Below, one piece after another: positions 1-64,000 of a DNA stretch of 64,000 nucleotides. The notes beneath the pieces are model-generated. The model made no database searches and was not told the origin of the DNA. It worked only from the letters and a program-made list of their open reading frames with translations. The stretch's first letter is position 1. Every line of letters starts with the position of its first letter. A program made the position numbers and the translations under genes. Origin of the DNA: Poseidonia sp. (GTDB taxonomy: Archaea; Thermoplasmatota; Poseidoniia; Poseidoniales; Poseidoniaceae). The stretch covers positions 69,042 through 133,041 of the forward strand of contig CBFIDD010000004.1 of the NCBI GenBank assembly GCA_965661285.1. Direction: 5' to 3'.

Positions 1-1932
1 TTCCTGACCAAGGACTTGGACCTCATCAAGCAACAGCTCTACGACGGCCTCGACCTGCGTATGGAAGATTTGACCGTCGACGACTTGCTGGACGACATCA
101 ACACCGATGTCATGACGCCGGCATGGGTGTGCTTTGACCACGATCCTGCTGAAATCGCCAAAAACGCATACGCTGGCTTGATGCACAACGGTCTGCGTGT
201 GTTTCGAGAAAACGCCCTGAAGGACGGGAACTTCGAAGTCATCGTTTCGGGCCAGCGCAAAGGTACCGGTTCAAGCCGAGAGACCGCCGCTCAATGCGAA
301 CGCTGGGCCGGCATCAGCATCGTCATCGCAGCCTCCTTTGCACCCATCCATGAACGCAACAACATCAACCTCGGCCAGTTGATGGGCGACCACGCCATGC
401 TCGAGCGCCTGCAAAACGGCGAATCCATCGCTCTTGCCGAATTCACCGGGCAGTACGACCCCGTCACCCAACTCATCGTCGAACACGGCGGCCTGTTCCC
501 CTTCGCCAAGGCCCTCAAGGCAGGCGAACTCGATCTCGCGCCGTTGAGCACGACCCAACGCCCGATGACGATGGCTGAACGTATCATCAGCCGAAACTTG
601 GTGGGCCAACCCGATGGTCAGTGCGTCCAACCGGGCGACCCGGTCATCGCACAGGTTCAAGGCGGCTACTCCCACGAATTTACGACAGCACAAGTTCACA
701 CCTTCCTGCAGGAGGAGTACGGAGAGGGTTACGCCCTGCCCAATTCGAGCAAATTTGCGGTGTTCGAAGACCACCTGCTCTACGCCCAACACAACCCGAA
801 ATTCGTTCCGTTCATGCACAAGGTCCAGACCCTGCGCGACCTTCAGGTCGCATTCCAGCAACACACGGGCGTGCGTGATTATTCGGCCGTGGACGGCGTA
901 TCGCCGGGCATTTGCCATCAAGTGGCCCGCGAAGAATTCATCGAAATTGGCGACTTCATCCAAGCCACCGATTCCCACACCTGCATGGGCGGTGCTTCAA
1001 ACGCCCTCACGTGGGGTGTTGGTGCCACCGAATATGCCAACCTTGTCAGCGCAGGCTTCACCTTCGTGAAAGTGCCTGAATCCATTCGATTCGAGCTCGT
1101 CGGGGAACTCAACCACGGGTGCACCGCAAAAGACGTCATTTTGGCCATTCTCGCCGACCACGCTCGCAAGGAGTTGACGCTGAACCGAAGCATGGAATTC
1201 GGCGGGCCCGGACTTGCCTCCCTTTCGGTGGACGAACGAGCAACGCTGTGCAACATGGCTACCGAATGTTCGGGACGAACCGGTATCTGCGAGGCCGATG
1301 ACGCCCTTATGACGTGGATGCTCAAAGCGCAACCCCACCTTTCGGAAGAGAAGCAGCGCGCTCGCATGGTGGCGCCCGATGAAGGCGCCCATTACGACGG
1401 TGGCGTCCACGTCATTGACCTCTCGTCCATCGTACCGATGGTGGCCCACCCAGGCAACCCCGACGAAGGCATCCCAAGCGACCCGACCAACGGCGCCAAC
1501 ATCGCTGACATTGGCCAAGTCGCAGTTGACATCGCCTACGGCGGCTCGTGTACCGCCGGAAAGGAGGACGACATCGCCTACTACGCTGAGGTGTGCCAAG
1601 CGGCCAAAGACGCCGGCCTCAAGGTCAAAGACGGCGTTGATTTCTACATCCAATACGGCTCTGGTCAAGTGAAGGCCCTTGCCGAGCGCAAAGGCTGGCA
1701 CGACCTGTTTCTTGAGGTCGGTGTGAAACTCATCGACCCGGGATGCGGCGCTTGCATCGGTGCTGGACCGGGTGTTTCCCTGACCCCCGACCAAGTGACG
1801 GTCTCCGCCATCAACCGCAACTTCCAGGGTCGGTCTGGACCCGGGAAACTCTACCTCGCCAGCCCGCTCACGGTCGCCGCTTCAGCCTTCACCGGACACA
1901 TCAGCATCTGGAGCCCCGGCCTTTTCGCTTGA
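1..1932 (+). CDS. Aconitase-family (LeuD+LeuC / homoaconitase-like) fused dehydratase, 5' partial
   Basis: Frame open from base 1. N-terminal swivel motifs (GTGSSRETA, SFAPIHERNNINLG), then large-subunit motifs GICHQ, TDSHT, and [4Fe-4S] ligands GSCT...GCGACIG, NRNFQGR. Confidence 0.85.
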   Translation, partial: FLTKDLDLIKQQLYDGLDLRMEDLTVDDLLDDINTDVMTPAWVCFDHDPAEIAKNAYAGLMHNGLRVFRENALKDGNFEVIVSGQRKGTGSSRETAAQCERWAGISIVIAASFAPIHERNNINLGQLMGDHAMLERLQNGESIALAEFTGQYDPVTQLIVEHGGLFPFAKALKAGELDLAPLSTTQRPMTMAERIISRNLVGQPDGQCVQPGDPVIAQVQGGYSHEFTTAQVHTFLQEEYGEGYALPNSSKFAVFEDHLLYAQHNPKFVPFMHKVQTLRDLQVAFQQHTGVRDYSAVDGVSPGICHQVAREEFIEIGDFIQATDSHTCMGGASNALTWGVGATEYANLVSAGFTFVKVPESIRFELVGELNHGCTAKDVILAILADHARKELTLNRSMEFGGPGLASLSVDERATLCNMATECSGRTGICEADDALMTWMLKAQPHLSEEKQRARMVAPDEGAHYDGGVHVIDLSSIVPMVAHPGNPDEGIPSDPTNGANIADIGQVAVDIAYGGSCTAGKEDDIAYYAEVCQAAKDAGLKVKDGVDFYIQYGSGQVKALAERKGWHDLFLEVGVKLIDPGCGACIGAGPGVSLTPDQVTVSAINRNFQGRSGPGKLYLASPLTVAASAFTGHISIWSPGLFA

Positions 1933-2060
1933 GTGGATGCACCCAAAGGCCGTCATTTTCGGCTTGCTCCATCCCGTTTCGCCTAAGGAGATTATAATCC
2001 CTCAAAGGACGGAGACGGTCATCTGTCGGCCCGACGTCGTCAAGACGGAGGAGGACCGGG

Positions 2061-2068
2061 GGAGGTGA
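2061..2068 (+). promoter_or_regulatory. Shine-Dalgarno site for top6B
   Basis: GGAGGTGA ending 6 nt before the ATG at 2075. Confidence 0.75.
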
Positions 2069-2074
2069 ACGCCC

Positions 2075-4165
2075 ATGGCAGGCACAGCAGAACGCATGGC
2101 AAAAAATCAGAAGCAAGTCGCTATTTCAGAATTTTTTGAGAAAAACAAGCACTTTCTCGGCTTTGATTCCTTAAACCGCTCGCTGATCACGGCGGTCAAA
2201 GAAGCGGTGGACAACTCCTTGGATGCGTGCGAAGAAGCACGTATTTTGCCCGAAATCAAGGTCAAAATCTCCAAGATTGACGACAAGAAGAACATCATTG
2301 AACTCCAAACTGAAGACAACGGACCCGGCATTCCAAAACGCAGCATTGAGAAGGTGTTCGGACAGTTGCTGTTCGGTTCACGTTTTCATGCCATACGACA
2401 ATCTCGCGGCCAGCAAGGCATCGGTATCACGGGCGTGGTCATGTACAGCCAACTCACCACCGGAAAGAAAACGCATGTTCGTTCAAAAATAGCCACCGAG
2501 ACCTCGGCTGCCATTGTCGACATCGGGTTGGACACGCGGAAAAACAAAGCGACGAAGAGCAACGAAGGCCGTGAGCTTTGGGAAAAAGCCGATGGTACGC
2601 TCAAGGAACACGGGCTTGAAATCACCTGCCGGATGAAAGCCAAATACCAGCGCGGCCGACAGAGCGTCTACCAGTACTTGCGCATGACGAGCATCGTCAA
2701 CCCGCACGCCGACATCACCTTTGTTGACCCCGACGGCGAGGTTCACCACTGGCCTCGAGTGACCGAACGCCTGCCGAGGAAGGTTGAGAGCATCAAACCT
2801 CACCCGCACGGCATTCATCTCGGTACCCTCCAGCGCATGACCACGGAATCCACAGACAGTCGGATGACCTCGTTCCTGTACAAAAATTTCTCAGGCGTCT
2901 CATCGCGAGCGGCAAAAGAGTTGCTGGCGGCGGCTGAAATCGATGAAAAGGCCAAACCCAAATCGATGAAACCCGACCATGTCAGGTCCTTGCTCGAAGC
3001 CTTTCAAGGGGAGCGAACGCTCAAGGGAAAAGCCGTCAAGCTCCTCAATCCACCCACGAACTGTTTGTCGCCCATCGAGGAATTGCTCATCAAGAAAGGG
3101 CTCTCGAAAACGATTGATTCTCGATTCGTCACGACCATGACCCGGTCGCCGACCGTCTCGCAGGGTAACCCCTACCAGGTTGAAGTCGGGCTGATTTTCG
3201 GCAACGGGATGCCGGCGGACAAGCCGGTCGAAATCCTCCGTTTTGCCAACCGCGTCCCGCTGATGTACCAGCAAGGCGGGTGTTTGCTCACCAAAGCCAT
3301 CGAATCGGTGGATTGGCGCCAATACGGCCTCGACCAAGCCGGTGGACGTGGGGTGCCGAAGGGACCGGCTGCCATTTTGGTTCATCTTGCCAGCACCAAC
3401 GTGCAATTCACCTCCGAAGCCAAGGAAGCGCTGGCCGATAACGGCGAGGTGATGGACGAGGTCCGCAAAGCCATGCTCGAGATGGGTCGAGGACTTCGTA
3501 AGCACCTTGAGAAGAAGAAAAAGATGGTCAAGGTGCAAGAAAAGTTCGAGTTGGTCAACGACATCATTCCCGCCATTGCGGCAAAGTCGGCTGCTATTCT
3601 CAAGCGTCCCGTCCCCAACCTTGCAGGCTCCATCACCAAAATCATGGGGGCCGTCATCGCCGAAAGCACCACCACGTGGAACAAGGAAACCAAACAAACC
3701 GATGTCGCCATCACGCTGTTCAACTACACCTCGAGAGCCCGAGCATACACGTTGTTGGCCTCGTGGCCGGAACAGGAGGGCGTTGCTATGGAAAAGAACG
3801 AAACCGGTGGTCGAAAGGAAGCGACCGGCGTGTGGGCATGGAAACTCGAGACGTTGGAGCCAGGCCAAACCTACACCATCACCTATTCACTGACCGGCCT
3901 CGAAAAGGGCGATTGGACGGAAACCGATGTCTTCTACCGAGGCAGTCAGGAAGTGATCGGTGCCTCGAAGATGGACGAAAAACTGCTGGAAGAAATTCGA
4001 CGTCAGGAAGCCCGAGCCCACGAAGAGGAGGAGGGTGGAGCGCCCTCCGATGACACCGAGGCTTCGAGCGCTGATGCCCCTGCTCCAGAACCACCATCGG
4101 CGGAGAACGAGGTGCCCAAAACCCCCGGGCAACAGACCCTGATGGGCTACGGGAGTGATGCATGA
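2075..4165 (+). CDS. top6B: DNA topoisomerase VI subunit B
   Basis: GHKL motifs KEAVDNSLDA, DNGPGIP, SRGQQGIGI; transducer motifs RFANRVPL, FTSEAKEA; acidic C-terminal tail. Confidence 0.97.
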   Translation: MAGTAERMAKNQKQVAISEFFEKNKHFLGFDSLNRSLITAVKEAVDNSLDACEEARILPEIKVKISKIDDKKNIIELQTEDNGPGIPKRSIEKVFGQLLFGSRFHAIRQSRGQQGIGITGVVMYSQLTTGKKTHVRSKIATETSAAIVDIGLDTRKNKATKSNEGRELWEKADGTLKEHGLEITCRMKAKYQRGRQSVYQYLRMTSIVNPHADITFVDPDGEVHHWPRVTERLPRKVESIKPHPHGIHLGTLQRMTTESTDSRMTSFLYKNFSGVSSRAAKELLAAAEIDEKAKPKSMKPDHVRSLLEAFQGERTLKGKAVKLLNPPTNCLSPIEELLIKKGLSKTIDSRFVTTMTRSPTVSQGNPYQVEVGLIFGNGMPADKPVEILRFANRVPLMYQQGGCLLTKAIESVDWRQYGLDQAGGRGVPKGPAAILVHLASTNVQFTSEAKEALADNGEVMDEVRKAMLEMGRGLRKHLEKKKKMVKVQEKFELVNDIIPAIAAKSAAILKRPVPNLAGSITKIMGAVIAESTTTWNKETKQTDVAITLFNYTSRARAYTLLASWPEQEGVAMEKNETGGRKEATGVWAWKLETLEPGQTYTITYSLTGLEKGDWTETDVFYRGSQEVIGASKMDEKLLEEIRRQEARAHEEEEGGAPSDDTEASSADAPAPEPPSAENEVPKTPGQQTLMGYGSDA

Positions 4166-5262
4166 TGTCCGCGAGCCACACACCAGAAGAGACCAAGGCA
4201 GCCCTTCACGAGGTCGTGACCGAAATGTACGACAAGATCGTCAATGGCGAGGCCCCCACGATGACCCTGCCCGTTCGCACCAAGAACAACATTGGATTTG
4301 ATGACAAATTGGGCGTCTACAAATATGGAAAGAAGCGTTCTGTCCGAGACGCTACGAGTCTGGGCTCGGCCAAACAATTGTTGCGAGCGCTCCACGTCGT
4401 TGAGTTCATCGAAGAGATGATCGACGCCGGAAAATCATCAACCCTGAGAGAAATGTACTACATTTCGGAGAGTTGGGGGCTCGGGAAATTCTCCTCCCAA
4501 AACGAGAGCAATAACCTCGCTGAGGACCTTGAAGTGGTCACCAAGTGCCTGCGCGAGGACTTCAAACTCCGACCGGAGGAAGACGGTGCGCGCATGATTG
4601 GCAACCTGACGCTCCGCGAGCGCAATCGACGCGGCGAATGGATGCGCATCAACGCCAGGGACGACGTCGGTGATTCTGGCTACGGCGTGCCGTACAACGT
4701 GGAAGAGGAAAAAATTGAGTTGCTTGAACACGACATCAATTTCATCATGGCCATCGAAACCGGTGGTATGTTTGACCGACTCATCGAAAATGGATTTGAC
4801 GAGGCGTACAAGTGCGGTTTGGTTCACCTGAAAGGTCAACCTGCGCGCTCTACACGGCGTATCCTGAAGCGAATGAGCGAGGAATGGGATTTGCCCGTCG
4901 TGGTCTTCCTCGACGGCGACCCGTGGTCGTTCCGTATCTTCGCTTCCATCGCCTACGGCGCCATCAAGACAGCGCACATTTCCGAATATTTGGCCACGCC
5001 TTCTGCGACGTACCTCGGCATCACCGCCGATGATATCGAAGCGTATGATTTGCCAAGCGATGACCTGTCGCCCAGAGATATTGATGCATTGAAGGCTGAA
5101 CTCTCCGACCCGAGATTTGCCGACGGTTGGTGGCAAGACCAGATCAACATGATGCTTGAACTTGGCAAGAAGGCTGAGCAACAGTCGCTGGCCAAGTACG
5201 GTCTTGATTTCGTAACCGACACGTACCTGCCGGAAAAACTGGCTGAGCTGGGTCTTGCATGA
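4162..5262 (+). CDS. top6A: DNA topoisomerase VI subunit A
   Basis: TLREMYY catalytic Tyr motif, TOPRIM motifs IETGG and DGDPW, KAEQQ; ATGA overlap with top6B. Confidence 0.97.
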   Translation: MMSASHTPEETKAALHEVVTEMYDKIVNGEAPTMTLPVRTKNNIGFDDKLGVYKYGKKRSVRDATSLGSAKQLLRALHVVEFIEEMIDAGKSSTLREMYYISESWGLGKFSSQNESNNLAEDLEVVTKCLREDFKLRPEEDGARMIGNLTLRERNRRGEWMRINARDDVGDSGYGVPYNVEEEKIELLEHDINFIMAIETGGMFDRLIENGFDEAYKCGLVHLKGQPARSTRRILKRMSEEWDLPVVVFLDGDPWSFRIFASIAYGAIKTAHISEYLATPSATYLGITADDIEAYDLPSDDLSPRDIDALKAELSDPRFADGWWQDQINMMLELGKKAEQQSLAKYGLDFVTDTYLPEKLAELGLA

Positions 5263-5304
5263 CCGCATCAGCGAGCCTTATGGAGGAAGAGGGTCTGGAA
5301 GACC

Positions 5305-6348
5305 ATGATGCAAGCACCTGAGCCTGCCAAGCGCTCGCCTTGGGCGCTACGCCTCGCCATCGCTGGCGGCGTCATGCTGTTGCTCGGGGGCATCTTGATG
5401 CAGAGTCAGGCCTCCACCATCGGTTCCGTGATGGACCCCCGTGAACAGTATCAGGGCGCCTACACGGGCGAAGGCACGCACCGCACGGGTGTTTTGGAAG
5501 ACACATGCTACAGGTTCTATCAGGAAGAGGATGACGCCGTTATGGCCGTTCAATTGTATCGTGTAGAAGGCGACACGATGGTCGGGGAAGCCCTTGGGGA
5601 GAACACCTGCATGCTCGACTGGCAACCCATGACCATCGACGGCGCTGTTATGGTGGAACGTGCGTCGTGGACGCTCAACGCGTCCGGAGATTTTGCTGTG
5701 GTCTCTACCTGCGATAAAGACTGCACGGAGACCACCGGCTGGTTTGTCTCGGTTGACGAAATGCCCGAGAACTTGATGCAGTCAACGCCCCTCTTGTTTG
5801 GTGGCGCCATGTGCTGCTTGGGTGTGCTCACCACCCCCATCGCCCTCATCGTGTATTTTTCCTCAAAACCGAGCCGCAGTCCTCGCGTGATGATGGTCGG
5901 CGAAGACGGACGTCTCGTACCACTCACGGACGTGCATCCAGACCACCCCACGCTGTTTGAACAAAAAGAAGCGGCTTCGCCATCGCAACCCTCGGTAGCA
6001 CCGCCCTTTGCGGACACAGCAGAACACCAGCCCTCTGAGGATTTCGTTGACGGGTTGAGCGATGTCGCAGCAGGCAATCTCCTCACCACCGAGCAAGTCT
6101 ATGCGCTGATGCGTGGGGATGTGGAAGGGGCACAGGAACACGCCAAGACGGGGCGTTACCAAACAACCACCGCCGAGGAAGCCATCCAAGATGCAGCCAA
6201 TGCGGCAGCCATCGCTTCATGGGATGAAGGGGTCACGCTGGCCGAGCCTCGAGCCGTTGAACGGAAACCCACCTCCCCCGTGCGAGCATCGAAGCCAACG
6301 GAAGCGGCAAATTCCACCAACGCATGGAAAGATTGGGACGAACAGTGA
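5305..6348 (+). CDS. Hypothetical membrane protein
   Basis: Long ORF with N-terminal TM, Cys-containing loop, second TM and low-complexity tail. Confidence 0.7.
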   Translation: MMQAPEPAKRSPWALRLAIAGGVMLLLGGILMQSQASTIGSVMDPREQYQGAYTGEGTHRTGVLEDTCYRFYQEEDDAVMAVQLYRVEGDTMVGEALGENTCMLDWQPMTIDGAVMVERASWTLNASGDFAVVSTCDKDCTETTGWFVSVDEMPENLMQSTPLLFGGAMCCLGVLTTPIALIVYFSSKPSRSPRVMMVGEDGRLVPLTDVHPDHPTLFEQKEAASPSQPSVAPPFADTAEHQPSEDFVDGLSDVAAGNLLTTEQVYALMRGDVEGAQEHAKTGRYQTTTAEEAIQDAANAAAIASWDEGVTLAEPRAVERKPTSPVRASKPTEAANSTNAWKDWDEQ

Positions 6349-6402
6349 GCGAACGGTGCGTTCATAGAGGAGGGGGCACTACCCAACCTCGGGTTGAGAA
6401 GT

Positions 6403-7149
6403 ATGACCGACCTCGATCGAGCCCTGTACCTCTTGCAGAACAAAATCAGAAGACAAATTCTCGAGCGTTTAGCGCGGGAACCTCACTATCCAATGCAGTT
6501 GGCAGAACTGATCGGTGTGAGCCAGCCTGCCGTGGTCAAGCACCTCAAAGAATTAGAAAAGGGTGGTATGGTCTCCAAGAACAAAGTACCCTCGCAAAAA
6601 GGTGGACCGCCTCGAACGATCTACGCCGTGGAGCGTGCCATGTCGATTCAAGTCGATATCGGGCCGGATTTGTTCCGATGTGAGGAGCGAAAGCTTCCCG
6701 CAGGAGGTCCAATGCGCCTCTCGACCAACCTTCCCCCTGCATCCATGGCGGTGGCCGAATCGCTGAGTGGACGAAAGAAAATCGCCGTTGCCGAAGGTTT
6801 GTCGCACATGCGAACGCTTGCGTCGGTCTTGGAAGAATTGGACGCCCAGCGCGATGCCCTCATTTCACTCCATCAACACGTGCGACAGCGCGTCTCCGCT
6901 GCGGTTGAAACAGACTTCGAATCCTATGAAGACCGAAGCATCATCCAAACGATGGTGGAAGCGACCGGGAGCAGGGTCGACCTCACGACGCTGGTGCAGC
7001 AAGAAATCGCAGGCAACCCCAACGTGGGCGAAGTCATCACCGCCCTGCGTTCTCGACTTGAGAAGCAGATCGCTCGAAGGTCCGGCCAGGTCATCGCTGC
7101 GCCGTTGGACACAGAGCTTCGCTGGTACCTCGGGCCGGGGCCCAAGTGA
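6403..7149 (+). CDS. ArsR-family winged-HTH transcriptional regulator
   Basis: NKIRRQILERL...YPMQLAELIGVSQPAVVKHLKELE...GGPPRTIY; start moved to ATG 6403. Confidence 0.85.
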   Translation: MTDLDRALYLLQNKIRRQILERLAREPHYPMQLAELIGVSQPAVVKHLKELEKGGMVSKNKVPSQKGGPPRTIYAVERAMSIQVDIGPDLFRCEERKLPAGGPMRLSTNLPPASMAVAESLSGRKKIAVAEGLSHMRTLASVLEELDAQRDALISLHQHVRQRVSAAVETDFESYEDRSIIQTMVEATGSRVDLTTLVQQEIAGNPNVGEVITALRSRLEKQIARRSGQVIAAPLDTELRWYLGPGPK

Positions 7150-7167
7150 AACCGCAACTCAGTTGGC

Positions 7168-10100
7168 TCAATCGTTGGCTTCGTCAGCCAGCACAGAAAC
7201 AAGTGAGGATTGCTCAGCAAGCCGCTTGTTGACCTCATCGCGTCGTCCCTTGCCAACCAGGTAAACCACGCCAAGGAGCGCGATGGTCAGCACGATAACG
7301 GCAAAGGGCAGAGCGGTCTTTCCAACCACTTCTCTGGCCAGGTCGAGCACGGGGCTGTTGGAGGCAAGCTCTTCGGGAATCGGTCGGACATTGTCCTTCT
7401 CATCGGATTCCACGATCTCGTTCATCGGGTCGACAACCACGTAGACGCCCTTGCTACCTGCCGTGACAGGGTAGAGCAAGTAGAGTTCAATCTCCTTCGC
7501 ATCCTCCGTGTCGTCCGGTGCCAGCAAGGCGCCGACCACTTGTCGCATGACCACGCGCTCTTCTTCGCAGCCGTTGTCGCGAATCTCCTTCGTGATGTCC
7601 GCATCGTTGGCGACGTCGTACTCGCAGAGAACGATCTCGATGTCCGTTGCGTGGACGTTACCGGTGTTCTGCAAGATGATGCCAATAGGGATGGTGGAGT
7701 CCACTTCGCTGGAGGTGGACGGTGGCATGATGATCTCCTTGATTTCGAGGTTTGGTGCTCGTAGTCGGAGCGTGACGATGAACTCGTTGGTGTCGTAGTT
7801 ATCGCCATCCCACTCTGGAGAATCGTCGTGGTCACCGTCGTTTTCCATATCTCCGTACATGGACACGACCTTCAGCCCGATGCTTCGGGTGTCGAGTTTC
7901 GCATCGGTACCGATCTTGACCGCAGCAACGGTGATGATGGTTTCGTAAGGCGCCATTTCTGGAAGGCGCCATTCGTCAATGTCCTCAAGGTAGACACAGG
8001 CATCTTCTGGGAACGAGGAAGCGGTGGATTGCATGTTCATGCACGCCTCTTCAATGACGAGGTCTGCGCTTACCTGGCGCATGATGAACCAGTCGACATC
8101 CCACGAGCTGAGCACGTTCATGCCGGGCAACTCGTTCCACAGAAGCGAATCACCGTCTCGCTGAGCGGTGTGGTTGTTCAAGGTCGGAACATCAGGCACG
8201 TTGCCGTTGTTGGTGACGTTGAAGGTAAAGCGAACGATCTTACCCGGAGCTGATGTCTTCACGGCGTTGTCAACGGTTGGGTCCATCGAGATTTGCATGT
8301 CGTGGAATTCGTCAACGGTGACGGAGAGGACAATGGTGTCGCGGATTCGTGTTTCTCGACCGTTGGCATCCGGGTAAACCTCCTCGGAGAAGGCCTGCAT
8401 CACCACGGTATACTCGCCAGCAGGGACACGGTTGGGGACGTTCATGGTGACATCAAACGCCTGATAGGTGTCGGGAGAGAGTTCCTGCAAGGTTTCTCGT
8501 GGAATTTCGATGTCCCAAATCACATCGACACCGAACGCGTCCGTGACACGAGCGAGGCGGAAGTCGAAGCGGTCAGGGCCGTTTCCGTCGTTGGTGACCG
8601 TGATCGGCAGCGTGATTTGCTGGCCTGGATTCACGTTCATCGAGGTCCCAACCTCGGGGTCAATGCCCGCATCGAGGTCAAAGACATGCTCAACATTGGT
8701 GGACAAAATGGCCGAGTCAGAGATCCGTGGATAGCCATCGAGATACCCCTTCAGCGTAATGGCTGGCCCAAGGCCTGCGGTTGCATTTCTTGGGGCACAG
8801 ACGTGAACGGTCACCCGCTTGGTGATCTTCTCAGCAGAGCCTGGAATCGTCCAAGCGATGGGGTCGCCAAGGCCGTCGCCAGCATCGGCTGAACCTGTTG
8901 CGTTGGCAAAGTCGACCATGACCAACCAGTTTTCTTCTCGCCATGCATCCATGGCGATGCCGTCTGGCTTTGCTTCAGGAGCACCGGGTGTGGCGAACAC
9001 CAATTCACCCGAATCGAAGTTCTTGGTGACGTTGATGTTGTAGGAGGCACATTCACCTGGCTTGACCTGGTCGGAACGGTCATCAACAGCGAACACGATG
9101 TTGCCGGTTGACCGAATGGAGACGAACACACCGAGTTCGAGGATGTCGTAGGTTCCCTTCTCCACGGACTTAATCGGCTCACCTTCGGACCAACCCTTCA
9201 CGTAAATCACGAACGCACCAGGGTCTTCAGAGGTTGGAACAAAGACCTCGAGGTTCTTGGTTACCGACTGACCGGGGTCCAGTTCCACCCGAATCGGGAA
9301 GTTCACCTGCCAGCCGAACGGCAGCAACCATTCTTGCTGACCCTCAAGGCTGTTGGGGTCCCAGAAGACGAACGCATCGTGCACGTTTCCGGTGTTGGTG
9401 ATGGTGATGGAGAAAATGGCGGTGTCGCCCTGTTCAATATCGGCCATGCTGTGAGAGGTATCGAGATTGATGCCGTGAACGACGTCCATCAGCGTGAGCG
9501 TGATGATATCGTTCTGAATGGCTGGGTCCTTGTAAGACTGCGCTGTGACCCGAATCTCAGCCAGTTCGTCGCCGTTGGCCTGGTAAATGGATGGTGCTTG
9601 GACTCGCATGTAAAAGCGGATGTCTTCGCCACCCTCAAGGAAAATCGGGGTGTCTGGGAAAATGCTCGAGTGGTTCGAGGCGAAGTAGAGGTTCGCCGTC
9701 CAGTTCATTGGCACTCCGGAGATGTTCAGGCCATAGGTGTCAGCGACCAGGTCCTTTGGACCGGGTGTTGAGTTGTTCATCGTCATGTTGTAGATGGTCT
9801 GCTGCCCAGGCTCAATCACGTGGTAGAACGTCTCGCCTTCGTCAAATTCAACGTCGACTTGGCCGGTCAAAACGTGTGAATAGCAAATGGTGAATCGGTT
9901 GTTGTTACCCTCATCCCCGCAGGTGTTGGTATCCGACCATGCAATGTGGGCACCGCTTCCCAAATCGTTGGAGAAAGCCGGTGGCATACCGATGGCCGGT
10001 TGACGCCCGCTATTTGGTCCCAATTTATTGGAATTCCACGACGTTACGGCAACCGCATCCCACGGGTCAAGGGCCGTCAAACCGTCTCCGGTGAGATCGG

Positions 10101-12198
10101 TTTGATTGAGTCGGGTGTAGAGGACTTCCTCGGTCGCAGAAAGATTTCCTGAGTCAACCCACGCGATGTGGACGTTGTTCTGGTCGTCGGTCAGCAGCGA
10201 TGGGAACACGGAGTTTCCGGCGTAGGGTGAAGCGGGTGGGAGGCCGCCGTTGCCTTCGACGTTGGAAATGGGGGTGTCGTTGATCCTCTTGATGGCATAG
10301 GTGGAGAGGCCTTCCTCTGCACCGTCCCATGCACCTGCGCCTTGGAGGCGAAGTTTGGTGTAGTAAACCTCGTAGTTCACGTCCTTTTCGAATCCGTAAT
10401 CACGGCCGTCCATCCAAGCGATGTGCGTGTTCCCCTGTTGGTCAACGCCGATGGATGGGTGGAACGAGTAAGCGTCGTCAATGGTGACGCGGGTATCGTT
10501 GACAACCACCAAGTGGCCGTCTGCACCTGCACCGGTGTCTTCGGTGTAACCGCCGCCCTGCGAGGAGTGGCCTGGCAGACCGGGCGTGAAGCTGGGGTCG
10601 TTGTTCATCTTGGCATACGGGTCGAGGACGGACATGTAGATCTCGCGAGAGTTATTGGTCGAAATGTAAACCATCGCTTCGACGAGAAGGGCCATTTGGT
10701 TGGTACCGGAGCCGGACGGGAATTCGTAGGCTTGACCACCAGCATCGGTGTTAGCGAGCGTGTTTCCGGGACAGTTTCGGGTTTGTGTTGAAACGATGCC
10801 GTTGGGACACTGGACGAGGTCCATGAAGTGAGACTGGATGTTTCCAGCACCGCCGTAGCCTTGGCCGTAAAGACCGACAGGAACCACGCCGGCCAACAAA
10901 CAGTTGTCGTGCGCTTCTTGGATGGCTGCTTTGTCATCGGCTTGTTGGGATGGGTCGCCGTCCTTGGGGCCTTCGTCGGAAACGGGGATGACGATCTTGG
11001 TCGCGTTGGGGTTCCATCGGTGGTCCGATTGTGTCGGCGGGTTGCCCGGGACGTTTCCGGCTGAGTCCTTCCAAGAGAGGCAAGCCCAGTTCGAACCTGG
11101 GCCCCAGTCTTCACCTGAGTATCCTGAATAGGTGTTGCCGTTGTAAATGGTACCGGGGAGTTTTCGAATACCGCCGGAATCATCGCCGGGCGTTTGTCCA
11201 AGCGGCGTCGTTCGTGGGCCTGCGTTCTGGTTGTAGCCCTGACAGTTTCCAGAGCTGGCTGCACCGGGGAGGGTGTTGCCCAAACCGTAGATGGTTTCGT
11301 AAACGGTCATGTTGCCTTCTTCCAGCATGGGTTTGATGCCTTGGAAGTAAGGGCCAGATGCAAAGTTGCCGCCGTAGATGACGGTGCAGATGTCGGCCCA
11401 CTCTGAATACATGGAACCGGAGGTGTCGACGATGAACGCCAACTCAACCTTACCACCGCGGGTGTCATCCCATGCAACTTGAACGTAGTCGTTGGCGTCA
11501 ACCACAACGTCGGGATGTCCTTTGTGGCCGATGATGGGGGTCAGCAGCGTGTCGTCGAAGAGGGTCACCACAGCGCCCGAGCCAATGTCGGGCTGAATCA
11601 TGGAGTAGTAGATTTGTGGCTGGTTGAAGAAGCGGCCAAGTTCGTCGTAATTGTCTTGCCATACGATGTGAACGTTGTTTTGGCTGTCGATGTCGAGAGC
11701 AGGCCAATCTCGGTTTTGAGAGCGGCGTGAAATGATGGTGTCGTCAATGGCCGTGATGGTGCCGTCATCGGAGGCCATGCCGTCCATTGGTGCGGCCCAA
11801 GGAGAGAGTGCTGTGTACATGATGGCGTGCTGGCCGGCTTTGTCGGCCCAAACGACGTGAATACGGTCGTACTCGTCGACGGCGAGATCGGGATGCCAAA
11901 TCTTGTGAAGCCCTGAATTGGTGATTTGGGTGGCATCGATGAGTGTTTCTCCGCGGGGTGAAATCATCGAATAGTAGAGGTGAAGGTTGTTACGGGTCCA
12001 AACGATGTGAACATTGCCTGAACTGTCCGAGCCCACCGCTGCTTGTTGGTCAGAGGATGTTCCCCCGTCCACGATCTGGATGGCTTCGGTGATGACCACC
12101 GTGCTGGCGCTCACCGAAACGGAGGCAATCAAAAGAGACGACATCACGGAAAGGACCATGATTGAGGCAAGACTGACGGATTTGATTTTTTGACTCAT
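7168..12198 (-). CDS. Large surface protein: beta-propeller + vWA + Ig-like (NEW3/CARDB-like) repeats + C-terminal TM anchor
   Basis: Signal peptide; seven x(H/Q)(I/V)xW blade repeats; MIDAS DTSGS; repeated (I/V)TNxGN Ig-like motifs; VVVDPMNEIVESDEKDN CARDB motif; TM followed by GKGRR. Confidence 0.85.
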   Translation of the reverse strand: MSQKIKSVSLASIMVLSVMSSLLIASVSVSASTVVITEAIQIVDGGTSSDQQAAVGSDSSGNVHIVWTRNNLHLYYSMISPRGETLIDATQITNSGLHKIWHPDLAVDEYDRIHVVWADKAGQHAIMYTALSPWAAPMDGMASDDGTITAIDDTIISRRSQNRDWPALDIDSQNNVHIVWQDNYDELGRFFNQPQIYYSMIQPDIGSGAVVTLFDDTLLTPIIGHKGHPDVVVDANDYVQVAWDDTRGGKVELAFIVDTSGSMYSEWADICTVIYGGNFASGPYFQGIKPMLEEGNMTVYETIYGLGNTLPGAASSGNCQGYNQNAGPRTTPLGQTPGDDSGGIRKLPGTIYNGNTYSGYSGEDWGPGSNWACLSWKDSAGNVPGNPPTQSDHRWNPNATKIVIPVSDEGPKDGDPSQQADDKAAIQEAHDNCLLAGVVPVGLYGQGYGGAGNIQSHFMDLVQCPNGIVSTQTRNCPGNTLANTDAGGQAYEFPSGSGTNQMALLVEAMVYISTNNSREIYMSVLDPYAKMNNDPSFTPGLPGHSSQGGGYTEDTGAGADGHLVVVNDTRVTIDDAYSFHPSIGVDQQGNTHIAWMDGRDYGFEKDVNYEVYYTKLRLQGAGAWDGAEEGLSTYAIKRINDTPISNVEGNGGLPPASPYAGNSVFPSLLTDDQNNVHIAWVDSGNLSATEEVLYTRLNQTDLTGDGLTALDPWDAVAVTSWNSNKLGPNSGRQPAIGMPPAFSNDLGSGAHIAWSDTNTCGDEGNNNRFTICYSHVLTGQVDVEFDEGETFYHVIEPGQQTIYNMTMNNSTPGPKDLVADTYGLNISGVPMNWTANLYFASNHSSIFPDTPIFLEGGEDIRFYMRVQAPSIYQANGDELAEIRVTAQSYKDPAIQNDIITLTLMDVVHGINLDTSHSMADIEQGDTAIFSITITNTGNVHDAFVFWDPNSLEGQQEWLLPFGWQVNFPIRVELDPGQSVTKNLEVFVPTSEDPGAFVIYVKGWSEGEPIKSVEKGTYDILELGVFVSIRSTGNIVFAVDDRSDQVKPGECASYNINVTKNFDSGELVFATPGAPEAKPDGIAMDAWREENWLVMVDFANATGSADAGDGLGDPIAWTIPGSAEKITKRVTVHVCAPRNATAGLGPAITLKGYLDGYPRISDSAILSTNVEHVFDLDAGIDPEVGTSMNVNPGQQITLPITVTNDGNGPDRFDFRLARVTDAFGVDVIWDIEIPRETLQELSPDTYQAFDVTMNVPNRVPAGEYTVVMQAFSEEVYPDANGRETRIRDTIVLSVTVDEFHDMQISMDPTVDNAVKTSAPGKIVRFTFNVTNNGNVPDVPTLNNHTAQRDGDSLLWNELPGMNVLSSWDVDWFIMRQVSADLVIEEACMNMQSTASSFPEDACVYLEDIDEWRLPEMAPYETIITVAAVKIGTDAKLDTRSIGLKVVSMYGDMENDGDHDDSPEWDGDNYDTNEFIVTLRLRAPNLEIKEIIMPPSTSSEVDSTIPIGIILQNTGNVHATDIEIVLCEYDVANDADITKEIRDNGCEEERVVMRQVVGALLAPDDTEDAKEIELYLLYPVTAGSKGVYVVVDPMNEIVESDEKDNVRPIPEELASNSPVLDLAREVVGKTALPFAVIVLTIALLGVVYLVGKGRRDEVNKRLAEQSSLVSVLADEAND

Positions 12199-12336
12199 AG
12201 GTATACCCCGGACTTCAACACTTTTTCGTGTCTCTAATCATACTTAACCGCGTCCCCTATCGGTCATGTTTTCTCTCGTGCCGCGCTTCACCCACGCGTG
12301 CCGAGCGAACGAAGGTTTTCGGCCCAAAATGAAAGA

Positions 12337-13014
12337 TTAGGCCCATTCGGAGGGATCGAACCCTGAACCAAAGGACATCTTCTCGTCAAACTCGATTTCC
12401 GCCGTTGGCCGAGGCTCCTCTGCCGCCTGCTGGCCGTCGTTCATCGGCTTTGATTTCGCCCAGTCGTCCACAGGACCGGGTTTGCCAACACCGGGGCCGT
12501 AGGAGTACTTGATTTCGTGAATCAATGCGAGTTTCGCAAGCCACAATCGGCGCAAACTGTTCATGAACTCGTGCTTGGTAAGGCCGTCAAACCAAATGGG
12601 CAAACTCACATTGAACGCCTGAAGCGGTCCGGGTTTCTTTTCGCCGTCATGGCCCATGTGAATCACCCAGTCCACGCCGGTTCGAATCAAGTGAAGACGG
12701 CTCTCGTGAATCCACTCCGACCAATCGCTGTCTTTGTCGTCCATGTGGTCTTTCATTTCCTTCTGCTGACCTTCATCGACCCTTGTCATGCTCGAAACAG
12801 CCACCAAATCCCGTCCCTTTGGAACGACGATGGCGAACATGTGCCCTTGCTTCCCGCTTGGGTAGCGGACGAGGAAATGTGCGTGCGCTCGTGGGTCCTT
12901 TTGCGCCTTCGCTTGAAGGCGTTCTTCGGTGAGCCATTGCTTGAGAACATTAACGGTCTCATCGGGCGTCATGTTGCCTTCCAATTCCTCATCCCGTTTG
13001 AATGCACCCTTCAC
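12337..13014 (-). CDS. Conserved archaeal protein, DUF2299-like
   Basis: KQWLTEE..., IWFDGLTKHEFMNSL pattern; start 13014 (GTG, overlapping upstream stop) or 12972 (ATG). Confidence 0.6.
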   Translation of the reverse strand: MKGAFKRDEELEGNMTPDETVNVLKQWLTEERLQAKAQKDPRAHAHFLVRYPSGKQGHMFAIVVPKGRDLVAVSSMTRVDEGQQKEMKDHMDDKDSDWSEWIHESRLHLIRTGVDWVIHMGHDGEKKPGPLQAFNVSLPIWFDGLTKHEFMNSLRRLWLAKLALIHEIKYSYGPGVGKPGPVDDWAKSKPMNDGQQAAEEPRPTAEIEFDEKMSFGSGFDPSEWA

Positions 13015-14603
13015 GGTGTAAGTTGACCCAGAAGGGCCTCAAGACGTAATTTTTCCTCCTTTGGAACACGGAATCTCACCCACGCTTTCCGAGCGTCGAC
13101 CCAAACATCCCATGCGAAAGCGAACGATTTTCCACTCGCCCAAAAAACAGGGAAGCAAAGAATGTACACGGCCATCAACCCGACCGCTGCGCTGCTGGTG
13201 CCCATACGGAGCCAGGTATCGGAAAAGCCGAGGACGTCCCCAACAGCACCATGATTGGCCCAAACCACCCAGGTCCACCCTAAGGCGATGAAGGGCCACA
13301 CGAGCATCGAGCCAAAGAACGACGCGAGAAACTGGTAGCTTGTTCTGGCATCAAGGCCCTCGTCGGTCGAATCACCGAGCAGGCGACCGAGGGCGATTTG
13401 GAAACCCAGTGAAGTGATTGAAAACGGCAACAACGCAAGAAAACAAAACAGGGCGACCATCGCCGAGGGCAGGCGGCTCATGTTGGCTCGGCGCAGCGGC
13501 CTTCCTTTTGGCCCGAGGTCCCGACCGTCCAATCCCCTTGTCTCAAGCAGTTCAGCCGCCTCTGAAGCGAGTTCGAATTGTTCACCGGCCAAGGGCTGTG
13601 GGGGGAACGTGTTTTCCCGCCCGGGCCATTCGTCCCGGACGGTTCTCGCCGCCAGCACCTCGGACGTCCAATCGGAGAGACGCTCGCCCTTGTGGCGGGC
13701 ACGGGCATGGGCGAGAAGATGGAGGGCGCGGTGTTCTTCCCACGTCGCGGTGTTGGGCGTCATGCTTGGAAGGCGGTCTTGCAGTTGGCCCCTGATGCGA
13801 TGAACCGTTTCTGCGGGTGGCTCAACCCATCCGCCTTCTCGAACGGCGTTGACCATGGCCTCTGGGATCTGGTCATCCTCAAGTCTGATGGGGTCGCCAA
13901 ACTCGATGAATTGGTCGGTTCGGAAGAGTTCTCTGCGACGGAAATGAAGACCCACGGGGACGAGGTGCGGGAGCGGTAAATCGTTGGCCTTCGCCAGTGC
14001 GGCTGCGGCAAGAACGGTGCGAATCGGCCCGGTTTTGAACCGGAGCATCGACGACTGACTGTGGCTCGTGCCCTCGGGGAACAAAACGCAACCAAAACCG
14101 TGGGCGATGCCGCTTGAAAGAGCGAGAAGTGAGCGCCCGTTCAACACCAACGCTTCCTCTTCGGTGCAACCGCCTCTGAGGAGTTCGGCCTTGCGCACGA
14201 CCGGTTGGACCGCAAGACGGCGGGTCCACCAGCCCAAGAGAGGGCGTGTCACCAAATCATGGCGAGCTCCAACGACGAATTCCTTGGGATGGTTGAGAAA
14301 AATACCGAGCGGGTCCATCAGTCCGTTGGTGTGCCAGCCGCAACACATGGCACCTGCGCCACCCACCTCGAGTGGCGTGGTGGATGACGAAGCCGTGGTT
14401 CGAAACTGAACGCTCGCAACGCGACGGCACATCCAGAACGCAATTTTCGTCCACAAAAACGAGCCCGGCACCGATGAATCGTAGGTTGGGAGTGGTGCGT
14501 TCAGAAGTTTGTCGATGTTCATCTTCTTCGCCGAGGCAGACAAAATCGGAAGGGCTTCGCCGTTGTGGATCATTTTCTCTTCTCCTGTGTCGATCGTGGC
14601 CAT
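13011..14603 (-). CDS. PlsC-family (lysophospholipid/glycerol-phosphate) acyltransferase with C-terminal TM helices
   Basis: HTNGLMD (HxNxxxD), FPEGTSH, FKTG, PVGL blocks; start at ATG 14603 overlapping the HIT stop (TGATG). Confidence 0.85.
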   Translation of the reverse strand: MATIDTGEEKMIHNGEALPILSASAKKMNIDKLLNAPLPTYDSSVPGSFLWTKIAFWMCRRVASVQFRTTASSSTTPLEVGGAGAMCCGWHTNGLMDPLGIFLNHPKEFVVGARHDLVTRPLLGWWTRRLAVQPVVRKAELLRGGCTEEEALVLNGRSLLALSSGIAHGFGCVLFPEGTSHSQSSMLRFKTGPIRTVLAAAALAKANDLPLPHLVPVGLHFRRRELFRTDQFIEFGDPIRLEDDQIPEAMVNAVREGGWVEPPAETVHRIRGQLQDRLPSMTPNTATWEEHRALHLLAHARARHKGERLSDWTSEVLAARTVRDEWPGRENTFPPQPLAGEQFELASEAAELLETRGLDGRDLGPKGRPLRRANMSRLPSAMVALFCFLALLPFSITSLGFQIALGRLLGDSTDEGLDARTSYQFLASFFGSMLVWPFIALGWTWVVWANHGAVGDVLGFSDTWLRMGTSSAAVGLMAVYILCFPVFWASGKSFAFAWDVWVDARKAWVRFRVPKEEKLRLEALLGQLTP

Positions 14604-15028
14604 CACTTCACACCCTGAAGTTCTGCGGCAAGGTCGGCCAGCGCGATGTGGTCCGCCTCGGAGACGGGGGTTTGAGGCCACATCGCCATGAGCGTGGAGC
14701 CACCATCGTGTGGTGTTCTTGGGAGGACATGAACGTGGACGTGAGGGACTTCCTGTCCTGCCAACGGCCCGTCGTGAATGCACACCGTGAAGTCCGTTGT
14801 CTCAAATCGCTGACCAAGGAGGCGTTGTACGGAGGAGACGCCCTCCATGAGTTGTGCTTGTTCTTGCCTGGTCAAATCTGCCAAACGTTGCACACCACGA
14901 ACAGGAATCACCAGGGTGTGCCCTTCTCTTCGCGGGAAGATGTCGAGAAAAGCGTACCACCCTTCTCCACTTGCGACACGATGCGAGGGAATGTCACCGG
15001 AGAGTATCTTCTCAAACAGCGTGGTCAT
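14603..15028 (-). CDS. HIT family nucleotide hydrolase
   Basis: TLFEKILSGDIP, AFLDIFP...GHTLVIP, GQEVPHVHVHVLPR. Confidence 0.93.
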   Translation of the reverse strand: MTTLFEKILSGDIPSHRVASGEGWYAFLDIFPRREGHTLVIPVRGVQRLADLTRQEQAQLMEGVSSVQRLLGQRFETTDFTVCIHDGPLAGQEVPHVHVHVLPRTPHDGGSTLMAMWPQTPVSEADHIALADLAAELQGVK

Positions 15029-15057
15029 GACCGTTGGGTGTTCCCCGATGTCTTTCT

Positions 15058-16677
15058 TCATTGTGGAGGAAGAACCCAATGGCCGCCTGCTCCCTTCTTG
15101 ATGGCGAGCGTTCCGATGGCCCCCTCACGGTCAACGGTGAGATGATGCAGGAACGCGTCGTTGGATTCAGGGAAGTCTTCTCGTGTGAACGAGCCACGGG
15201 ACTCTTCGCGCGCCTGTCCGCTTTGAACGGACGCCAAGACCATGCGAACAGCTGCCTGGGTTCGAAGAACCTCGAGGAGGTTGGTGTTTGCAATGAGCGA
15301 GTGCTGGTCGAGATGAAGCGACTCGGCCGTGATGTTGAGTTGTTCAAGCTTGGCTTGGAGGTTGGCCATGCTGTCCGATGAGAAGGACGACGTGGCCGCC
15401 AACCCAGCGTGAAGGTTGGCCATCACGGTGCCACAGCGAACCACATGGGTCGCTTCGTCGGATTCCATCATGGCAGAAACATCGGCTTGCGCGTCATCCA
15501 GAGCCGCTTCAAGTGCGGTGGCGGTGCTGAACTTGCGGTCGGCGACCCATTGCCCAGCGTGTTCTCCAGCGGACGTTCCCGAAGCGAGGGCGTCGAGAAG
15601 ACGGTTGCCTGCGAGCGGTGCAGCCCCGTGGAGGCCGGTGCACGATGCGTCGCCCGCAGCATAAAGACCGGTGAACCAGCGGGACCACGTGCCGACCACA
15701 CATCGTCCGTGGCCATCAACGGGAAGTCCGCCGAGGGTGTGGCCGACGGTGGGGGCCAAAGGAACCGTTTGCCGGTTCATGTCAATGCCCGTGCGTTGTT
15801 TGACAAGGCGGAAGAGGGAGGCCCACCACGAGGCGCTTAGGCCCATGTTTCGAGCATCCAACACGGGTTGAACAGCTGCGGAGATGGCGTCGACGATGTC
15901 TTGGGAAGAGTGGCCGTCCACTTCGATAGCAGCACCCGATGCTTCGTGGAGTTGGGCCCCGTCAAGGAGGAGGCCGGTAGGCAACAACACGTTCGTGCCT
16001 TTGATGGCGAGTGGATGGTGGGTCATGAATTCCATATCTCGCAGAGCGACGCCCGCACGGAAGGCCATGTCCATGCCAAGACCGACAAGCCCTGAGGAAA
16101 ACGCCCCTTCGAAACCCTCGTCAGCGATGATGAGCGCTTTGCATTGCAAGCCGATGACCTTTCCGTTGACCATGTCAACGGCGACGAGGCCTTCAACCGA
16201 TTGATTGGTGTGAACAAGGGTCAACGGCACCTGGTCGCCCCGTCGAATGACGCCGTGGCGCATGCATTGCTCTTCGCCGAGTTGTTGGAGGCCGAGCGCC
16301 GTGGCACTGCCGGCATCCACCGTACGGGGTTGTTGATGGCTTGGAGCCTTGCGAACCATGGGCAGGCCCTGTTGGTCTCTTCGGAAGTTGAACCCTCGAC
16401 GTTCGAGGAGGTCGACGAATTTGATGGCCCCGGCTGTGGTTTCGGCCACCACGTCCTGATCGCACAGGAATGCGCCGCAACGGATGGTGTCCTCTCGGTG
16501 GCTCCGGTTGTTGGCTTCTTGAATAGAGGCTGAAAGGCCTTCAAGCGAAGTTAAACCGGGGTTGCCCAAACCGGTGGATGACATCATGAGGGTGTTCGCC
16601 CCGGATTTTGCTGCCGCAGCGGCGGCGTGAAGTGCAGCGGGCCCGTCTCCAAGCACAATGACATCCCATGCTTCCAT
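15058..16677 (-). CDS. SdhA/FrdA/NadB-like FAD-binding protein with divergent active site
   Basis: DVIVLGDGPAA, DMEF..HP, TLGGLPVD, GLYAAGD..C.GLHGA, AREESRG; start moved to ATG 16677. Confidence 0.8.
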   Translation of the reverse strand: MEAWDVIVLGDGPAALHAAAAAAKSGANTLMMSSTGLGNPGLTSLEGLSASIQEANNRSHREDTIRCGAFLCDQDVVAETTAGAIKFVDLLERRGFNFRRDQQGLPMVRKAPSHQQPRTVDAGSATALGLQQLGEEQCMRHGVIRRGDQVPLTLVHTNQSVEGLVAVDMVNGKVIGLQCKALIIADEGFEGAFSSGLVGLGMDMAFRAGVALRDMEFMTHHPLAIKGTNVLLPTGLLLDGAQLHEASGAAIEVDGHSSQDIVDAISAAVQPVLDARNMGLSASWWASLFRLVKQRTGIDMNRQTVPLAPTVGHTLGGLPVDGHGRCVVGTWSRWFTGLYAAGDASCTGLHGAAPLAGNRLLDALASGTSAGEHAGQWVADRKFSTATALEAALDDAQADVSAMMESDEATHVVRCGTVMANLHAGLAATSSFSSDSMANLQAKLEQLNITAESLHLDQHSLIANTNLLEVLRTQAAVRMVLASVQSGQAREESRGSFTREDFPESNDAFLHHLTVDREGAIGTLAIKKGAGGHWVLPPQ

Positions 16678-16775
16678 TCTGAAACTCCCCTGTGGCTGGC
16701 GAAGCAGAGGACCGCCATAAGGTGCGCGCTTCGCCCACAAGCAGCAACGCTCGTCGCCCAACTCCTTGAACGGAT

Positions 16776-18287
16776 TCAGACTTTTGGCAGTGGCCGCGTC
16801 GCCCACGTGCGAGCACGCTCGAGGGCGCTGTTCTTTTTCCTCGATTGGAAACTTGATTTCCGCTTGACCAACGTGCGAAGAACCCGCGACTCGATGACCA
16901 CGCCTTCCTCATTGCGAAGAATGACCTGCACATAGCGCTCGGTTTGGTCTCGCTCCGGCCATGCTACACCAAGCCAGAGAACAACGCCCTGCTGGAGATA
17001 GCGAGGCACCCAATCAAGCGCATCGTCTTCACCTTCTGCGTTCAATCCAACCGCTTTACGGGGAGGAGGGCAGGGTTGCAAGTCAAACCGGTGGTCGCGC
17101 GCAAAGGGTTCCCCGCCGGGACAAACGACCTCAATCCTCGCCACGGCATGGTCAAAGGTTTGGTTGTTGAGCGCAATGAACAGGTGGCCCGTGCCTTCGT
17201 CGCACTCGGGGTCGAGGGCCACGTCCATCCGCCACGGTGAGCGCAACATGCTGGGCGTGCCCGAGAGGAGGTCCAACTGGAGGCGTTCGAGCAGGCGAAA
17301 GGCGCTGGGCTGCCAAACTCGAGCGTGGGCCAAAAGACGCTGGAGGGAGCGCCAATTGAACTTGGCCTCCTCGTCCAACAACACGTCTGCAATGGCGTCA
17401 GGGCGTATGAATTCACACAACTCCCCCATGGCAACGCTGTCGCTGAGGTCGCCCTTGGCGTTGAGATGTAAGATGTAGAGAACGCGCTCCCAAGACTGGT
17501 CTTTGTCATAACCCGGCAGCACGCTCTTGCGGAATTCACTGAGCCAGTCGCGCCAGTCAAGATACAAGTCGGGGTCAAGGTGCAGAACGATCAGTTCGCC
17601 CAGAATAGAGCCGAGTTGGGTGGGGTGGTGTGTTGGGGCGTGATGGACCAGGCACGGCATCTGGTCGCCTTGCTGGCGAACGGAATCGGAGGTGAAAAAC
17701 GAATGAAATGAATGCGCAAAACCAAGGGTCATCGAGACCAAAAACGACAGGCTCCAGACCAACGACTGTTCCTGGAGCGCGGTGCCCAAACCCAGCAGCG
17801 AAGCGCTGCTGAGGGCCAAAAGAATGTTGACCGTATTGTGCCGTCGTACGTCGGTGAGCCCCTCCAAAATACGATCCATGCCCGGTTGGGAACGGAGTGA
17901 GAGTTTTCCGCCCTGCCTGCCGTCATCAATTTCGCGCAGAGAAATGCGTGCTTGGATGGATTGCCACATGGACTCCCCGGCTAGAAGCGGTGGAACGGTT
18001 CCCAACAGCAGCGGCACCAACCAGAACATCAGCACGTAGCCCGGATTGGGCGGAGCAAGATTGGGGGAAATGATCGAGAGAAGGGCGACGGTGGCGATGC
18101 TTGCACCAAAGGCCAAGCGGAGAAACATCACGGCGGGATGGCGGGCCAGTTGGCCAGAACGAAGGCGAAGCATCTCTTGTTGTTGCCATTTTTCGCTGGT
18201 TCGCTCGATCGGGTTTTCCACTCGGGTGAAACCCTGACCGTACGGATCGGGAAGAACGTTGTTGGCGTCCGAGGCTTGGTCGGCCAT
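16776..18287 (-). CDS. Hypothetical membrane protein (about 4 TM + soluble C-terminal domain)
   Basis: Long ORF with hydrophobic segments; start moved to ATG 18287 so it does not overlap the tRNA. Confidence 0.7.
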   Translation of the reverse strand: MADQASDANNVLPDPYGQGFTRVENPIERTSEKWQQQEMLRLRSGQLARHPAVMFLRLAFGASIATVALLSIISPNLAPPNPGYVLMFWLVPLLLGTVPPLLAGESMWQSIQARISLREIDDGRQGGKLSLRSQPGMDRILEGLTDVRRHNTVNILLALSSASLLGLGTALQEQSLVWSLSFLVSMTLGFAHSFHSFFTSDSVRQQGDQMPCLVHHAPTHHPTQLGSILGELIVLHLDPDLYLDWRDWLSEFRKSVLPGYDKDQSWERVLYILHLNAKGDLSDSVAMGELCEFIRPDAIADVLLDEEAKFNWRSLQRLLAHARVWQPSAFRLLERLQLDLLSGTPSMLRSPWRMDVALDPECDEGTGHLFIALNNQTFDHAVARIEVVCPGGEPFARDHRFDLQPCPPPRKAVGLNAEGEDDALDWVPRYLQQGVVLWLGVAWPERDQTERYVQVILRNEEGVVIESRVLRTLVKRKSSFQSRKKNSALERARTWATRPLPKV

Positions 18288-18343
18288 GTCATCCCCACGT
18301 GTTCGGTGTGTGCACCCAATTATGGCTCTTGTCCAAAAAAAAG

Positions 18344-18417
18344 CGGGCGTGGCAGGATTCGAACCCGCGATCTTCGGCTTAGGAGGCCGATGCATTATCC
18401 AGCTGTGCTACACGCCC
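18344..18417 (-). tRNA. tRNA-Arg (CCT)
   Basis: Reverse complement GGGCGTGTAGCACAGCTGGATAATGCATCGGCCTCCTAAGCCGAAGATCGCGGGTTCGAATCCTGCCACGCCCG; anticodon stem TCGGC/GCCGA around CCT. Confidence 0.95.
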
Positions 18418-18440
18418 AAAAGGCGCTGATGTGCGACCTT

Positions 18441-19598
18441 TCAAGACGCTTCCGTTGATGAAGGCCGGAGGTGCTGAGCGCCCACTTCCGCAAAGCGGTG
18501 CAACATCTCCTCCAACTGAATACGCTGCTGGGCTGAACGTTGGAGGTTCATGTCGCAGGCTGAAAGCGCAGCCAATACATCAGCCAGCAACGGCTGCGGG
18601 TAGTGGGTTCGCCCCGCGACAAGAAAGTGGTGCATCCTGTCAACGACGCCCCTTGCGTCAAGGTCGTGCGAGGCCATCATCTGGTCGAGCGCCCCCATGG
18701 CACCCTTCAGCACACGGACATTTTTCTCACCCTGCCGCTCCCATTTCCATTCGTGCACGCGCCCCCGAAGGGCTTCTTCGAGCACCAATTGAACCTCTCG
18801 ACGACTCGAGTTCGCCATCAACATCTGCACGTTCTTCCGGTCGGTCAGAAGGTCGCGCTGAGCGAGGAGCTGGAAAGTGAAGATCGCTTTTCGGAGATTC
18901 CCGCTGGCGACGTGAGCGATATCGCCGAGGACGCCCGAGGCCGGATGGAGGTTTTCCTGTCCTGCGATGTGTTCGAGGCGCTGCTCGATTTGCAATCGGG
19001 TGAGCGAAGGCATGCGAACATGTTGTGTTCTGCTTCTGAGCGCTTCGATGATGCGAGAAGGCGTGTGTGTGGTGAACAGGAAGCGAGCGCTTCGGCTGCT
19101 CTCTTCCATCATTCTGCGAAGATAGGATTGTCGCGCATGACCCAAATAATCGGCGTCTTCAATGATGATGATGCGAGAGACGGCAGCAAACGTCCCCGCC
19201 TGAGGCGCTGCGGATTCTTCTCCAGCTGGCGGGGGTGAAGCATCGGCGGAAGCACTGATGCCGTGATCGAAGGCGTCAAGACTTGTTCGCCCGGCAAGCG
19301 TATCTTCAGACCCGGCGCCCTCGGGGCGCAGAAAGGCTTCGAATTTGGCCATTGCTCCGGAGGTTTTGTTCAAATCGCGGGCCTGCAAGATGTGGGTGGT
19401 AGCGCGCCATGACGGCCCCAAGACCTGGCGGCAGACGAGTTGGAGGGCTGCGGTTTTTCCACATCCTGACGGCCCTGAAAGCAGAAGATGGGGGGGATTG
19501 GCTTGGAGGGAAAGGTGTTTCAGGGCATCGATGACATGTTGCGACGTCAACAGGTCGTCAAACAACACCGGCTTGTATTCCTCAAGCCAGACGGTCAT
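18441..19598 (-). CDS. Replication factor C small-subunit-like clamp-loader AAA+ protein (divergent)
   Basis: WLEEYKP (RFC box), PHLLLSGPSGCGKT, IIIIEDAD, QSYLRRMME, IIEALRSRT, GNLRKAI. Confidence 0.85.
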   Translation of the reverse strand: MTVWLEEYKPVLFDDLLTSQHVIDALKHLSLQANPPHLLLSGPSGCGKTAALQLVCRQVLGPSWRATTHILQARDLNKTSGAMAKFEAFLRPEGAGSEDTLAGRTSLDAFDHGISASADASPPPAGEESAAPQAGTFAAVSRIIIIEDADYLGHARQSYLRRMMEESSRSARFLFTTHTPSRIIEALRSRTQHVRMPSLTRLQIEQRLEHIAGQENLHPASGVLGDIAHVASGNLRKAIFTFQLLAQRDLLTDRKNVQMLMANSSRREVQLVLEEALRGRVHEWKWERQGEKNVRVLKGAMGALDQMMASHDLDARGVVDRMHHFLVAGRTHYPQPLLADVLAALSACDMNLQRSAQQRIQLEEMLHRFAEVGAQHLRPSSTEAS

Positions 19599-19646
19599 GA
19601 ACCCAAAGACAGGTCCATGGTCTTTGAACTCTGCGAGCGATTTGGC

Positions 19647-19796
19647 TCACTCTGCGCTAAGGCGCTTGGTACCGTGTCGGCGGAGTTTCATGAAAATGCG
19701 GGAACCGCACGCCTTGCAGCTGATTCCGTTTCGCTCTCGGTGGAACGATTCGAGGTTTCCGCAGTTGGCGCACTTGTAGTCAACGAGTTCAACCAT
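19647..19796 (-). CDS. rpoP: DNA-directed RNA polymerase subunit P (Rpo12)
   Basis: MVELVDYKCANCG...ISCKACGSRIFMKLR zinc ribbon, 49 aa from ATG 19796. Confidence 0.9.
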   Translation of the reverse strand: MVELVDYKCANCGNLESFHRERNGISCKACGSRIFMKLRRHGTKRLSAE

Positions 19797-19842
19797 AGTT
19801 CTCTCTCCAAGGCTGGCGACTTCGCATCCTGTTTTCAACCTT

Positions 19843-20046
19843 TCATTCAACCAATCGTTCGACAAATGCATCAAAGGTGGGGCCTGCCATGACGACGAAG
19901 GCCCCTTGATGGTAGAGTTGAACCATTTTGAAAACAACATCGGACGGGGTTCGGCCAAGCACATCGGAAACGACCACAAGGTCATGTCCGAGTTCAAGAT
20001 TCTCAACGAGGAGCGATTCCTCGATCGATGACCAACGCCCCATCAT
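19843..20046 (-). CDS. Small Myb/SANT-like helix-turn-helix protein
   Basis: GRWSSIEESLLVENLELGHDLVVVSDVLGRTPSDV resembles the W-S/T-x-x-E...LGRT Myb pattern; starts 5 nt after the upstream stop. Confidence 0.55.
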   Translation of the reverse strand: MMGRWSSIEESLLVENLELGHDLVVVSDVLGRTPSDVVFKMVQLYHQGAFVVMAGPTFDAFVERLVE

Positions 20047-20051
20047 GGGAT

Positions 20052-20696
20052 TCAACAAGCACGTCCACCGACGAGGCCGGGCATCAAGCGAATGCGGCAG
20101 CCTGCTTCCAAGTTCATGTTGGCAATTTCAGCGGTGCTGACGAGTTGGTTGTTCACAAACACCCAGGAGCCTTGGGTTTGGCTGGCCTTTTCGACGAGCT
20201 CGTCTTGTGTCATTTGCACGGTGGTGTGGCCGGTTGCGTCGGCGATTTCCACCTCAAAGGCGGGGGCGTCCTGGCCGCCGATGAGACCGGGGGCCAACCG
20301 AACAGTGCTGCCCTCGCTCAGGTTCATGTCGGCGATGTCGGCGGCGCTGACGAGTTGGTTGTTCACAAACACCCACAACTCGCTGTTTTGCTCGGCAGTG
20401 TCTGCGATTTCTGCCTGCGTCATCACGGCTTCAGAGTGACCGCTCTTGTCGGTGATTTGAACGACGAAGGTCGGGACGTCTTGGCCACCGACGAGTCCGG
20501 GCATCAAGCGGATGCGGCTGCCGGCTTCCAAGTTCATGTCTGCGATGTCAGCGGCGCTGACGAGCTGGTTGTTCACAAACACCCAGGAGCCCTGGGTTTG
20601 GGTGGCCTTGTCGGCGATTTCGTTCTGTGTCATCTGGACAACGGAGTGCCCAGATGCGTCTGCAATTTCAACGTCAAATTTCGTATTGTTTTCCAT
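20052..20696 (-). CDS. Tandem triple ubiquitin-like (beta-grasp, SAMP/MoaD/ThiS-like) protein
   Basis: Three about 70-aa units with WVFVNNQLV and ending RLxPGL(V/I)GG, then RAC-stop; AGGTGA SD before ATG 20696. Confidence 0.8.
   Translation of the reverse strand: MENNTKFDVEIADASGHSVVQMTQNEIADKATQTQGSWVFVNNQLVSAADIADMNLEAGSRIRLMPGLVGGQDVPTFVVQITDKSGHSEAVMTQAEIADTAEQNSELWVFVNNQLVSAADIADMNLSEGSTVRLAPGLIGGQDAPAFEVEIADATGHTTVQMTQDELVEKASQTQGSWVFVNNQLVSTAEIANMNLEAGCRIRLMPGLVGGRAC
20064..20696 (-). repeat. 3 x 210-bp intragenic tandem repeat
   Basis: Units at 20484-20696, 20274-20483 and 20064-20273; TGGTTGTTCACAAACACCCA recurs every 210 nt on the + strand. Confidence 0.95.
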
Positions 20697-20732
20697 GGTA
20701 TTCACCTGTTTGAAAGACTGAACAATTTACCC

Positions 20733-20740
20733 CATATAAA
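20733..20740 (-). promoter_or_regulatory. TATA box for the tri-UBL gene
   Basis: TTTATATG about 37 nt upstream of the ATG in an AT-rich spacer. Confidence 0.65.
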
Positions 20741-20846
20741 GAAACGAAAAACGAGGAGAAAGGTGTCTCGCTCGAAGTGTTCGCTCTGTTTGAGGGCACA
20801 TTCGTACACGTCCACCGAACGTATCGGTCAAGTGTATATGAAGGAC

Positions 20847-22157
20847 TCAAGTTTTCAAGTTCGCTTGACGGGCAAGGAGGTGAATTTGCATGCTGTGTTC
20901 AACCATCGCTGCGTTGGCCCAAGCCTGGTCAAAGTCCGCACCAACGGCATAGGCGCCGTTACCGCGAATCACGACGCAGCGCATACCGCCCTGATTGAGG
21001 GCTTCTGCCACCTGCCGAAGATGGTCTTCGGGGTGTTCGGGGTCCGGGTCGACGATGATGATCTTGCCGATGTGGTGCTTGCCGATTTCATCGATGGGGG
21101 TCAGCAGAACGAGGTCTTTCTCACAGCTGGCGGCGGTGGTGTGGGGTCCATGCATGTGAATCACCGCAGCAGGTCCTCCGGTGACCATGGCCACCGAAGC
21201 GAGCACGACTTCGAGAACATGCCAGTCGGTGGGCGCTCCGCGCGGCGAGGTTGACCCGAGTGGGGCCGCACACAGGCTGCGTTCGTTCATGCGTGGAAGC
21301 GTGACCATGTGACGAGTGGAGATCATCACGCCTGGCTGCTCGGGATGAATCATCGCAAGCGAGCCCATGGTGGCTCTCACCAAATGTTCCCGGTCGAGTT
21401 GACGACCAAGCCGGACGAAATCGGACACAACATAGGGCGGGATGACGATGTTGTCTTCCACCAAGGGAGGCATTGGAGGCTCTTCCAATTCCTGGATAAC
21501 TTCGGTCGCGCCGACGACAGATTGGCGCAGTCGGGCGTTCTCCATGTGAAGGCGTTCAAGTTCAGCCTCTCTTTGAGCAAGAAGGTCTGCCGTGGCTTGG
21601 TCCGCGTCAATGACCGGGGCGGGGCGTTCGTCCTGAACTTCCGGTTGCGCTTGCTCGACATGCGTTTCTGCTTCCCCAACAGGCGCACGAGAGGCTTCTT
21701 CCGGTGCTGGCTCAGGATCGGAGGCTTCGGTGACGTCGGGTTCTGCGGTCGGTTCGGGGGTTGGCTCTGGTTGAGCAGGGGGTTCTTCCGTTGATTCGGG
21801 TGCTGAGACGAGGGGGTCGTCCGATGGGGTTTCTGGAGCTTCTTCTGCCGGCGGAGTCGAGGAGGGGCCGCTTGGTGGGCCCGAAGGAGGACCTGATGGG
21901 GGGCCACTTGGAGGGCCCGAAGGTGGACCCGAGGGTGGACCCGAGGGTGGGCCCGAGGGTGGGCCGGTCGGTGGGCCTGATGGGGGTCCGCTCGGACCGG
22001 TGGGGGCGGGCGGCGTCGGCTCTTCGGCCGGTGTTGTTTCCTCTTGCGGCTTCTCAAGGGATTCGATGTCCCCAAAGGCCCCGCCGAGCATGTTGTCGAG
22101 TTGGGACTGTTCTTCCTCATCCCGTGCTTTCTCTGCTGAAGTTTTTCCCTTTGCCAT
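20847..22157 (-). CDS. Class II aldolase/adducin-family domain with long Pro/Glu-rich N-terminus and short coiled coil
   Basis: C-terminal domain with GSLAM, AVIHMHGPHTT, VIRGNGAYAVG, AWANAAMVEHS; N-terminal low complexity. Confidence 0.75.
   Translation of the reverse strand: MAKGKTSAEKARDEEEQSQLDNMLGGAFGDIESLEKPQEETTPAEEPTPPAPTGPSGPPSGPPTGPPSGPPSGPPSGPPSGPPSGPPSGPPSGPPSGPSSTPPAEEAPETPSDDPLVSAPESTEEPPAQPEPTPEPTAEPDVTEASDPEPAPEEASRAPVGEAETHVEQAQPEVQDERPAPVIDADQATADLLAQREAELERLHMENARLRQSVVGATEVIQELEEPPMPPLVEDNIVIPPYVVSDFVRLGRQLDREHLVRATMGSLAMIHPEQPGVMISTRHMVTLPRMNERSLCAAPLGSTSPRGAPTDWHVLEVVLASVAMVTGGPAAVIHMHGPHTTAASCEKDLVLLTPIDEIGKHHIGKIIIVDPDPEHPEDHLRQVAEALNQGGMRCVVIRGNGAYAVGADFDQAWANAAMVEHSMQIHLLARQANLKT
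21864..22002 (-). repeat. 12-bp intragenic repeat encoding (GPPS)n
   Basis: About 11 imperfect GPP(S/T) units, varied at synonymous positions. Confidence 0.9.
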
Positions 22158-22188
22158 GGTGGCACCCATTTCACCCACATGGCGCGGC

Positions 22189-22195
22189 TTAAATA
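22189..22195 (+). promoter_or_regulatory. TATA box for tRNA-Asp
   Basis: TTAAATA about 30 nt upstream of the tRNA. Confidence 0.6.
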
Positions 22196-22223
22196 GCGGT
22201 TGCGTCCCCGAGGGAGTGCAACT

Positions 22224-22298
22224 GCCCGCTTGGTGTAGAGGTTATCATGCAGGATTGTCATTCCTGCGACCCGGGTTCAATTCCCGGAGTGGGCGCCA
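22224..22298 (+). tRNA. tRNA-Asp (GTC), CCA encoded
   Basis: GCCCGCTTGGTGTAGAGGTTATCATGCAGGATTGTCATTCCTGCGACCCGGGTTCAATTCCCGGAGTGGGCGCCA. Confidence 0.95.
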
Positions 22299-22300
22299 CC

Positions 22301-23218
22301 TCACTCTTCTTCAGGGCCAACGTAGTTCTTCCCATCCCGGTGAGAGACGGTGGCAGGTAAAAGGTACCACATGAACGGTAACACCAGCAGACTGTCGAGG
22401 TTTTGACCCAGTTGGATTTCAAACGTTGATTCAAACGCAATGAAGGACGAGGCGTCCTTACTCCCTTCCTCGGGGACCTGCGCAGCGACGGTTGTTCGGT
22501 TCTCAGGCTCAACCAGGCCCAAATCATAACCGGAAAAGTCCGCCTCCAACTCAACGCCGAGCCAAATCAACGAGAAGTCTGAAGAGGCGTTGGTGTGAAC
22601 AAAGGAAACGGTCTCGATGTTGGCCCCTGGGGTATTGGTTGCCGTATTGTCGCTTTCATCCCCCTCGCCGCCGCTCAGCTCCAACACATAGCAAGCAGGG
22701 AATACGACGGTAAACGCCGTAAGCGTCGCCAAAAACGCGAGTGTACGAACGTGATGGCGCCACTTGAATTGAACGAGCATCAGCAGTTCGCTGAGCACCA
22801 AGGCAACCAAGGCGATCCTGATGGATTGACGCCCGGTCGAAAGCCATGCTTCATCGCCTCCGTCGTTCTGTTCATCATCACCACCCCCATCCTCGTCACC
22901 GGACGTGTCGCCGGACGTGTCCCCGGAGGTGTTCGCTGAGGTGGAGGAGGAATTGACGGGTACGCTTGCATCACCGTCTCGTTCGAGTGCATAGAAGAAA
23001 AACGACGTCGCTTTCTTGATTTCGACATCGATCATCGTGCGGTCGTTGTCGATGGCAACCAGTGAATGGGCTTCCGTTGGCGCTGGCTTGCCTTCGGTGT
23101 AGACGCCTTCAACCGTTGCGACCAGCCACGCTGAAATGAACACGTGAACCGCAAGAAACGCCGTTACGGCTAGGCGAATCGCACCAAAGGCGCGGTGGGG
23201 ACGTGGCCGTGGTAGCAC
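22301..23218 (-). CDS. Hypothetical multi-pass membrane protein with acidic loops
   Basis: About 4 hydrophobic segments; lies 30 nt downstream of the LDLa-repeat gene on the same strand. Confidence 0.65.
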   Translation of the reverse strand: MLPRPRPHRAFGAIRLAVTAFLAVHVFISAWLVATVEGVYTEGKPAPTEAHSLVAIDNDRTMIDVEIKKATSFFFYALERDGDASVPVNSSSTSANTSGDTSGDTSGDEDGGGDDEQNDGGDEAWLSTGRQSIRIALVALVLSELLMLVQFKWRHHVRTLAFLATLTAFTVVFPACYVLELSGGEGDESDNTATNTPGANIETVSFVHTNASSDFSLIWLGVELEADFSGYDLGLVEPENRTTVAAQVPEEGSKDASSFIAFESTFEIQLGQNLDSLLVLPFMWYLLPATVSHRDGKNYVGPEEE

Positions 23219-23248
23219 GGCGTTGCGTCCCCCTACTTCCTTTTGACT

Positions 23249-26200
23249 TCACTCGTTCTCGCTGCCACGGCGGTTGCCGGCAAGTGCAGCAAGACCGATC
23301 ATCGCCATCACGGTGAGTGGCGAAACAAAGGGCAGGAGGCCTGCATCTTCAGCGATGTCTTCGGCCGTTTGTTCGCCGTCGTCGGTGGTTTCGCCACTGT
23401 TGTCGGTGGCGTCGCCGAGGCCGAGGTCAGAGGTGTCGGCACCTGCTTCCTCGAGGTCGGCCGCCAATTCGGACAGATCGTGGTTCTCAACGTCCACGAT
23501 GTCTTCGAGGTCGTCAAATTCAGCCATCTGTTCCTGAGCCTCTTGGGCGGGAACGCCGGTAATGTAGCGGATGCTGGCGAAGATCATGGGCAAGTCTTGG
23601 CTGTAGCCGGCCGTTTCTGGTCCAGCGATGACGTAGCCATTCCCGTCCTCGTCCCAAGCATAGACGCCAACACCAACGATGGTGGCGTGTTCGTTGCTCC
23701 AAAGCGGCGCCCACATACCGTCGGTGTAGGGGAAGACAGGGACTTCGTAATCCTCGTCGAGGTCTTGGAAGGTCATCTCGAGGTTGTTGCCGAAGTTCTC
23801 CAGCACGTTACTGAGGCCGGAATCGGCCAAAGCGCCGGCGATTTTCTCCATGCGCTCACTGACTTCTGGACCGTCTTCAACGGTCATGCAATCTTCGTAG
23901 GTATCGAAGGGTTCGGTTTCACCGTTCTCCACCAACTCCACGGAGAGGCAGTATTCGCCCTCTCCAGCAATGTCGACGAAGTTTTCGGTGGACACCTCGG
24001 ACTGGTCGTTAAACGCAACGCTGCCCTGGTCGATGACCGTGTTGTCGGCATCAGAAACAGCCCAATGCATCGTGATATCGTCGAAAGAATCGCTCCAGGT
24101 GCCTGCTCCCGCTGTGACACGGAGGGTGTTGTCGCCCTCGTTGTTCATGTTGCTCTCCCAGTCTCGGATTTCAGGTCCATTCCAGGTAGAATCGCAGGTT
24201 TCATCGGCGGAGACCAAGGTGGTGCCATCCGGAGCAGAGATGCTTGCCCCGACGCACATTGTGTTTTCACCGTATCCCATGTCGGCTGGAACGGTGGTTT
24301 CGACCGAGATGTAGCCGGAGTCGATGCTGATCGAAACATCGCAGGACCAGTCCGCACATGCCATCACATCATCCATTGAGGCAAGCACGGTGCCTTGACC
24401 GTCGTCCATGTAAGCGTCCATCATGAAGAAGGTGGCTTCCCCTTCGTCTTTGCCGTCTGCGCAGTCGACGGTACCGTCGTTCACGAGGGTAAAGTCCAGG
24501 TTCGTGTTGTAGTCGTCGCAGTAGAAATTTCCTGACTGGCGAGTGTCGTGTTCATCATCGCCATCCTCGCAATGCTGCGTGCCGTCATTGACATACTGGA
24601 ACGGAATGCGGTCGTAGTTTTCACAAAGGAACCAATCGCCGAGGTTGTCGGCTGGTTCATCCGAAGCATCAGCGCAGTCCACCGTGCCGTCGTTCACGAG
24701 TTCGAAGGAAATCTCAGAGCCGTCGAGGCAGACATAGGTGCTGGTGAGGCCGTTTTCGTATTCATCCGAACCATCGTCGCAGTCATCCCAATAATCGTTC
24801 ACATCGTCAATGGCCAGTTCTTGGTATTCACCGTCATAGTTGCACATGATGGTGGCCGATTCCTCAAATCCAAGGGCGGTAGCGTCAACACGTCCGTTGA
24901 AGCTGTAGTATTCTTCACCGGTGTTCCAGTCCTGGGAAGTCCCACCGCTGAGGTAGAAATCGTCCTCATCTGAACCGTCCATGCAGTCTTCGTTGCCGTT
25001 GTTCACATACCAGGATTCGATCATCTCACCACTGTCGCACATGAACCAGTTTTCACTGTCGTCGTAGTCCATGTCGCCCTCTTCGTTGCTGCCAAACCAA
25101 TCTTCGATGAGTTCTCCCACGGAGTCTTCAAGTTCGGCCTCGAAGTCTTCAGCCACAGCCTCGCCAAAGGATTCACTGGCGTGAACCAAAACGTTGCCCA
25201 TCATGATGAACATGACCGGGTTACCGGGCGGGCAGGTGTCGCAAGCCGTTACATCGAGCGTGTTTCCGTCTCCCAGGCTGACCTCGAGTGGTTCGTCGGT
25301 GCGCATGCTGAACGAGACATCATCCATGTCGGCTTCGCCTTCGTAGTCGCCTTCGCTGGTGAGTTCGTCGCTGATGCTGATGTCAAACTGACCCGCATCA
25401 AAGCCAAACTCTTCCATGGGCAGACCGGTCAAATAGACGTTGTAGTCGGCCGAGCCAATGTACGAGCCGTCGACCATGCCGCACATGTCGTAGACCTCGG
25501 CTTCGTCCGAGCCACCGACGCCATCGGTGTTGTCGCCAACGTCGTCGCTTTCCTCAACGCAATACCAATCGGTCCGGTCGTTGGCAGCAGCGGTGACGTA
25601 GATGGGGCTTGGGTTGCCAAGGCGCCATTCGGCCTGAGAAGCGATGGAGTAGCTGAAATCCATGCCGGTGTCGAAGTCAACGTTGAGTTCCTCGCCGTCG
25701 CCCTTGAGGGCAATATCAATGCCGAGGTTCATGTCGTTGCCGACGGTCATGTCAATGTCCATATCGGCGCCGACAAGTTGGTACTGGTCGTTGAGGTACT
25801 CGGTGTAGAGCATGTCCACGGTCAGCACGTTTTCGGCTTCCGCAAGGACGTCGATGTCAAACCCGGTGGGCTCGCTGCCAAAGGTGGTCTCCGACCAGTC
25901 GGTCATGATGACGGCGTTGGAAAGCAGGCCGTGGCGGAGGACGACATCGCTGGTACGGCTCCACACTTGGACATCGTTGCCTTCCAAGTCCTGAATGGTT
26001 TGAGGCGTGATGTCCTCGGTTTGGTGAATGTAGACATTGGAGGCGCCGGTGGTCAACTGACCGATATCAAGATTGAAACCGGCTTCATCGGCGTCGGCCA
26101 TGATTTCGGTGAACAATTCTTGGATGTCCAAGCCTGTCACGTTTTGGAGGTCGCTGTCAAGGCTTGACCAATCGTATTCCACGCCATAGTAGTACTCTGA

Positions 26201-26302
26201 TGGTTCGTCAGGGACGGCTTGGACCAGAGCAATGGGGGAAAGGGCGGTCAGCAACAACAGGGTTGCGAGCAGGCGGGCTGGGGTTCGTCGCGAGGTGGAC
26301 AT
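23249..26302 (-). CDS. Acidic surface protein with LDL-receptor class A-like repeats and PGF-CTERM-like sorting signal
   Basis: Signal peptide; five FxC...VNDGxxDCxDGSDE-type repeats; C-terminal LLPF + TM + NRR. Confidence 0.8.
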   Translation of the reverse strand: MSTSRRTPARLLATLLLLTALSPIALVQAVPDEPSEYYYGVEYDWSSLDSDLQNVTGLDIQELFTEIMADADEAGFNLDIGQLTTGASNVYIHQTEDITPQTIQDLEGNDVQVWSRTSDVVLRHGLLSNAVIMTDWSETTFGSEPTGFDIDVLAEAENVLTVDMLYTEYLNDQYQLVGADMDIDMTVGNDMNLGIDIALKGDGEELNVDFDTGMDFSYSIASQAEWRLGNPSPIYVTAAANDRTDWYCVEESDDVGDNTDGVGGSDEAEVYDMCGMVDGSYIGSADYNVYLTGLPMEEFGFDAGQFDISISDELTSEGDYEGEADMDDVSFSMRTDEPLEVSLGDGNTLDVTACDTCPPGNPVMFIMMGNVLVHASESFGEAVAEDFEAELEDSVGELIEDWFGSNEEGDMDYDDSENWFMCDSGEMIESWYVNNGNEDCMDGSDEDDFYLSGGTSQDWNTGEEYYSFNGRVDATALGFEESATIMCNYDGEYQELAIDDVNDYWDDCDDGSDEYENGLTSTYVCLDGSEISFELVNDGTVDCADASDEPADNLGDWFLCENYDRIPFQYVNDGTQHCEDGDDEHDTRQSGNFYCDDYNTNLDFTLVNDGTVDCADGKDEGEATFFMMDAYMDDGQGTVLASMDDVMACADWSCDVSISIDSGYISVETTVPADMGYGENTMCVGASISAPDGTTLVSADETCDSTWNGPEIRDWESNMNNEGDNTLRVTAGAGTWSDSFDDITMHWAVSDADNTVIDQGSVAFNDQSEVSTENFVDIAGEGEYCLSVELVENGETEPFDTYEDCMTVEDGPEVSERMEKIAGALADSGLSNVLENFGNNLEMTFQDLDEDYEVPVFPYTDGMWAPLWSNEHATIVGVGVYAWDEDGNGYVIAGPETAGYSQDLPMIFASIRYITGVPAQEAQEQMAEFDDLEDIVDVENHDLSELAADLEEAGADTSDLGLGDATDNSGETTDDGEQTAEDIAEDAGLLPFVSPLTVMAMIGLAALAGNRRGSENE
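24443..25048 (-). repeat. Five LDLa-like protein repeats
   Basis: EDCMDGSDE, DDCDDGSDE, VDCADASDE, QHCEDGDDE, VDCADGKDE. Confidence 0.85.
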
Positions 26303-26377
26303 CAGTACACCTACGGTTTTTTGTCCATATTAACTCTATTCTATTGGAATTCCCCTTCAATCGGGGCTTTCGTGTGT

Positions 26378-26923
26378 TCAGAATTTCCAAATTTTCTTCA
26401 TTTCATGGGTGTCACCGATGAAAATTTTCTTGGAGAATGGTTGTGAACACGCCTTTCTCATGGAGGTCATTTTTGCACCAACACTGTCCCCATCGAGGAT
26501 ATTTAGGAATTTCGTATGCTTATCTCCTGAAGATTTCAAGTAAGATTCTTGGCACTTGATGAAGTGATACACCTCTCTCATTGAACGAGTTTGCGCACCG
26601 CCGGTCCCAACGATCATTTTGAAGTTGACGAGGTATCGTATTTTTCCGACAAAAAATTCGCCATCAAAATCTTCCGTCCATTCAAATTCATCCGGTTCAC
26701 TGCTCGGCCGGGAAATTCTCTTGAGCTCGTGGGTTTCAAGATTTAGTCGTAAATTTGTTTTCCTACATTCTTCGCCCGTAATCTTTTCCAAGCACATTCT
26801 TTGCCATTTTTCTGTTTTTGATGAGGTCGCCCCCCCCATTGGCTTTCCACCGCCGATGATTTCTATTCGCCATTCTTTGGTCATTTTTTTACCCGGAATA
26901 AGGTCAATGAACTTAGCAGTCAT
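26378..26923 (-). CDS. Putative restriction endonuclease partner (hypothetical)
   Basis: AT-rich, Lys-rich, ATGA-coupled to the methyltransferase; possible PD-(D/E)xK-like EDFDG...VNFK. Confidence 0.5.
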   Translation of the reverse strand: MTAKFIDLIPGKKMTKEWRIEIIGGGKPMGGATSSKTEKWQRMCLEKITGEECRKTNLRLNLETHELKRISRPSSEPDEFEWTEDFDGEFFVGKIRYLVNFKMIVGTGGAQTRSMREVYHFIKCQESYLKSSGDKHTKFLNILDGDSVGAKMTSMRKACSQPFSKKIFIGDTHEMKKIWKF

Positions 26924-27993
26924 GTATAATCCCTTAGTCCTCTATTATTGATTTGGCATCTAAGTGCTTCATTGAATATTTTTCGGGCGAGTTTGTAGTC
27001 AAGTCGTCTTCGTCGCTCACCCGTTTTGGTGTTGCCCATGAAGGCCGTCAAAAAGACATCGTGCGTGGCTTCACGGTATTCATCAATGCGTCGATTCGCT
27101 TCCGCGATGACACTGTCGAGTAAATCGCCTTCAAATTCAATTTCAATGTAGGTCAAATGTCGGCTGCTCACTTTGATGTTGCTCCGGTCATAACCCAGTT
27201 CCTCGCCCCGACAGAATTTGATGCGCATGCTTCCGTCTTCTCGGGTCCCGTCGACAGCTCGGTAGCCGAGCGTTCCATCAGGTGCGTTGAATTTCATGTG
27301 TGTCAAATTAGATGGCCCCTTTGCGGTTTGGTTGTGGACGCGTCGGAGTTCATCGTACTTTCCAAGGAGTGTGTCGTTTTTCCACACCTCTTTCAACGGG
27401 TTTGAGGTTGAGAAAACCATGACGCAGACGGGATGTTCTGTATCATCAAACGGGTTATCTTCGAGAATCGTAACTGAATGAAGTCGGTCTTTCCAATGGG
27501 GTAAATCATCCAAATCTTGGATGCCGGATTCGGGGACAATCCAAACTGAATCATCGTATTTTGCTATGGTTTGCTCAATGGCCAGTTTGAACAAGTCGTC
27601 CAAAACATTCAGCCGCGAATCATCAAGGGTGGGAATGAAGCCTGGAGAAAAATACTCCACCATGGGTGATTTGATTCGTTTCGCCGAATTTTTGGCCAGA
27701 TAGGGAGGATTGGTGAGGACGAATGCTCTTTCATGGACGAGAACACGACGGATGGAATCGTTTGGTTTTCCCCATTCTTTGGTGTCGCATATCTCTTGAT
27801 CAATATCATGGCCGAGAACGTGATACCCCATATCACTGGCCAGTTCAAGGAGGTGCCCATCACCAGCAAATGGGTCAACGCACACGGTGTATCGTTCACT
27901 TAAGGCTTCAATGTGAGCCCGGATATGGGGGCGCAGCCAGACAGAATCACGTGTGAAAAACTGACCGAGGTCTCGTTTGCTCTTCTCCGACAT
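26920..27993 (-). CDS. Amino-DNA (N6-adenine) methyltransferase, gamma-class motif order
   Basis: LGQFFT (motif X), DPFAGDG (motif I), TNPPY (motif IV). Confidence 0.85.
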   Translation of the reverse strand: MSEKSKRDLGQFFTRDSVWLRPHIRAHIEALSERYTVCVDPFAGDGHLLELASDMGYHVLGHDIDQEICDTKEWGKPNDSIRRVLVHERAFVLTNPPYLAKNSAKRIKSPMVEYFSPGFIPTLDDSRLNVLDDLFKLAIEQTIAKYDDSVWIVPESGIQDLDDLPHWKDRLHSVTILEDNPFDDTEHPVCVMVFSTSNPLKEVWKNDTLLGKYDELRRVHNQTAKGPSNLTHMKFNAPDGTLGYRAVDGTREDGSMRIKFCRGEELGYDRSNIKVSSRHLTYIEIEFEGDLLDSVIAEANRRIDEYREATHDVFLTAFMGNTKTGERRRRLDYKLARKIFNEALRCQINNRGLRDYT

Positions 27994-28038
27994 GGTATCG
28001 ACCTATCCATGTCAACAGTACATAACCAATGTTCACCA

Positions 28039-28632
28039 TCAAGATTCATCACGGCGAGCACGGCAAACAGCAACAAAATTCTCGAACATCTCTTTGCCAA
28101 ATTCCGAATCGTTGACCTCGGGGTGGAATTGAAGACCAAAGCGGTCGCCGGCTTCGTTTTCCATCCCTTGGACCTTGCACGACGGACTGCCGGCCGTGAT
28201 GAAGAAACCCTCCGGGACAACGTGGACTTCGTCGTTGTGCGATTCCCACACCGTTTGGGTCGGATCGGTACCGGCAAAGATGGTTCCGCCGCCCTCCACG
28301 AGTTCAATTTCCATGGCTCCAAATTCGGGCTCGGGTGATTCTCGGGCGTCACCACCGTAGTGACGCGCCATGAACTGATGACCGGCACAGATGCCGAGGA
28401 TGGGGATGTCGAGTTCAAGGAAAGCCCCACAGTTGCCAAGCTCGCCGGTGAGGCCCACTCGCGCCGCGCCTCCTGAAAGTATGAGGCCGTCCAGTTCACG
28501 AAGGTCTTCCACCGGGGTGGTGTTGTCGATGATTTGGGTGTCCACCTTGAGATAGCGGAGCATGCGCCATTCCCGATGCGTCCATTGGCCACCGTTGTCA
28601 ACGACATCAATCACCAAGGGTTTGTCCGACAT
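28039..28632 (-). CDS. guaAA: GMP synthase glutaminase subunit A
   Basis: DNGGQWTHREWR, ILSGG, PILGICAGHQ, SHNDEV, GLQFHPEV. Confidence 0.93.
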   Translation of the reverse strand: MSDKPLVIDVVDNGGQWTHREWRMLRYLKVDTQIIDNTTPVEDLRELDGLILSGGAARVGLTGELGNCGAFLELDIPILGICAGHQFMARHYGGDARESPEPEFGAMEIELVEGGGTIFAGTDPTQTVWESHNDEVHVVPEGFFITAGSPSCKVQGMENEAGDRFGLQFHPEVNDSEFGKEMFENFVAVCRARRDES

Positions 28633-28708
28633 GCTCCTCACTCACCCGGAGGTGATTGAGGAATGACCATGAACATGCCGATGCGGCAACGATAGGGGTT
28701 TGGCCTGC

Positions 28709-28831
28709 TCAGCGTTGGTGGACGGTGACCGTCCCGCAGACGCGGCACCAAACTTTGATGCCGTCCTTTCGCGGTGTTGCACCTGCAATGTCGATGGTGG
28801 CTCCACACTCACACTTCACGACGGTCTTCAT
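28709..28831 (-). CDS. 40-aa zinc-ribbon microprotein (below the ORF-track cutoff)
   Basis: MKTVVKCECGATIDIAGATPRKDGIKVWCRVCGTVTVHQR*; CxC and CxxC knuckles; fills the gap between co-oriented genes. Confidence 0.65.
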   Translation of the reverse strand: MKTVVKCECGATIDIAGATPRKDGIKVWCRVCGTVTVHQR

Positions 28832-28870
28832 GTTTCAACCCAGCAAGCGGTGCTTCATCAAGTGAACGCT

Positions 28871-29962
28871 TCAATCCCATGCGATGATGGTCTGAAACAC
28901 CACAAAACATCGGGTTGTTGAGAAGTCTTTGATTTCCAAGACGGAGGTTTCCTGCGGCGTTCCGCCCGCTGCGCTCACCAAGTCCTCCAGTTGGCCAACG
29001 CGCCCCCCAACCGATGTTCGCTCAACGATGGCCCATCCGCGCAGCAAGCCCTCGCCTTGCTGAACAAACAGTGGCAGAATGTCGGGCAGGTGTTCAAAAC
29101 TGTCGTGCGGTAGATTGACCAACACAACGTCGGCTTGGCCTCGGAGATGCTCGTCATCTTTCCACGTGCGAGCATCCTTGCACACCACCGTGGCGGGATG
29201 GAGGTGTTCGGTGTTTTTTTGCGTCCAGCGAACGAGGTTTCGTTCCATCAATTCCACGGCCTCTGGATTCAAATCGCCTGCAAGATAGCCGCCCAAAAGG
29301 CCGCTCTGCTTCAACATCAACACAAAAGCCGGCCCTACGCCTGCATACGGATCGGCGACGACCAAGGGCCTGCCAAGGCGCTCGCAAAACGCTTGCACTT
29401 CCTGATAGGTTTTCTTGCGCTGGTGGGCGAGTCGGGCTGAGTAGTAAACAGCACCGGGGTCAACGTCCACCAGTTGCTCGTTTTCACGAACCCGGGTCCG
29501 TGTGGTCCTGCTTCCATCCCGGCTGGAAAGAACGTGGAGGTCTCGTACGCGGAAATCTCCTTTCACACCATCGTCCGCGCATACAATTCGAACGTTGTGC
29601 ATGTGCTTCAGCATCGCTTCAGCGATGGCGTGTCCGTGCGTTTCGGCCGCTTCATCAAGTTTGACAATGAGGACATCGCCCTGGATTTCGTACGAACTTG
29701 GCCAGATGGTTTTCGGCAGGATTTGGAGATGTTCGGGGAGGTGTTCGGTCCAGTGTGTCGGGCCGCGGTTTTTTGGTTCGGCTTCAACGTGCGGAAATCC
29801 TTCCCAGCAAGCCTCGCCCTCAGCCGGCGCTTCGTCTGTCAAGGGAAGGCCGCGGTGGTGTTCATCGACCACGACAACGCCGGAGGGGGCGAGCCATCCA
29901 TTGGCCTTGCATCGCTGCAGCCACACCTGTGTCTGCTCGCTCGGCACGCTCAAATGACGCAT
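28871..29962 (-). CDS. Trm5/Tyw2 (Met-10+)-family tRNA methyltransferase
   Basis: SSYEIQGDVL, GVKGDFRVR, VYYSARLAHQR, DPYAGVGP, DLNPEA, VNLPH. Confidence 0.85.
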   Translation of the reverse strand: MRHLSVPSEQTQVWLQRCKANGWLAPSGVVVVDEHHRGLPLTDEAPAEGEACWEGFPHVEAEPKNRGPTHWTEHLPEHLQILPKTIWPSSYEIQGDVLIVKLDEAAETHGHAIAEAMLKHMHNVRIVCADDGVKGDFRVRDLHVLSSRDGSRTTRTRVRENEQLVDVDPGAVYYSARLAHQRKKTYQEVQAFCERLGRPLVVADPYAGVGPAFVLMLKQSGLLGGYLAGDLNPEAVELMERNLVRWTQKNTEHLHPATVVCKDARTWKDDEHLRGQADVVLVNLPHDSFEHLPDILPLFVQQGEGLLRGWAIVERTSVGGRVGQLEDLVSAAGGTPQETSVLEIKDFSTTRCFVVFQTIIAWD

Positions 29963-29999
29963 GGCCCTCGCCCTGTCCACGCGTCTTTGAGGTTTGAGC

Positions 30000-30890
30000 A
30001 TGGCGGCCACCGATACCGAATCCAATCCCCTCCCCGAATCGGGGTTGTTGCTCGTCGGTATGGGGATGGGGCGGCTGGAAGGGATGACGCAAGAAGCCCT
30101 TCACGCGGCCACTTCGGCCGAACATCGTCGCTACGAAGCCTACACGGCGCTTTGGCCTGAAGCGGAGTTGGTTCGGCTCGAAACGGCCATCGGTCCGGTT
30201 CAGCGCGTCATGCGCCCCGAGGTGGAAGAACCCGACGAACTCTTTGCGCTCGCCAAGCAGTCCCTTGTCGCCCTTCTGGTCGTAGGCGACCCGCTCCAAG
30301 CGACAACACATGTGGACCTGCAACTTCGAGCCCAAGAAATGGGCGTGGAATGTCGCGTGTTTCACGGCATTTCCATCACCTCGGTCGTCACCGGTGCAGT
30401 GGGCCTTTCCAACTACAAATTTGGACGGCAGACGACACTCACCTACCCGTACGGGGACTGGATTGCCACCTCGCCGCTGGACGTGATCGCTTCCAACTGG
30501 GAGCAGCATCTTCACACCCTTGCGCTGCTGGATTTGGACCCCACGGGTCTCGGGACCGGCGACCAACGCCCCATGCGCCCTGAAGACGCCGTCCAATCCA
30601 TGCGCCTCATGTGGGAGAAATTGCAAGAACTGGCGGATGAACCCCTTTCCGAAGACGATGTTCACCTGACGTTTCGCCAAATGGCCACGAAACGCTACAT
30701 GCAACAGAACTTCGATGACATCGCCGTCGTGCTGTGTGCCGATATGGGCACACCCGACCAGTCCATCATCACCACCACGCTCGGGGCTTTGGCAGAGGAA
30801 AAGGGTGGGCGCTTGAACAGCCTCATTTTCCCTGCAGCCACGGGTGAGGTTGAAGAGAAGGCCGTTCTTCGTTGGAAGCGGGGTGAGTAA
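30000..30890 (+). CDS. dph5: Diphthine synthase
   Basis: LVGMGMG, EAYTA, VVGDPLQATTH, GLSNYKFGRQTTL, HTLALLDL. Confidence 0.95.
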   Translation: MAATDTESNPLPESGLLLVGMGMGRLEGMTQEALHAATSAEHRRYEAYTALWPEAELVRLETAIGPVQRVMRPEVEEPDELFALAKQSLVALLVVGDPLQATTHVDLQLRAQEMGVECRVFHGISITSVVTGAVGLSNYKFGRQTTLTYPYGDWIATSPLDVIASNWEQHLHTLALLDLDPTGLGTGDQRPMRPEDAVQSMRLMWEKLQELADEPLSEDDVHLTFRQMATKRYMQQNFDDIAVVLCADMGTPDQSIITTTLGALAEEKGGRLNSLIFPAATGEVEEKAVLRWKRGE

Positions 30891-30891
30891 G

Positions 30892-33000
30892 ATGTTTGGT
30901 TTGTCAGACGAAATTGTCTTGCTGCTCTCGTTCCTTTTGTTCATGGGCTTCTTTGCCGGCGTCGGCTTGGCCTCCATGCGCGTCAAACAGGACACCACGG
31001 ACGACTATTTGGTCGCCGGTCGCGGCATGCATCCCGCTTTGGCAGCGCTGAGTGCGGTCAGCACGTGGAACTCCGGCTACATGTTCATCGGGTTCATCGG
31101 GTTCATTTTCGTCCAGGGCTACTCGGGGATTTGGATTGGATTGGTCTCGACCTTGGGGCAAGCCGTCGCTTGGATTTGGCTTTACAAATTCATTCAAAAG
31201 GAAGGAAACGAACGCGGTGTTCGCTCGCTTTCTTCACTGGTCTCCAAAACCACCGGTGCGCCTGAGGCAAAACTGGCAGGCATACTCTCGGTTGCGTTCC
31301 TTTCAATTTACGCCGCTGCGCAATTGGTCGCAGGCGGTGTCGCACTCCAAGCCATGCTCGGCTGGTCGGAAGTCATTGGCATCCTCATTGGATTTGTGCT
31401 GGTCGTCGCCTATTGTTACGCCGGCGGCATTCGTGCTTCAATATGGACCGATGCGGCACAGTCCTGCGTTATGATCGTGGGCTCGACCATCCTTTGCTAC
31501 GTTGCCGTTTCCGAGGTCGGCGGATTTTCGGGCTTGCACAACGCGTTGAGGGACGTTGACCCGAGAATGGTGAACATGTTCCCAGCCGACCTGACCTTTG
31601 GCGTGACGTTGTGGATTGGTGCCTTCTTCCTCGGTGGGCTCGGGGTCGCAGGCCAACCCCAAGTGGTCTCTCGTGTCATGACCCTCAAAGACGACAAGGC
31701 TCGCAAGGAAGCCGCCATTTGGTTCTTCGTCTGGCAAACGCCCTTCATCGCCCTCATGTTCATCATCGGGCTGGCGTGCCGCGCCATCTTCCTCGACCTC
31801 GACGCTTCCCAAGCCCAAGACGGGTTGCCATTACTGGCGATGGAGGTACTCAATCCATTCCTCGCCGGCGTGATTCTCGCGTCCATTTTCGCAGCGACCA
31901 TGTCCACCGCCGACAGCCAAGTGCTGGCGTGTACCGCAGCCATCACCGATGACGTCAAGCCAGAGTGGGCCCAAGACCACAAAACCACGAAACTCGTCAC
32001 CTTGGTCATCGCAGTGTTTGTCACCGTCATCGCACTGGGTGGCCAACAATTCCCCGGCTTTGGCGACTCCGTCTTTGCCCTGGTCGTGCTGGCCGTCTAC
32101 GGTTTGGGCGGTATCTTCGTGCCGTTGCTCTTGATTCGAATGATGGGCTACGAGCCCGATACACAGCACACGATTTGGATGATGGTGGCAGCCTTGAGCG
32201 CTGTTATCGTTTGGAGCGCCAGCGGATACGGCAACGACATCTTCCCGTCCATTCCCGCCATGAGTGCGGCGTTTGCGACCCACTTCATTCTCTGCTGGAA
32301 ACGCAGCGATTCAAATCCAAACCCACTGGGCCGATACAGCCTGCCAACCCAACGCACGGCGACCATCGGTGCCGTGGTGATTTTGGTACTCTTTGGTGCA
32401 CTTGAGGGGACCTATCAGACCGTCGCTCCCGAAGCTTCGGATTCCTCTAGCAACGAACCGTATCAGTTGAGTTATTCCGTGAGCCTGTGGGAACAATCAG
32501 AATCGTTCAGTTTGACCGACGGGGATACGCAGACGTTTGAGGTGGTCATTGACGAGACGATGACGGCCGTTCTCATTGCGGAATTATCCATCACCTACAC
32601 CGATACCGGTGAGACCATCACCGCTGCGTGCGACGAGGTGGTCACAACGCCGGACTACAGCGGACTTGCAGGGCCGTTCTCCGAAAGCGATGACAGCATG
32701 AAGTCCACCACAGCTTGCGATACGACCACCATCGTAGGGAGCATTCGCCCGAATGCCGACCTCAACCAATACGCCAGCGAAGGTGCGGGCGACTACACGC
32801 TGAACGGAAGCGAAAGCGATCTCATCGACATTCTCACAATGCTCGGAAAAGCCCCTGAAATGATGGGGACAGTGAGCATGGATGTCTCACTCAACGCCAA
32901 CAATGGCCTCCCGTTCGGCGACGACAACAGCGAATCGGTTACCGTGACGCTCAGTATGCTGGTGTTCCAACCAAGTGGGATGACGCCCCTTACAGCGTGA
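30892..33000 (+). CDS. Sodium:solute symporter (PutP-like) with C-terminal soluble extension
   Basis: DDYLVAGR, ALSAVSTWNSGY, AGGIRASIWTDAAQ, GQPQVVSRVM, AATMSTADSQ. Confidence 0.9.
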   Translation: MFGLSDEIVLLLSFLLFMGFFAGVGLASMRVKQDTTDDYLVAGRGMHPALAALSAVSTWNSGYMFIGFIGFIFVQGYSGIWIGLVSTLGQAVAWIWLYKFIQKEGNERGVRSLSSLVSKTTGAPEAKLAGILSVAFLSIYAAAQLVAGGVALQAMLGWSEVIGILIGFVLVVAYCYAGGIRASIWTDAAQSCVMIVGSTILCYVAVSEVGGFSGLHNALRDVDPRMVNMFPADLTFGVTLWIGAFFLGGLGVAGQPQVVSRVMTLKDDKARKEAAIWFFVWQTPFIALMFIIGLACRAIFLDLDASQAQDGLPLLAMEVLNPFLAGVILASIFAATMSTADSQVLACTAAITDDVKPEWAQDHKTTKLVTLVIAVFVTVIALGGQQFPGFGDSVFALVVLAVYGLGGIFVPLLLIRMMGYEPDTQHTIWMMVAALSAVIVWSASGYGNDIFPSIPAMSAAFATHFILCWKRSDSNPNPLGRYSLPTQRTATIGAVVILVLFGALEGTYQTVAPEASDSSSNEPYQLSYSVSLWEQSESFSLTDGDTQTFEVVIDETMTAVLIAELSITYTDTGETITAACDEVVTTPDYSGLAGPFSESDDSMKSTTACDTTTIVGSIRPNADLNQYASEGAGDYTLNGSESDLIDILTMLGKAPEMMGTVSMDVSLNANNGLPFGDDNSESVTVTLSMLVFQPSGMTPLTA

Positions 33001-33841
33001 AGGTCATGCCCTGGTGGCCCACCTTCCACCCCATCGCCTGAAGCGTTTGATATTGCTCGGACGAAGTGTTGTGGAGCGGGTTGGTGTGGTTGAGGTGAAT
33101 GAAGATGATGTCGGGGTCGTCATCTCTTCGCGGTCCAAGCCGCTCCAGTGATTCGGCCACAGGCGGATGAGGCACCTCACGTTGGGAGCGCCCTGAGAGT
33201 TCGTCGCTGCTCCAGAACGTACCGTCCACGAGCGCCACATCGATGTTCAACTGGGTGAGCCATTCTCGAATGGATGATGCCCCGTAATGGGCAAGCGTGT
33301 CGTCCCACCGGTCGTGGTCGGGAAGGAAAAGCAGCGAAGCCTTCGGACCTCGAACGACAAACGCATGCATGTCCGAGAGTTCAGCACGATGGGGCACAGC
33401 CAACGGTTCAACACGAACGTCTTCGGAAAGTGAGAACGCGACGCCCGAGGAGATGGATTGGACCGAAAAGACGCCTTGTTGCACCATCAACGCCCATTGT
33501 GGCGTGCGCTCGATGAGCGATTGCATGGAGGGTGAAACGTAGAGACAAAGCCCGGAGGCGTTGAGCGTCTCACGACCGAACAACCCCAAGCCATCAACGT
33601 GCCCAAAGTGTGCGTGTGTGAGCAAGACCGAGTGAAATGGAGGGTTGTCCCACACCCGAAGTTGTTCCCCAAGCGCCCGCGTGGCTTCGATGAGATGCCC
33701 TTGGCCGTGCTCGTCGGTGATGCCGAGGCTGACGGGATGTCGAATGTCCTCGGGCCCGAGGTTTGCGCAACATGGTCGTTGGCAACCGGGCTGAGGACGC
33801 CCGCCATCCTGGGCGATTCCAAGCAAGGTCACCGTTGCCAT
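32990..33841 (-). CDS. PqqB-like metallo-beta-lactamase-fold hydrolase
   Basis: LGIAQDGGRPQPGC..PCC, LTHAHFGHVDG, VDGTF, HPP, HLNHTNP. Confidence 0.85.
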   Translation of the reverse strand: MATVTLLGIAQDGGRPQPGCQRPCCANLGPEDIRHPVSLGITDEHGQGHLIEATRALGEQLRVWDNPPFHSVLLTHAHFGHVDGLGLFGRETLNASGLCLYVSPSMQSLIERTPQWALMVQQGVFSVQSISSGVAFSLSEDVRVEPLAVPHRAELSDMHAFVVRGPKASLLFLPDHDRWDDTLAHYGASSIREWLTQLNIDVALVDGTFWSSDELSGRSQREVPHPPVAESLERLGPRRDDDPDIIFIHLNHTNPLHNTSSEQYQTLQAMGWKVGHQGMTFTL

Positions 33842-33929
33842 ATTCCCAACCATGGTGAAGAAGAACATGAGCCCTTTGACGCGAAGGTCTCAAACCTCAC
33901 CACCGAGTCCATGTGAACGGGGGACCACT

Positions 33930-35678
33930 GTGCCAGCACCATCGAAAGTTGAGTTCCCCGGTCAAAAAAAGACCAAAGCGAGGATGCGTGGCACCAAACA
34001 GGCCAACGAAGCAACGGCGAAAAAACTCGCTCGGGAATTGGGTCAATTCAGAGAAAACCCCCGCAGTCATCTCCCGGCCATGACCTTCTCGGGAAAACTC
34101 CGCTGGGGCCGCACCGACCCTGTCTCGAAGACGCTCTCTGAAATTGAAAAAATCATAAAGAAAAAAGACGATTTGAAATGGCTTCAAAAGCGCATGATGG
34201 CCAAACGAGGCGATGATGTTGCCAAGGCCTTCGCCGGTTCGCTTCATGCATCTCATGACGAGCAATTCACGATGGTGGGCCAGTTCAATTCTGGCTCGTT
34301 TGGCTCGGGTTCGTATGTTCGACGAGGCGATGGAAAACCTGGCTACCTTGCTGGCATCCAGAACTACGCCAACTTGACGCTGCGCATGCTTCCATGGGAG
34401 GACCACGCTCGCCGAGGCATGCACTTCTTCAGCTGGGACGGAGGTTTTGTCTGCACGGGGCCTCATCCCAACCCACCCGAAGAATGGCTCAGTGATGTGT
34501 TGGCGCGCTCACGCTTTGACTTGGAAAAGCACGACGTCGAAGGAGTGACGGTGTGGACCACACAAGGGCTTGACCCGCAAAGCGTGGTTGACGGTAACGG
34601 TTCCGCCACGGGCCACATCGCCATGCGGTTTCATCACGGACCGGTGGTGGGGTTGGGTCTTGACGCCCTGGAGACGTTCTCCAAAAAGGACTCGCCCTTT
34701 GTCCACCATCTCGCCCTCTCGATGCTCCCTCCACTTCTCCCTTCCGTGCTCACCATGGAGGCTTCGTGGACGCCTGAAGGGTGGCCAAAAGAGAAGGCGC
34801 TCCCTCAAGCGACCCTCGAGGGGATCGACAAAGTCATCGACGCCTGGCAAGGCCTCACCATGAACGAAGGTGTCGTGGCCTCGGCCATGAAACAAACCGT
34901 CATGGAAAGCATCGACGAGGGGCTCCTTATCGGTGAACAATGGCTCGAAGGGACCGACCTCGAGGCCTTGGAAGACGCCCTTCAGACGTTTGCGGGTTCG
35001 AATGAAGAGCGTCTGCTGGCTGCGGAAATTCTTAGACAGGCGATGGTTGAACCGGATGAAGACAGCATCGGTTTGCGAATCGAAGCCAAAGGAAGCCCTG
35101 AACAACGGGAAGACCGATGCATTCGCGTCATGAACACCGCGTCCTGTGGCGATGTTCTTTCCGCCTTTTGGCCCATGCACGGCCAGGAGGCACTGGCTGT
35201 GCTCGGTCTTGATGGCGAAGACGCCAAGACCATTTGGCAGCAACAGCACGACAGCCCCAAACCGTTTGGAAAATTCCTCAAAGGGCTTGACCAAGCCAAG
35301 GCACTCGCCCAACAAAAAGCGCGATTCCCCTCTCACGAGGGGGCAGGCATGGCGGCGACCATGATTCACACCTACATCGTTGCTGGCCTCACGCAAGGCA
35401 TGGGCTCGGTCGAGCGGAAAGCCACGGCCCGACACGCTTCACTGGATGAGGCGGCCGCTGCGTGGGCTTGGCTGGTGGCGGTTGGACGCTCTGGCGGACA
35501 AGAATGGCATTTCGAAAACAACGCCCGAGACCGAGGGGGTGTCTGGGCCGTGCCGACCACTGAACTCTGGTCGATTGGAAAACAATTGATGGAAGCCAGC
35601 GAGGACGAGATTTCAGAATTGCAAGACGCTTGGAAGGCCTCGTTTGAGACCCTCAAAACCACCACGGGAAGTTCCTGA
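33930..35678 (+). CDS. Large soluble hypothetical protein
   Basis: Uninterrupted ORF filling the gap between neighbours; basic N-terminus; start uncertain (33852/33930/33984). Confidence 0.7.
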   Translation: MPAPSKVEFPGQKKTKARMRGTKQANEATAKKLARELGQFRENPRSHLPAMTFSGKLRWGRTDPVSKTLSEIEKIIKKKDDLKWLQKRMMAKRGDDVAKAFAGSLHASHDEQFTMVGQFNSGSFGSGSYVRRGDGKPGYLAGIQNYANLTLRMLPWEDHARRGMHFFSWDGGFVCTGPHPNPPEEWLSDVLARSRFDLEKHDVEGVTVWTTQGLDPQSVVDGNGSATGHIAMRFHHGPVVGLGLDALETFSKKDSPFVHHLALSMLPPLLPSVLTMEASWTPEGWPKEKALPQATLEGIDKVIDAWQGLTMNEGVVASAMKQTVMESIDEGLLIGEQWLEGTDLEALEDALQTFAGSNEERLLAAEILRQAMVEPDEDSIGLRIEAKGSPEQREDRCIRVMNTASCGDVLSAFWPMHGQEALAVLGLDGEDAKTIWQQQHDSPKPFGKFLKGLDQAKALAQQKARFPSHEGAGMAATMIHTYIVAGLTQGMGSVERKATARHASLDEAAAAWAWLVAVGRSGGQEWHFENNARDRGGVWAVPTTELWSIGKQLMEASEDEISELQDAWKASFETLKTTTGSS

Positions 35679-35691
35679 AAGGCTGTGGCCT

Positions 35692-36870
35692 CTAAGCCGA
35701 AGGAAGCGCTGCTTCAATGTCTGCCCAAAGGTCTTCGACATCTTCGATACCGATGCTCAATCGCACGAATCCAGGAACGACGCCAGCCGCCACTCGGATG
35801 TCTTCGGGAACCGACATATGGCTGGAATTGAACGGACATTCGATGAGTGATTCAACGCCACCGAGGCTGGTAGCTTCGTAAATGATCTTCAGCTTGCGCA
35901 TGAAGGTGAGCGCTGCTTCATCTCCGCCCTTGACCACGAAAGCGACCATCCCTGAACCGTTGGGCAACATGCGCTGGGCCACGTCGTAGTCGGGATGGCT
36001 TTCCAACTTGGAATGGTAAACTCGCTCAATGGCGTCGTGGCCTTCAAGCCGCTGAGCAAGGGTGTGCGCGTTTTCGCAAATTCGGGGCATGCGAACGTCC
36101 AACGTTCGCATCCCGCGCTCGAGCAAATAGCACGAGTGGGGGTCTGGGGCTGCGCCGAAGTGCATCTTGCATCTGAAAATCTCGGCGATGAGCTCCTTTT
36201 TTCCAACGACGGCGCCACCGAGGATATCGGAGTGCCCACCGAGGTACTTCGTTGTGGAATGGATGACGAGGTCAACGCCCATCGTCAGCGGCTTGCAACC
36301 CCACGGTGAGGCAAAGGTGTTGTCGATGATCAGCAGAAGGTTGTGGCGCTTTGCAACCTCCGCCATGGCCTCAATATCGCACACCTTGAGGACAGGGTTG
36401 GTCAAGGTCTCGATGTAGAGGATTTTCGTGTTCTCCTGAATGGCTGCCTCGTAAGACGAAGGGTCTCGCATATCAGCCATCGTTGTGGAAATACCGAGCC
36501 GGGGAAATTCCTGGGTCAACAAACCGTAGGTGCCGCCGTAAATGTCAGCACTGGCCACCATGTGGTCGCCTTGGTTGAGCAAGGCGAGAAGGGTGGTTGA
36601 GATGGCTCCCATTCCCGAAGAGAAGGTTTCGGCGTCTTCGCCACCTTCCATCGCCGTCAATTTTTGTGCGACTGCATCCGAGTTGACGGTGGAGAGACGA
36701 GCGTAGAGAAGGGTGTGTTGGGCGCCAGCGGCCCATCCTGCATAGCGCTCGTCGGTGAGTTTGTAGGTCGATGATTGGAAAATCGGCGTGTTGACCGCGT
36801 CGCCGATGTGTTGTGTGCCGCTGTGAACGGCCTGCGTGGCGAAACGTGTGCTTTCTTTTTTCTCCGACAT
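35692..36870 (-). CDS. Cys/Met metabolism PLP enzyme (cystathionine/methionine gamma-lyase family)
   Basis: PIFQSSTY, FSSGMGAI, YGGT, IDNTFASP, HSTTKYLGGHSD, TSLGGVESL, RLSIGIED. Confidence 0.93.
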   Translation of the reverse strand: MSEKKESTRFATQAVHSGTQHIGDAVNTPIFQSSTYKLTDERYAGWAAGAQHTLLYARLSTVNSDAVAQKLTAMEGGEDAETFSSGMGAISTTLLALLNQGDHMVASADIYGGTYGLLTQEFPRLGISTTMADMRDPSSYEAAIQENTKILYIETLTNPVLKVCDIEAMAEVAKRHNLLLIIDNTFASPWGCKPLTMGVDLVIHSTTKYLGGHSDILGGAVVGKKELIAEIFRCKMHFGAAPDPHSCYLLERGMRTLDVRMPRICENAHTLAQRLEGHDAIERVYHSKLESHPDYDVAQRMLPNGSGMVAFVVKGGDEAALTFMRKLKIIYEATSLGGVESLIECPFNSSHMSVPEDIRVAAGVVPGFVRLSIGIEDVEDLWADIEAALPSA

Positions 36871-36914
36871 GCCTATCTCCATTCTGCCCACCGAAACACG
36901 CTCTTTGAACGCTT

Positions 36915-37895
36915 CTACACGGGCGTCTGAGACTCAGATTGTTCGTCCGCTTCCGGGGAAGTGACTTCCACCAAGATGTTTCCTAACAAGAGAACGCCGC
37001 CACCAAACGGGATCCACCACGTCCAATGCACAAGTCCGAGGCTCAAACCGAAGAGCGTAGCCCAAACCGGCTCAAAGGCGTAAATGATGGCAGCTTGAAC
37101 TGGATGCATGTGGCGTTGAAACATGTTGAGCGCAACCAAGCAGTAAAATGAGCCACCCAATCCCAAAAGGAAGACGGGCCCCAGCACTCCTTTCCTTGCC
37201 AAAACATCGCTGACCATGTTGGTGGCATCGGTCCCGCTCGATGCAAGGGCGAGGAGCAACGAGCCGCCCCCGACCACGATAAACGAGGTCAGCGTCAACA
37301 TCAGCGGGTCGAAGGCAAGGGTCAACTTCTGCGTGAAGATGATGTGCAAGGCGAAGAAAAGGGCGCAGCCTACCGTGATGACCTCGCCCCATCCCCACGA
37401 CAGGTGGGGTGGGCCTTCGATGAATCCCGCGCCGACCGTCGCCATCAACACCCCCCAGTAAAGGGCTCGTCGTGGCGGATGCTCGCTCATCCGCATCGTC
37501 AGCAAGGCCGTCATCACAACGTAAAGTGAGGTCAAGAACGCTGATGTTGAGGGATTGATGTCGTTCAGGGCGACCATTTGACTGACAAACCCCACCAGCA
37601 TCAAGCTGCCAAGAATTCCTCCTCCACGCCAAATCTGAGAAGACGAGAGCCCGGCTCTGGCCTTCGGGAAAAACACCAACACGAGCACCATGGCGATCAA
37701 AAACCGCAAAGCGACGAGCAACGCGACCACCGGAAACGTACCAAATGCCTCGATTTCAACCTCCAAAGCGTTCAGCGCTTGTTTCATCCAAATGAAGGTC
37801 GCACCCCAAATGAGGGTCACGCTAAGCAGAACGAGGGCGGCTTTGCGACGTTGAGGCTGGAACGGCGTTCCCGATTCAACGGCGTCGCCATTCAT
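36915..37895 (-). CDS. DMT/EamA family transporter
   Basis: IWGATF, RFLIA, SAFLTSLYVV, AAIIYAFEPVWA; about 10 TM. Confidence 0.9.
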   Translation of the reverse strand: MNGDAVESGTPFQPQRRKAALVLLSVTLIWGATFIWMKQALNALEVEIEAFGTFPVVALLVALRFLIAMVLVLVFFPKARAGLSSSQIWRGGGILGSLMLVGFVSQMVALNDINPSTSAFLTSLYVVMTALLTMRMSEHPPRRALYWGVLMATVGAGFIEGPPHLSWGWGEVITVGCALFFALHIIFTQKLTLAFDPLMLTLTSFIVVGGGSLLLALASSGTDATNMVSDVLARKGVLGPVFLLGLGGSFYCLVALNMFQRHMHPVQAAIIYAFEPVWATLFGLSLGLVHWTWWIPFGGGVLLLGNILVEVTSPEADEQSESQTPV

Positions 37896-37987
37896 GTCAT
37901 TGGCAGGACCCTGCAGGTGATGAGGCTGGCGGTGATGGAGCCCCCTTCATCCATACCCTCAAAGAGCGCCCATGGCCCAGTGGAACC

Positions 37988-39367
37988 ATGGGCGAGCCAC
38001 GAACGGGAGCGGACGTGGTGTGGAAGCACCCCATCGATTCTGGCCCCGCTCCAAAAAGCGGGGAATCCTTTGACAGCATCGTGGTCGGTGGAGGCCCCGG
38101 GGGCGCTGCTGCTGCAGGCTATCTTGCGATGGAGGGTCAACGCGTCTTGCTCATCGAGAAAGAGACTTGGCCGCGGGACAAGATCTGCGGCGATGCCGTT
38201 GGCGGAAAATCACTCAGCCACGTCAAGCGTCTCGGGGTGAAGGAAACCCTCGAGAGCACGCCGCATTTTCGCGTGACGGGAATCGTGTTTTCTTCTCCGA
38301 AAGGACACAGTGTCCGCGTAGCCCTTCCTGAGGAAGACGTGCAGCGTTTAGAGGCAGGATACTCGCTGCCTCGGCAGCAATTTGACCACCTCTTGTTCAA
38401 TCAGGTTCAGCAACTCGTTCGAGACGCTGGTGGGGCCGTGATTCAGGGCGGCGATGTTCGCGATGTGCTGTACGACGACGGTCAAGGTGGCGAGGACCCC
38501 GGCAAAGGCAGCGGCGGGGCACGCCACGCCAGAGGCGTGGTGGTGCGCATCGGAGGGCGAAACGGAGAGGAATTGGAGTTCCACGCCCCCAACATCGTCG
38601 GTGCTGCTGGCTACCGTTGCCCCGTAGCCAAATCGATGCTTGAGGAAACCTACGAAGAACCCATGATGGACCGCGATCACTACTGTGCTGGCTACCGCGA
38701 GTACTGGCGTGGCGTGAAGGGTTGCGAAGACAACGTCGGCGACATCGAGATTCATTTTGTGGACACGGTCATCCCCGGTTATTTCTGGCTCTTCCCGGTG
38801 GCTGAGGGCGTGGTCAACGTCGGCATCGGCATGGTCATGTCGTTACTTGACAAGCAGTCCAAGAAACTCAAAGCGCTGCAATCCGAAGTCATCGCCGAAC
38901 ATCCGTTGTTCAAAGACCGCTTCGCTGAAGCGACCATGATTCCGGGCACCGGCAAAGGCTGGCAACTGCCGTTCGGTTCACCAAGGAAAAAAGCCAGCAG
39001 ACAACCTCGCCGCTCGGCGAGCAAAGGCGTCTTCCTCGTGGGCGACGCCGCTTCGCTGGTGGACCCGTTCAGCGGCGAAGGCGTTGGTAATGCGCTCGTG
39101 AGCGGTGAAATGGCGGCGCAGCACATCCTCCAGCAAAAGGCCCCGGAAGCGTATCAAGAAGCCCTGTGGAAGGCGCTTGGTCCGGAGTTGACCAACTCGT
39201 TCCGTATGCAAAAGATGAGCCGCCGTGCATGGCTGCTCAACTGGTTTGTCGGTAAAGCATCGAAGAAGCCAGCGATTCAAGAGATGATGACGGAAATGAT
39301 TGCGAGCAAAGAAGCGCAGGAAAACCTCCACTCTCCATGGTTCATGTTCAAGACCTTGATGTTCTAA
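37988..39367 (+). CDS. Geranylgeranyl reductase-family FAD oxidoreductase
   Basis: VGGGPGG, PRDKICGD, PGYFWLFP, LVGDAASLVDPFSGEG. Confidence 0.88.
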   Translation: MGEPRTGADVVWKHPIDSGPAPKSGESFDSIVVGGGPGGAAAAGYLAMEGQRVLLIEKETWPRDKICGDAVGGKSLSHVKRLGVKETLESTPHFRVTGIVFSSPKGHSVRVALPEEDVQRLEAGYSLPRQQFDHLLFNQVQQLVRDAGGAVIQGGDVRDVLYDDGQGGEDPGKGSGGARHARGVVVRIGGRNGEELEFHAPNIVGAAGYRCPVAKSMLEETYEEPMMDRDHYCAGYREYWRGVKGCEDNVGDIEIHFVDTVIPGYFWLFPVAEGVVNVGIGMVMSLLDKQSKKLKALQSEVIAEHPLFKDRFAEATMIPGTGKGWQLPFGSPRKKASRQPRRSASKGVFLVGDAASLVDPFSGEGVGNALVSGEMAAQHILQQKAPEAYQEALWKALGPELTNSFRMQKMSRRAWLLNWFVGKASKKPAIQEMMTEMIASKEAQENLHSPWFMFKTLMF

Positions 39368-39376
39368 GGTGGCAGC

Positions 39377-40165
39377 ATGGACGCATCCCTCACGGACATC
39401 GACGCCGTTTTTCTCGACCTTGACGGGACCATTTACTTGGGTGGTGAACTGATTGAAGGGGCTGAGGCTTTTCTTGAACGATGCAAACAACGAGGCGTGC
39501 AGCGGTACTTCCTCTCCAACAATTCATCAAAATCCGTGGCGCAATACGTGACCAAACTTCACGCGCTCGGGCTTGAAGCGGAAGAAGACGACGTGTTGTT
39601 GTCAACCCACGACCTCTTGGCCTGGCTGCAAAAGAACGGCATCACAAAGACGTGGTTGGTCGGTACCGAAGGCATGCGCAGCATGCTCGAAGCGATCGGT
39701 GTGGAGACACAGAGTTCTACGCCCGAATACGTGGTGCTGGGTTACGACACGGAACTGACCTACGACAAAATCGCTCAAGCCAGCATCCACATGCATGCAG
39801 GCGTGCCACTCGTCGCCAGCCACCCCGACATGGTGTGTCCGAGCCCTGATGGAGGATTGCCCGATGTCGGTGCGTATCTTGCGATGTTCAAAGCGACCAC
39901 GGGGGTTGAACCCGAACACATCACGGGCAAACCCAATGCCGGTATGATCCTTCACAAGATCGAGGCGCTCGGACTCCAACCGGAGCGCTGCGCCATGGTG
40001 GGCGACCGCCTCTACACGGACATGGCGATGGCCAGCCGTGCGGGTGTTGTCGGTATCCTCGTGCTTTCTGGCGAGGCAACACAGGCCGATGTTGACGCCC
40101 TTCCTGAAGGGGCTGAACAACGCCCCAACATCATCGTGAACAGCGTACATGAGCTCTTGCGGTGA
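39377..40165 (+). CDS. HAD-IIA (NagD-like) phosphatase
   Basis: DLDGT, LSNNS, GKP, VGDRLYTD, LVLSG. Confidence 0.93.
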   Translation: MDASLTDIDAVFLDLDGTIYLGGELIEGAEAFLERCKQRGVQRYFLSNNSSKSVAQYVTKLHALGLEAEEDDVLLSTHDLLAWLQKNGITKTWLVGTEGMRSMLEAIGVETQSSTPEYVVLGYDTELTYDKIAQASIHMHAGVPLVASHPDMVCPSPDGGLPDVGAYLAMFKATTGVEPEHITGKPNAGMILHKIEALGLQPERCAMVGDRLYTDMAMASRAGVVGILVLSGEATQADVDALPEGAEQRPNIIVNSVHELLR

Positions 40166-41094
40166 GCACCATGAACCTCGCACAACGATGGAAGTGGTGG
40201 CGAGAACGACGACGGCATCATCCGCCGGACGAGATTCACCGTGCCGGTGAATTAGCGGAACAGCGTCTTGCAAAAATCAGCAGGGCTGCTGGGAAAAAGA
40301 ACGGTTGGCACGTGTTTGAATCCGTGCGCATACCGGATGCTGAGCAGGGCGGAAAGCGTGAAATTGACCTCGTCATCGTCGGTGGAAACACCCTGCTCGT
40401 GGTCGAACAAAAACACTGGTCGGGGTCCTTTGAAATCAATGCGGATGAGGAATTCATTCAACATCGGAAGAACGGAACAATCCACAACCACAGCACGGTC
40501 AACCAGCGCATTGCTCGAAAGTCCAGGATGCTGGTGGCGATGCACAACGAGCGCGTGGGGAAGGATGACGGTGTTGATGTGCGGGTTGTGTTGGCCTTTA
40601 CCAATCGCAACTTGGATTGGCCCTCCAACGTCATGGACCTCGGCAGTATTGTCAAAGATGAAGCTGGCTTCATTGGCCTTCTGGAGGAGGAAAACCCCGG
40701 AGAGTTGAATGAGGCTCTGTTGGAAACGTTGCAGGGTTTTGGCACCTGGGATGAAGTGGAGTTGAACGGCGGACTGATGTGCAAGGGCGACGTCTTGGAT
40801 TTAGGCCTTGGAGATGCCATTCATGAATGGCAAGAGGGGCGCAGGACACCTCTGAAAGGCTCCATTCGGCATCCGAAGGGATTCCTGTCCCTGTTCACCG
40901 CACCACCAAGTCATCTCAGCCTTCATGCTGGTGAGCGACACATGGAGGCCAAACTCCCGTTTGGAAAAACGCTGAAGATGCACGTTGTAGGCCGAAAAAC
41001 GCCTGAAGACATCCCTTGGTCCACGGTCGCCTCACTCAATCTCTCGACACCATCGCTCAACGATGGATTGGGTCAACACCAAGAGAAGCCTTGA
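40162..41094 (+). CDS. NERD (nuclease-related) domain protein
   Basis: AGELAE...REIDLVIV...VVEQKHWSG; GTGA overlap with the HAD gene. Confidence 0.8.
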   Translation: MSTMNLAQRWKWWRERRRHHPPDEIHRAGELAEQRLAKISRAAGKKNGWHVFESVRIPDAEQGGKREIDLVIVGGNTLLVVEQKHWSGSFEINADEEFIQHRKNGTIHNHSTVNQRIARKSRMLVAMHNERVGKDDGVDVRVVLAFTNRNLDWPSNVMDLGSIVKDEAGFIGLLEEENPGELNEALLETLQGFGTWDEVELNGGLMCKGDVLDLGLGDAIHEWQEGRRTPLKGSIRHPKGFLSLFTAPPSHLSLHAGERHMEAKLPFGKTLKMHVVGRKTPEDIPWSTVASLNLSTPSLNDGLGQHQEKP

Positions 41095-41129
41095 AGCACG
41101 TCGCAACGAGGTGCACCATCATGCCCGCG

Positions 41130-41399
41130 ATGTGGATTGAAGCCATCGGCCTTCTGGCCGGTGCGTTGGGCATCGTTGCGTGGATCCCACAAATTCGAGA
41201 CGTGTGGGTTCACGAACGGCACGAAGGCATCTCTCTGACCGCCTTCGGCGTGGTTACGTTAGCCCTGGCCTTGTGGCTCGTTTACGGAATCCTCGTCGAT
41301 TCGCTGGCGATGATCGTCGCCAACGTGTTCACTTTGGCTGTCATCCTTGCGGTCCTCATCGGCGTGCGCCGATTGCGGCGGCGTGAAGCAGCGGCGTGA
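41130..41399 (+). CDS. SemiSWEET/PQ-loop family transporter
   Basis: IGLLAG...WIPQI...GISL...LWLVYG...IVAN; 3 TM, 89 aa. Confidence 0.85.
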   Translation: MWIEAIGLLAGALGIVAWIPQIRDVWVHERHEGISLTAFGVVTLALALWLVYGILVDSLAMIVANVFTLAVILAVLIGVRRLRRREAAA

Positions 41400-41402
41400 G
41401 CC

Positions 41403-42413
41403 TCAGCAGACGGATTTCGTGGTCGAGATGATCACGGCACCGATCTTGTAGGGGTCGCCGTTGGACGCCGGTCGGCGATCTTCGAGTCGACCAACCCAGC
41501 CGTCGGTGGGAACGGAGGCAGGAACACGAATCGATGCACCACGGTCAGAGACACCGTAGGAGAACTGGTCGATGGATTGCGTCTCGTGGAGGCCCGTCAA
41601 ACGCTCTTCGTTGTGCGCACCGTAAACGGCCATGTGCTTCTCGATGTTCTGGCCGAACGCTTCGCAAATGCTGTCGAAGAGTTCCTTGCCGCCTTTGTCC
41701 CGCATGAGTCCGTTCGAGAAGTTGGCGTGCATGCCCGAGCCGTTCCAGTCGCCCTTGATCGGCTTGGGGTGATACTCGATGTAGTAGCCGTAGCTCTCGG
41801 TCAAGCGGTCGAGGAGGTAGCGAGCAACCCAGAGTTCGTCGCCGGCCTGCTTGGCGCCCTTGGCAAAGATTTGGAACTCCCACTGGCCGCAGGCCACTTC
41901 TTGGTTGATGCCTTCGAAGTTGATGCCAGCCTCAAGGCAGAGATCTGCGTGCTCCTCAACGAGGGCTCGGCCGTGGGTGTTCTTTCCACCAACCGAACAG
42001 TAGTAGAGACCTTGTGGACCGGGGTAGCCACCAACGGGGAAGCCAAGGGGAAGTTGGGTGTCAACGTCCATGATGAAGTATTCCTGCTCGTAGCCAAACC
42101 AGAAATCGTTGTCGTCGTCGTCGATGGTCGCACGGCCGTTGCTCGGGTGAGGGGTGCCGTCAGGGTTCAGGACTTCGCACATCACGAGGTAGCCGTTCAC
42201 GCGCTGGGGGTCTGGGAAGATGTTCACGGGCTTCAACAGGCAATCGGAGGAGCTACCGTCGGCTTGCTTCGTGGACGAACCGTCAAACATCCACATGGGG
42301 CATTCTTCAATCGTGCCACCAAAGTCCGAGCGGACCATGGTTTTGCTGCGCATGTTTTGCGTGGGTTCGTATCCGTCGAGCCAAATGTACTCCAGTTTTG
42401 CTTTTTCTGACAT
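41403..42413 (-). CDS. glnII: Glutamine synthetase type II
   Basis: LEYIWLDG, RSKT, FDGSST, EQEY, QWEFQI, HPKPIKGDWNGSGMH, RLTGLHET, EDRRPASNGDPY; 336 aa. Confidence 0.93.
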   Translation of the reverse strand: MSEKAKLEYIWLDGYEPTQNMRSKTMVRSDFGGTIEECPMWMFDGSSTKQADGSSSDCLLKPVNIFPDPQRVNGYLVMCEVLNPDGTPHPSNGRATIDDDDNDFWFGYEQEYFIMDVDTQLPLGFPVGGYPGPQGLYYCSVGGKNTHGRALVEEHADLCLEAGINFEGINQEVACGQWEFQIFAKGAKQAGDELWVARYLLDRLTESYGYYIEYHPKPIKGDWNGSGMHANFSNGLMRDKGGKELFDSICEAFGQNIEKHMAVYGAHNEERLTGLHETQSIDQFSYGVSDRGASIRVPASVPTDGWVGRLEDRRPASNGDPYKIGAVIISTTKSVC

Positions 42414-42442
42414 GGGTATCAAATGCGTCGCTTTGACGGCGG

Positions 42443-42450
42443 TATATGAA
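42443..42450 (-). promoter_or_regulatory. TATA-like box for glnII (near-leaderless transcript)
   Basis: TTCATATA about 30 nt upstream of ATG 42413, preceded by an AT-rich region. Confidence 0.5.
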
Positions 42451-42648
42451 CCATACGCTTAGAAAAAATCGTTTTAATGCAATCATATGAGGATTTAAAT
42501 GTAAATTTATCGCTCAATTGATTATTCCCTTGGGAGGAAAATTGGTCGGTGATGTGTCATCTGCGCGATGAGATATTCATTTTTGGAGCAAATGCGCAAC
42601 TTCCTCTGTTCAGGACCTGCGAGCGCTCATGCTGAGCGCCGAGCAGCA

Positions 42649-44415
42649 TTACTGGTTGTTGGCGGCGTCTTCGCCTTGCGGCGTGATGAGGATGTTGGCG
42701 CCCTCACGGTCGATGACGGGAAGCGTCAGCTCGCCCGAGTTTACCGTGATGGGGCAGGTGTTGCTGCAAGCAGGTGGAAGGTAATCTTCACCCGATTGGG
42801 TCAAAACGATCTCCAGTGCATGGCCTGCGGGAAGGATAACGTCCATGCCCTGAAATTCCATCAGCATCGTGACGGGCGCAAAGGGGACCACGGTCTGCGC
42901 ATCGTATCCTCCCGCGTGGTAGCGCACGTCCATGGTGGCATGGCCAAAGCGCAGCCCGGTTTCTGCGTCTCGCAGTTCCGCAAAGATCTGCCCCCCGTCA
43001 AACGAAGGCGTGACGTCCAGGTGCAAGGTTGGCAGGCCGCTGATGTGGGTGTCGTGGTCCATTGACATCGCATCACAGGCCACGACGAAGGTTGACGACG
43101 CTCCCACGGACCCGCTCGCTGAACACGTGGCGGGCTCCCACGCTGCATCGAGCGGTGGCCAGGTCTCTTCGATGCGCCACTGGCCATCGTTGCGCTGTAT
43201 TTGGGCGTGAAGAGCGGGGCGCTCACCGATGCCCTTGAGATAGTATTCCATCCATTCAAACAGGTCTTGTCCCCAATCCCAACGGGTCATGTTGTGAATG
43301 GCTTCACCACCATAACCGGATTCCTGGTTGTTGTGTTTCGTCCACTGATCAGGATAGTTGTGTTCCCACTGGCCCAACATCCCGCCCACTTCGTATCCTG
43401 CGTCGATGTACGTTTGATACCAATGCGTCCCTGGCGGTCCACCAAAGACCTGGTGAGGGTCGACGTTCCAATCCTGCATGCCCTGCACCCAGTAGATGCT
43501 CCCGTTGTACGTGCCCAGGGCTTTGTCAATGTGGCTTCGCTCATCGTAGTAGTTGTCCATGTAGGGGTCAAGCTCACCGAGGCCATATCGGGTTGGACCG
43601 GCAAGGAAACCTTCGACCACATCCCCGCACATGTTGTCGAGATCGTTGCTGTCGTAGTCGAGGATGGATCCCCCGTAATTCGAGTGCATGACTTGACTTC
43701 GGGCCTCGGCGCTCCCGTTTTTGTAGAGCAGAGGGCCGAGGGCTGTGGTGCCGGAAATGGGGACGATGGTCTTGAGGTACTGGCTGCCCTGAGCGGCTGC
43801 TTCCCAGGCTGTCGCGCCCTCGTAGGATTTCCCGTAAATGGCCACATGACCGTTGCTCCAATTTTGCGTGCCGAGCCACTCCACCGCTTCGTGAATGCCT
43901 TGGCCCTCGCCGTCGCCGCGGTAATCGAAACACCCGGTGCTCTCTTCGGTGGCGAACACCGCCACTTGGGCCAAGGCGTAGCCGTGGGGAACGAAATTGT
44001 CGTAGATGAACTCCCCGCGCCCCGCACTGACCACGTTGGTGGGGCTGGATTGGCTACCGGGGGAGCCGTAGTCAAAATATGGGCTGACCACGGCGATAAC
44101 AGGCACTTGCTCGCCCGCCTCGGTGTTGGACGGCAGCCAGTAGGAAAGGTGAACTTCTGCAGTGTTTGGGCCGCCCTCCCATGTCCCCGTCGTATCCACT
44201 TCGATGAAGGTCTCTTGGACGGGCAGAGGTTCATGCGGCCCGTCTTGAAGCACGCGAGCGTACGAGCCGGTCCAGTTCCAGTCCAGTGTATGACGGTCCC
44301 AGATGGAAGGATACATGCGCTCTTCCTCGCCGTTGGTGGAAGATTCTGTTTGACCCATGCACCCGGAGAGTGGCATCAACAACAACAGGAAGGTGAGAAA
44401 AACCGCCTGTCGCAT
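42649..44415 (-). CDS. CocE/NonD (peptidase S15) family hydrolase, lipoprotein
   Basis: Lipobox LSGC, VSPY, nucleophile GKSYEG, GMQDWNV, GQWEH. Confidence 0.88.
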   Translation of the reverse strand: MRQAVFLTFLLLLMPLSGCMGQTESSTNGEEERMYPSIWDRHTLDWNWTGSYARVLQDGPHEPLPVQETFIEVDTTGTWEGGPNTAEVHLSYWLPSNTEAGEQVPVIAVVSPYFDYGSPGSQSSPTNVVSAGRGEFIYDNFVPHGYALAQVAVFATEESTGCFDYRGDGEGQGIHEAVEWLGTQNWSNGHVAIYGKSYEGATAWEAAAQGSQYLKTIVPISGTTALGPLLYKNGSAEARSQVMHSNYGGSILDYDSNDLDNMCGDVVEGFLAGPTRYGLGELDPYMDNYYDERSHIDKALGTYNGSIYWVQGMQDWNVDPHQVFGGPPGTHWYQTYIDAGYEVGGMLGQWEHNYPDQWTKHNNQESGYGGEAIHNMTRWDWGQDLFEWMEYYLKGIGERPALHAQIQRNDGQWRIEETWPPLDAAWEPATCSASGSVGASSTFVVACDAMSMDHDTHISGLPTLHLDVTPSFDGGQIFAELRDAETGLRFGHATMDVRYHAGGYDAQTVVPFAPVTMLMEFQGMDVILPAGHALEIVLTQSGEDYLPPACSNTCPITVNSGELTLPVIDREGANILITPQGEDAANNQ

Positions 44416-44512
44416 GAACCTCGGATGAACGGGTGCATCATGAACATGATGTTCATTTTTCGAACCCGCCATCGCCACAAGCATTGAGGACGGGAGGCGC
44501 ACAGCCGTAACC

Positions 44513-45313
44513 ATGGAGCCGGCCGAAGCATGGGGGGAACGCTGGAAGGCTGCGACGACGACGCTTTCAAAGCGCTACATGGAAGTGGCCACCGCCAAGC
44601 AATCCTTGGTTTGCTTGGCCGCAGACCGAAACACCATGGCCGGCCTGTTCAGCCTTATCGAGGACGTCGGTGAACATGTGGCGGCCCTCAAGACCCACGT
44701 TGACCTCGTGGATGATTGGACGGCAGATGCATGGGCTGAATTTTGTCAAGCCGCCCATCGAGCCAACCTTCTCATTTTTGAAGACCGGAAATTCGCCGAT
44801 ATTGGGAAGATCAGTCGGTCTCAAATGGCCGGCATCTACGATATTCGGTCGTGGTCGGATTTGGTCACGGCTCACCTCATCAGTGGACCGGACGTCGTCG
44901 ACGGGTTGCAAGCCGGGTGGACAGACGTGGGTCGGTCTGGAGGTGTGCTCCTTCTCGCACAGATGTCTAGTCGCGGGAATCTCCTTCATCCTGGATACAC
45001 GCAGGAAGTTGTGGAAAAAGGAGCCGTTCATCCCGGTGTCTTCGGCTTTATCGGGAACGGTTCGAGGCCGGCTGAACTGGCGAATCTTCGAAAGGTAGTT
45101 GGCGACGAGAAAATGATTTGGACGCCTGGCGTCAACCTCGCCGTGGGTGATGGTGAGATGGGACAACGCTACGGCGACCCGACCGAAGCCGTGCTCGCCG
45201 GCTCGGATTGCATCATCGTTGGTTCAGGAATCCACAAAGCAGACGATCCCAAGGCCGCGGCTGAAGCCTATGCCAAAGCCTCGTGGGACGGCCTGCTTCA
45301 ACGAACAGCGTGA
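44513..45313 (+). CDS. pyrF: Orotidine-5'-phosphate decarboxylase (URA3/UMPS-like subfamily)
   Basis: CLAAD, LKTHVD, IFEDRKFADIG, LAQMSS, TPGV, GQRY, IIVG. Confidence 0.95.
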   Translation: MEPAEAWGERWKAATTTLSKRYMEVATAKQSLVCLAADRNTMAGLFSLIEDVGEHVAALKTHVDLVDDWTADAWAEFCQAAHRANLLIFEDRKFADIGKISRSQMAGIYDIRSWSDLVTAHLISGPDVVDGLQAGWTDVGRSGGVLLLAQMSSRGNLLHPGYTQEVVEKGAVHPGVFGFIGNGSRPAELANLRKVVGDEKMIWTPGVNLAVGDGEMGQRYGDPTEAVLAGSDCIIVGSGIHKADDPKAAAEAYAKASWDGLLQRTA

Positions 45314-45319
45314 TGTGGC

Positions 45320-45571
45320 ATGTTTCTTGAAATGATGTTGGCTTCGCTCAGTCTGGTCTTTCCGGCCTGGTTGATTTGGCGGGCCTTTTCGACGTCCCGA
45401 CAACTGGAAGCGAGGTTGGCTCGAGGGGATGCCACCCTCCTTGACGATGACCGATTCAAAATTGACCGCGTCACGTTGGGCCCACCGGGAACGGAACTTA
45501 TCGAAGACGTGCAATTCGTGATGGTGCAGACCCAGCCTCACGTGCACACTGGAGAGGATGTCCGTGGATGA
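45320..45571 (+). CDS. Small membrane protein
   Basis: N-terminal TM; fills the gap between pyrF and the CYTH gene. Confidence 0.5.
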   Translation: MFLEMMLASLSLVFPAWLIWRAFSTSRQLEARLARGDATLLDDDRFKIDRVTLGPPGTELIEDVQFVMVQTQPHVHTGEDVRG

Positions 45572-46136
45572 GTTCACCGAAATAGAGCGGCGGTTTCTTG
45601 TCGATGCACGAGAAGAGAAGCCGTGGCGAGAAGGGGCGGAGCGCATTGCCATCCGGCAACATTACGGTGTGGGTGACTTGTTTACCCTACAAAACGGGGC
45701 GCTCTGCCTCGGAGGGCACAGCGTATGCAGCCTTTCAGAGGACGAATTGAGATTCCTGGGGGCCGTTGAATCTTGGACCACCCGTTTACGCCAAATAAAC
45801 GAGGCGTTCATCATCTCCTACAAATCTCGAATTGCCGACGACACGGCCATTGAATTGGAATGGACGGTCGACGAGTCGATGGCGCGAATGATCCTTGCCA
45901 AAGGGCCGTTTCCATTCGTTGAAAAAATCCGGTATGTTCTTCCAGGCCCCGATGGAATTCTTTGGGAAGTGGATGAATTTGAAGGTGCACTGGCGGGTCT
46001 TGTTTTGGCCGAGGTTGAACTTCCGTCGAGTCAGACATCGGTTGTTCTACCCGCATGGGCGGGACACGAAATCACCGGTTTGGGGTCGTGGTCAAACCGC
46101 GCCCTCGCCGAAACCCTCTCAAAACGCAGCAAATGA
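45558..46136 (+). CDS. CYTH (triphosphate tunnel metalloenzyme) domain protein
   Basis: EIERRFLV, EKIRY, WEVDEF.G...GLVLAEVEL. Confidence 0.9.
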   Translation: MSVDEFTEIERRFLVDAREEKPWREGAERIAIRQHYGVGDLFTLQNGALCLGGHSVCSLSEDELRFLGAVESWTTRLRQINEAFIISYKSRIADDTAIELEWTVDESMARMILAKGPFPFVEKIRYVLPGPDGILWEVDEFEGALAGLVLAEVELPSSQTSVVLPAWAGHEITGLGSWSNRALAETLSKRSK

Positions 46137-47213
46137 GACCACGGCGTCGATGACGCGCTCCACCTCACCGTCCGTCATCTGATGAAACACGGGGATGGCC
46201 ACGAGACGATGAGCGATGGCGTCCGTCACAGCAAAGGCGTCGTGATGTTGCGGGTGGTTGGCATACACCTGTTGTCGATGGCACGGCGTGGCGTAGTACA
46301 CCCGAGTATCGATACCGGCCGTTTCCAGTGCTTGGCGAAACGGTTCGGGCTCATCCACCAGCAAACAATACTGGTGCCAAGCATGCTTCGTCCCATCGCG
46401 GATAGCGGGAGTGGCAAGTCCGTTCAACGAAGCAAAGGCTTCGTGATATTGTCGGGCAATGGCGCGGCGGCGCTCCAACCACCCCTCCAAGCGTTGGAGT
46501 TGCACACGACCGATGGAAGCAGTAACCTCGGACATACGCAGATTTGAGCCGAGTTCGTGAGATTCCAGCCGTGCATCTCGGCCGTGATTGACCAGCGCAT
46601 CCATTCGTGCAGCGAGGTCTTCTCGCTTGGTCATCATCATCCCACCCTCGCCCCCTACGGCGAGGTTTTTCGACGGGAAAAAGGAGAAACAAGCAACGTC
46701 GCCCACGCCCCCCGCTTTGATGCCCGATGCGGCCACGGCGCCGTGGGCTTGAGCTGCATCTTCGATGTAGGCGATGTCGTGGCGTTCACACCACGCAACC
46801 AGTGCATCATCGCACATTTGCCCGAACAAGTGAACGGCGATCACCGCTTTGGTTCGCGCTGTGCGCGCTGCTTCGAGTGAAGCAAAGTCGACACACCAAT
46901 GGTCAGGTTCAACATCAACGAACACCGGTGTTGCGCCAACGAGCGATACGCAGGTTGCCGTCGCGATGTAGGTCAGCGAGGGAACGAGGACCTCGTCGCC
47001 GGGCCCAATATCCAACAGCCGCAGCGCACCCCAAAGCGCAACAGAACCGCTCTGGCAGGGCGTGCCTTGAACGGCTCCACAGTATTGGGAAAATTCGTGC
47101 CCGAACGCTTTGCCTTGGGGCCCTTTGACCCAGTGCAGGGAGTCGAGGGTGCTGAGTGCAGCTGTGCGCATGTCGTCGTCCCAAGATGGGCGAGCCATGG
47201 GAATACGTTCCAT
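46119..47213 (-). CDS. DegT/DnrJ/EryC1/StrS aminotransferase
   Basis: IGPGDEVLVP, VHLFGQ, IEDAAQAHGA, FSFFPSKNL, GEGGM. Confidence 0.93.
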   Translation of the reverse strand: MERIPMARPSWDDDMRTAALSTLDSLHWVKGPQGKAFGHEFSQYCGAVQGTPCQSGSVALWGALRLLDIGPGDEVLVPSLTYIATATCVSLVGATPVFVDVEPDHWCVDFASLEAARTARTKAVIAVHLFGQMCDDALVAWCERHDIAYIEDAAQAHGAVAASGIKAGGVGDVACFSFFPSKNLAVGGEGGMMMTKREDLAARMDALVNHGRDARLESHELGSNLRMSEVTASIGRVQLQRLEGWLERRRAIARQYHEAFASLNGLATPAIRDGTKHAWHQYCLLVDEPEPFRQALETAGIDTRVYYATPCHRQQVYANHPQHHDAFAVTDAIAHRLVAIPVFHQMTDGEVERVIDAVVSFAAF

Positions 47214-47304
47214 GCTCCGGCGTGTCGCTTCTCCTCCTTGAGTGTGCGTTTTGCCCACCGTGCTCGTCGCGCCTTTGAAGACCCCCAACCGTGTTCGGCC
47301 TCCC

Positions 47305-49773
47305 ATGGTGTCTCAGGAGGATGGTGGTGAGCCGCCCGCTCCCTCCCCGTCCGAAACTGAACATGACCTGCCGCTGGGCGGGCTGGTCAACGACTTGTTT
47401 GCCATGGAGCCCGATGCAGTGGGCGAAGAAAACGCATCGTCCGCTCCACATTCAATGCGCCATTACAAGCCAAAAGGGCTCTTTTTGGGAACGCGCCGCG
47501 ACACCGGAGAGGCCATTGACATCGCCCCTCAGGTGCTCGCTCGCCACGGCGCCATGCTCGGTTCCACCGGTTCGGGAAAAACGGTCATGGCCAAGGCCCT
47601 CATCGAAGAGGCAGCACTGGCGGGTATTCCCTCCCTCATCATCGACCCGCAAGGCGACTTGGCGCGTTTGGCCCTCGGCATCGACATGGATGATTTGGAG
47701 GAAAAGGACGGTATCGTCGCTCGAGCGAAGCGCCTGCTCGACCGGTGTGAAGTGCGGATTTGGACCCCGCTGCGAAGCAAGGGACTGCCGTTGTGCATCG
47801 ACCCGTTTCGTGCACCTCCCGCCGATTTGGATGCGGAAGAAGCCATCACGGCATGGGACATGGTGGCGGCCGGGTTTGCCAACTTGGCCGGCTATGACGT
47901 GGAAAAAACGCAGGGAAAGACGGTCAAACCCTTCCTTTACGAAATCCTCGTTGAAGGCACCCGTTGTGGTCTTGATGTCGGAGACTTCCAAGCCCTCGCA
48001 CGCGTGGTGCGAGAACCCCATCAAGAATTCACGCGCCACCTGTACCCCGAATGTTTCGCAGATGACGATGAGGACAGAGAAAGCCCGCCGACGTGGAACG
48101 AGGTCATGGCGGAACATCGCCTCACGGATTTTGAGGAGCGGTTGCCAAAGACCACACGCAACGACCTTGCACGACGGCTCGCTGCGTTTTCTTCCGGTGT
48201 CAATCAACTGCTGTTCTCCAACGGGGTGCCCATCGACATCGATGCTTTCGTAGAGCCGGCCGTTCCTGGAAAAATCCCGCTCAACATCGTCTACCTGAAC
48301 ACCATCCAAGACGAGAACCAAAAGCAGTACTTCGTCCAAGAACTCTCCCGGGAACTGTACGATTGGATGCTTACGCAGCAACCCGCTGATGGTGAACTCA
48401 AATTGCTGTTCTTCATGGATGAAGTCGCGCCTTACCTCCCGCCCCACCCGCGAAACCCTCCTGCGAAAGACCTCATCAAACTGATTTTCAAACAGGCCAG
48501 AAAATACGGTGTCGCGTGCGTGCTCGCCACCCAAAACGTCAGCGACGTGGACTACAAGATCCTGGCCCAGGCCAACACCACGTTCATCGGACGATTCACC
48601 CAACCGCAAGACGTCGAAAAAGTCCGGCATTTGCTGAAGGAGAGTGGAGGTGACCAGGATTTGGTGGCCCAGCTCCCCACCCTTGGCCCGGGCCAATTCC
48701 AGATGGTCGCGCCCGACGTGGACGCCAAGCCGGTTCCCATCCAATGCCGTTGGCTCTACACCGACCACGGTGCACCGCTTAACGAAGACCAGGTGGAGGA
48801 CATCATCACGCCAGAAATTCGGGCGTGGGCCAGAACTCGGTCTGCCCGTGGCGGTCCTTCCCGAGGAGCGGGAGCCGCCCACGCCGCAAGTCGGGGCTCG
48901 TCGTGGAGCGGTGGTGATTCGTGGGAGTACGGGGCAGCCGAGAGCATCGTTGAGGCAGCCCGAATCAAATCCGCTGGGGGCATGGCGGCCGCAGGCCATG
49001 GCATCGTGGACGATTCAGCGTTTGAAGTGAAACTCATGGGCGGGCTCGCAGTGCTTCGTGACGGTCGAGACCCCCTCTACACGATGCAGGCGGCGACCAA
49101 CGTGGCGACCGTCCTCGTGCTCGGCTGGGTGATGGCGGCCCTGATGTTGGCATGGCGCGATGCGGACCTCTCGGGTTGGTGGCTTTTGGTCAGTGCAACG
49201 ACCTGTTTGGCGGCTGTGGGCGTGCTGGTGCTCGAGTGGGTGCTTGAACACGATACCGAACTCCTTCAGAAATTGAGTCGCTTTGCTCACACCTTCCAAA
49301 CACTGCAGGTCCTGTGGTTGTGGGTGCTGCTCGGCTGGACGATATGGGGCTCGCTTGACCTGCGAGGCGCTGAGCCCTTCCTTGAGGTGGTCGTGGTGTG
49401 GGTGACCTTGTTCTCCGCCATCGAGTACCTCACGCGATTCCAACTCGGACGCATTCGCTGGAACGGTGGCTCAGCGCTCGACAGAATCGTCGGCGTTTCC
49501 GCCCTGCTGACCAAAGCAGAACTTCGGGAGATGGAAGCCACCTCCCGTGAACTGTTGAGTGCCGTGAGGTGGATGGTGCACGGAGCGACCTTGGTGTGGC
49601 TGTGCTGCCTGCTTGCGTTCCAAAGCGGCGTGCTGCCCGATGATTCACCCCTCTCAACATGGGGAAGGCCCACCCTGTGGCTCGCCTCGGTGTACGGCTT
49701 GATGTTCTGCAGCGAAGCCTGGCTGCGCCAACGAGGTCGCTGGCCAAGCGAACACAATTCCTCAAAGGCTTGA
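47305..49773 (+). CDS. HerA/FtsK/VirB4-family ATPase with C-terminal multi-TM domain
   Basis: Walker A GSTGSGKT, IIDPQGD, Walker B FFMDE, QARKYG, ATQ; about 6 hydrophobic helices in the last 250 aa. Confidence 0.85.
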   Translation: MVSQEDGGEPPAPSPSETEHDLPLGGLVNDLFAMEPDAVGEENASSAPHSMRHYKPKGLFLGTRRDTGEAIDIAPQVLARHGAMLGSTGSGKTVMAKALIEEAALAGIPSLIIDPQGDLARLALGIDMDDLEEKDGIVARAKRLLDRCEVRIWTPLRSKGLPLCIDPFRAPPADLDAEEAITAWDMVAAGFANLAGYDVEKTQGKTVKPFLYEILVEGTRCGLDVGDFQALARVVREPHQEFTRHLYPECFADDDEDRESPPTWNEVMAEHRLTDFEERLPKTTRNDLARRLAAFSSGVNQLLFSNGVPIDIDAFVEPAVPGKIPLNIVYLNTIQDENQKQYFVQELSRELYDWMLTQQPADGELKLLFFMDEVAPYLPPHPRNPPAKDLIKLIFKQARKYGVACVLATQNVSDVDYKILAQANTTFIGRFTQPQDVEKVRHLLKESGGDQDLVAQLPTLGPGQFQMVAPDVDAKPVPIQCRWLYTDHGAPLNEDQVEDIITPEIRAWARTRSARGGPSRGAGAAHAASRGSSWSGGDSWEYGAAESIVEAARIKSAGGMAAAGHGIVDDSAFEVKLMGGLAVLRDGRDPLYTMQAATNVATVLVLGWVMAALMLAWRDADLSGWWLLVSATTCLAAVGVLVLEWVLEHDTELLQKLSRFAHTFQTLQVLWLWVLLGWTIWGSLDLRGAEPFLEVVVVWVTLFSAIEYLTRFQLGRIRWNGGSALDRIVGVSALLTKAELREMEATSRELLSAVRWMVHGATLVWLCCLLAFQSGVLPDDSPLSTWGRPTLWLASVYGLMFCSEAWLRQRGRWPSEHNSSKA

Positions 49774-49789
49774 ACCAGAAGGGCGTACT

Positions 49790-50320
49790 GTGGCTGAACG
49801 GCTTGAAGAACCGGTCTACGAAGTCGTGAGTTCTCACGGCGATTTTGAGGTGCGACGGTACGCTCCCACGGTGCAGGCACGCGTCCAAACCGCTGGGCGG
49901 GACGGCGGGGCAGCCTCCGGTGGTTTTCGGCGTATCGCTGGCTATATTTTCGGCGGAAACAGCGACCGAACCTCCATCGCAATGACAGCCCCGGTCCACA
50001 TGTGGGAAGGGGAAGATTCGGGGTGGATGGCCTTCACGATGCCGTCGGCCTACGCACTTGAGACGCTCCCGACACCCAACGACGCGGGTGTTCGCCTCCA
50101 TCCAACGTCCGCTGCTACGATGGCTGTGGCCCGGTTCAGCGGCCGCACGACGCCTAAGAAAACGGCACGAGTTGAGAATGAGTTGCGCGCCGCGATTGAG
50201 CGAGAAGGCTACGTAGCGGTGGGGCCGGCGGTGCTGGCCGTGTACGAGAACCCGTGGACAACGCTCCCGTTCATGCGCCGGAACGAACTCCACATCGAAG
50301 TTCGTGAATTCAATGCTTGA
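49790..50320 (+). CDS. SOUL heme-binding family protein
   Basis: EEPVYEV...FEVRRY, GFRRIAGYIFGGN, IAMTAPV, PFMRRNE. Confidence 0.92.
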   Translation: MAERLEEPVYEVVSSHGDFEVRRYAPTVQARVQTAGRDGGAASGGFRRIAGYIFGGNSDRTSIAMTAPVHMWEGEDSGWMAFTMPSAYALETLPTPNDAGVRLHPTSAATMAVARFSGRTTPKKTARVENELRAAIEREGYVAVGPAVLAVYENPWTTLPFMRRNELHIEVREFNA

Positions 50321-50358
50321 CCTGATTGTGCTTATCAACCAGCGACCGCTGAATCGCC

Positions 50359-51045
50359 ATGAGCCCCATGGACGACCACGCTTTCATCCCGTTGCAGTGG
50401 GCCGAACGGACGCCAAAGGACATGCTTGCGCTCGCCGAGGCGAATTACGCCGAACTGAGGGGGCGCCGCACGACCCGCCATTTTTCGTCTCGAGACGTGG
50501 ATCGTCGCCTCATCGAATTGGCCATTTTGTCCGGCTCAACGGCACCCAACGGCGCGCATCTCCAGCCGTGGACCTGGGTCGCCATCCGCAGCGAGGAGTT
50601 GCAGGCAAAACTTCGCGATGCGGCTGAGGCCGAAGAGCGGAAGACGTACAGCGAACGCATGCCTGAAGCATGGTCGGAAGTGCTGGCGCCGCTCGGCACG
50701 GACGCCGTCAAAGCCCACCTCACGGACGCACCCTGGGTCGTGGTGCTTTTCAAGCAAAAGAAGCGACAGCGGGACAACGGCGAGTGGGGGCCGACCTACT
50801 ACACCGTTGAATCGTGCGGCATCGCCGCCGGGATGTTCATCCAGGCCGTTCATCACATGGGCCTGGTGACCCTCACGCACACGCCTTCACCGATGGGGTT
50901 CCTGCGGGAACTTCTGGGTCGCCCCAAGCACGAGGAAGCCATGCTCGTCATGCCCGTGGGCTATCCCGCCGATGATGCTGAAGTTCCCGACATTCACCGA
51001 AAAGCGCTGGATGAAGTCGCCATCTTCTTCGACGAGCAGGCTTGA
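50359..51045 (+). CDS. Nitroreductase family, iodotyrosine deiodinase-like
   Basis: RRTTRHFS, TAPNGAHLQPW, EAEERKTY, LAPLGT, VTLTHTPSPM, PVGYP, RKALDE. Confidence 0.8.
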   Translation: MSPMDDHAFIPLQWAERTPKDMLALAEANYAELRGRRTTRHFSSRDVDRRLIELAILSGSTAPNGAHLQPWTWVAIRSEELQAKLRDAAEAEERKTYSERMPEAWSEVLAPLGTDAVKAHLTDAPWVVVLFKQKKRQRDNGEWGPTYYTVESCGIAAGMFIQAVHHMGLVTLTHTPSPMGFLRELLGRPKHEEAMLVMPVGYPADDAEVPDIHRKALDEVAIFFDEQA

Positions 51046-51060
51046 GGAAAGGTCGCGGTG

Positions 51061-51068
51061 TTGATATA
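51061..51068 (+). promoter_or_regulatory. TATA-like box for tRNA-Leu
   Basis: TTGATATA about 25 nt upstream of the tRNA. Confidence 0.5.
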
Positions 51069-51092
51069 CGCGAGGGCAGAGCGAGGGTCGGC

Positions 51093-51176
51093 GCAGGAGT
51101 CGCCCAGCTTGGTCAAAGGCGCTGGGATGAGGTCCCAGTCCGTAACGGTTCGCAGGTTCGAATCCTGCCTCCTGCA
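51093..51176 (+). tRNA. tRNA-Leu (GAG)
   Basis: Acceptor GCAGGAG/CTCCTGC, anticodon stem CTGGG/CCCAG around GAG, long variable arm, GGTTCGAATCC. Confidence 0.95.
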
Positions 51177-51278
51177 CTCTTCGCGATGAACATCAGCGCA
51201 GGACAGGATGAAATCGCAGTCCGTAGCGGTTCGCAGGTTGGAACGCTGCCCTCTGTACGCTTCGTGATGAACATCTGC
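51125..51278 (+). repeat. Degenerate tandem duplication (81-bp period) of the tRNA-Leu 3' half plus trailer
   Basis: 51125-51197 versus 51206-51278 share GGATGA, CAGTCCGTA.CGGTTCGCAGGTT.GAA and CTTCG.GATGAACATC.GC. Confidence 0.88.
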
Positions 51279-51391
51279 CTAAGGCGAGAAGACGGACGCG
51301 CACCTCTTCTCTATACCACCCTATACTCCTCAAAATTCCATGACGAGGATTCAAAAAGGGAAGAAAAAGCAAGACATTTGGGGATGGTCTC

Positions 51392-52132
51392 TTGAGCAAT
51401 GAAGACCGAGGAATTTTGATCGCCGTCGAAGGCATGGACGGCAGTGGAAAATCCACGCAGGCCATGCTCCTGTTCAACTGGATACATGCCCTCGGCCTTC
51501 CCGTCCACCACACCGAATGGAACTCCAGCCCCGTTGTCGCAGCAGCAACCAAGGTCGGAAAAGATACCAAGCGGTTGAAACCGTTGACCTTCCATCTCAT
51601 TCACGCCGCTGATTTCGCAGACCGATGGAGCAAACAAATTGAGCCCATGCTCGAGGTGGGTGGCATCGTCATTTGCGACCGATACAAGTTTACTGCGATG
51701 GCTCGTGATGGGGCGCGAGGCGTTGAGAGAACCACCATTGAGGGAAATTATTCCTATGCGCGAGAGCCTGACATTACCCTGTATTTTGATATCCCGCCCG
51801 AGGTGGGTTACGACCGAATCGTGACGGGCCGACCAACGCTGAAGTTTTACGAGGCCGGACTCGACATGGGGTGGACGTTTGACCCGTTCGAATCCTACAA
51901 AATTCTCCAAGGAAAAATCAAGGACGTCTATGACGGGTTGGTCAGCGAGGAACGTATTGTCCGAGTGGATGCCATGGGGACGGTTGCCGAGGTTCAAACT
52001 CGGGTTCGTGCACTGATTTCCGAACACATCGACTTCAGCAGCATTGACCCCATTGATGAAAACGACCGGACCGCCGAAATGATTCGTATGTCATCGTTTG
52101 ACTGGGGTGCGCTTGAGGAGGACGAAGTATGA
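51392..52132 (+). CDS. Thymidylate-kinase-like protein; candidate PPK3 catalytic subunit
   Basis: Intact P-loop EGMDGSGKST, TEWNSS, HAADFADR, ICDRY, KFYEAGLD. Confidence 0.8.
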   Translation: MSNEDRGILIAVEGMDGSGKSTQAMLLFNWIHALGLPVHHTEWNSSPVVAAATKVGKDTKRLKPLTFHLIHAADFADRWSKQIEPMLEVGGIVICDRYKFTAMARDGARGVERTTIEGNYSYAREPDITLYFDIPPEVGYDRIVTGRPTLKFYEAGLDMGWTFDPFESYKILQGKIKDVYDGLVSEERIVRVDAMGTVAEVQTRVRALISEHIDFSSIDPIDENDRTAEMIRMSSFDWGALEEDEV

Positions 52133-52800
52133 CAACCGAAGGCAAGCTCATCGTGATCGAAGGACCCGACCACGTCGGCCGCTCCATGCACACTCGTTTG
52201 CTGAGTGAGCGACTCAAAGCTCATGGCGTCGCCGTTTCCATCGTCGGTCTCGCCCGCTCAACGCTGTTAGCAGGCCTCATCAAGAGTTCGAACACGGCGC
52301 TGCATCAACTGAATTGGAGGACACGAGCCTTGCTTTACGCAACCGACCTTCACGACCAGTACATCCACCAAATCCAACCCCTTCTGGCGGCCGGTTTCGT
52401 CGTCATCGCCGACCGCTATACGATGACACCGCTGATTCGAGAATCCATTCGCGGCGGCGACGAAGACTGGATTCGTGGTTTGTACAGCGACCTACCTCAA
52501 CCCGATGTAACCGTGGTGCTCCAAGCCGGTGGTCGCCGCCTGCTCAACCGCATGATGTACAACGAATCGCTAACCAAACTCAACCACTACGAAGCCGGTG
52601 CCGATATGGCCCTCTCGCCCTCCATCACCCGATCGTTTTTGGAATACCAAAAACTCCTTCGAAAGGCCTTCATGGACAAGGCGGACCAAAGCGGCTATCC
52701 CATCATTCACACACGCGAGAAAGTCGAGGATGTTCACGCAGCGATTTGGACGCACGTCAAACCGTGCGTGGCTGACATGCTCCAATCCATCAAGAAATGA
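52129..52800 (+). CDS. Thymidylate-kinase-like paralog with degenerate P-loop; candidate PPK3 partner subunit
   Basis: EGPDHVGRS (Lys to Arg), LYATDLHDQ, IADRY, HYEAGAD; ATGA-coupled to the upstream gene. Confidence 0.8.
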   Translation: MTTEGKLIVIEGPDHVGRSMHTRLLSERLKAHGVAVSIVGLARSTLLAGLIKSSNTALHQLNWRTRALLYATDLHDQYIHQIQPLLAAGFVVIADRYTMTPLIRESIRGGDEDWIRGLYSDLPQPDVTVVLQAGGRRLLNRMMYNESLTKLNHYEAGADMALSPSITRSFLEYQKLLRKAFMDKADQSGYPIIHTREKVEDVHAAIWTHVKPCVADMLQSIKK

Positions 52801-53245
52801 GCGACGACAACGGTATTCTCAACTGCGGGATTTCAACATCAATGCAATGTTTTGATGACTTGGGCTTCATAAGAAGACTGTTCGTGGCCATCTGCACCAC
52901 CAACGCCTTGCTGACGGATTTCGCAGGAGCAGGGGGCCACGCCTCCACTGCAATGCGTTCATCGTCCTGATAGTCAAACACGAGGGCGGGTACGCGCTTC
53001 AATCCCAAACGGAGGCTGGCTTGATGCCGGTGATGGCCGTCGAGTATCGTCATGGTTTTTCGGTCAACAAGCAACGGCTTGTGAAAGAAACCGTTGCGTT
53101 GAATTTTTTCAGTCATCTCCTCAACGCGCCAGGGGAGGGTTTGTTCATGAGGCCGCAGCCGACCGACATCCACAAATTCCCACGACATGGAAGCCAGTGG
53201 GAGAAGGCCGTTGATAGCCCTTCGGTTTGCCGGTGGTGCCATCAT
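52790..53245 (-). CDS. Stand-alone ParB/Srx N-terminal domain protein
   Basis: LRPHEQ, PLLVD, ILDGHHR, RVPA; no HTH; ATGA overlap with the glycosyltransferase (alternative start 53188). Confidence 0.8.
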   Translation of the reverse strand: MMAPPANRRAINGLLPLASMSWEFVDVGRLRPHEQTLPWRVEEMTEKIQRNGFFHKPLLVDRKTMTILDGHHRHQASLRLGLKRVPALVFDYQDDERIAVEAWPPAPAKSVSKALVVQMATNSLLMKPKSSKHCIDVEIPQLRIPLSSLIS

Positions 53246-54366
53246 CCGCCGGCGGCCAATTCAAGACGGTGGTGAGGTGCGTCAACGCTCGGCTGATGGT
53301 CGCGAAGTTGGTTCAAAAACGAGCAAATAATCTCTACAGCTTGTTGGCAGCCGTTCTGTATGATTGGGCGGGGCCCGGGCGCTTTCAGCCGCTGAAGGAC
53401 CTCGTCGAGTTGAGCGGTGGACGTTGAACGAGGATGAACGACTTCAACATGTGGAAAGGTGTTGGTCGCCAGCGCACCGTTGATTTCCTGTTCGACTTGC
53501 CCGGGTTCCGGGAAACAAAGTGAAGGGAGACCGAGACAGCCGACCTCGCCGAGCAGTTGCGTACCAGCGGTTTGAACAATCCAATCCGCAGTCACCAAAT
53601 CTTCGATGAATCCATCGTTGGAAATGGGTCGAACCTCCACGTTTGCAGGTACCTCGTCGGGGTAGTGCCCGTAGAGTTTGAGCATCAAACCGTGTGATTC
53701 CGCATGCGAAGCAAGGGCAGGCAGATGGTGCAGCACGCTGTGACGGAGATATGCGATGGCGTGGGTGCCTGCCGGGCGCCATGAATCCATGGTAAACTCA
53801 GGGCGAAGCATCGGGCCGAGGAGATGTGCAGATGGTTTGTTGGCCTCCAAATTGAAGCCTTTTGAGACGAGACTGAGGTCGGGGCGGGGAGCAAAGACAC
53901 GACACATGATTTTGATTGGAAGGAGTTTCAATCGCTGCCTTCGATTCAGGAGATGCTTCAATTTCGCATCGATTGCAAATCGTTGAGAATTAAAGGAAAT
54001 TAACGGCACACCGAGGCGGCGTGCAACACCTGCAAAGGTGGGTTCAAAATCGGTGATCAAGGCGTCTGGGCCCCATGTGCGAAGCTGTTCAATGGCGGCC
54101 TTTCGTCGTTGACGATGTCCGAGAAAAAAACGCAGAGATCCCAAGCCCGTACGGAGATAGGACACACGATTTCGCACGATGACAAACCTTGGTGTTTCAA
54201 GATGGTGCACCGCTTCTTCGCCAAAACGTTCTCGAAGAAGGTCAATAGCATCACCGCACGTGAAAAACATCACTTCGTGCCCTTGGGCGATGAGCCCATC
54301 GGCGAGTGTGAGGGCTCGCGTGGTGTGACCTCGGCCCTCGCCTGCAAGCGCGTAAGCGATCTTCAA
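53242..54366 (-). CDS. GT-B glycosyltransferase (MJ1255/VC2487, GT28-like)
   Basis: KIAYALAGEGRGHTTR, PDALITDFEP, GPMLR, TAGTQLLGE, PGQVEQEING; TTG start overlapping the upstream stop. Confidence 0.85.
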   Translation of the reverse strand: MKIAYALAGEGRGHTTRALTLADGLIAQGHEVMFFTCGDAIDLLRERFGEEAVHHLETPRFVIVRNRVSYLRTGLGSLRFFLGHRQRRKAAIEQLRTWGPDALITDFEPTFAGVARRLGVPLISFNSQRFAIDAKLKHLLNRRQRLKLLPIKIMCRVFAPRPDLSLVSKGFNLEANKPSAHLLGPMLRPEFTMDSWRPAGTHAIAYLRHSVLHHLPALASHAESHGLMLKLYGHYPDEVPANVEVRPISNDGFIEDLVTADWIVQTAGTQLLGEVGCLGLPSLCFPEPGQVEQEINGALATNTFPHVEVVHPRSTSTAQLDEVLQRLKAPGPRPIIQNGCQQAVEIICSFLNQLRDHQPSVDAPHHRLELAAGG

Positions 54367-55217
54367 GCCAAGGCCTCCATGAGCCTTGATGAAGCATTCT
54401 CGAGCGCCAACGGGGGTTCCACCTCTGCCAGTCGCTGCGCTGCGCGGGTTCGCAAGGCCTGAATGGTGGACGTCGATGGAGCGTAGTGGAGAATGCCCAT
54501 CGTGCCGTCCATGGCTTCCGTTGTGGCGGTACAGGATTCCACCCAATCGCCGTCGTTCCAGTACTCAATCCCGTTGATGGTTCGAAATTCGGCACGATGA
54601 ATATGGCCACAGACGACCCCATTATAGCCTGCTCGTTGGGCGGCCTCGGTCACGGTTTCAGCGAACCTTCGGTAGGTTTTGCTGCTCTTTTGCAGTGCCC
54701 GCCTCGCAGCCGCAGCCAACGACCACGGTCGCATCCCCAAGCGATGGCGTACCCAAGCGACGGGGCGATTTAATTTCATCAGAAACTGACAGGCGATGTG
54801 CCCGAGATGGCACAACATTTTGCTGTGGCGCATGAACAAATCAAACTCATCGCCGTGAATCACCCACAAACGACGACCGTCTGCCGTGGTGTGCACTGCG
54901 TCTCGTTGGACCGAAATCCCATTGATGGAGGCATTGGCCCAAGCTCGAAAACTGTCGTCGTGGTTTCCAGGGATGTAAATCACATTGGTGCCGCGTTCGG
55001 CCTTCTGCATCAGGTTCCGGAGAATGTTGTCGCAGTCTTCGTTCCACGACCATTTGCGCCCCAAAACCCACTGGTCGATGATGTCGCCGACAAGATAGAT
55101 CGTTTCGGCGTCGTGGGTCTCAAGAAAAGCAAGCAGTTCAGCGGATTTGACGCCGTTAAGCCCAAGATGCCAGTCAGAGAGGAAGAGCGTCCGGTAATGT
55201 TCGGTCGAAACGTCCAG
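54363..55217 (-). CDS. PlcP/LpxH-like calcineurin-fold metallophosphoesterase
   Basis: In-frame SDWHLG and LVGDIID upstream of the track start, then PGNHD, IHGDEFD, VCGHIH, NDGDWVES; start taken as CTG 55217. Confidence 0.82.
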   Translation of the reverse strand: MDVSTEHYRTLFLSDWHLGLNGVKSAELLAFLETHDAETIYLVGDIIDQWVLGRKWSWNEDCDNILRNLMQKAERGTNVIYIPGNHDDSFRAWANASINGISVQRDAVHTTADGRRLWVIHGDEFDLFMRHSKMLCHLGHIACQFLMKLNRPVAWVRHRLGMRPWSLAAAARRALQKSSKTYRRFAETVTEAAQRAGYNGVVCGHIHRAEFRTINGIEYWNDGDWVESCTATTEAMDGTMGILHYAPSTSTIQALRTRAAQRLAEVEPPLALENASSRLMEALA

Positions 55218-55300
55218 ATGCTCCCCTCAACTCGCAGAGGGTTCAGAAGGCAATAGTGTCGTCGGAGGAATATTGTGTATGCCTATAGAGAGATATGGAT

Positions 55301-56482
55301 TCAACCGAAACGACCTGAGACATACCGAGCGGTTAATTCCTCTTTCGGATCGCCAAAAATCTTGGCCGTCTTGTCAAATTCAATCAAGCGACCGAGGTAC
55401 ATGAAGCCCGTGTAGTCGCTGACACGCTGAGCCTGTGACATCGAGTGGGTGACGATCACGACGGTGAAGTGCTTTTTCAGTTCAAGAATAAGTTCCTCGA
55501 TTTTTGCCGTAGCGATGGGGTCCAAAGCGGAACACGGCTCGTCCATCAAAATCACCTCTGGTTCAACTGCGATCGTTCGCGCAATGCACAGGCGCTGCTG
55601 TTGGCCGCCCGAAAGACTGGTGCCCAGCTCGTGGAGCCGATCGTTCACTTCCTCCCAAATCGCCGCTCGTTTCAGCGACTCCTCGACAATCCGGTCAAGT
55701 TCGCGCCGGCTCGGCGTGTAGTGAAGTCGAACCCCGTAGGCCACGTTGTCGTAGATGGATTTTGGAAACGGGTTGGGCTTTTGGAACACCATCCCAACAC
55801 GGCGACGGATGGTCACCAAATCAGCACCGCGCCCCATTATTTCCTCACCATCAAGTTCAATCGACCCGTCGATTTTGCAGATTGGAATAAGGTCGTTCAT
55901 CCGATTCAAGCATCGCAAAAGCGTGGATTTACCGCAACCAGACGGTCCAATCAACGCCGTGACAGCGTTGCGCTGGAACGGAATGGATACGTTGTAAATC
56001 GCCTGGGCGCTACCGTAGTGCAAATCCATGTTTTTGATCCACATATGGGGGTCGCCGTCGATGTCCAGTTGGTCGGTGGAGTCAGGGATAACATCGTCAC
56101 CTCCATGTTCGGCTTCATCGACGAGTGGGGCGTCTGCTGCTGCGTCGGAATCGGTTACTGACTCGGTGGAATCTTGCGACTGTTCGGCCTCGGATTCATC
56201 CTCCGTAGCGTCCCCGGCGCCTTCGTCGGCCGAGGATGCCTTCAACTCGTCCATCATCGTCTTGATGAGTGCGGATTCGGAGGAGGCGTTCTCCCCGTCA
56301 TCGGCCGACAGTGACGTGAGCACGCTCATGGCTTCTGCATGACCGATGCCGTCCTTGCCATCGAACGCCTGTTCGAGCACCTCTTTCCGTTGTTCTTCGA
56401 TATTCTCAACCGCGCCATCACCTTCAATGAGGCGGTCGATCATCGTGTTCAATTGTTCCAAGGATACGCTGTTGTTCGTCAT
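55301..56482 (-). CDS. pstB: Phosphate ABC transporter ATPase with acidic N-terminal extension
   Basis: [52 protein letters not shown]; ATG 56482 overlaps the pstA stop. Confidence 0.95.
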
Positions 56483-59400
56483 GTCTTCGAATACCTCCTG
56501 AAGTGGGCGCGGAGAAGGATAGCTGCTGAATTGACGACGACCAGGGTGCCAAGCAAGACCAATGAGGCCCCTGCCGCAGCGACTTTGAAACCGATGGCCG
56601 GCATGTCGGTCCAACGGTACACTTGCACGGGAAGGACCGTGTAGAAGCCACGGTCGTTGGAGTCTGGGCCGACGTACTCTGAGGGGTCCGAAGAGAAGGG
56701 TCCCCGGTCCGCCCAAAGCGGTATGTTTTGGAGGTAGGGCTCAATGCCAGGGAACCATGCGAAAAGACCGTCCAGTGAAGGCGTGACTTGGTAGGATACA
56801 TAGAAGAAAGCATCCGGTTCGGTGAACACCGATGCGACGGCTCCGACCAAAATGAGTGGCGCAGCCTCGCCCATAATGCGGGACATGGCGAGGATGGTCC
56901 CTGTCATCATCCCGGGCATGGCGTGAGGAAGAACGTGGTCTTTGGTCACTTGCCATTTCGTGCAACCCAAACCAAAGGCGCCGTTTCGCAAGGAGGGTGG
57001 CACGGCTCGAAGAGCCTCTTGAGAAGAGATGACAATGGTTGGCATGGCCATGGTGGCCATGGTCATCCCGGCCGTCATGACGGTTCCGCCAAGGCCCAAT
57101 CCAATACCACGATCGGTCAAGAACATGGCGAGCCCGAACAGACCGAAGACAATGGCTGGGACACCAGCGAGGTTCGTGATGAGGGCTTGGATGGTCCGGC
57201 GCAATCGGTTGTTTGGAGCGTATTCCTCCAACCAAATAGCGGCACCGATGGAGAGCGGTATGGCGAACAGCATCGTGTAGCCCACCACGTAGACACTGCC
57301 CCAAAACGCTGCACGCAGGCCGGCCTTGTAGGGTTCGGACGACGTGAAGTCAGACCAAACAAACGGGATGTGAATGGACATTGGAATGGAGACAAGCGCA
57401 ATCGTCAACGCCACGAGGCTGGCGGTGATCCATCCTTGACGACCTTTGACCACCAATTTCAATCGGTCAAACTGGATGTTCTCCGTTCTGGTCAACTGCA
57501 AGCCAGCGAGCACCAATCGTTTGATTCCGGACATGATCATCAGCAAGGTGACGGCGCCGATGAGCCATCCTTCAACGAGCACCCAGTGAAGCGCGATGTA
57601 GATCATGAGGCCACTGAACAACAGCAGGCCAAGATCGACGAGCCCGTCCGATCGAGGGACGCGGGTCTCCGGGCGAATGCCAAGAATCTCTGTGACCGAG
57701 ACAAGGAGCGCAATCCCTGACATGACCATCACGGCGCCGCCGATGGTGAAGGTAAACGGTATCAGCAGTGTTTGTTGGTTTTCAGCAAAGGTGCTGAAGA
57801 AGAGGGAGGCGCTGAGCACGAAGAAACCAAGACGGAACCCAATGCCAACCAAGCGGCCGATGAGTTCCGTAGCAAACGAACACCACGACCACGGCGTCAT
57901 GACATCCTCGTCGTGCTCATCGCTTCCGAGTGACAAAAACATCGCGCGCAATCGCATCAAAAGTGCATTTGGCTTTCGCATGATGAGGAGCATCCCGACC
58001 AAGCTCAGCATGCTGAGCATTGGAAGCACCGGATCTCGTTCTTCGAACATGGCCTCGCCAGACTCGAATCGCTCAGGAGCTGCGCATTTTTCCAACCACA
58101 TAAGTTGGTCGAGATAGCGGACCTGATCGCACCATGCTTGGGCTGTCGTGGGAGGCGTGTCGGTCATGGCTCGGGCTTGTTCGCAATCAAACGCTGCAAA
58201 GGAAGGGTCGTTGGCTTTGTAATTCTCTCCGCACTTGAGAGTCGCAAGTTCGCTGGCATGCGTCCACAACTCAGGGACGTCCGCCAGTGATTCTGCACCC
58301 GCAAACGCGTCTTCAGCAGAATGACCTTGCCCGTCGATGAGGTTGGGTACACCGTCTCCGTCGATATCACGGTCGTTGACGCCGTCGTGCACGCCGTCCT
58401 CGTTTTCGTCGTTCGCTGAGACCCACGCCGAATAACTCAACGGTTCAGAAGGATCTGCATACCGGCCTTCACCCGGGCAATGCTCTGGATGGCCTTGCAC
58501 AGGATTCTCATCGTTGTCTGCGTCAATGTCGTCATCACAAACGTCGATGATGCCGTCGTTGTCAAGGTCCTGGTCGTTCACAAATCGGAACTGAAACCAA
58601 TCGGCAGGACTGCCAAGAGCAAACCCTCCGATTTCATTGTACGATGTTTCGCGTGCATCACCTGGTGGCCCTTCGGTTTGAAGGTATGTTACGGTGTAGT
58701 TCATCGTGTGGCTGATGAAGAGCCAGTTGGTGCTCAAGCCGCCCGAGGGTTGCAATTCAACATGGTGCTGGTCAAAGTCACCGTCGACGATGGAGACGAA
58801 GGCCGCTGATTCCCCTCCGCTGGTGATGGCGACGGTCAGTTCAATCGTACGAGAACGACCTGAATCAGCCGTGGTTTCGATGGAATAGCCGTTCTCGTTC
58901 GTGAATTCGCCAATGACCGCAGCACCCACCTGTCCCGATGTCAAAATATATGCCGATGTTTCGGCTTTGGTACAGAATTCTGGAACAAACGATTCAATGC
59001 TTTCCTGTGGTTTGAGGAGGGCCTCAGGAACATCAGCGGGAGAGACCGGCGTCCATGAACGGGTGGTTTTGTTGTACATGCTGGCTTCCTCAATGGTTGA
59101 GAACGAAGCAATGCCGGTCGCCGTTCGGTTCAGCCACAAATCGCCATCGCCTCGGAACAGCGGTTCAACGGGCGTGTAGTGAATCCAAAGTTTGCCGTCC
59201 GCAAACGCCTCTGGATGCGGAGCGATGAAGTCGAGCACGTTGGCGAGGAAGGCGTCGTTGTTCGCTGACTCCCACCTGAGGCCTTTCCAGACCCATCGGC
59301 TTCCGTCATCGCTATCGACCCAAAAATCACCCATCCCCGGTGTTGGCGCAGCAGACCGGTTGAAGATGTTGATACGCGTTGATGAGCCGGTGTCGTAGGC

Positions 59401-59985
59401 GAGACCAGCTTGTTCCTCACCCGGGAGAAGGTCAAAGATGGACCACGGTTCGACCGGTTTGTACGTTGTCGGTGCCAAACCGGCATCGCACAACGCTCGC
59501 TCAAGGTCTTCCTCCAAGTCAAACGTGCTCTCTCCAGACAACGATACAAATCGTTCTCCATCATCGTTAAACGCCTCAAACGAGGTCTCAACCCACGACG
59601 CTTCGATGGTCACGTTGGAGCGTGATTGACGCAAATCATCCTCTGCCCACGAAGGGTTGTAAGTTTCCGCCTTCCACGAAAGTTGCGTTTGTGCAACCGT
59701 CTTGGTGGGATAGCGAACACCGTCAACCTCAATTTCTTCCTCGGGGACAAACGCCTCTTCGGAGATTTGTGTAAGCAAGGTGATGAGGGCGATACCGCAC
59801 ATCACGGCGATGGAAACAAAGACGCCCTTGCCTATTTTTGCAGACATGTAGCGTCGGGAAAGTGAGCGTTTTGGCAGGTGAATGGTGCCAAAGAGGCTCG
59901 GCCGATCGCTGGTAGCGTTTTCCTTCTTCGTGTCATCCTTCGCCTCGTCCTGAGGCTCGAATACTTGCTCGGTGGATTCGCTCAA
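56479..59985 (-). CDS. pstA: Phosphate ABC permease PstA with very large insertion
   Basis: C-terminal [46 protein letters not shown]; 1168 aa. Confidence 0.9.
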
Positions 59986-62177
59986 TCGTACGCCTCCCGA
60001 AAGCGAGTCATGATCTTGTGGCCGACCATGTTGAGCCCAAGCGTGATGGCAAAGAGATAGAGCCCTACAGCGAACAGGGAATAGTACGGCGTGGTACCAA
60101 TGGGAAGTTCGCCACCGATACGTTGAGCGATGTAGGCGGTCATGGTTTGAGCCGACCGGAACATGTTGTCCGAATAGGTCGCCAAGGTCCCAACCGAGAG
60201 GGTGACCGCCATGGTCTCACCAATCGCTCGGGAAAGAGCGAGGATGATCGAGGCGAGGATGCCAGAAAGAGCGGAGGGCATGGTGACACGTGCCGTGGTT
60301 TCCGTGGTGGTGGCTCCAAGAGCGTAGGAGGCTTGTCGAAGGCTATCGGGAACAGCACGAAGGGCATCTTCGGACAGGGAAGCGATCAGTGGTGTGATCA
60401 TGATGCCGACCACAATGGCCCCGTTGAGCGGGTTGAACAATTGTGGTTCTTCTGCAATCCACCCCCGCTCCAAAAAGACCGTTCCAAGGTCGACCACCAA
60501 AGGAGCGATGACGACGAAGGCAAAGAACCCGTAAACGACAGAGGGGATGCCGGCCAACAGTTCCAAAATGGGTTTCACGATGTTGGCCGTCCTCGGACTG
60601 GCGTATTCGGAGAGGAACACCGCGGTACCCAAGCCGATGGGGATGGCGACGACCAAGGCGCCCAAAGCGACTTGGAGCGTGGTTTGCAACAACGAATTCA
60701 CACCCATGTGAAGGTCGGAGGTCACCGTGACGGTTTCACCAGCGGAGCGCACATCTGTTTTCCACCATGTTTGGGTGAAGAACTCGCCCAAAGACCCGTT
60801 CACACGAGCGACGACATCGAAATACATCAGGGCAAATGTGACGATGACGACCAGGTAAAGAATGGCCTTCGTATCACCATCGATGGTGGCGAAACGGGTG
60901 GTTCCAGCTTGGTTTCGTGAGTCTGACATAGCGGTTGTCAAGGCGATGAACGAGAGTGCCAGCGCAATGGTGTGCCCGGTTTGAACAGAATAAAACTCGA
61001 AGATAACGAGGAACAGGGAGAGTGCAGCGATACAAGCAATCGATACCGGAATTTTCCGGTCGAGCCGCCAACCAAAAGCAACCAGAATCAAACACACCAC
61101 ACAGAGAAGAATCAACACGCTCGCCTGCGGCGGAGCAATCAGGGACATGAACCCAATGATGGTCAGCACCAAGGCGTTCAATCGAAGAGCAGGCGTCCAG
61201 CGATCAATGCGTTCAACCGGCATGGATTGGAGCCACTGAGGACAGAGAAGCGTTGCGATCACAATCAAAAGCGTGAGAAGGCCCAAAAACAGGCCCACCG
61301 CATCAGAGTTTGGATTGTAGATGTCCTTATCGTATGGATTCGGGATTCCGTCGCCGTCAATGTCTTCGTCAAGGTAATTGGGGATGTTATCCCCGTCAAT
61401 GTCGTTGTCGAGGAGGGTCCCTGCGCCGTCAACGGCATCGTTCGCAACGCCGTCTTCATCAACGTCTTCCTGAGCAGTGTCGTTCCAAACCCAGAGCGTG
61501 ACCCACCATTCACGGGCGAGTTCTGGATTCTGTTCATGAAGGGTGAGGGCCCCCTCGTTTTCGTAAATCAAACTTAGCGGAACTTTCGGATAGGCTTCAT
61601 CCCACATGGTGGGATTCGCCTCAAAGTATTCCGCAAGATAGGTACGATCCGAGTCTAACGCAGGGCCTGTCGTACTGGTGCCGTCCGATTGAGAGAACGT
61701 TGAGCCTACGCGATCACTGTTATCAGTGTAGGTCTGCGTGTCCTCGTCCCATTCAAAACGGTCGATGAACGGTTCAGCCAGAACGACCTCATGGTCCATG
61801 TTCCAATCAACAATGCAGAACGCATCGAGCCACAGCGGGTCTGAAAGTTTGCCGTCATCATAGATGGCGGCCTCTTTGATTCCAGCTTTGACATCCTCGT
61901 GCCAGTCTTGTGGCGGTTTGTAAGCGTCAACGCCGCATCCAAATCCTCTGTAGAACTTGGAACCAGACTCGAAAAGGACGAACACGATGCCGGCTGTGAT
62001 CATGATCACAGTGGCAGCCAAGGCAAAGAGAACAACTCCAGGAGCAGCCTCCTCCACACGCCCACGCCAGCGCATGGACCCCGCACCACCAGATTTGGAT
62101 CGTCGGGGACCATTGGAAGCGGCGGCGGATGTTGCCGTACTCTGAGATTCCTTCGGACTGTCTTCGACAGACATCAC
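59982..62177 (-). CDS. pstC: Phosphate ABC permease PstC with large insertion
   Basis: TAVFLSEYA, KPILELLAGIPSVVYGFF, SEDALRAVP, SRAIGETMAV; 731 aa. Confidence 0.92.
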   Translation of the reverse strand: MMSVEDSPKESQSTATSAAASNGPRRSKSGGAGSMRWRGRVEEAAPGVVLFALAATVIMITAGIVFVLFESGSKFYRGFGCGVDAYKPPQDWHEDVKAGIKEAAIYDDGKLSDPLWLDAFCIVDWNMDHEVVLAEPFIDRFEWDEDTQTYTDNSDRVGSTFSQSDGTSTTGPALDSDRTYLAEYFEANPTMWDEAYPKVPLSLIYENEGALTLHEQNPELAREWWVTLWVWNDTAQEDVDEDGVANDAVDGAGTLLDNDIDGDNIPNYLDEDIDGDGIPNPYDKDIYNPNSDAVGLFLGLLTLLIVIATLLCPQWLQSMPVERIDRWTPALRLNALVLTIIGFMSLIAPPQASVLILLCVVCLILVAFGWRLDRKIPVSIACIAALSLFLVIFEFYSVQTGHTIALALSFIALTTAMSDSRNQAGTTRFATIDGDTKAILYLVVIVTFALMYFDVVARVNGSLGEFFTQTWWKTDVRSAGETVTVTSDLHMGVNSLLQTTLQVALGALVVAIPIGLGTAVFLSEYASPRTANIVKPILELLAGIPSVVYGFFAFVVIAPLVVDLGTVFLERGWIAEEPQLFNPLNGAIVVGIMITPLIASLSEDALRAVPDSLRQASYALGATTTETTARVTMPSALSGILASIILALSRAIGETMAVTLSVGTLATYSDNMFRSAQTMTAYIAQRIGGELPIGTTPYYSLFAVGLYLFAITLGLNMVGHKIMTRFREAYD

Positions 62178-62349
62178 TCATCCTCCAACCGTGTTTGGTC
62201 AATGACCCGAACACTCCATCCAGAACCGGGAATCTCACAGGCTGCCACGTTGCATCCCCTCATCACGCCGTATCGGCGGGTGAAGGGAGGCCACGGGACA
62301 TTTTGTGATTGCTATATAGTCCGTTGAAAGGGCGCGGGCCCAAGAAGCA

Positions 62350-62373
62350 GACGGCCGGGCGACCCCGGCCGTC
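62350..62373 (-). terminator. Perfect 10-bp GC-rich hairpin after pstS (terminator or mRNA-stability element)
   Basis: GACGGCCGGG-CGAC-CCCGGCCGTC, 28 nt past the pstS stop. Confidence 0.6.
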
Positions 62374-62401
62374 CACAGTTGGGTATTGACCGATGTCGGG
62401 T

Positions 62402-64000
62402 TCAGTACACGCCTTCTGCAGCAATGCGGCGGTGCATCTCTTGCCAGGTGGCGTCGTCGAGTGGGACGTAGCCGACCTCAGAGATCACTGCCGTACCGTC
62501 GCCCGAGAACGCCCAGTGGAGGAAGGAGGACACAACGTCCCACTTGTCGTTGTTCACGTTCATGAACAATGGGCGAGAGAGCGGCGAGTACGAGCCGTCT
62601 CGAACAGTATTGGCGTTGGGTGCAACGGCCTCTTCAGGAGCATCACCAGCACCGTGGGTCATGTTGTCCACGATAGGTGCAGCACTGAGTGTCGCCTGGT
62701 TCTCGGCGTAGTAAGCAAAGCCAAAGTAGCCGATTGCAGCTTCATCACCGGTGATGGTGTTCACCAAGACGTTGTCGTCAGAGGACTGTGTGCCGGTGCG
62801 GAAACCAGCAGTTGCCTCATCCAAGACAGCCTCAAAGAAGTACTCATAGGTACCAGAGGCGGCGTCAGGGTAAGCGAGCACGATCTCAGCATCTGCGCAT
62901 CCAGCGTCAAGTTCCGACCACTTGTGGGTCGTGTCGTCGCCGTCGCCGTTGGGCGTGATCGAGGACATGTCGAGACCGGCAGCCGTCAATTCAGCGCTGG
63001 TTTCAGCAGAGAACATCCAGCGCAGTTGACCGACGCTCAGACCACCAAGGGTGTTCACGCAGGTCTCAGCAGCGCTTCCTTTCTTCATGACCACGGACAA
63101 TCCGTCAACGGCCACAACAAGTTGAGTCACGCTGATGGATGTGTCGCCGACCAAGCAGTCGAGCTGTCCGTTTTCGTCAACCAAACCTTCGGTGGCCTTC
63201 CAGTCTCGGGACATGTCGCCGATGTCGACGGGTGTTCCCTTGGCGGAGTTGGCGCACACACGGCCGGCACCGGAGGAGGATCCACCGGATTCAACTGTGA
63301 TGGTGGTGTCTGGGCAAAGCGTGTTGTCTTGGAAGTCTTCAGCCCACGCCTCAGCAAGCGGGAGGACCGTTGAGGAACCTGCGATGGAGATGCTCTTTGC
63401 ACCGCCACAGAACTCCGCATCAAACCACTCGCTGTTGCCAGCGGCCGTCATGCCGGCGAGGTAGAGCCATCGGCTCATGAACATCTGAGCTTCCTGGTTG
63501 TCGTTGAGACTCACATAGCCAACTTCACCAACCTTGGACTGGCCGGTTTCGGTAAACAGACCAAAGTGCATGAACGGAAGGGTGTCTTCCAGCGTCGTTG
63601 GGTCAACGAGGAGGTTCATGAACAGTGGGCGGGACAGTGGGTTGTACGAACCATCTCGAACGGTGGTTGCATCGGGAGCCACGAAGTCGCCATTGCTGTT
63701 CTTGACGGGCAATGCAGTCAAGGTTGCCAGGTTCTCCTGATAGTAAGCGTAGCCGAAGTAGCCAACAGCTGCTTCGTCGCCGGTCACCGTGTTCACGAGC
63801 ACGTTGTCGTCCGAGGATTGCTGGCCTGCACGGAAGCCTTGTTCGGCTTCGTGAAGGATTTCCTCATAGAAATACTCGTAGGTACCGGATGCGGCGTCTG
63901 GGTAAGCCAGAGCAATTTCAGCGTCGGGGCAGGAGGGGTCAAGCTCGGACCACTTGTGCGTGGCATCGTCGCTGTCGCCGTTGGGCGTGACAGCGGACAT
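62402..64000 (-). CDS. pstS: Phosphate-binding protein PstS with tandem domains, 5' partial
   Basis: IAGSSTVLP, GGSSSG, MSR, SGTYEYF, IGYFG.AYY, Y.PLSRPLF; internal repeat with 1032-nt period. Confidence 0.93.
   Translation of the reverse strand: MSAVTPNGDSDDATHKWSELDPSCPDAEIALAYPDAASGTYEYFYEEILHEAEQGFRAGQQSSDDNVLVNTVTGDEAAVGYFGYAYYQENLATLTALPVKNSNGDFVAPDATTVRDGSYNPLSRPLFMNLLVDPTTLEDTLPFMHFGLFTETGQSKVGEVGYVSLNDNQEAQMFMSRWLYLAGMTAAGNSEWFDAEFCGGAKSISIAGSSTVLPLAEAWAEDFQDNTLCPDTTITVESGGSSSGAGRVCANSAKGTPVDIGDMSRDWKATEGLVDENGQLDCLVGDTSISVTQLVVAVDGLSVVMKKGSAAETCVNTLGGLSVGQLRWMFSAETSAELTAAGLDMSSITPNGDGDDTTHKWSELDAGCADAEIVLAYPDAASGTYEYFFEAVLDEATAGFRTGTQSSDDNVLVNTITGDEAAIGYFGFAYYAENQATLSAAPIVDNMTHGAGDAPEEAVAPNANTVRDGSYSPLSRPLFMNVNNDKWDVVSSFLHWAFSGDGTAVISEVGYVPLDDATWQEMHRRIAAEGVY

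Follow-up and report, generated by a model that had tools for sequence, protein, structure and literature searches.

We find that a 16.5 kb block of genes in a Poseidonia (MGIIa, Poseidoniales) genome is probably a flexible (replacement-type) island for phosphorus economy, held in a fixed slot between a tRNA-Leu(GAG) gene and a GIDE-domain gene in this genus. The window analyzed is a stretch of 64,000 nucleotides on contig C4 of a 93%-complete assembly, labeled G000 in our comparisons. The block ends 3.7 kb past the window, at the conserved GIDE-domain gene, in keeping with a preliminary description that had placed the far boundary outside. That description had proposed an archaeal, accessory phosphate-starvation unit anchored at a tRNA gene. 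Searches with ARAGORN, blastn, Pfam, and NCBIfam recovered all the items it named: the tRNA-Leu and its duplicate, a tmk-like pair, a ParB/glycosyltransferase/phosphoesterase group, and pstBACS. Near-identical loci in Poseidonia / Ca. Poseidoniaceae confirm that the block is archaeal.

Gene content and predicted functions

The features of the block are as follows:

51093..51177, + strand: tRNA-Leu(GAG), the conserved left border of the variable slot (ARAGORN)
51206..51275, + strand: degenerate second copy of an 81-bp unit, comprising the tRNA 3' half and trailer (blastn, Tandem Repeats Finder)
51392..52132, + strand: tmk-like 1, candidate catalytic PPK3 subunit, 246 aa (Pfam Thymidylate_kin, E 1.8e-23)
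52129..52800, + strand: tmk-like 2, candidate regulatory PPK3 subunit, 223 aa (Pfam Thymidylate_kin, E 1.5e-18)
52790..53245, − strand: small ParB/Srx-fold protein resembling the SerK N-domain, 151 aa (Pfam ParB_N, NCBIfam SerK N-terminal part)
53242..54366, − strand: GT-B glycosyltransferase of the TIGR00661/MJ1255 family, 374 aa (Pfam PF13528, Glyco_trans_1_3, E 1.8e-40)
54363..55217, − strand: LpxH/PlcP-like metallophosphoesterase, 284 aa (Pfam Metallophos; CTG start after an SD-like GAGGGGA)
55301..56482, − strand: pstB, 393 aa, with a 146-aa acidic N-terminal extension (TIGR00972, 387.5 bits)
56479..59985, − strand: giant pstA, 1168 aa (TIGR00974, 205.2 bits; hydropathy)
59982..62177, − strand: long pstC, 731 aa (TIGR02138, 244.2 bits; hydropathy)
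62402..64000, continuing to window-equivalent 65896, − strand: pstS, the C-terminal 532 aa of a 1164-aa lipoprotein (258.1 bits; PBP_like_2)

This version of the island strings together four modules and would be induced by phosphate starvation. The first would be a Pst importer of high affinity whose subunits are unusually large; two divergently transcribed PhoU-domain regulators follow it. In the second, a PlcP-like phospholipase C would cut the phosphate head group off glycerophospholipids of the membrane, leaving diradylglycerol to which a GT-B glycosyltransferase would add a sugar, thereby sparing phosphorus. In the third, a two-subunit PPK3-type kinase would interconvert polyphosphate and ADP with ATP, for storage or buffering. 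The fourth would consist of a small nucleotide-binding protein, ParB/SerK-N-like, which accompanies the PPK3 pair. As a whole, the block is a mosaic whose modules are also found separately in other genera. The earlier proposal of a single unit therefore holds for this version, which several relatives carry in full, and not beyond it.

All four Pst proteins score above their NCBIfam equivalog or subfamily cut-offs. The start of pstB was corrected to the ATG at 56482, which overlaps the pstA stop codon (ATGA). PstA consists of a first transmembrane segment, an acidic ectodomain of ~580 aa, extra transmembrane segments, and a PstA core at residues 870-1163. Its ectodomain was found only in PstA proteins of 894-1284 aa, and 18 of the 19 hits carry PF00528. 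The PstC ectodomain (~230 aa) contains Asp-rich, TSP3-like repeats, with a weak match to TSP_3. PstS has a lipobox N-terminus and three phosphate-binding domains, with PBP_like_2 matching in three stretches (E 5.5e-61); the gene extends 1.9 kb past the window, a part that includes two masked runs of N. Beyond it, before the GIDE gene, lie two PhoU-domain regulators, one with an AbrB/MazE DNA-binding domain.

The tmk-like genes overlap by 4 bp. In the PDB, canonical dTMP kinases match tmk-like 1 at E 1.5e-13 at best, whereas its top hit, the cPPK3 homolog of S. tokodaii (2plr/5h70), is at 2.1e-50. The same structure is the best match for tmk-like 2 (E 4.9e-23; next best 5.5e-8). With 82.6 and 76.9 bits, both proteins fall just below the 83.25-bit equivalog cut-off for dTMP kinase, and a third, canonical tmk (Thymidylate_kin) is encoded on contig C3 with 109.7 bits. 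Among 19 orthologs of each, tmk-like 1 invariably has the Walker A motif GSGKST and a DR[YF] motif, while tmk-like 2 invariably has arginine in place of the Walker A lysine and keeps DR[YF]. The two genes adjoin in all 14 further loci across the order, 9 of which have pst or PiT genes beside the pair. The pair thus matches PPK3, as that family is defined in PMC12995831, far better than it matches canonical dTMP kinases. This justifies the label of candidate two-subunit PPK3 and upholds the earlier "PPK3-like" assignment. One feature departs from the published description: PPK3 regulatory subunits have the DRX arginine replaced (PMC12995831), whereas tmk-like 2 retains it. We found no PPK1, PPK2, or PPX in the 93%-complete source genome; with no PPX, a polyphosphate-releasing partner is missing.

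Co-folding lends weak support to a tmk-like 1/tmk-like 2 complex (score 0.60; best of three controls, 0.00). At least 94% of contacts agree between runs, and partner pLDDT is at least 82. Of 157 solved complexes, 116 pass the fold mark, as do 2 of 215 mismatched pairs; scores of 0.60 or lower were seen for only 18 of those 157 complexes and for both mismatches. Since dTMP kinase dimers have solved structures, likeness to them may explain the pass.

The ParB/SerK-like protein, named for its likeness to the N-domain of the free serine kinase SerK, matches PDB 1vk1 (E 2.1e-15) and 5x0b (1e-13) over residues 15-116 only. The gene is convergent to tmk-like 2 in six other genomes (G025, G120, G150, G214, G172, and G095).

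An 83-bp gap separates pstB from the start of the phosphoesterase gene, which lies on the same strand. Its open reading frame was listed from a TTG, without catalytic motifs I and II, and the frame is open for 54 codons further upstream. Comparison of start codons across species places the start at CTG 55217, and all five catalytic motifs are readable in the corrected gene. Among solved structures, its best relative by sequence is LpxH (E 1.6e-6). It is 42-50% identical to proteobacterial homologs. Two bacterial homolog loci were inspected, PhoX-MPE-GT4-Ppx (L050) and MPE-GT4 (L078), each with the GT4 gene directly downstream. The glycosyltransferase gene adjoins the phosphoesterase gene in every archaeal locus compared that has at least ~0.5 kb of sequence on that side. 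The AlphaFold model of the glycosyltransferase (pLDDT 90.1) shows the GT-B fold, as do MurG and GT1 enzymes with lipophilic acceptors; Foldseek matches are to GT1 macrolide/UGT enzymes and MurG, and are generic to GT-B. The enzyme is not a member of the bacterial Agt (GT4) family; Pfam assigns it to PF13528.

The two proteins are probably a PlcP-like lipid remodeling pair, an assignment made via homologs in proteobacterial loci of the plcP-agt type, an arrangement described for Erythrobacter and SAR11 (PMC4796936). This homology justifies the earlier "PlcP + GT" label. The membrane lipids of MGII are unknown (PMC6962369). A G3P dehydrogenase and no G1P dehydrogenase have been reported for Poseidoniales (Rinke et al., PMC6461757), and the source genome encodes three PlsC-type acyltransferase domains and one GGGPS. 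On these grounds, a substrate for a bacterial-type phospholipase C is plausible.

A variable slot beside tRNA-Leu

We mapped the slot by tblastn in 20 loci from 18 same-genus genomes. Its flanks are constant throughout, with HerA-SOUL-nitroreductase-tRNA-Leu to one side of the slot and GIDE-unknown-SDR-FUR-katG to the other. The tRNA-Leu border is present in 16 of the 20 loci, and the remaining four stop short of it. Between these flanks, content varies, which establishes that the block is accessory rather than core, as first proposed. The slot is empty in G059, with 210 bp between the flanks. It holds a PHO4/PiT-PhoU_div fusion and a PhoU regulator in five genomes (G008, G044, G056, G074, and G002), a compact pst operon in three (G019, G015, and G061; partial loci in G013 and G017), the tmk pair with compact pst in one (G058), the full block in four (G003, G055, G066, and G045), and other genes in one (G020). 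DNA synteny identifies G021 and G073 as further full-block carriers. Genus-wide, PiT was found in 45 of 59 relatives and PstB in 24 of 59, these being incomplete MAGs, one per species; PiT was not found in the source genome.

The six content states require at least 8 changes on a HerA+nitroreductase tree of 18 genomes, where the minimum possible is 5; the tree is built from the two genes adjoining the island, both of which may have recombined themselves. Three sister groups starred on it unite different states: empty G059 with G058; PiT-bearing G008 with the full blocks of G003 and L030; and full G045 with the compact pst of G019 and G013. We infer that homologous recombination within the conserved flanks exchanges the versions. 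Nothing points to a recent transfer, as nucleotide identity to relatives is similar for the island (73-82%) and its flanks (73-79%).

Other explanations for the block

The block abuts a tRNA gene, and directly behind that gene comes a degenerate repeat of its 3' half. The block might instead be an integrative mobile element, intact or as a remnant, inserted into the tRNA-Leu 3' end by site-specific recombination, with the partial copy as an att scar. We consider this very unlikely. The copy at 51217-51275 (59 bp, 85% identity by blastn) lies close to the tRNA as a tandem unit and does not bound the block as an att site would: Tandem Repeats Finder reports a period of 81 bp, 1.9 copies, and 82% matches over 51125-51275. 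Contigs from three of four public runs have one extra 81-bp unit, and such variation in number fits slippage or unequal crossing-over. Similar partial copies lie near the tRNA in G003, G055 (665 bp from it), G020, and G045; genomes whose slot is empty or holds PiT or compact pst lack such a copy. We found the repeat nowhere else on C4, nor at the far border in any relative scanned. No integrase, transposase, or other mobility gene appears among Pfam hits of the block and the 14 kb beyond, the sole Phage_integrase match in the genome being on contig C1, and block GC (0.54-0.57) equals the contig mean (0.569). Of the features that the preliminary description suggested seeking in the flanks, PhoU regulators were found, while an integrase, a bounding att copy, and PPX were not. 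With neither integrase nor flanking repeat, the block looks like a flexible island exchanged by recombination.

Two further explanations question exchange or function. The locus could be an ancestral Poseidoniales phosphate regulon that decayed by independent deletions in many lineages: PiT, pst, PhoU regulators, and the tmk pair cluster in both families of the order, block and flank divergence from relatives are equal, and 26 of 27 archaeal PlcP-like rows fall on one side of a tree. We regard this as unlikely, because the slot versions are alternatives rather than subsets, with the PiT fusion replacing pst and different versions lying between very close flanks. Compact pst also differs in gene order, with phoU beside pstB and a divergent pstS, and its PstB is only ~75% identical, compared with 95-99% among full blocks. 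In other Poseidoniaceae, moreover, the phosphoesterase, glycosyltransferase, and tmk genes sit inverted beside the nitroreductase gene. It is somewhat more doubtful still that the phosphoesterase and glycosyltransferase serve envelope or glycan synthesis (e.g., as an LpxH-like nucleotide-sugar diphosphatase and its glycosyltransferase), that the tmk pair are nucleotide kinases, and that proximity to pst is incidental. LpxH is indeed the sole named NCBIfam or PDB relative of the phosphoesterase (24.1 bits in NCBIfam), TIGR00661 is uncharacterized, and the tmk-like scores narrowly miss the dTMP kinase cut-off. However, LpxH works in lipid A synthesis, and archaea are not known to make lipid A. 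The nearest phosphoesterase homologs are in plcP-agt type loci, one between PhoX and Ppx; tmk-like 1 is present in 16 of 22 order-level phosphoesterase carriers; in several genera, the modules recur next to genes for Pst, PiT, and PhoU; and a higher-scoring canonical tmk exists elsewhere in the genome. The flexible phosphorus island remains our preferred reading.

Comparison with known phosphate islands

The phosphate-stress islands of Prochlorococcus and SAR11 carry accessory phosphorus-acquisition genes whose presence varies with ocean phosphate. These islands are bacterial and have other gene sets.

Individual modules also resemble known systems. As in the PlcP-Agt operon of SAR11, Erythrobacter, Phaeobacter, and rhizobia, an LpxH-like cytoplasmic metallophosphoesterase is immediately followed by a glycosyltransferase in a setting of phosphate stress, with 42-50% identity to homologs in such loci (PMC4796936). 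In contrast, the Poseidonia glycosyltransferase is PF13528/TIGR00661 (GT1/GT28-like) rather than a GT4 Agt, the host is archaeal, and no Pho box or PhoB system applies to it. That paper does not mention archaea. Like SaPPK3 of Sulfolobus acidocaldarius (Saci_2019/Saci_2020), the kinase pair consists of neighboring paralogs of dTMP kinase in a genome that encodes a canonical dTMP kinase at another site and neither PPK1 nor PPK2; it also shares with SaPPK3 the Pst gene neighbors and, as closest solved structure, the S. tokodaii cPPK3 homolog (PMC12995831). Unlike SaPPK3, the second Poseidonia subunit keeps the DRX arginine and has the Walker A substitution in 19/19 orthologs, no PPX was detected in the genome, and a ParB/SerK-N-like gene accompanies the pair. 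Poseidoniales are not named in the main text of that study, and the one Poseidoniales row among the supplement entries listed scores 0/0/0.

A close parallel in organization is fGIp, the flexible phosphate-related genomic island of HIMB59, a marine alphaproteobacterial order (PMC10734472). Its versions all keep pst, whereas Poseidonia has one version with low-affinity PiT and one empty. Regulation is by PhoR-PhoB in fGIp and through PhoU-domain proteins, one with AbrB/MazE, in Poseidonia; ppk accompanies ppx and SixA in the former, and the kinase is PPK3-type in the latter. The Poseidonia host is archaeal, and its Pst proteins are giant forms. A correlation with phosphate has been shown for fGIp. 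Nevertheless, fGIp also occupies one fixed genome position with alternative versions that are all phosphorus-related, and the longest (18.5 kb) carries pstSCAB-phoU, polyphosphate kinase, LpxH and RfaG-type glycosyltransferase annotations, and phosphatases. Its versions do not follow phylogeny, and exchange between lineages has been proposed. The earlier reading was largely right: the Poseidonia block is an archaeal version of a phosphate-island type already known from bacteria.

A variable slot beside tRNA-Leu(GAG)

The genome under study (1.98 Mb in 8 contigs; GC 0.57; the window spans 69042-133041 of contig C4) carries a 16.5-kb block between tRNA-Leu(GAG) and a GIDE-domain gene. The preliminary description had read it as an archaeal island for phosphate economy, and this reading stands, with corrections concerning the tRNA copy and modularity. 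Its far boundary lies outside the window, as described there: pstS starts past the window, followed by the PhoU genes and the GIDE gene.

Features of the block (window positions)
51093-51177, plus strand: tRNA-Leu(GAG), found by ARAGORN
51217-51275: partial repeat of the tRNA 3' half and trailer, 59 bp, 85% identity
51392-52132, plus strand: tmk1, thymidylate-kinase-like
52129-52800, plus strand: tmk2, thymidylate-kinase-like, sharing 4 bp with tmk1
52790-53245, minus strand: ParB_N (ParB-like) protein, 151 aa
53242-54366, minus strand: glycosyltransferase (GT), PF13528
54363-55217, minus strand: metallophosphoesterase, Pfam Metallophos and Metallophos_2
55301-56482, minus strand: pstB, TIGR00972, 387.5 bits
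56479-59985, minus strand: pstA, TIGR00974, 205.2 bits
59982-62177, minus strand: pstC, TIGR02138, 244.2 bits
start past the window end, minus strand: pstS, TIGR02136, 258.1 bits

The minus-strand genes form a co-directional chain (pstS, pstC, pstA, pstB, phosphoesterase, GT, ParB_N protein). Overlaps of 4 bp join pstC to pstA, pstA to pstB, the phosphoesterase to the GT, and the GT to the ParB-like gene, and 83 bp separate pstB from the phosphoesterase. Past the window, two PhoU proteins, one of them an AbrB/MazE-PhoU protein, are encoded divergently from pstS; a GIDE-domain gene, an unknown gene, SDR, FUR, and katG follow. Of the flanking features that the preliminary description had raised, two PhoU proteins are present; phoX, phoD, ppx, and an integrase are absent inside and beside the block, and no second att copy was found at its far border. 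Genome-wide, we detected one PhoX-like gene (contig C3), one tyrosine recombinase (contig C1), and no PhoD. A TFIIB gene lies within the locus of one relative, in agreement with an archaeal host. Separately, GC falls to 0.47-0.52 at window positions 25001-29000, compared with ~0.57 in the rest of the window; this dip is unrelated to the island.

The sequence TCTCTATA occurs at 51308-51315 and 55277-55284 (C4:120349 and C4:124325), 70-95 nt upstream of tmk1 and of the phosphoesterase gene alike. A longer form is kept in all six tmk1 upstream regions, and CTCTATA in all four phosphoesterase upstream regions. TCTCTATA is rarer than chance in the genome (12 occurrences versus ~33 expected), and the remaining CTCTATA sites do not stand in front of obvious phosphate genes. 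A promoter element common to the two genes is one possible explanation; a plain TATA box is another.

We find that the block is accessory at this tRNA, as had been proposed. When a 20-kb DNA stretch and the downstream region were searched against 59 same-genus genomes, the flanks were matched in 57 and 55 of them, and the middle part in only a few. Mapping 19 proteins of the genome under study onto 20 loci from 18 same-genus genomes gave a conserved left flank (HerA-SOUL-nitroreductase-tRNA-Leu) and a conserved right flank (GIDE-unknown-SDR-FUR-katG). Between tRNA-Leu and the GIDE gene there are six content states: four of phosphate genes, one empty, and one of unrelated genes. The block is accessory because the same flanks are conserved and the middle varies among relatives; it is not core and syntenic in all of them.

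Content of the slot in relative genomes (G numbers) and individual loci (L numbers)
Empty: G059 (210 bp)
PiT version: G008, G044, G056, G074, G002; a 714-aa PHO4/PiT-PhoU_div fusion and a PhoU regulator (Pfam)
Compact pst: G019, G015, G061; partial in G013 and G017
tmk pair and compact pst: G058
Full block: G003, G055, G066, G045; G021 and G073 by DNA; L030
Other genes: G020 (L022:9436-13329); a 1297-aa protein with bacterial TSP3 repeats and a class-I glutamine amidotransferase (GATase)

The compact pst version has a different gene order (phoU-pstB-pstA-pstC, AbrB-PhoU, and a divergent single-domain pstS). PiT is present in 45 of the 59 same-genus relatives and was not found in the genome under study. 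PstB occurs in 24 of the 59; seven copies are 95-99% identical to PstB of the genome under study and fifteen are ~75% identical. On a maximum likelihood tree of two flank genes (1071 columns, 18 genomes), which is not a genome tree, the six states require 8 changes (minimum possible 5), and the full state alone requires 4. Strongly supported sisters have unlike content: G059 versus G058, G008 with G003 and L030, and G045 with G019 and G013. Slot versions are out of step with phylogeny, as represented by this two-gene flank tree. In its fixed position, interchangeable content, and mismatch with this tree, the slot has features of a flexible (replacement) genomic island.

The idea of one accessory unit needs qualification: it holds for the version in the genome under study, but the block is modular, and its parts also occur apart in other genomes. 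In G052, the tmk-ParB-GT-phosphoesterase portion is on a separate contig, adjoining a pstS fragment. There, the gene immediately after that of the phosphoesterase (L024:11449-15006) encodes a secreted-looking protein of 1185 aa that combines a ‘choice-of-anchor I’ domain with collagen repeats and DUF7151; it is possibly a further phosphorus-scavenging part of another island version. G003 has a second, diverged tmk1 (73%) beside a second GT (43%) at G003:C22:1585-3433, and a second pstB (85%) on a different contig (G003:C5:6994-7734); thus, modules can occur twice in one genome. In the other Poseidoniales family (f3), four loci (L106, L111, L112, and L119, from G035, G129, G253, and G401) carry a PiT / AbrB-PhoU / (pst) / tmk-pair cluster. 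These clusters lie ~1.5-2.5 kb from tRNA-Val(CAC), so a position next to a tRNA gene may be a more general trait of phosphate clusters.

The tRNA duplicate is not an island boundary. It is a proximal tandem unit with no copy at the far border. Tandem Repeats Finder reports an 81-bp unit repeated 1.9 times at 51125-51275, built of the tRNA-Leu 3' half and trailer. Contigs from three of four public runs have one extra 81-bp unit, which appears as a junction running from 51211 back to 51160, separated by 31 nt of different sequence, and G055 has a partial tRNA copy 665 bp away from the tRNA. Neither contig C4 nor the far border in any of the relatives has a further repeat copy, and no recombinase was found in or near the block. 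A tRNA-integrated mobile element was rejected as an explanation: there is no integrase, and in place of repeats at both ends there is a tandem unit at the proximal end alone. Because a recombinase and a distal repeat are lacking, the copy is proximal and tandem, and the GC and divergence of the block are those of its surroundings, exchange does not, as far as seen, proceed via an integrase. The best-fitting mechanism is that block versions would be swapped by homologous recombination in the conserved flanks, a route put forward for marine bacteria and their flexible genomic islands (PMC10734472).

Among the 24 public runs listed, 20 contain the 10-kb stretch wholly or partly, and in 19 of these, drawn from 10 studies, half or more of the sampled words are present; all are assembled contigs and none is listed as RNA. 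Across 44001-64000, contigs span 30 of 30 bins in all four public runs compared, with assemblies breaking at the tRNA. That comparison covered 44001-64000, the far island border being beyond it, and contig depth cannot rank the parts.

Phosphate import and a candidate polyphosphate kinase

PstS, PstC, PstA, and PstB are all present, each above its curated cut-off, and all four are oversized (1164, 731, 1168, and 393 aa, respectively). PstS is a lipobox lipoprotein with three PBP_like_2 binding domains, and its gene contains two masked N runs. PstA consists of one transmembrane segment, an acidic ectodomain of ~580 aa, extra transmembrane segments, and then the core. The pstB start is an ATG overlapping the pstA stop, which gives PstB a 146-aa acidic N-terminal extension. 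Except for a weak TSP_3 match, no Pfam family was found at E 1 in the PstA and PstC ectodomains or the PstB tail. All proteins in which the PstA ectodomain was found are PstA proteins 894-1284 aa long (PF00528 is carried by 18 of 19 matches); the two source-named matches are from Ca. Poseidoniaceae and Ca. Thermoplasmatota MAGs. The oversized subunits were noted at window positions 55301-64000 and at L006:402-3896. Tully (PMC6336850) describes a phosphate-binding subunit confined to some MGII subclades.

PPK3, described in 2026, is a heteromer of two dTMP-kinase paralogs (PMC12995831). According to that paper, genomes with PPK3 retain a canonical dTMP kinase, whereas PPK1 and PPK2 are missing from most of them; PPK3 neighbors often include PPX, PstC, or PstS, and the regulatory subunit has lost the DRX arginine. 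Nitrososphaeraceae, Sulfolobaceae, and a small number of bacteria are the groups given in the main text, and among the four of seven Poseidoniales mentions listed from the supplement is a Poseidoniales row scored 0/0/0, without any PPK. The words ParB, LpxH, and metallophosphoesterase are absent from the part of the supplement examined.

The preliminary description had called the tmk pair PPK3-like. In favor of this, tmk1 and tmk2 are paralogs that match the S. tokodaii cPPK3 homolog (2plr/5h70), and a canonical tmk lies elsewhere in the genome. For tmk1 the match has E 2.1e-50, with 1.5e-13 for the best canonical dTMP kinase; for tmk2 the values are 4.9e-23 and, for the next match, 5.5e-8. 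By these PDB matches, the pair appears closer to cPPK3 than to canonical dTMP kinase. The third Thymidylate_kin match, at C3:86942 (109.7 bits), is a better Pfam match than either member of the pair. No PPK1 (PF02503), PPK2 (PF03976), or PPX was found in the genome, which is 93% complete. The pair is not itself PPK2: PF03976 was matched neither by the proteins at E 0.01 nor in the genome.

One PPK3 feature, a regulatory subunit without the DRX arginine, is not shared, since tmk2 retains this arginine, unlike the published subunit. Among 19 orthologs, tmk1 keeps both Walker A and DR[YF]. In tmk2, D95-R96 (DR[YF]) is kept in 19 of 19 orthologs, and an arginine (R18) replaces the Walker A lysine in 19 of 19. 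The simplest reading of these residues is that tmk2 is a catalytically dead partner. Folded together, tmk1 and tmk2 scored 0.60 (best control 0.00; contact agreement at least 94%, partner pLDDT at least 82), a value at or below which fell 18 of 157 solved complexes and both passing mismatched pairs. This gives weak support for a heteromeric complex, and the pass may stem from solved dTMP kinase dimers.

We detected tmk1 homologs (E <= 1e-30) in 64 of 400 sampled Poseidoniales genomes, distributed over families f1 (27/199), f2 (1/2), and f3 (36/199). tmk2 directly follows tmk1 in all 14 further Poseidoniales loci, and PiT, pst, or both lie beside the pair in 9 of these 14.

The ParB-like protein matches only the N-terminal ParB/Srx-fold domain of SerK (1vk1, 2.1e-15; 5x0b, 1e-13), and ESM Atlas places it in generic archaeal ‘transcriptional regulator / ParB_N’ clusters only. 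Its gene is translationally coupled to the GT in the genome under study. Its convergent placement against tmk2 persists in genomes whose GT and phosphoesterase are distant or missing (G025, G120, G150, G214, G172, and G095), and it is absent from the phosphoesterase-GT-tmk loci of other Poseidoniaceae. We read the protein as a putative nucleotide-binding companion of the candidate PPK3 pair.

The phosphoesterase and its glycosyltransferase

The full calcineurin-like motif set (DxH, GD, GNH(D/E), H, GHxH) is in frame from 55217. The frame is open for 54 codons 5' of the first ATG, GTG, or TTG, and that part carries catalytic motifs I and II. A CTG at 55217, preceded by an SD-like GAGGGGA, serves as the start. 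Aligned across nine species (the window and loci L016, L018, L024, L025, L026, L030, L034, and L045), the start is CTG in five, TTG in three, and GTG in one, always 4-5 nt after a conserved TGAGGGGAG. Since these codons recur at the aligned position in nine species, the CTG is not a sequencing error. The pattern suggests recurrent initiation at CTG in an archaeon, downstream of a strong SD-like site.

LpxH enzymes are the sole named sequence relatives of the phosphoesterase, which they match weakly. Among species-representative genomes, a scan returned 291 relatives. Outside the archaea, the best (42-50% identity over ~240-280 aa) belong to Erythrobacteraceae, Sphingomonadaceae, and Burkholderiaceae, together with a contig titled Ca. 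Fonsibacter lacus; in the tree, the phosphoesterase of that contig cannot be told apart from one under a Burkholderiaceae title. Two bacterial loci were examined, PhoX-phosphoesterase-GT4-Ppx and phosphoesterase-GT4, with GT4 directly downstream in both. Both share the plcP-agt arrangement of SAR11 and Erythrobacter, which Sebastian et al. (PMC4796936) tie to MGDG/GADG synthesis under phosphorus limitation; that paper makes no mention of archaea.

Of 400 Poseidoniales genomes, 22 encode the phosphoesterase, and 16 of these also have tmk1. A GT lies directly downstream, and this adjacency is conserved in the archaeal loci. In Poseidoniales, the partner is always a PF13528/TIGR00661 GT, in contrast to the GT4 (Agt) of bacterial plcP-agt loci. 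Foldseek places the GT model (pLDDT 90.1) among generic GT-B folds, nearest to GT1 enzymes with lipophilic acceptors and MurG, and returned no match to a specific lipid GT.

In the phosphoesterase tree, 26 of 27 archaeal sequences fall on one side and bacteria on the other. No transfer donor of the PlcP-like gene can be named from it: the tree is unrooted, its bacteria come from the 80 best loci only, and L121 has a long branch. Also on the archaeal side is a contig of 3.6 kb under the title Hyphomicrobiales; it carries a giant pstA, pstB, and an archaeal-type phosphoesterase. Loci L033, L049, and L050 are probable binning errors in public MAGs.

A G3P-based substrate for this putative bacterial-type phospholipase C is plausible, because Poseidoniales have G3P dehydrogenase and G1P dehydrogenase was not found (Rinke et al., PMC6461757), known archaeal lipids were undetected where MGII dominate (Besseling et al., PMC6962369), and the genome under study has three PlsC-type acyltransferase domains and one GGGPS.

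Wider reading and comparison with known systems

The uncultured Poseidoniales rank among the most abundant surface-ocean archaea. We tentatively suggest, at a likelihood well short of even, that MGII renovate their membranes with a bacterial-type PlcP and a GT of an archaeal family under phosphate stress, have a three-part sole polyphosphate kinase, and exchange island versions by phosphate supply. If so, MGII lipids would include sn-glycerol-3-phosphate phospholipids that PlcP can cleave, as well as glycolipids derived from these. The polyphosphate system would comprise a catalytic tmk-like subunit, a Walker-A-dead partner, and a ParB/SerK-like protein, together forming the only polyphosphate kinase of MGII, and island versions would pass between species according to phosphate supply.

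The PlcP-like enzyme and the GT are two small, expressible proteins, and their substrate preference would reveal the phospholipid type. Judged from sequence, the tmk pair would extend the PPK3 family to a globally abundant marine order and would be the only candidate polyphosphate enzyme of the genome under study. The slot versions (PiT, compact Pst, giant Pst with sparing and storage, and empty) would provide a marker set for phosphate sorting. SAR11 and Prochlorococcus populations sort by phosphate. So does HIMB59 (PMC10734472).

In the literature that we searched, no paper ties PlcP, phospholipase C, PPK3, or a phosphate island to Poseidoniales or MGII. Among known systems, the flexible phosphate island of HIMB59 (PMC10734472) comes closest: both have a fixed position and alternative phosphorus-related versions, and the longest HIMB59 version, like the full block, contains pst, a polyphosphate kinase, ‘LpxH’, and a glycosyltransferase. 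Relative to HIMB59, the archaeal host, a candidate PPK3-type kinase with a differently degenerated partner, a non-Agt GT, the giant Pst, the PiT version, and the empty version are new.

Follow-up and report, generated by a model that had tools for sequence, protein, structure and literature searches.

The replacement of phospholipids by glycolipids is a major way in which marine bacteria and algae save phosphorus. The closest described system is the bacterial PlcP-Agt operon, found in both marine and soil species, with S. meliloti SMc00171, Phaeobacter MED193_17359, SAR11 PB7211_983/960, and P. aeruginosa PA3219/PA3218 as examples. In the part of the work by Sebastian et al. drawn on here (PMC4796936), plcP followed by a gene for an Agt-type glycosyltransferase of family GT4 is the commonest plcP context, and a protein is assigned to PlcP by a BLASTP E value below 1e-40 to the characterized MED193 PlcP. 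The word "archaea" is absent from the portions of the main text used here, both of that article and of the Ocean Gene Atlas case study (PMC6030836). In the literature that we searched, no publication assigning the PlcP route to an archaeon was found.

The abundant archaea of Marine Group II have not been cultured, and we know of no description of their membrane lipids. According to the part of one account consulted here (PMC6962369), they are without G1P dehydrogenase and contain bacterial-like lipid genes. In the genome from which our sequence comes, no match to G1P dehydrogenase was found, and there were matches to GGGP synthase, CarS, and GpsA-like proteins. As an archaeal precedent, a shift to glycolipids under nutrient limitation is documented, with no enzymes assigned in the part of the source used here (PMC4302986). 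Here, we describe a locus that bears on the question of which lipids Marine Group II archaea make.

Organization of the locus

The locus is found on the minus strand of a Poseidoniaceae (Marine Group II) genome, in a window (the whole stretch of DNA that was analyzed) of 64,000 nucleotides. Three overlapping genes are located 83 nt downstream of pstB, counted to the CTG codon at which the first of them probably starts. The overlaps given in the preliminary description are present, with TTGA shared by gene 1 and the glycosyltransferase gene and ATGA by the glycosyltransferase and ParB-like genes.

The upstream genes, on the same strand, code for a phosphate transport system. The product of pstB (55301..56482) has an acidic N-terminal extension of about 145 aa, and residues 225-471 of this long open reading frame match TIGR00972 with 387.5 bits (cut-off, 343.2). 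Its ATG at 56482 overlaps the stop codon of pstA, which codes for a PstA-like permease of 1168 aa (56479..59985; BPD_transp_1 at residues 910-1057), preceded by a PstC-like permease of 731 aa (59982..62177; BPD_transp_1 at residues 512-712). The PstS-like binding protein (62402..64000; PBP_like_2 match) runs past the end of the window, and its full reading frame, taken from the genome, codes for 1164 aa. Between pstB and gene 1, a spacer of 83 nt (55218..55300, minus strand) contains a TATA-like CTCTATAG and GAGGGGA, a motif resembling a ribosome site; judged by eye, both recur upstream of gene 1 in relatives, including loci away from pstB. No motif of at least 9 nt shared between the upstream regions of pstS and gene 1 was found.

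A PlcP-like phosphoesterase

Gene 1 (54363..55217, minus strand) codes for a metallophosphoesterase of 284 aa. Its frame is open from the stop codon at 55227-55229 to the TGA at 54363-54365, and none of the codons ATG, GTG, and TTG occurs in it before the catalytic DxH motif, so that a listing of open reading frames gives only a 233-aa piece from the TTG at 55064. The end coordinate 55217 corresponds to a CTG codon, the probable start, and the codon aligned to it in relatives is TTG (four loci), ATG (two), GTG (one), or CTG (one), with GAGGGGA conserved 5-7 nt upstream. Among the rows listed from other sequencing runs, no variant was found at 55215-55217. As gene 1 has a CTG where most relatives have TTG, GTG, or ATG, its translation may be weak.

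The protein matches PF00149 (Metallophos, the calcineurin-type metallophosphoesterases) with 45.5 bits (cut-off, 21.5). The four motifs quoted in the preliminary description were all located, HTTADGRR at residue 109, HGDEFD at 121, WSL at 165, and NDGDWVES at 221. In an alignment of 24 sequences, the DxH, GD, GNHD, HGD, and GHIH motifs are invariant, the invariant residues being D15, H17, D45, N85, H86, H121, H205, and H207. The fold of the structure model (pLDDT, 84.3) is LpxH-like, residues 127-195 forming a helical insert, and the Foldseek matches at ranks 1-25 are all LpxH.

It had been proposed that the enzyme is PlcP-like and not LpxH, and three comparisons agree with this. It scores 46.6-46.8 bits on the LpxH model NF003743 (cut-off, 134) and 40.2 bits on TIGR01854 (cut-off, 190.35). 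All five bacterial genomes tested contain a true LpxH with 224-298 bits on NF003743 and a second, PlcP-like copy with 43-50 bits. In a tree of 101 rows, the six LpxH rows split off with an SH-aLRT support of 100 on a branch of length 5, the longest of the tree, which separates them from gene 1.

The bacterial comparison set is a narrow sample, consisting of the 79 most similar bacterial loci among the matches listed together with one archaeal locus; identity of gene 1 to these 79 bacterial proteins is 42-49%. Homologs from Erythrobacter, Sphingomonas, and Comamonadaceae were matched with E values of about 1e-72. The open reading frame directly downstream of the bacterial relatives is of the GT4 type in 50 of the 74 scanned, among the matches listed. 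As gene 1 fails the LpxH models and its bacterial relatives mostly stand just upstream of an Agt-type GT4 gene, operon context and paralog contrast place its product as PlcP-like.

A glycosyltransferase other than Agt

Gene 2 (53242..54366, minus strand) codes for a GT-B glycosyltransferase of 374 aa. Its start is the TTG at 54366, inside the TTGA overlap with the gene 1 stop, and its homologs start at the same point, with MKIAYALAGEGRGH. The protein matches PF13528 with 140.1 bits (cut-off, 25) and TIGR00661, the model for the MJ1255/VC2487 glycosyltransferases, with 75 bits (cut-off, 195.9), so it belongs to the Pfam family, whereas to the NCBIfam subfamily it is related without being a member. 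We found nothing relevant in the literature on MJ1255, PF13528, or TIGR00661, and no characterized PF13528 member or lipid synthase in print.

An identity as the GT4 enzyme Agt (or GTcp) was considered and rejected. PF13528 is the best Pfam match, PF13439 reaches just 32.6 bits, and PF00534 gives no match. The strings GRVA and FPS, taken from the Agt motifs GRVAxEKN and FPSxTDTFG (PMC8231724), are both absent from the protein, and a tblastn search with the transferase against the 79 bacterial plcP loci (among the matches listed) returned no hits. The transferase thus belongs to a GT-B family other than that of bacterial Agt and is probably inverting.

The structure model of the transferase (pLDDT, 89.2) has as its best PDB fold matches GT1 macrolide/UDP-glycosyltransferases and MurG, with Foldseek E values of 1e-14 to 1e-12, TM scores of 0.55-0.66, and 13-19% identity; no PDB match at the sequence level was found at an E value of 0.1 or better. 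GT1 and MurG enzymes act on lipophilic acceptors. Close homologs of the transferase were found in Poseidoniales only.

The ParB/Srx-fold protein is a neighbor of the tmk pair

Gene 3 (52790..53245, minus strand) codes for a ParB/Srx-fold protein of 151 aa (ParB_N, 29.5 bits) that resembles the N-terminal domain of SerK, and its ATG at 53245 lies inside the ATGA overlap with the glycosyltransferase gene. Convergent on it is a conserved flank with two tandem dTMP-kinase-like genes, tmk1 and tmk2 (51392..52800, plus strand), both of which match Thymidylate_kin. The arrangement of tmk1-tmk2 with the ParB-like gene was found in six of eight loci of genomes without an adjacent plcP, and the ParB/Srx gene, which is a second paralog, is missing from most loci with plcP and the glycosyltransferase gene. 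The three-gene module put forward in the preliminary description therefore does not hold, and the ParB/Srx gene is a resident neighbor of the tmk pair outside the module.

Two identities and one role were rejected for this protein. ParB/Spo0J partition proteins combine ParB_N with a DNA-binding helix-turn-helix and a dimerization domain, and gene 3 codes for 151 aa without a further domain and scores 26 bits on TIGR00180 (cut-off, 58.45). With SerK, the ADP-dependent serine kinase, and with SbnI it shares the N-terminal domain, including the PHEQ and DGHHR stretches, and its PDB matches (1vk1, E value of 2e-15; 5x0b, 1e-13) cover that domain only. SerK has 242 aa, however, and its C-terminal domain is missing here; the SerK model NF053625 gives 61.4 bits (cut-off, 380), aligning residues 16-115 to model positions 10-112 of 244, so a full-length SerK identity was dropped. 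Phosphoserine salvage by the SerK-like protein was dropped because the gene is a resident neighbor of the tmk pair, the SerK C-terminal domain is missing, and the sole CDP-alcohol transferase found in the genome resembles archaetidylinositol-phosphate synthase, an inositol-type and not a serine enzyme.

Conservation and proposed function of the pair

The other part of the earlier proposal, a pair of plcP and a glycosyltransferase gene, is supported by its conservation, as the transferase gene follows plcP in each of the 16 carriers, namely the genome of the window and all 15 of its relatives. Within the order Poseidoniales, 16 of 201 genomes yielded a PlcP; the 306 genomes from other families of the phylum yielded none. 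The pair is thus conserved yet patchy, an accessory element.

From the family placement, conserved pairing, location, and distribution of both genes, we infer that a PlcP-like enzyme and a PF13528 glycosyltransferase reasonably likely form a two-gene module for head-group replacement under phosphate scarcity in Marine Group II. The product of gene 1 would be a cytoplasmic two-metal phosphoesterase of the LpxH fold that cleaves the phospho-head group from membrane glycerophospholipids, releasing a diradylglycerol together with a soluble phospho-alcohol, the phosphate of which could be reused. The product of gene 2 would be a soluble GT-B enzyme, probably inverting, that transfers sugar from a nucleotide-sugar to the freed glycerol hydroxyl to give a phosphorus-free glycolipid. 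This transferase, seen so far in Poseidoniales alone, would stand where the GT4 enzyme Agt stands in bacteria, beside a PlcP of probable bacterial origin. The ParB/Srx gene, judged by its position here, would be cotranscribed with the pair but is not part of the module.

As the pair stands behind pstSCAB with its own promoter-like spacer, we can assume that it most likely serves phosphate scarcity. In 7 of the 16 genomes pstB immediately precedes it, a pstS-like gene is found near it in two more loci (L022 and L031), and in genome G182 a second pstS and a phytase-like gene belong to its cluster. In another 7 of the 16 loci, two of which (L021 and L029) are short contigs, the stretch read is devoid of pst genes. 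These loci, the TATA-like box kept also away from pst, and the lack of a motif in common with the pstS upstream region would fit a constitutive route, in which the phosphoesterase supplies free diradylglycerol and the pair makes the normal membrane glycolipids of its carriers. We consider this unlikely, since a pair with an accessory distribution cannot be the general route and both the position after pstB and the G182 cluster point to phosphate.

Regarding the substrate, a 47%-identical transferase in genome G104 has PMT_2 and polysaccharide-export (Polysacc_synt) genes as neighbors, and this genome (87% complete) yielded no PlcP, which suggests that the transferase family need not be lipid specific. 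The best fold matches of the transferase include MurG, and among solved structures the fold closest to that of gene 1 belongs to LpxH, a pyrophosphatase. The pair could then act on something other than bulk lipids, with gene 1 cleaving a polyprenyl-(pyro)phosphate- or nucleotide-linked sugar and a MurG-like transferase building a surface glycan. This is quite unlikely, as gene 1 falls far below the LpxH cut-offs and groups with the bacterial PlcP-like copies, its bacterial relatives are found in plcP-agt operons, and the operon in the window contains no other gene for glycan synthesis.

The scan of gene 1 for a membrane-spanning segment or signal-like stretch found none, and the operon contains no lipid importer. 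Both observations speak against scavenging of foreign phospholipids from seawater, whereby the phosphoesterase would harvest phosphate and the glycosyltransferase would detoxify or recycle the diacylglycerol, and so does the characterized bacterial PlcP, which works on the cell's own lipids in the part of the source drawn on here (PMC4796936). We regard scavenging as very unlikely, even though phosphate uptake genes adjoin the pair and a bacterial-type enzyme would suit bacterial or algal ester lipids.

The locus is not an assembly artifact. The pstB/gene 1 and gene 1/glycosyltransferase/ParB junctions are bridged by contigs of three other sequencing runs, each from a separate study, and the gene order pstB-plcP-GT-(ParB)-tmk2-tmk1, with archaeal flanks, recurs in several genomes. 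No RNA run was listed among the sequencing runs containing the locus. The window content is archaeal (matches to topoisomerase VI A and B, an RFC-like protein, RpoP, and geranylgeranyl reductase), and the region is uniform in GC content. That contamination from bacteria or a chimeric assembly brought in genes foreign to the archaeon has a practically nil probability, being contradicted already by these results; the named relatives closest to gene 1 are all bacterial among the matches listed and a related transferase has a copy in the database labeled "Flavobacteriales bacterium," but that copy matches the transferase of a locus with archaeal gene order at 100% identity.

Origin and significance

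In the quick 101-row tree, the archaeal clade is nested inside bacteria with supports of 81-85. A tree constraining all 79 bacterial rows together surpassed the free quick tree by 11.6 log-likelihood units (p-AU, 0.778), so we do not retain the nesting and, as the AU test does not support it, name no donor. Transfer of the pair en bloc from Bacteroidota, suggested by the "Flavobacteriales" label, was also rejected: given the identity of this protein (P0160) to the transferase of a locus with archaeal synteny, the label is probably a binning error. A bacterial origin of the plcP gene is nonetheless probable.

A more speculative possibility, to which we give a low likelihood, is that Marine Group II archaea have sn-glycerol-3-phosphate membranes and that a recruited bacterial PlcP, together with a lineage-specific inverting glycosyltransferase, makes beta-glycosyl diradylglycerols as signature lipids of phosphate starvation. 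With lipids of bacterial handedness, a bacterial PlcP could be recruited and then kept until it diverged to about 45% identity. If true, these would be the long-sought, so far unrecognized signature lipids of phosphate-starved Marine Group II, and the pair would provide the first head-group-remodeling enzymes known from archaea, giving direct access to the "lipid divide" question. The locus provides two expressible enzymes whose preference for ester or ether and for sn-3 or sn-1 lipids would tell the membrane composition, and it points to a glycolipid to seek in phosphate-poor seas.

Comparison with known systems

LpxH, the UDP-2,3-diacylglucosamine diphosphatase of lipid A synthesis, resembles the product of gene 1 in its fold, down to the helical insert that covers the metal site, and in its metal-binding motifs, which are the same. 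Gene 1 is, however, only about 20% identical to the solved LpxH chains and misses both curated LpxH cut-offs. Similarly, the transferase has the GT-B fold in common with MurG and the GT1 enzymes (OleD/OleI, YjiC, YojK, and UGT109A1), as well as a Gly-rich loop containing His (GEGRGH) in the N-terminal part and a TAGxQ...PE..EQ..NA region in the C-terminal part, whereas identity to them is 13-19% only.

The bacterial PlcP-Agt operon resembles the locus in that the gene for an LpxH-like metallophosphoesterase distinct from LpxH itself directly precedes a glycosyltransferase gene, in its phosphate-related setting, and in being accessory and patchy. The differences are that the host here is an archaeon, to which the bacterial Pho box cannot apply, that the transferase is a PF13528 enzyme similar to GT1 and GT28 instead of a GT4 Agt, and that ether or mixed lipids may serve as the substrate. 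The system appears to be an archaeal variant of the known bacterial PlcP system, with a glycosyltransferase other than Agt.

Gene order and assembly

The source genome comprises 1,977,581 bases in 8 contigs (completeness, 93.23%; contamination, 0.08%), and a domain search of the window returned both topoisomerase VI subunits (A and B), an RFC-like AAA protein, RpoP, and domains of the geranylgeranyl-reductase and TYW2 types. By its sequence the DNA is archaeal, and a locus with gene 1 at 91% identity comes from a Candidatus Poseidoniaceae archaeon MAG. On the reverse strand, pstS (from 62402, running beyond the window; full length 1164 aa), pstC (59982-62177; 731 aa), pstA (56479-59985; 1168 aa) and pstB (55301-56482; acidic N-terminal extension of about 145 aa) are followed, after a spacer of 83 nt, by the PlcP-like gene 1 (54363-55217), the glycosyltransferase gene 2 (53242-54366) and the ParB-like gene 3 (52790-53245), whose end overlaps the convergent tmk2 by 11 nt. 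Rereading the sequence recovered the TTGA and ATGA overlaps between the three genes and all four gene 1 motifs quoted in the preliminary description. Contigs from other public sequencing runs bridge the junctions (set X3, 54434-56359 and 52700-54463; X4, 54434-55711; X7, 52942-54545). PstA, PstC and PstS are very large, with long Asp-rich inserts and the permease or binding domain confined to the C-terminal end. Elsewhere in the window, GC falls to 0.473 at 26001-28000 versus about 0.57 in the remainder; this stretch, spanning two ORFs with no Pfam match (26378-26923 and 26920-27993), may be a foreign insert.

The gene 1 frame contains no ATG, GTG or TTG ahead of the catalytic DxH motif, so that a mechanical ORF list gives a shortened protein of 233 aa. 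The codon at 55215-55217 is CTG, and the aligned start codon in relatives is TTG (L018, L019, L021 and L023), GTG (L022), ATG (L024 and L025) or, in a second genome (L020, G066:C58), again CTG. In the alignment of relatives, read by eye, GAGGGGA is kept 5 to 7 nt upstream of the start codon and a CTCTATAG-like box is found some 60 to 70 nt upstream. We take the CTG at 55217 as the putative start; either it is a rare start codon or gene 1 is weakened.

Gene 1 and LpxH

Gene 1 codes for a calcineurin-type phosphoesterase (PF00149, 45.5 bits) with no membrane-spanning segment (highest 19-residue Kyte-Doolittle mean, 0.80), and every sequence in an alignment of 24 keeps the motifs DxH, GD, GNHD, HGD and GHIH unchanged. 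In its AlphaFold model (pLDDT 84.3), the metallophosphoesterase core is accompanied by a helical insert (residues 127 to 195). The closest solved structures are those of LpxH, the lipid A diphosphatase, which fills ranks 1 to 25 in Foldseek (E of about 1e-10, TM 0.47 to 0.64) and whose chains also match by sequence (E of about 1e-6). Although this fold is common to both, gene 1 scores well below the cut-offs of two curated LpxH models (46.8 bits versus 134 and 40.2 versus 190.35) and stands apart in a tree. Five bacterial genomes holding a gene 1 relative each contain one copy at 224 to 298 bits on the LpxH model and a second at 43 to 50 bits, and gene 1, at 46.6 bits on the same model, scores like the second copies. 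In a quick IQ-TREE analysis of 101 rows (16 archaeal, 79 bacterial and 6 LpxH, E. coli among them), LpxH was separated from the rest with an SH-aLRT of 100 and a branch length of 5, and the 16 archaeal rows were united with a support of 99. Gene 1 is thus, as predicted from sequence, PlcP-like and not LpxH, which agrees with the earlier assignment.

In a protein search with gene 1, at least 8000 proteins passed an E threshold of 0.001; the best matches listed were marine proteins without a name (52 to 89% identity), followed by bacterial ones (45 to 50%, E of about 1e-72), most of which bear the label LpxH and which come from Erythrobacter, Novosphingopyxis, Croceicoccus, Sphingomonas, Polaromonas and Comamonadaceae. 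Scanning named genomes, we kept the best 80 of at least 594 confirmed stretches (602 examined), comprising 1 archaeal and 79 bacterial loci, the latter at 42 to 49% identity to gene 1 and belonging to Sphingomonadales, Burkholderiales, Acetobacterales, Rhodospirillales and others. An ORF directly downstream of the plcP match was chosen in 75 of these 80 loci (none in 5), 74 of them bacterial. It carried the GT4 set PF13439, PF00534 and PF13692 in 50 of the 74 bacterial cases and other families or none in 24, some of which may be wrongly chosen frames. Sebastian et al. report a putative glycosyltransferase homologous to agt as the commonest gene near plcP (PMC4796936), and the bacterial relatives of gene 1 are, by these signatures, the predicted plcP of plcP-agt operons.

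The glycosyltransferase

The best Pfam match of gene 2 is PF13528 (140.1 bits), a family common in bacteria in the Atlas listing and for which a literature search turned up no characterised member; on TIGR00661 (MJ1255/VC2487) it scores 75 bits versus a cut-off of 195.9. No PDB entry matched by sequence at E 0.1 or better. Its model (pLDDT 89.2) has a GT-B fold, with best matches to MurG and to GT1 enzymes with lipophilic acceptors, namely, the kitacinnamycin GT, OleD/OleI, UGT109A1, YjiC, YojK and calicheamicin GTs (E 1e-14 to 1e-12, TM 0.52 to 0.66). Enzymes of the GT1 and MurG-type families act with inversion at the anomeric carbon. Among the invariant residues are G11, G13, H14 and R17 near the N terminus and E274, P286, E287, E292, Q293 and N296 in the C domain. 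Against the 79 bacterial plcP loci from the best 80, tblastn with gene 2 gave no match at E 1e-3 or better. Only 54 homologues were found among 6807 candidates, and those with names belong to Poseidoniaceae, Poseidoniales or Thermoplasmatota, plus one "Flavobacteriales bacterium" protein (P0160). Since P0160 matches the transferase of the relative locus L031 at 100% identity, and L031 has the archaeal pst/tmk gene order, the Flavobacteriales label is probably a binning error.

Gene 3 and the tmk block

The preliminary description had placed gene 3 in one operon with genes 1 and 2; its membership of a three-gene module is not borne out by gene order. Gene 3 directly follows gene 2 only in the window and in four relatives (L018, L019, L020 and L022). 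Of the 201 genomes of the order, 200 have a ParB/Srx paralogue about 40% identical to it (about 140 to 150 aa); the copy in the operon is a different one, a second paralogue confined to a subset. We read eight loci around this second paralogue: in seven the genome has no PlcP match, and in the eighth (G182) plcP is some 9 kb away. The second paralogue adjoins tmk1-tmk2 in six of the eight and does not in two. Because it lies beside tmk in genomes without plcP, we read the plcP-transferase pair as an insertion that separates pstB from a resident ParB-like/tmk block, and gene 3 is, from its context, a neighbour and not a predicted member of the pair. The protein matches ParB_N (29.5 bits) and the SerK model NF053625 (61.4 bits versus a cut-off of 380) as well as SerK N-domain structures (1vk1, E 2e-15; 5x0b, E 1e-13), and retains PHEQ and DGHHR, the Glu of PHEQ being what we take to be the catalytic base of SerK.

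The tmk1/tmk2 genes (51392-52800) form an overlapping tandem; they share about 30% identity, both score near or slightly below the TIGR00041 cut-off, and they are kept together with the ParB/Srx gene across Poseidoniales. Twice the second paralogue lies next to a rhodanese-domain gene (L129 and L134). L129 (G104:C16:34000-47966) also carries a gene 2 homologue, 47% identical, on the opposite side of the tmk pair and adjoining PMT_2 and Polysacc_synt genes; a search of this genome (87% complete) gave no PlcP.

Distribution and origin

Gene 1 (match at E 1e-10 or better) is present in 16 of the 201 genomes sampled from the order, this one included, and in 9 of the 61 that are at least 90% complete, covering 6 of 24 genera (families f1, 11/99; f2, 1/2; f3, 3/99). 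A phylum sample gave 10 of 401 genomes, all in f1 and f3, and none of the 306 from other families. Gene 2 has matches in 24 of the 201, including distant copies (33 to 36% identity) in genomes without gene 1. Gene 1 is followed by gene 2 in all 15 relatives. The pair lies directly 3' of pstB in the window and six relatives (L018, L019, L020, L026, L027 and L028), and near a pstS-like gene in L031 and L022; the stretches read in L021, L023, L024, L025, L029, L030 and L032 contain no pst gene, L021 and L029 being short contigs. In G182, pstSCAB, plcP and the transferase are followed on the same strand by a second pstS, LTD-domain genes, a gene for a 1488-aa choice-of-anchor-I/phytase-like protein and the ParB-like gene, everything between pstSCAB and the tmk/ParB block forming a variable island (L130, G182:C6:174000-190000).

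Gene 1 is patchy in one archaeal order, was not found elsewhere in the phylum sample and is very common in bacteria, a distribution from which we infer transfer from bacteria. In the quick tree the archaeal clade fell inside the bacterial rows (supports 85, 81 and 85), but keeping the 79 bacterial rows in a single group improved the log-likelihood by 11.6 units (p-AU 0.778), so that this nesting is not supported, and we therefore name no donor.

Lipid substrate

Profile searches of this genome (93% complete) found GGGP synthase, CarS and GpsA-like matches and no G1P-dehydrogenase match (PF13685). The sole CDP-alcohol transferase found fits best the archaetidylinositol-phosphate synthase model (94 bits versus a cut-off of 180). 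The PlsC-like enzyme alluded to earlier was located at 13011-14783 (590 aa), with a weak acyltransferase domain (PF01553, 29.5 bits; TIGR00530, 20.7 bits versus 102.95). This set agrees with the published picture of Marine Group II (PMC6962369), in which G1PDH is lacking, archaeal ether-lipid genes are kept alongside bacterial-like acyl genes and membranes are perhaps chimeric. Given both the gene set and this literature, the substrate of gene 1 may be an ether, an ester or a mixed lipid.

Comparison with bacterial systems

A glycolipid shift under nutrient limitation is recorded for an archaeon, with no enzymes given (PMC4302986); our literature search, which covered article text, found no paper linking PlcP to archaea. 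Placement and context support the core of the proposed lipid remodelling by the pair, a function that we consider moderately probable. Agt and GTcp belong to family GT4 and carry the motifs GRVAxEKN and FPSxTDTFG (PMC8231724). Gene 2 differs from them as a transferase of another kind, a PF13528 protein without the strings GRVA and FPS, and the locus is best read as a putative archaeal version of the bacterial PlcP route, in which a non-homologous transferase would replace Agt.
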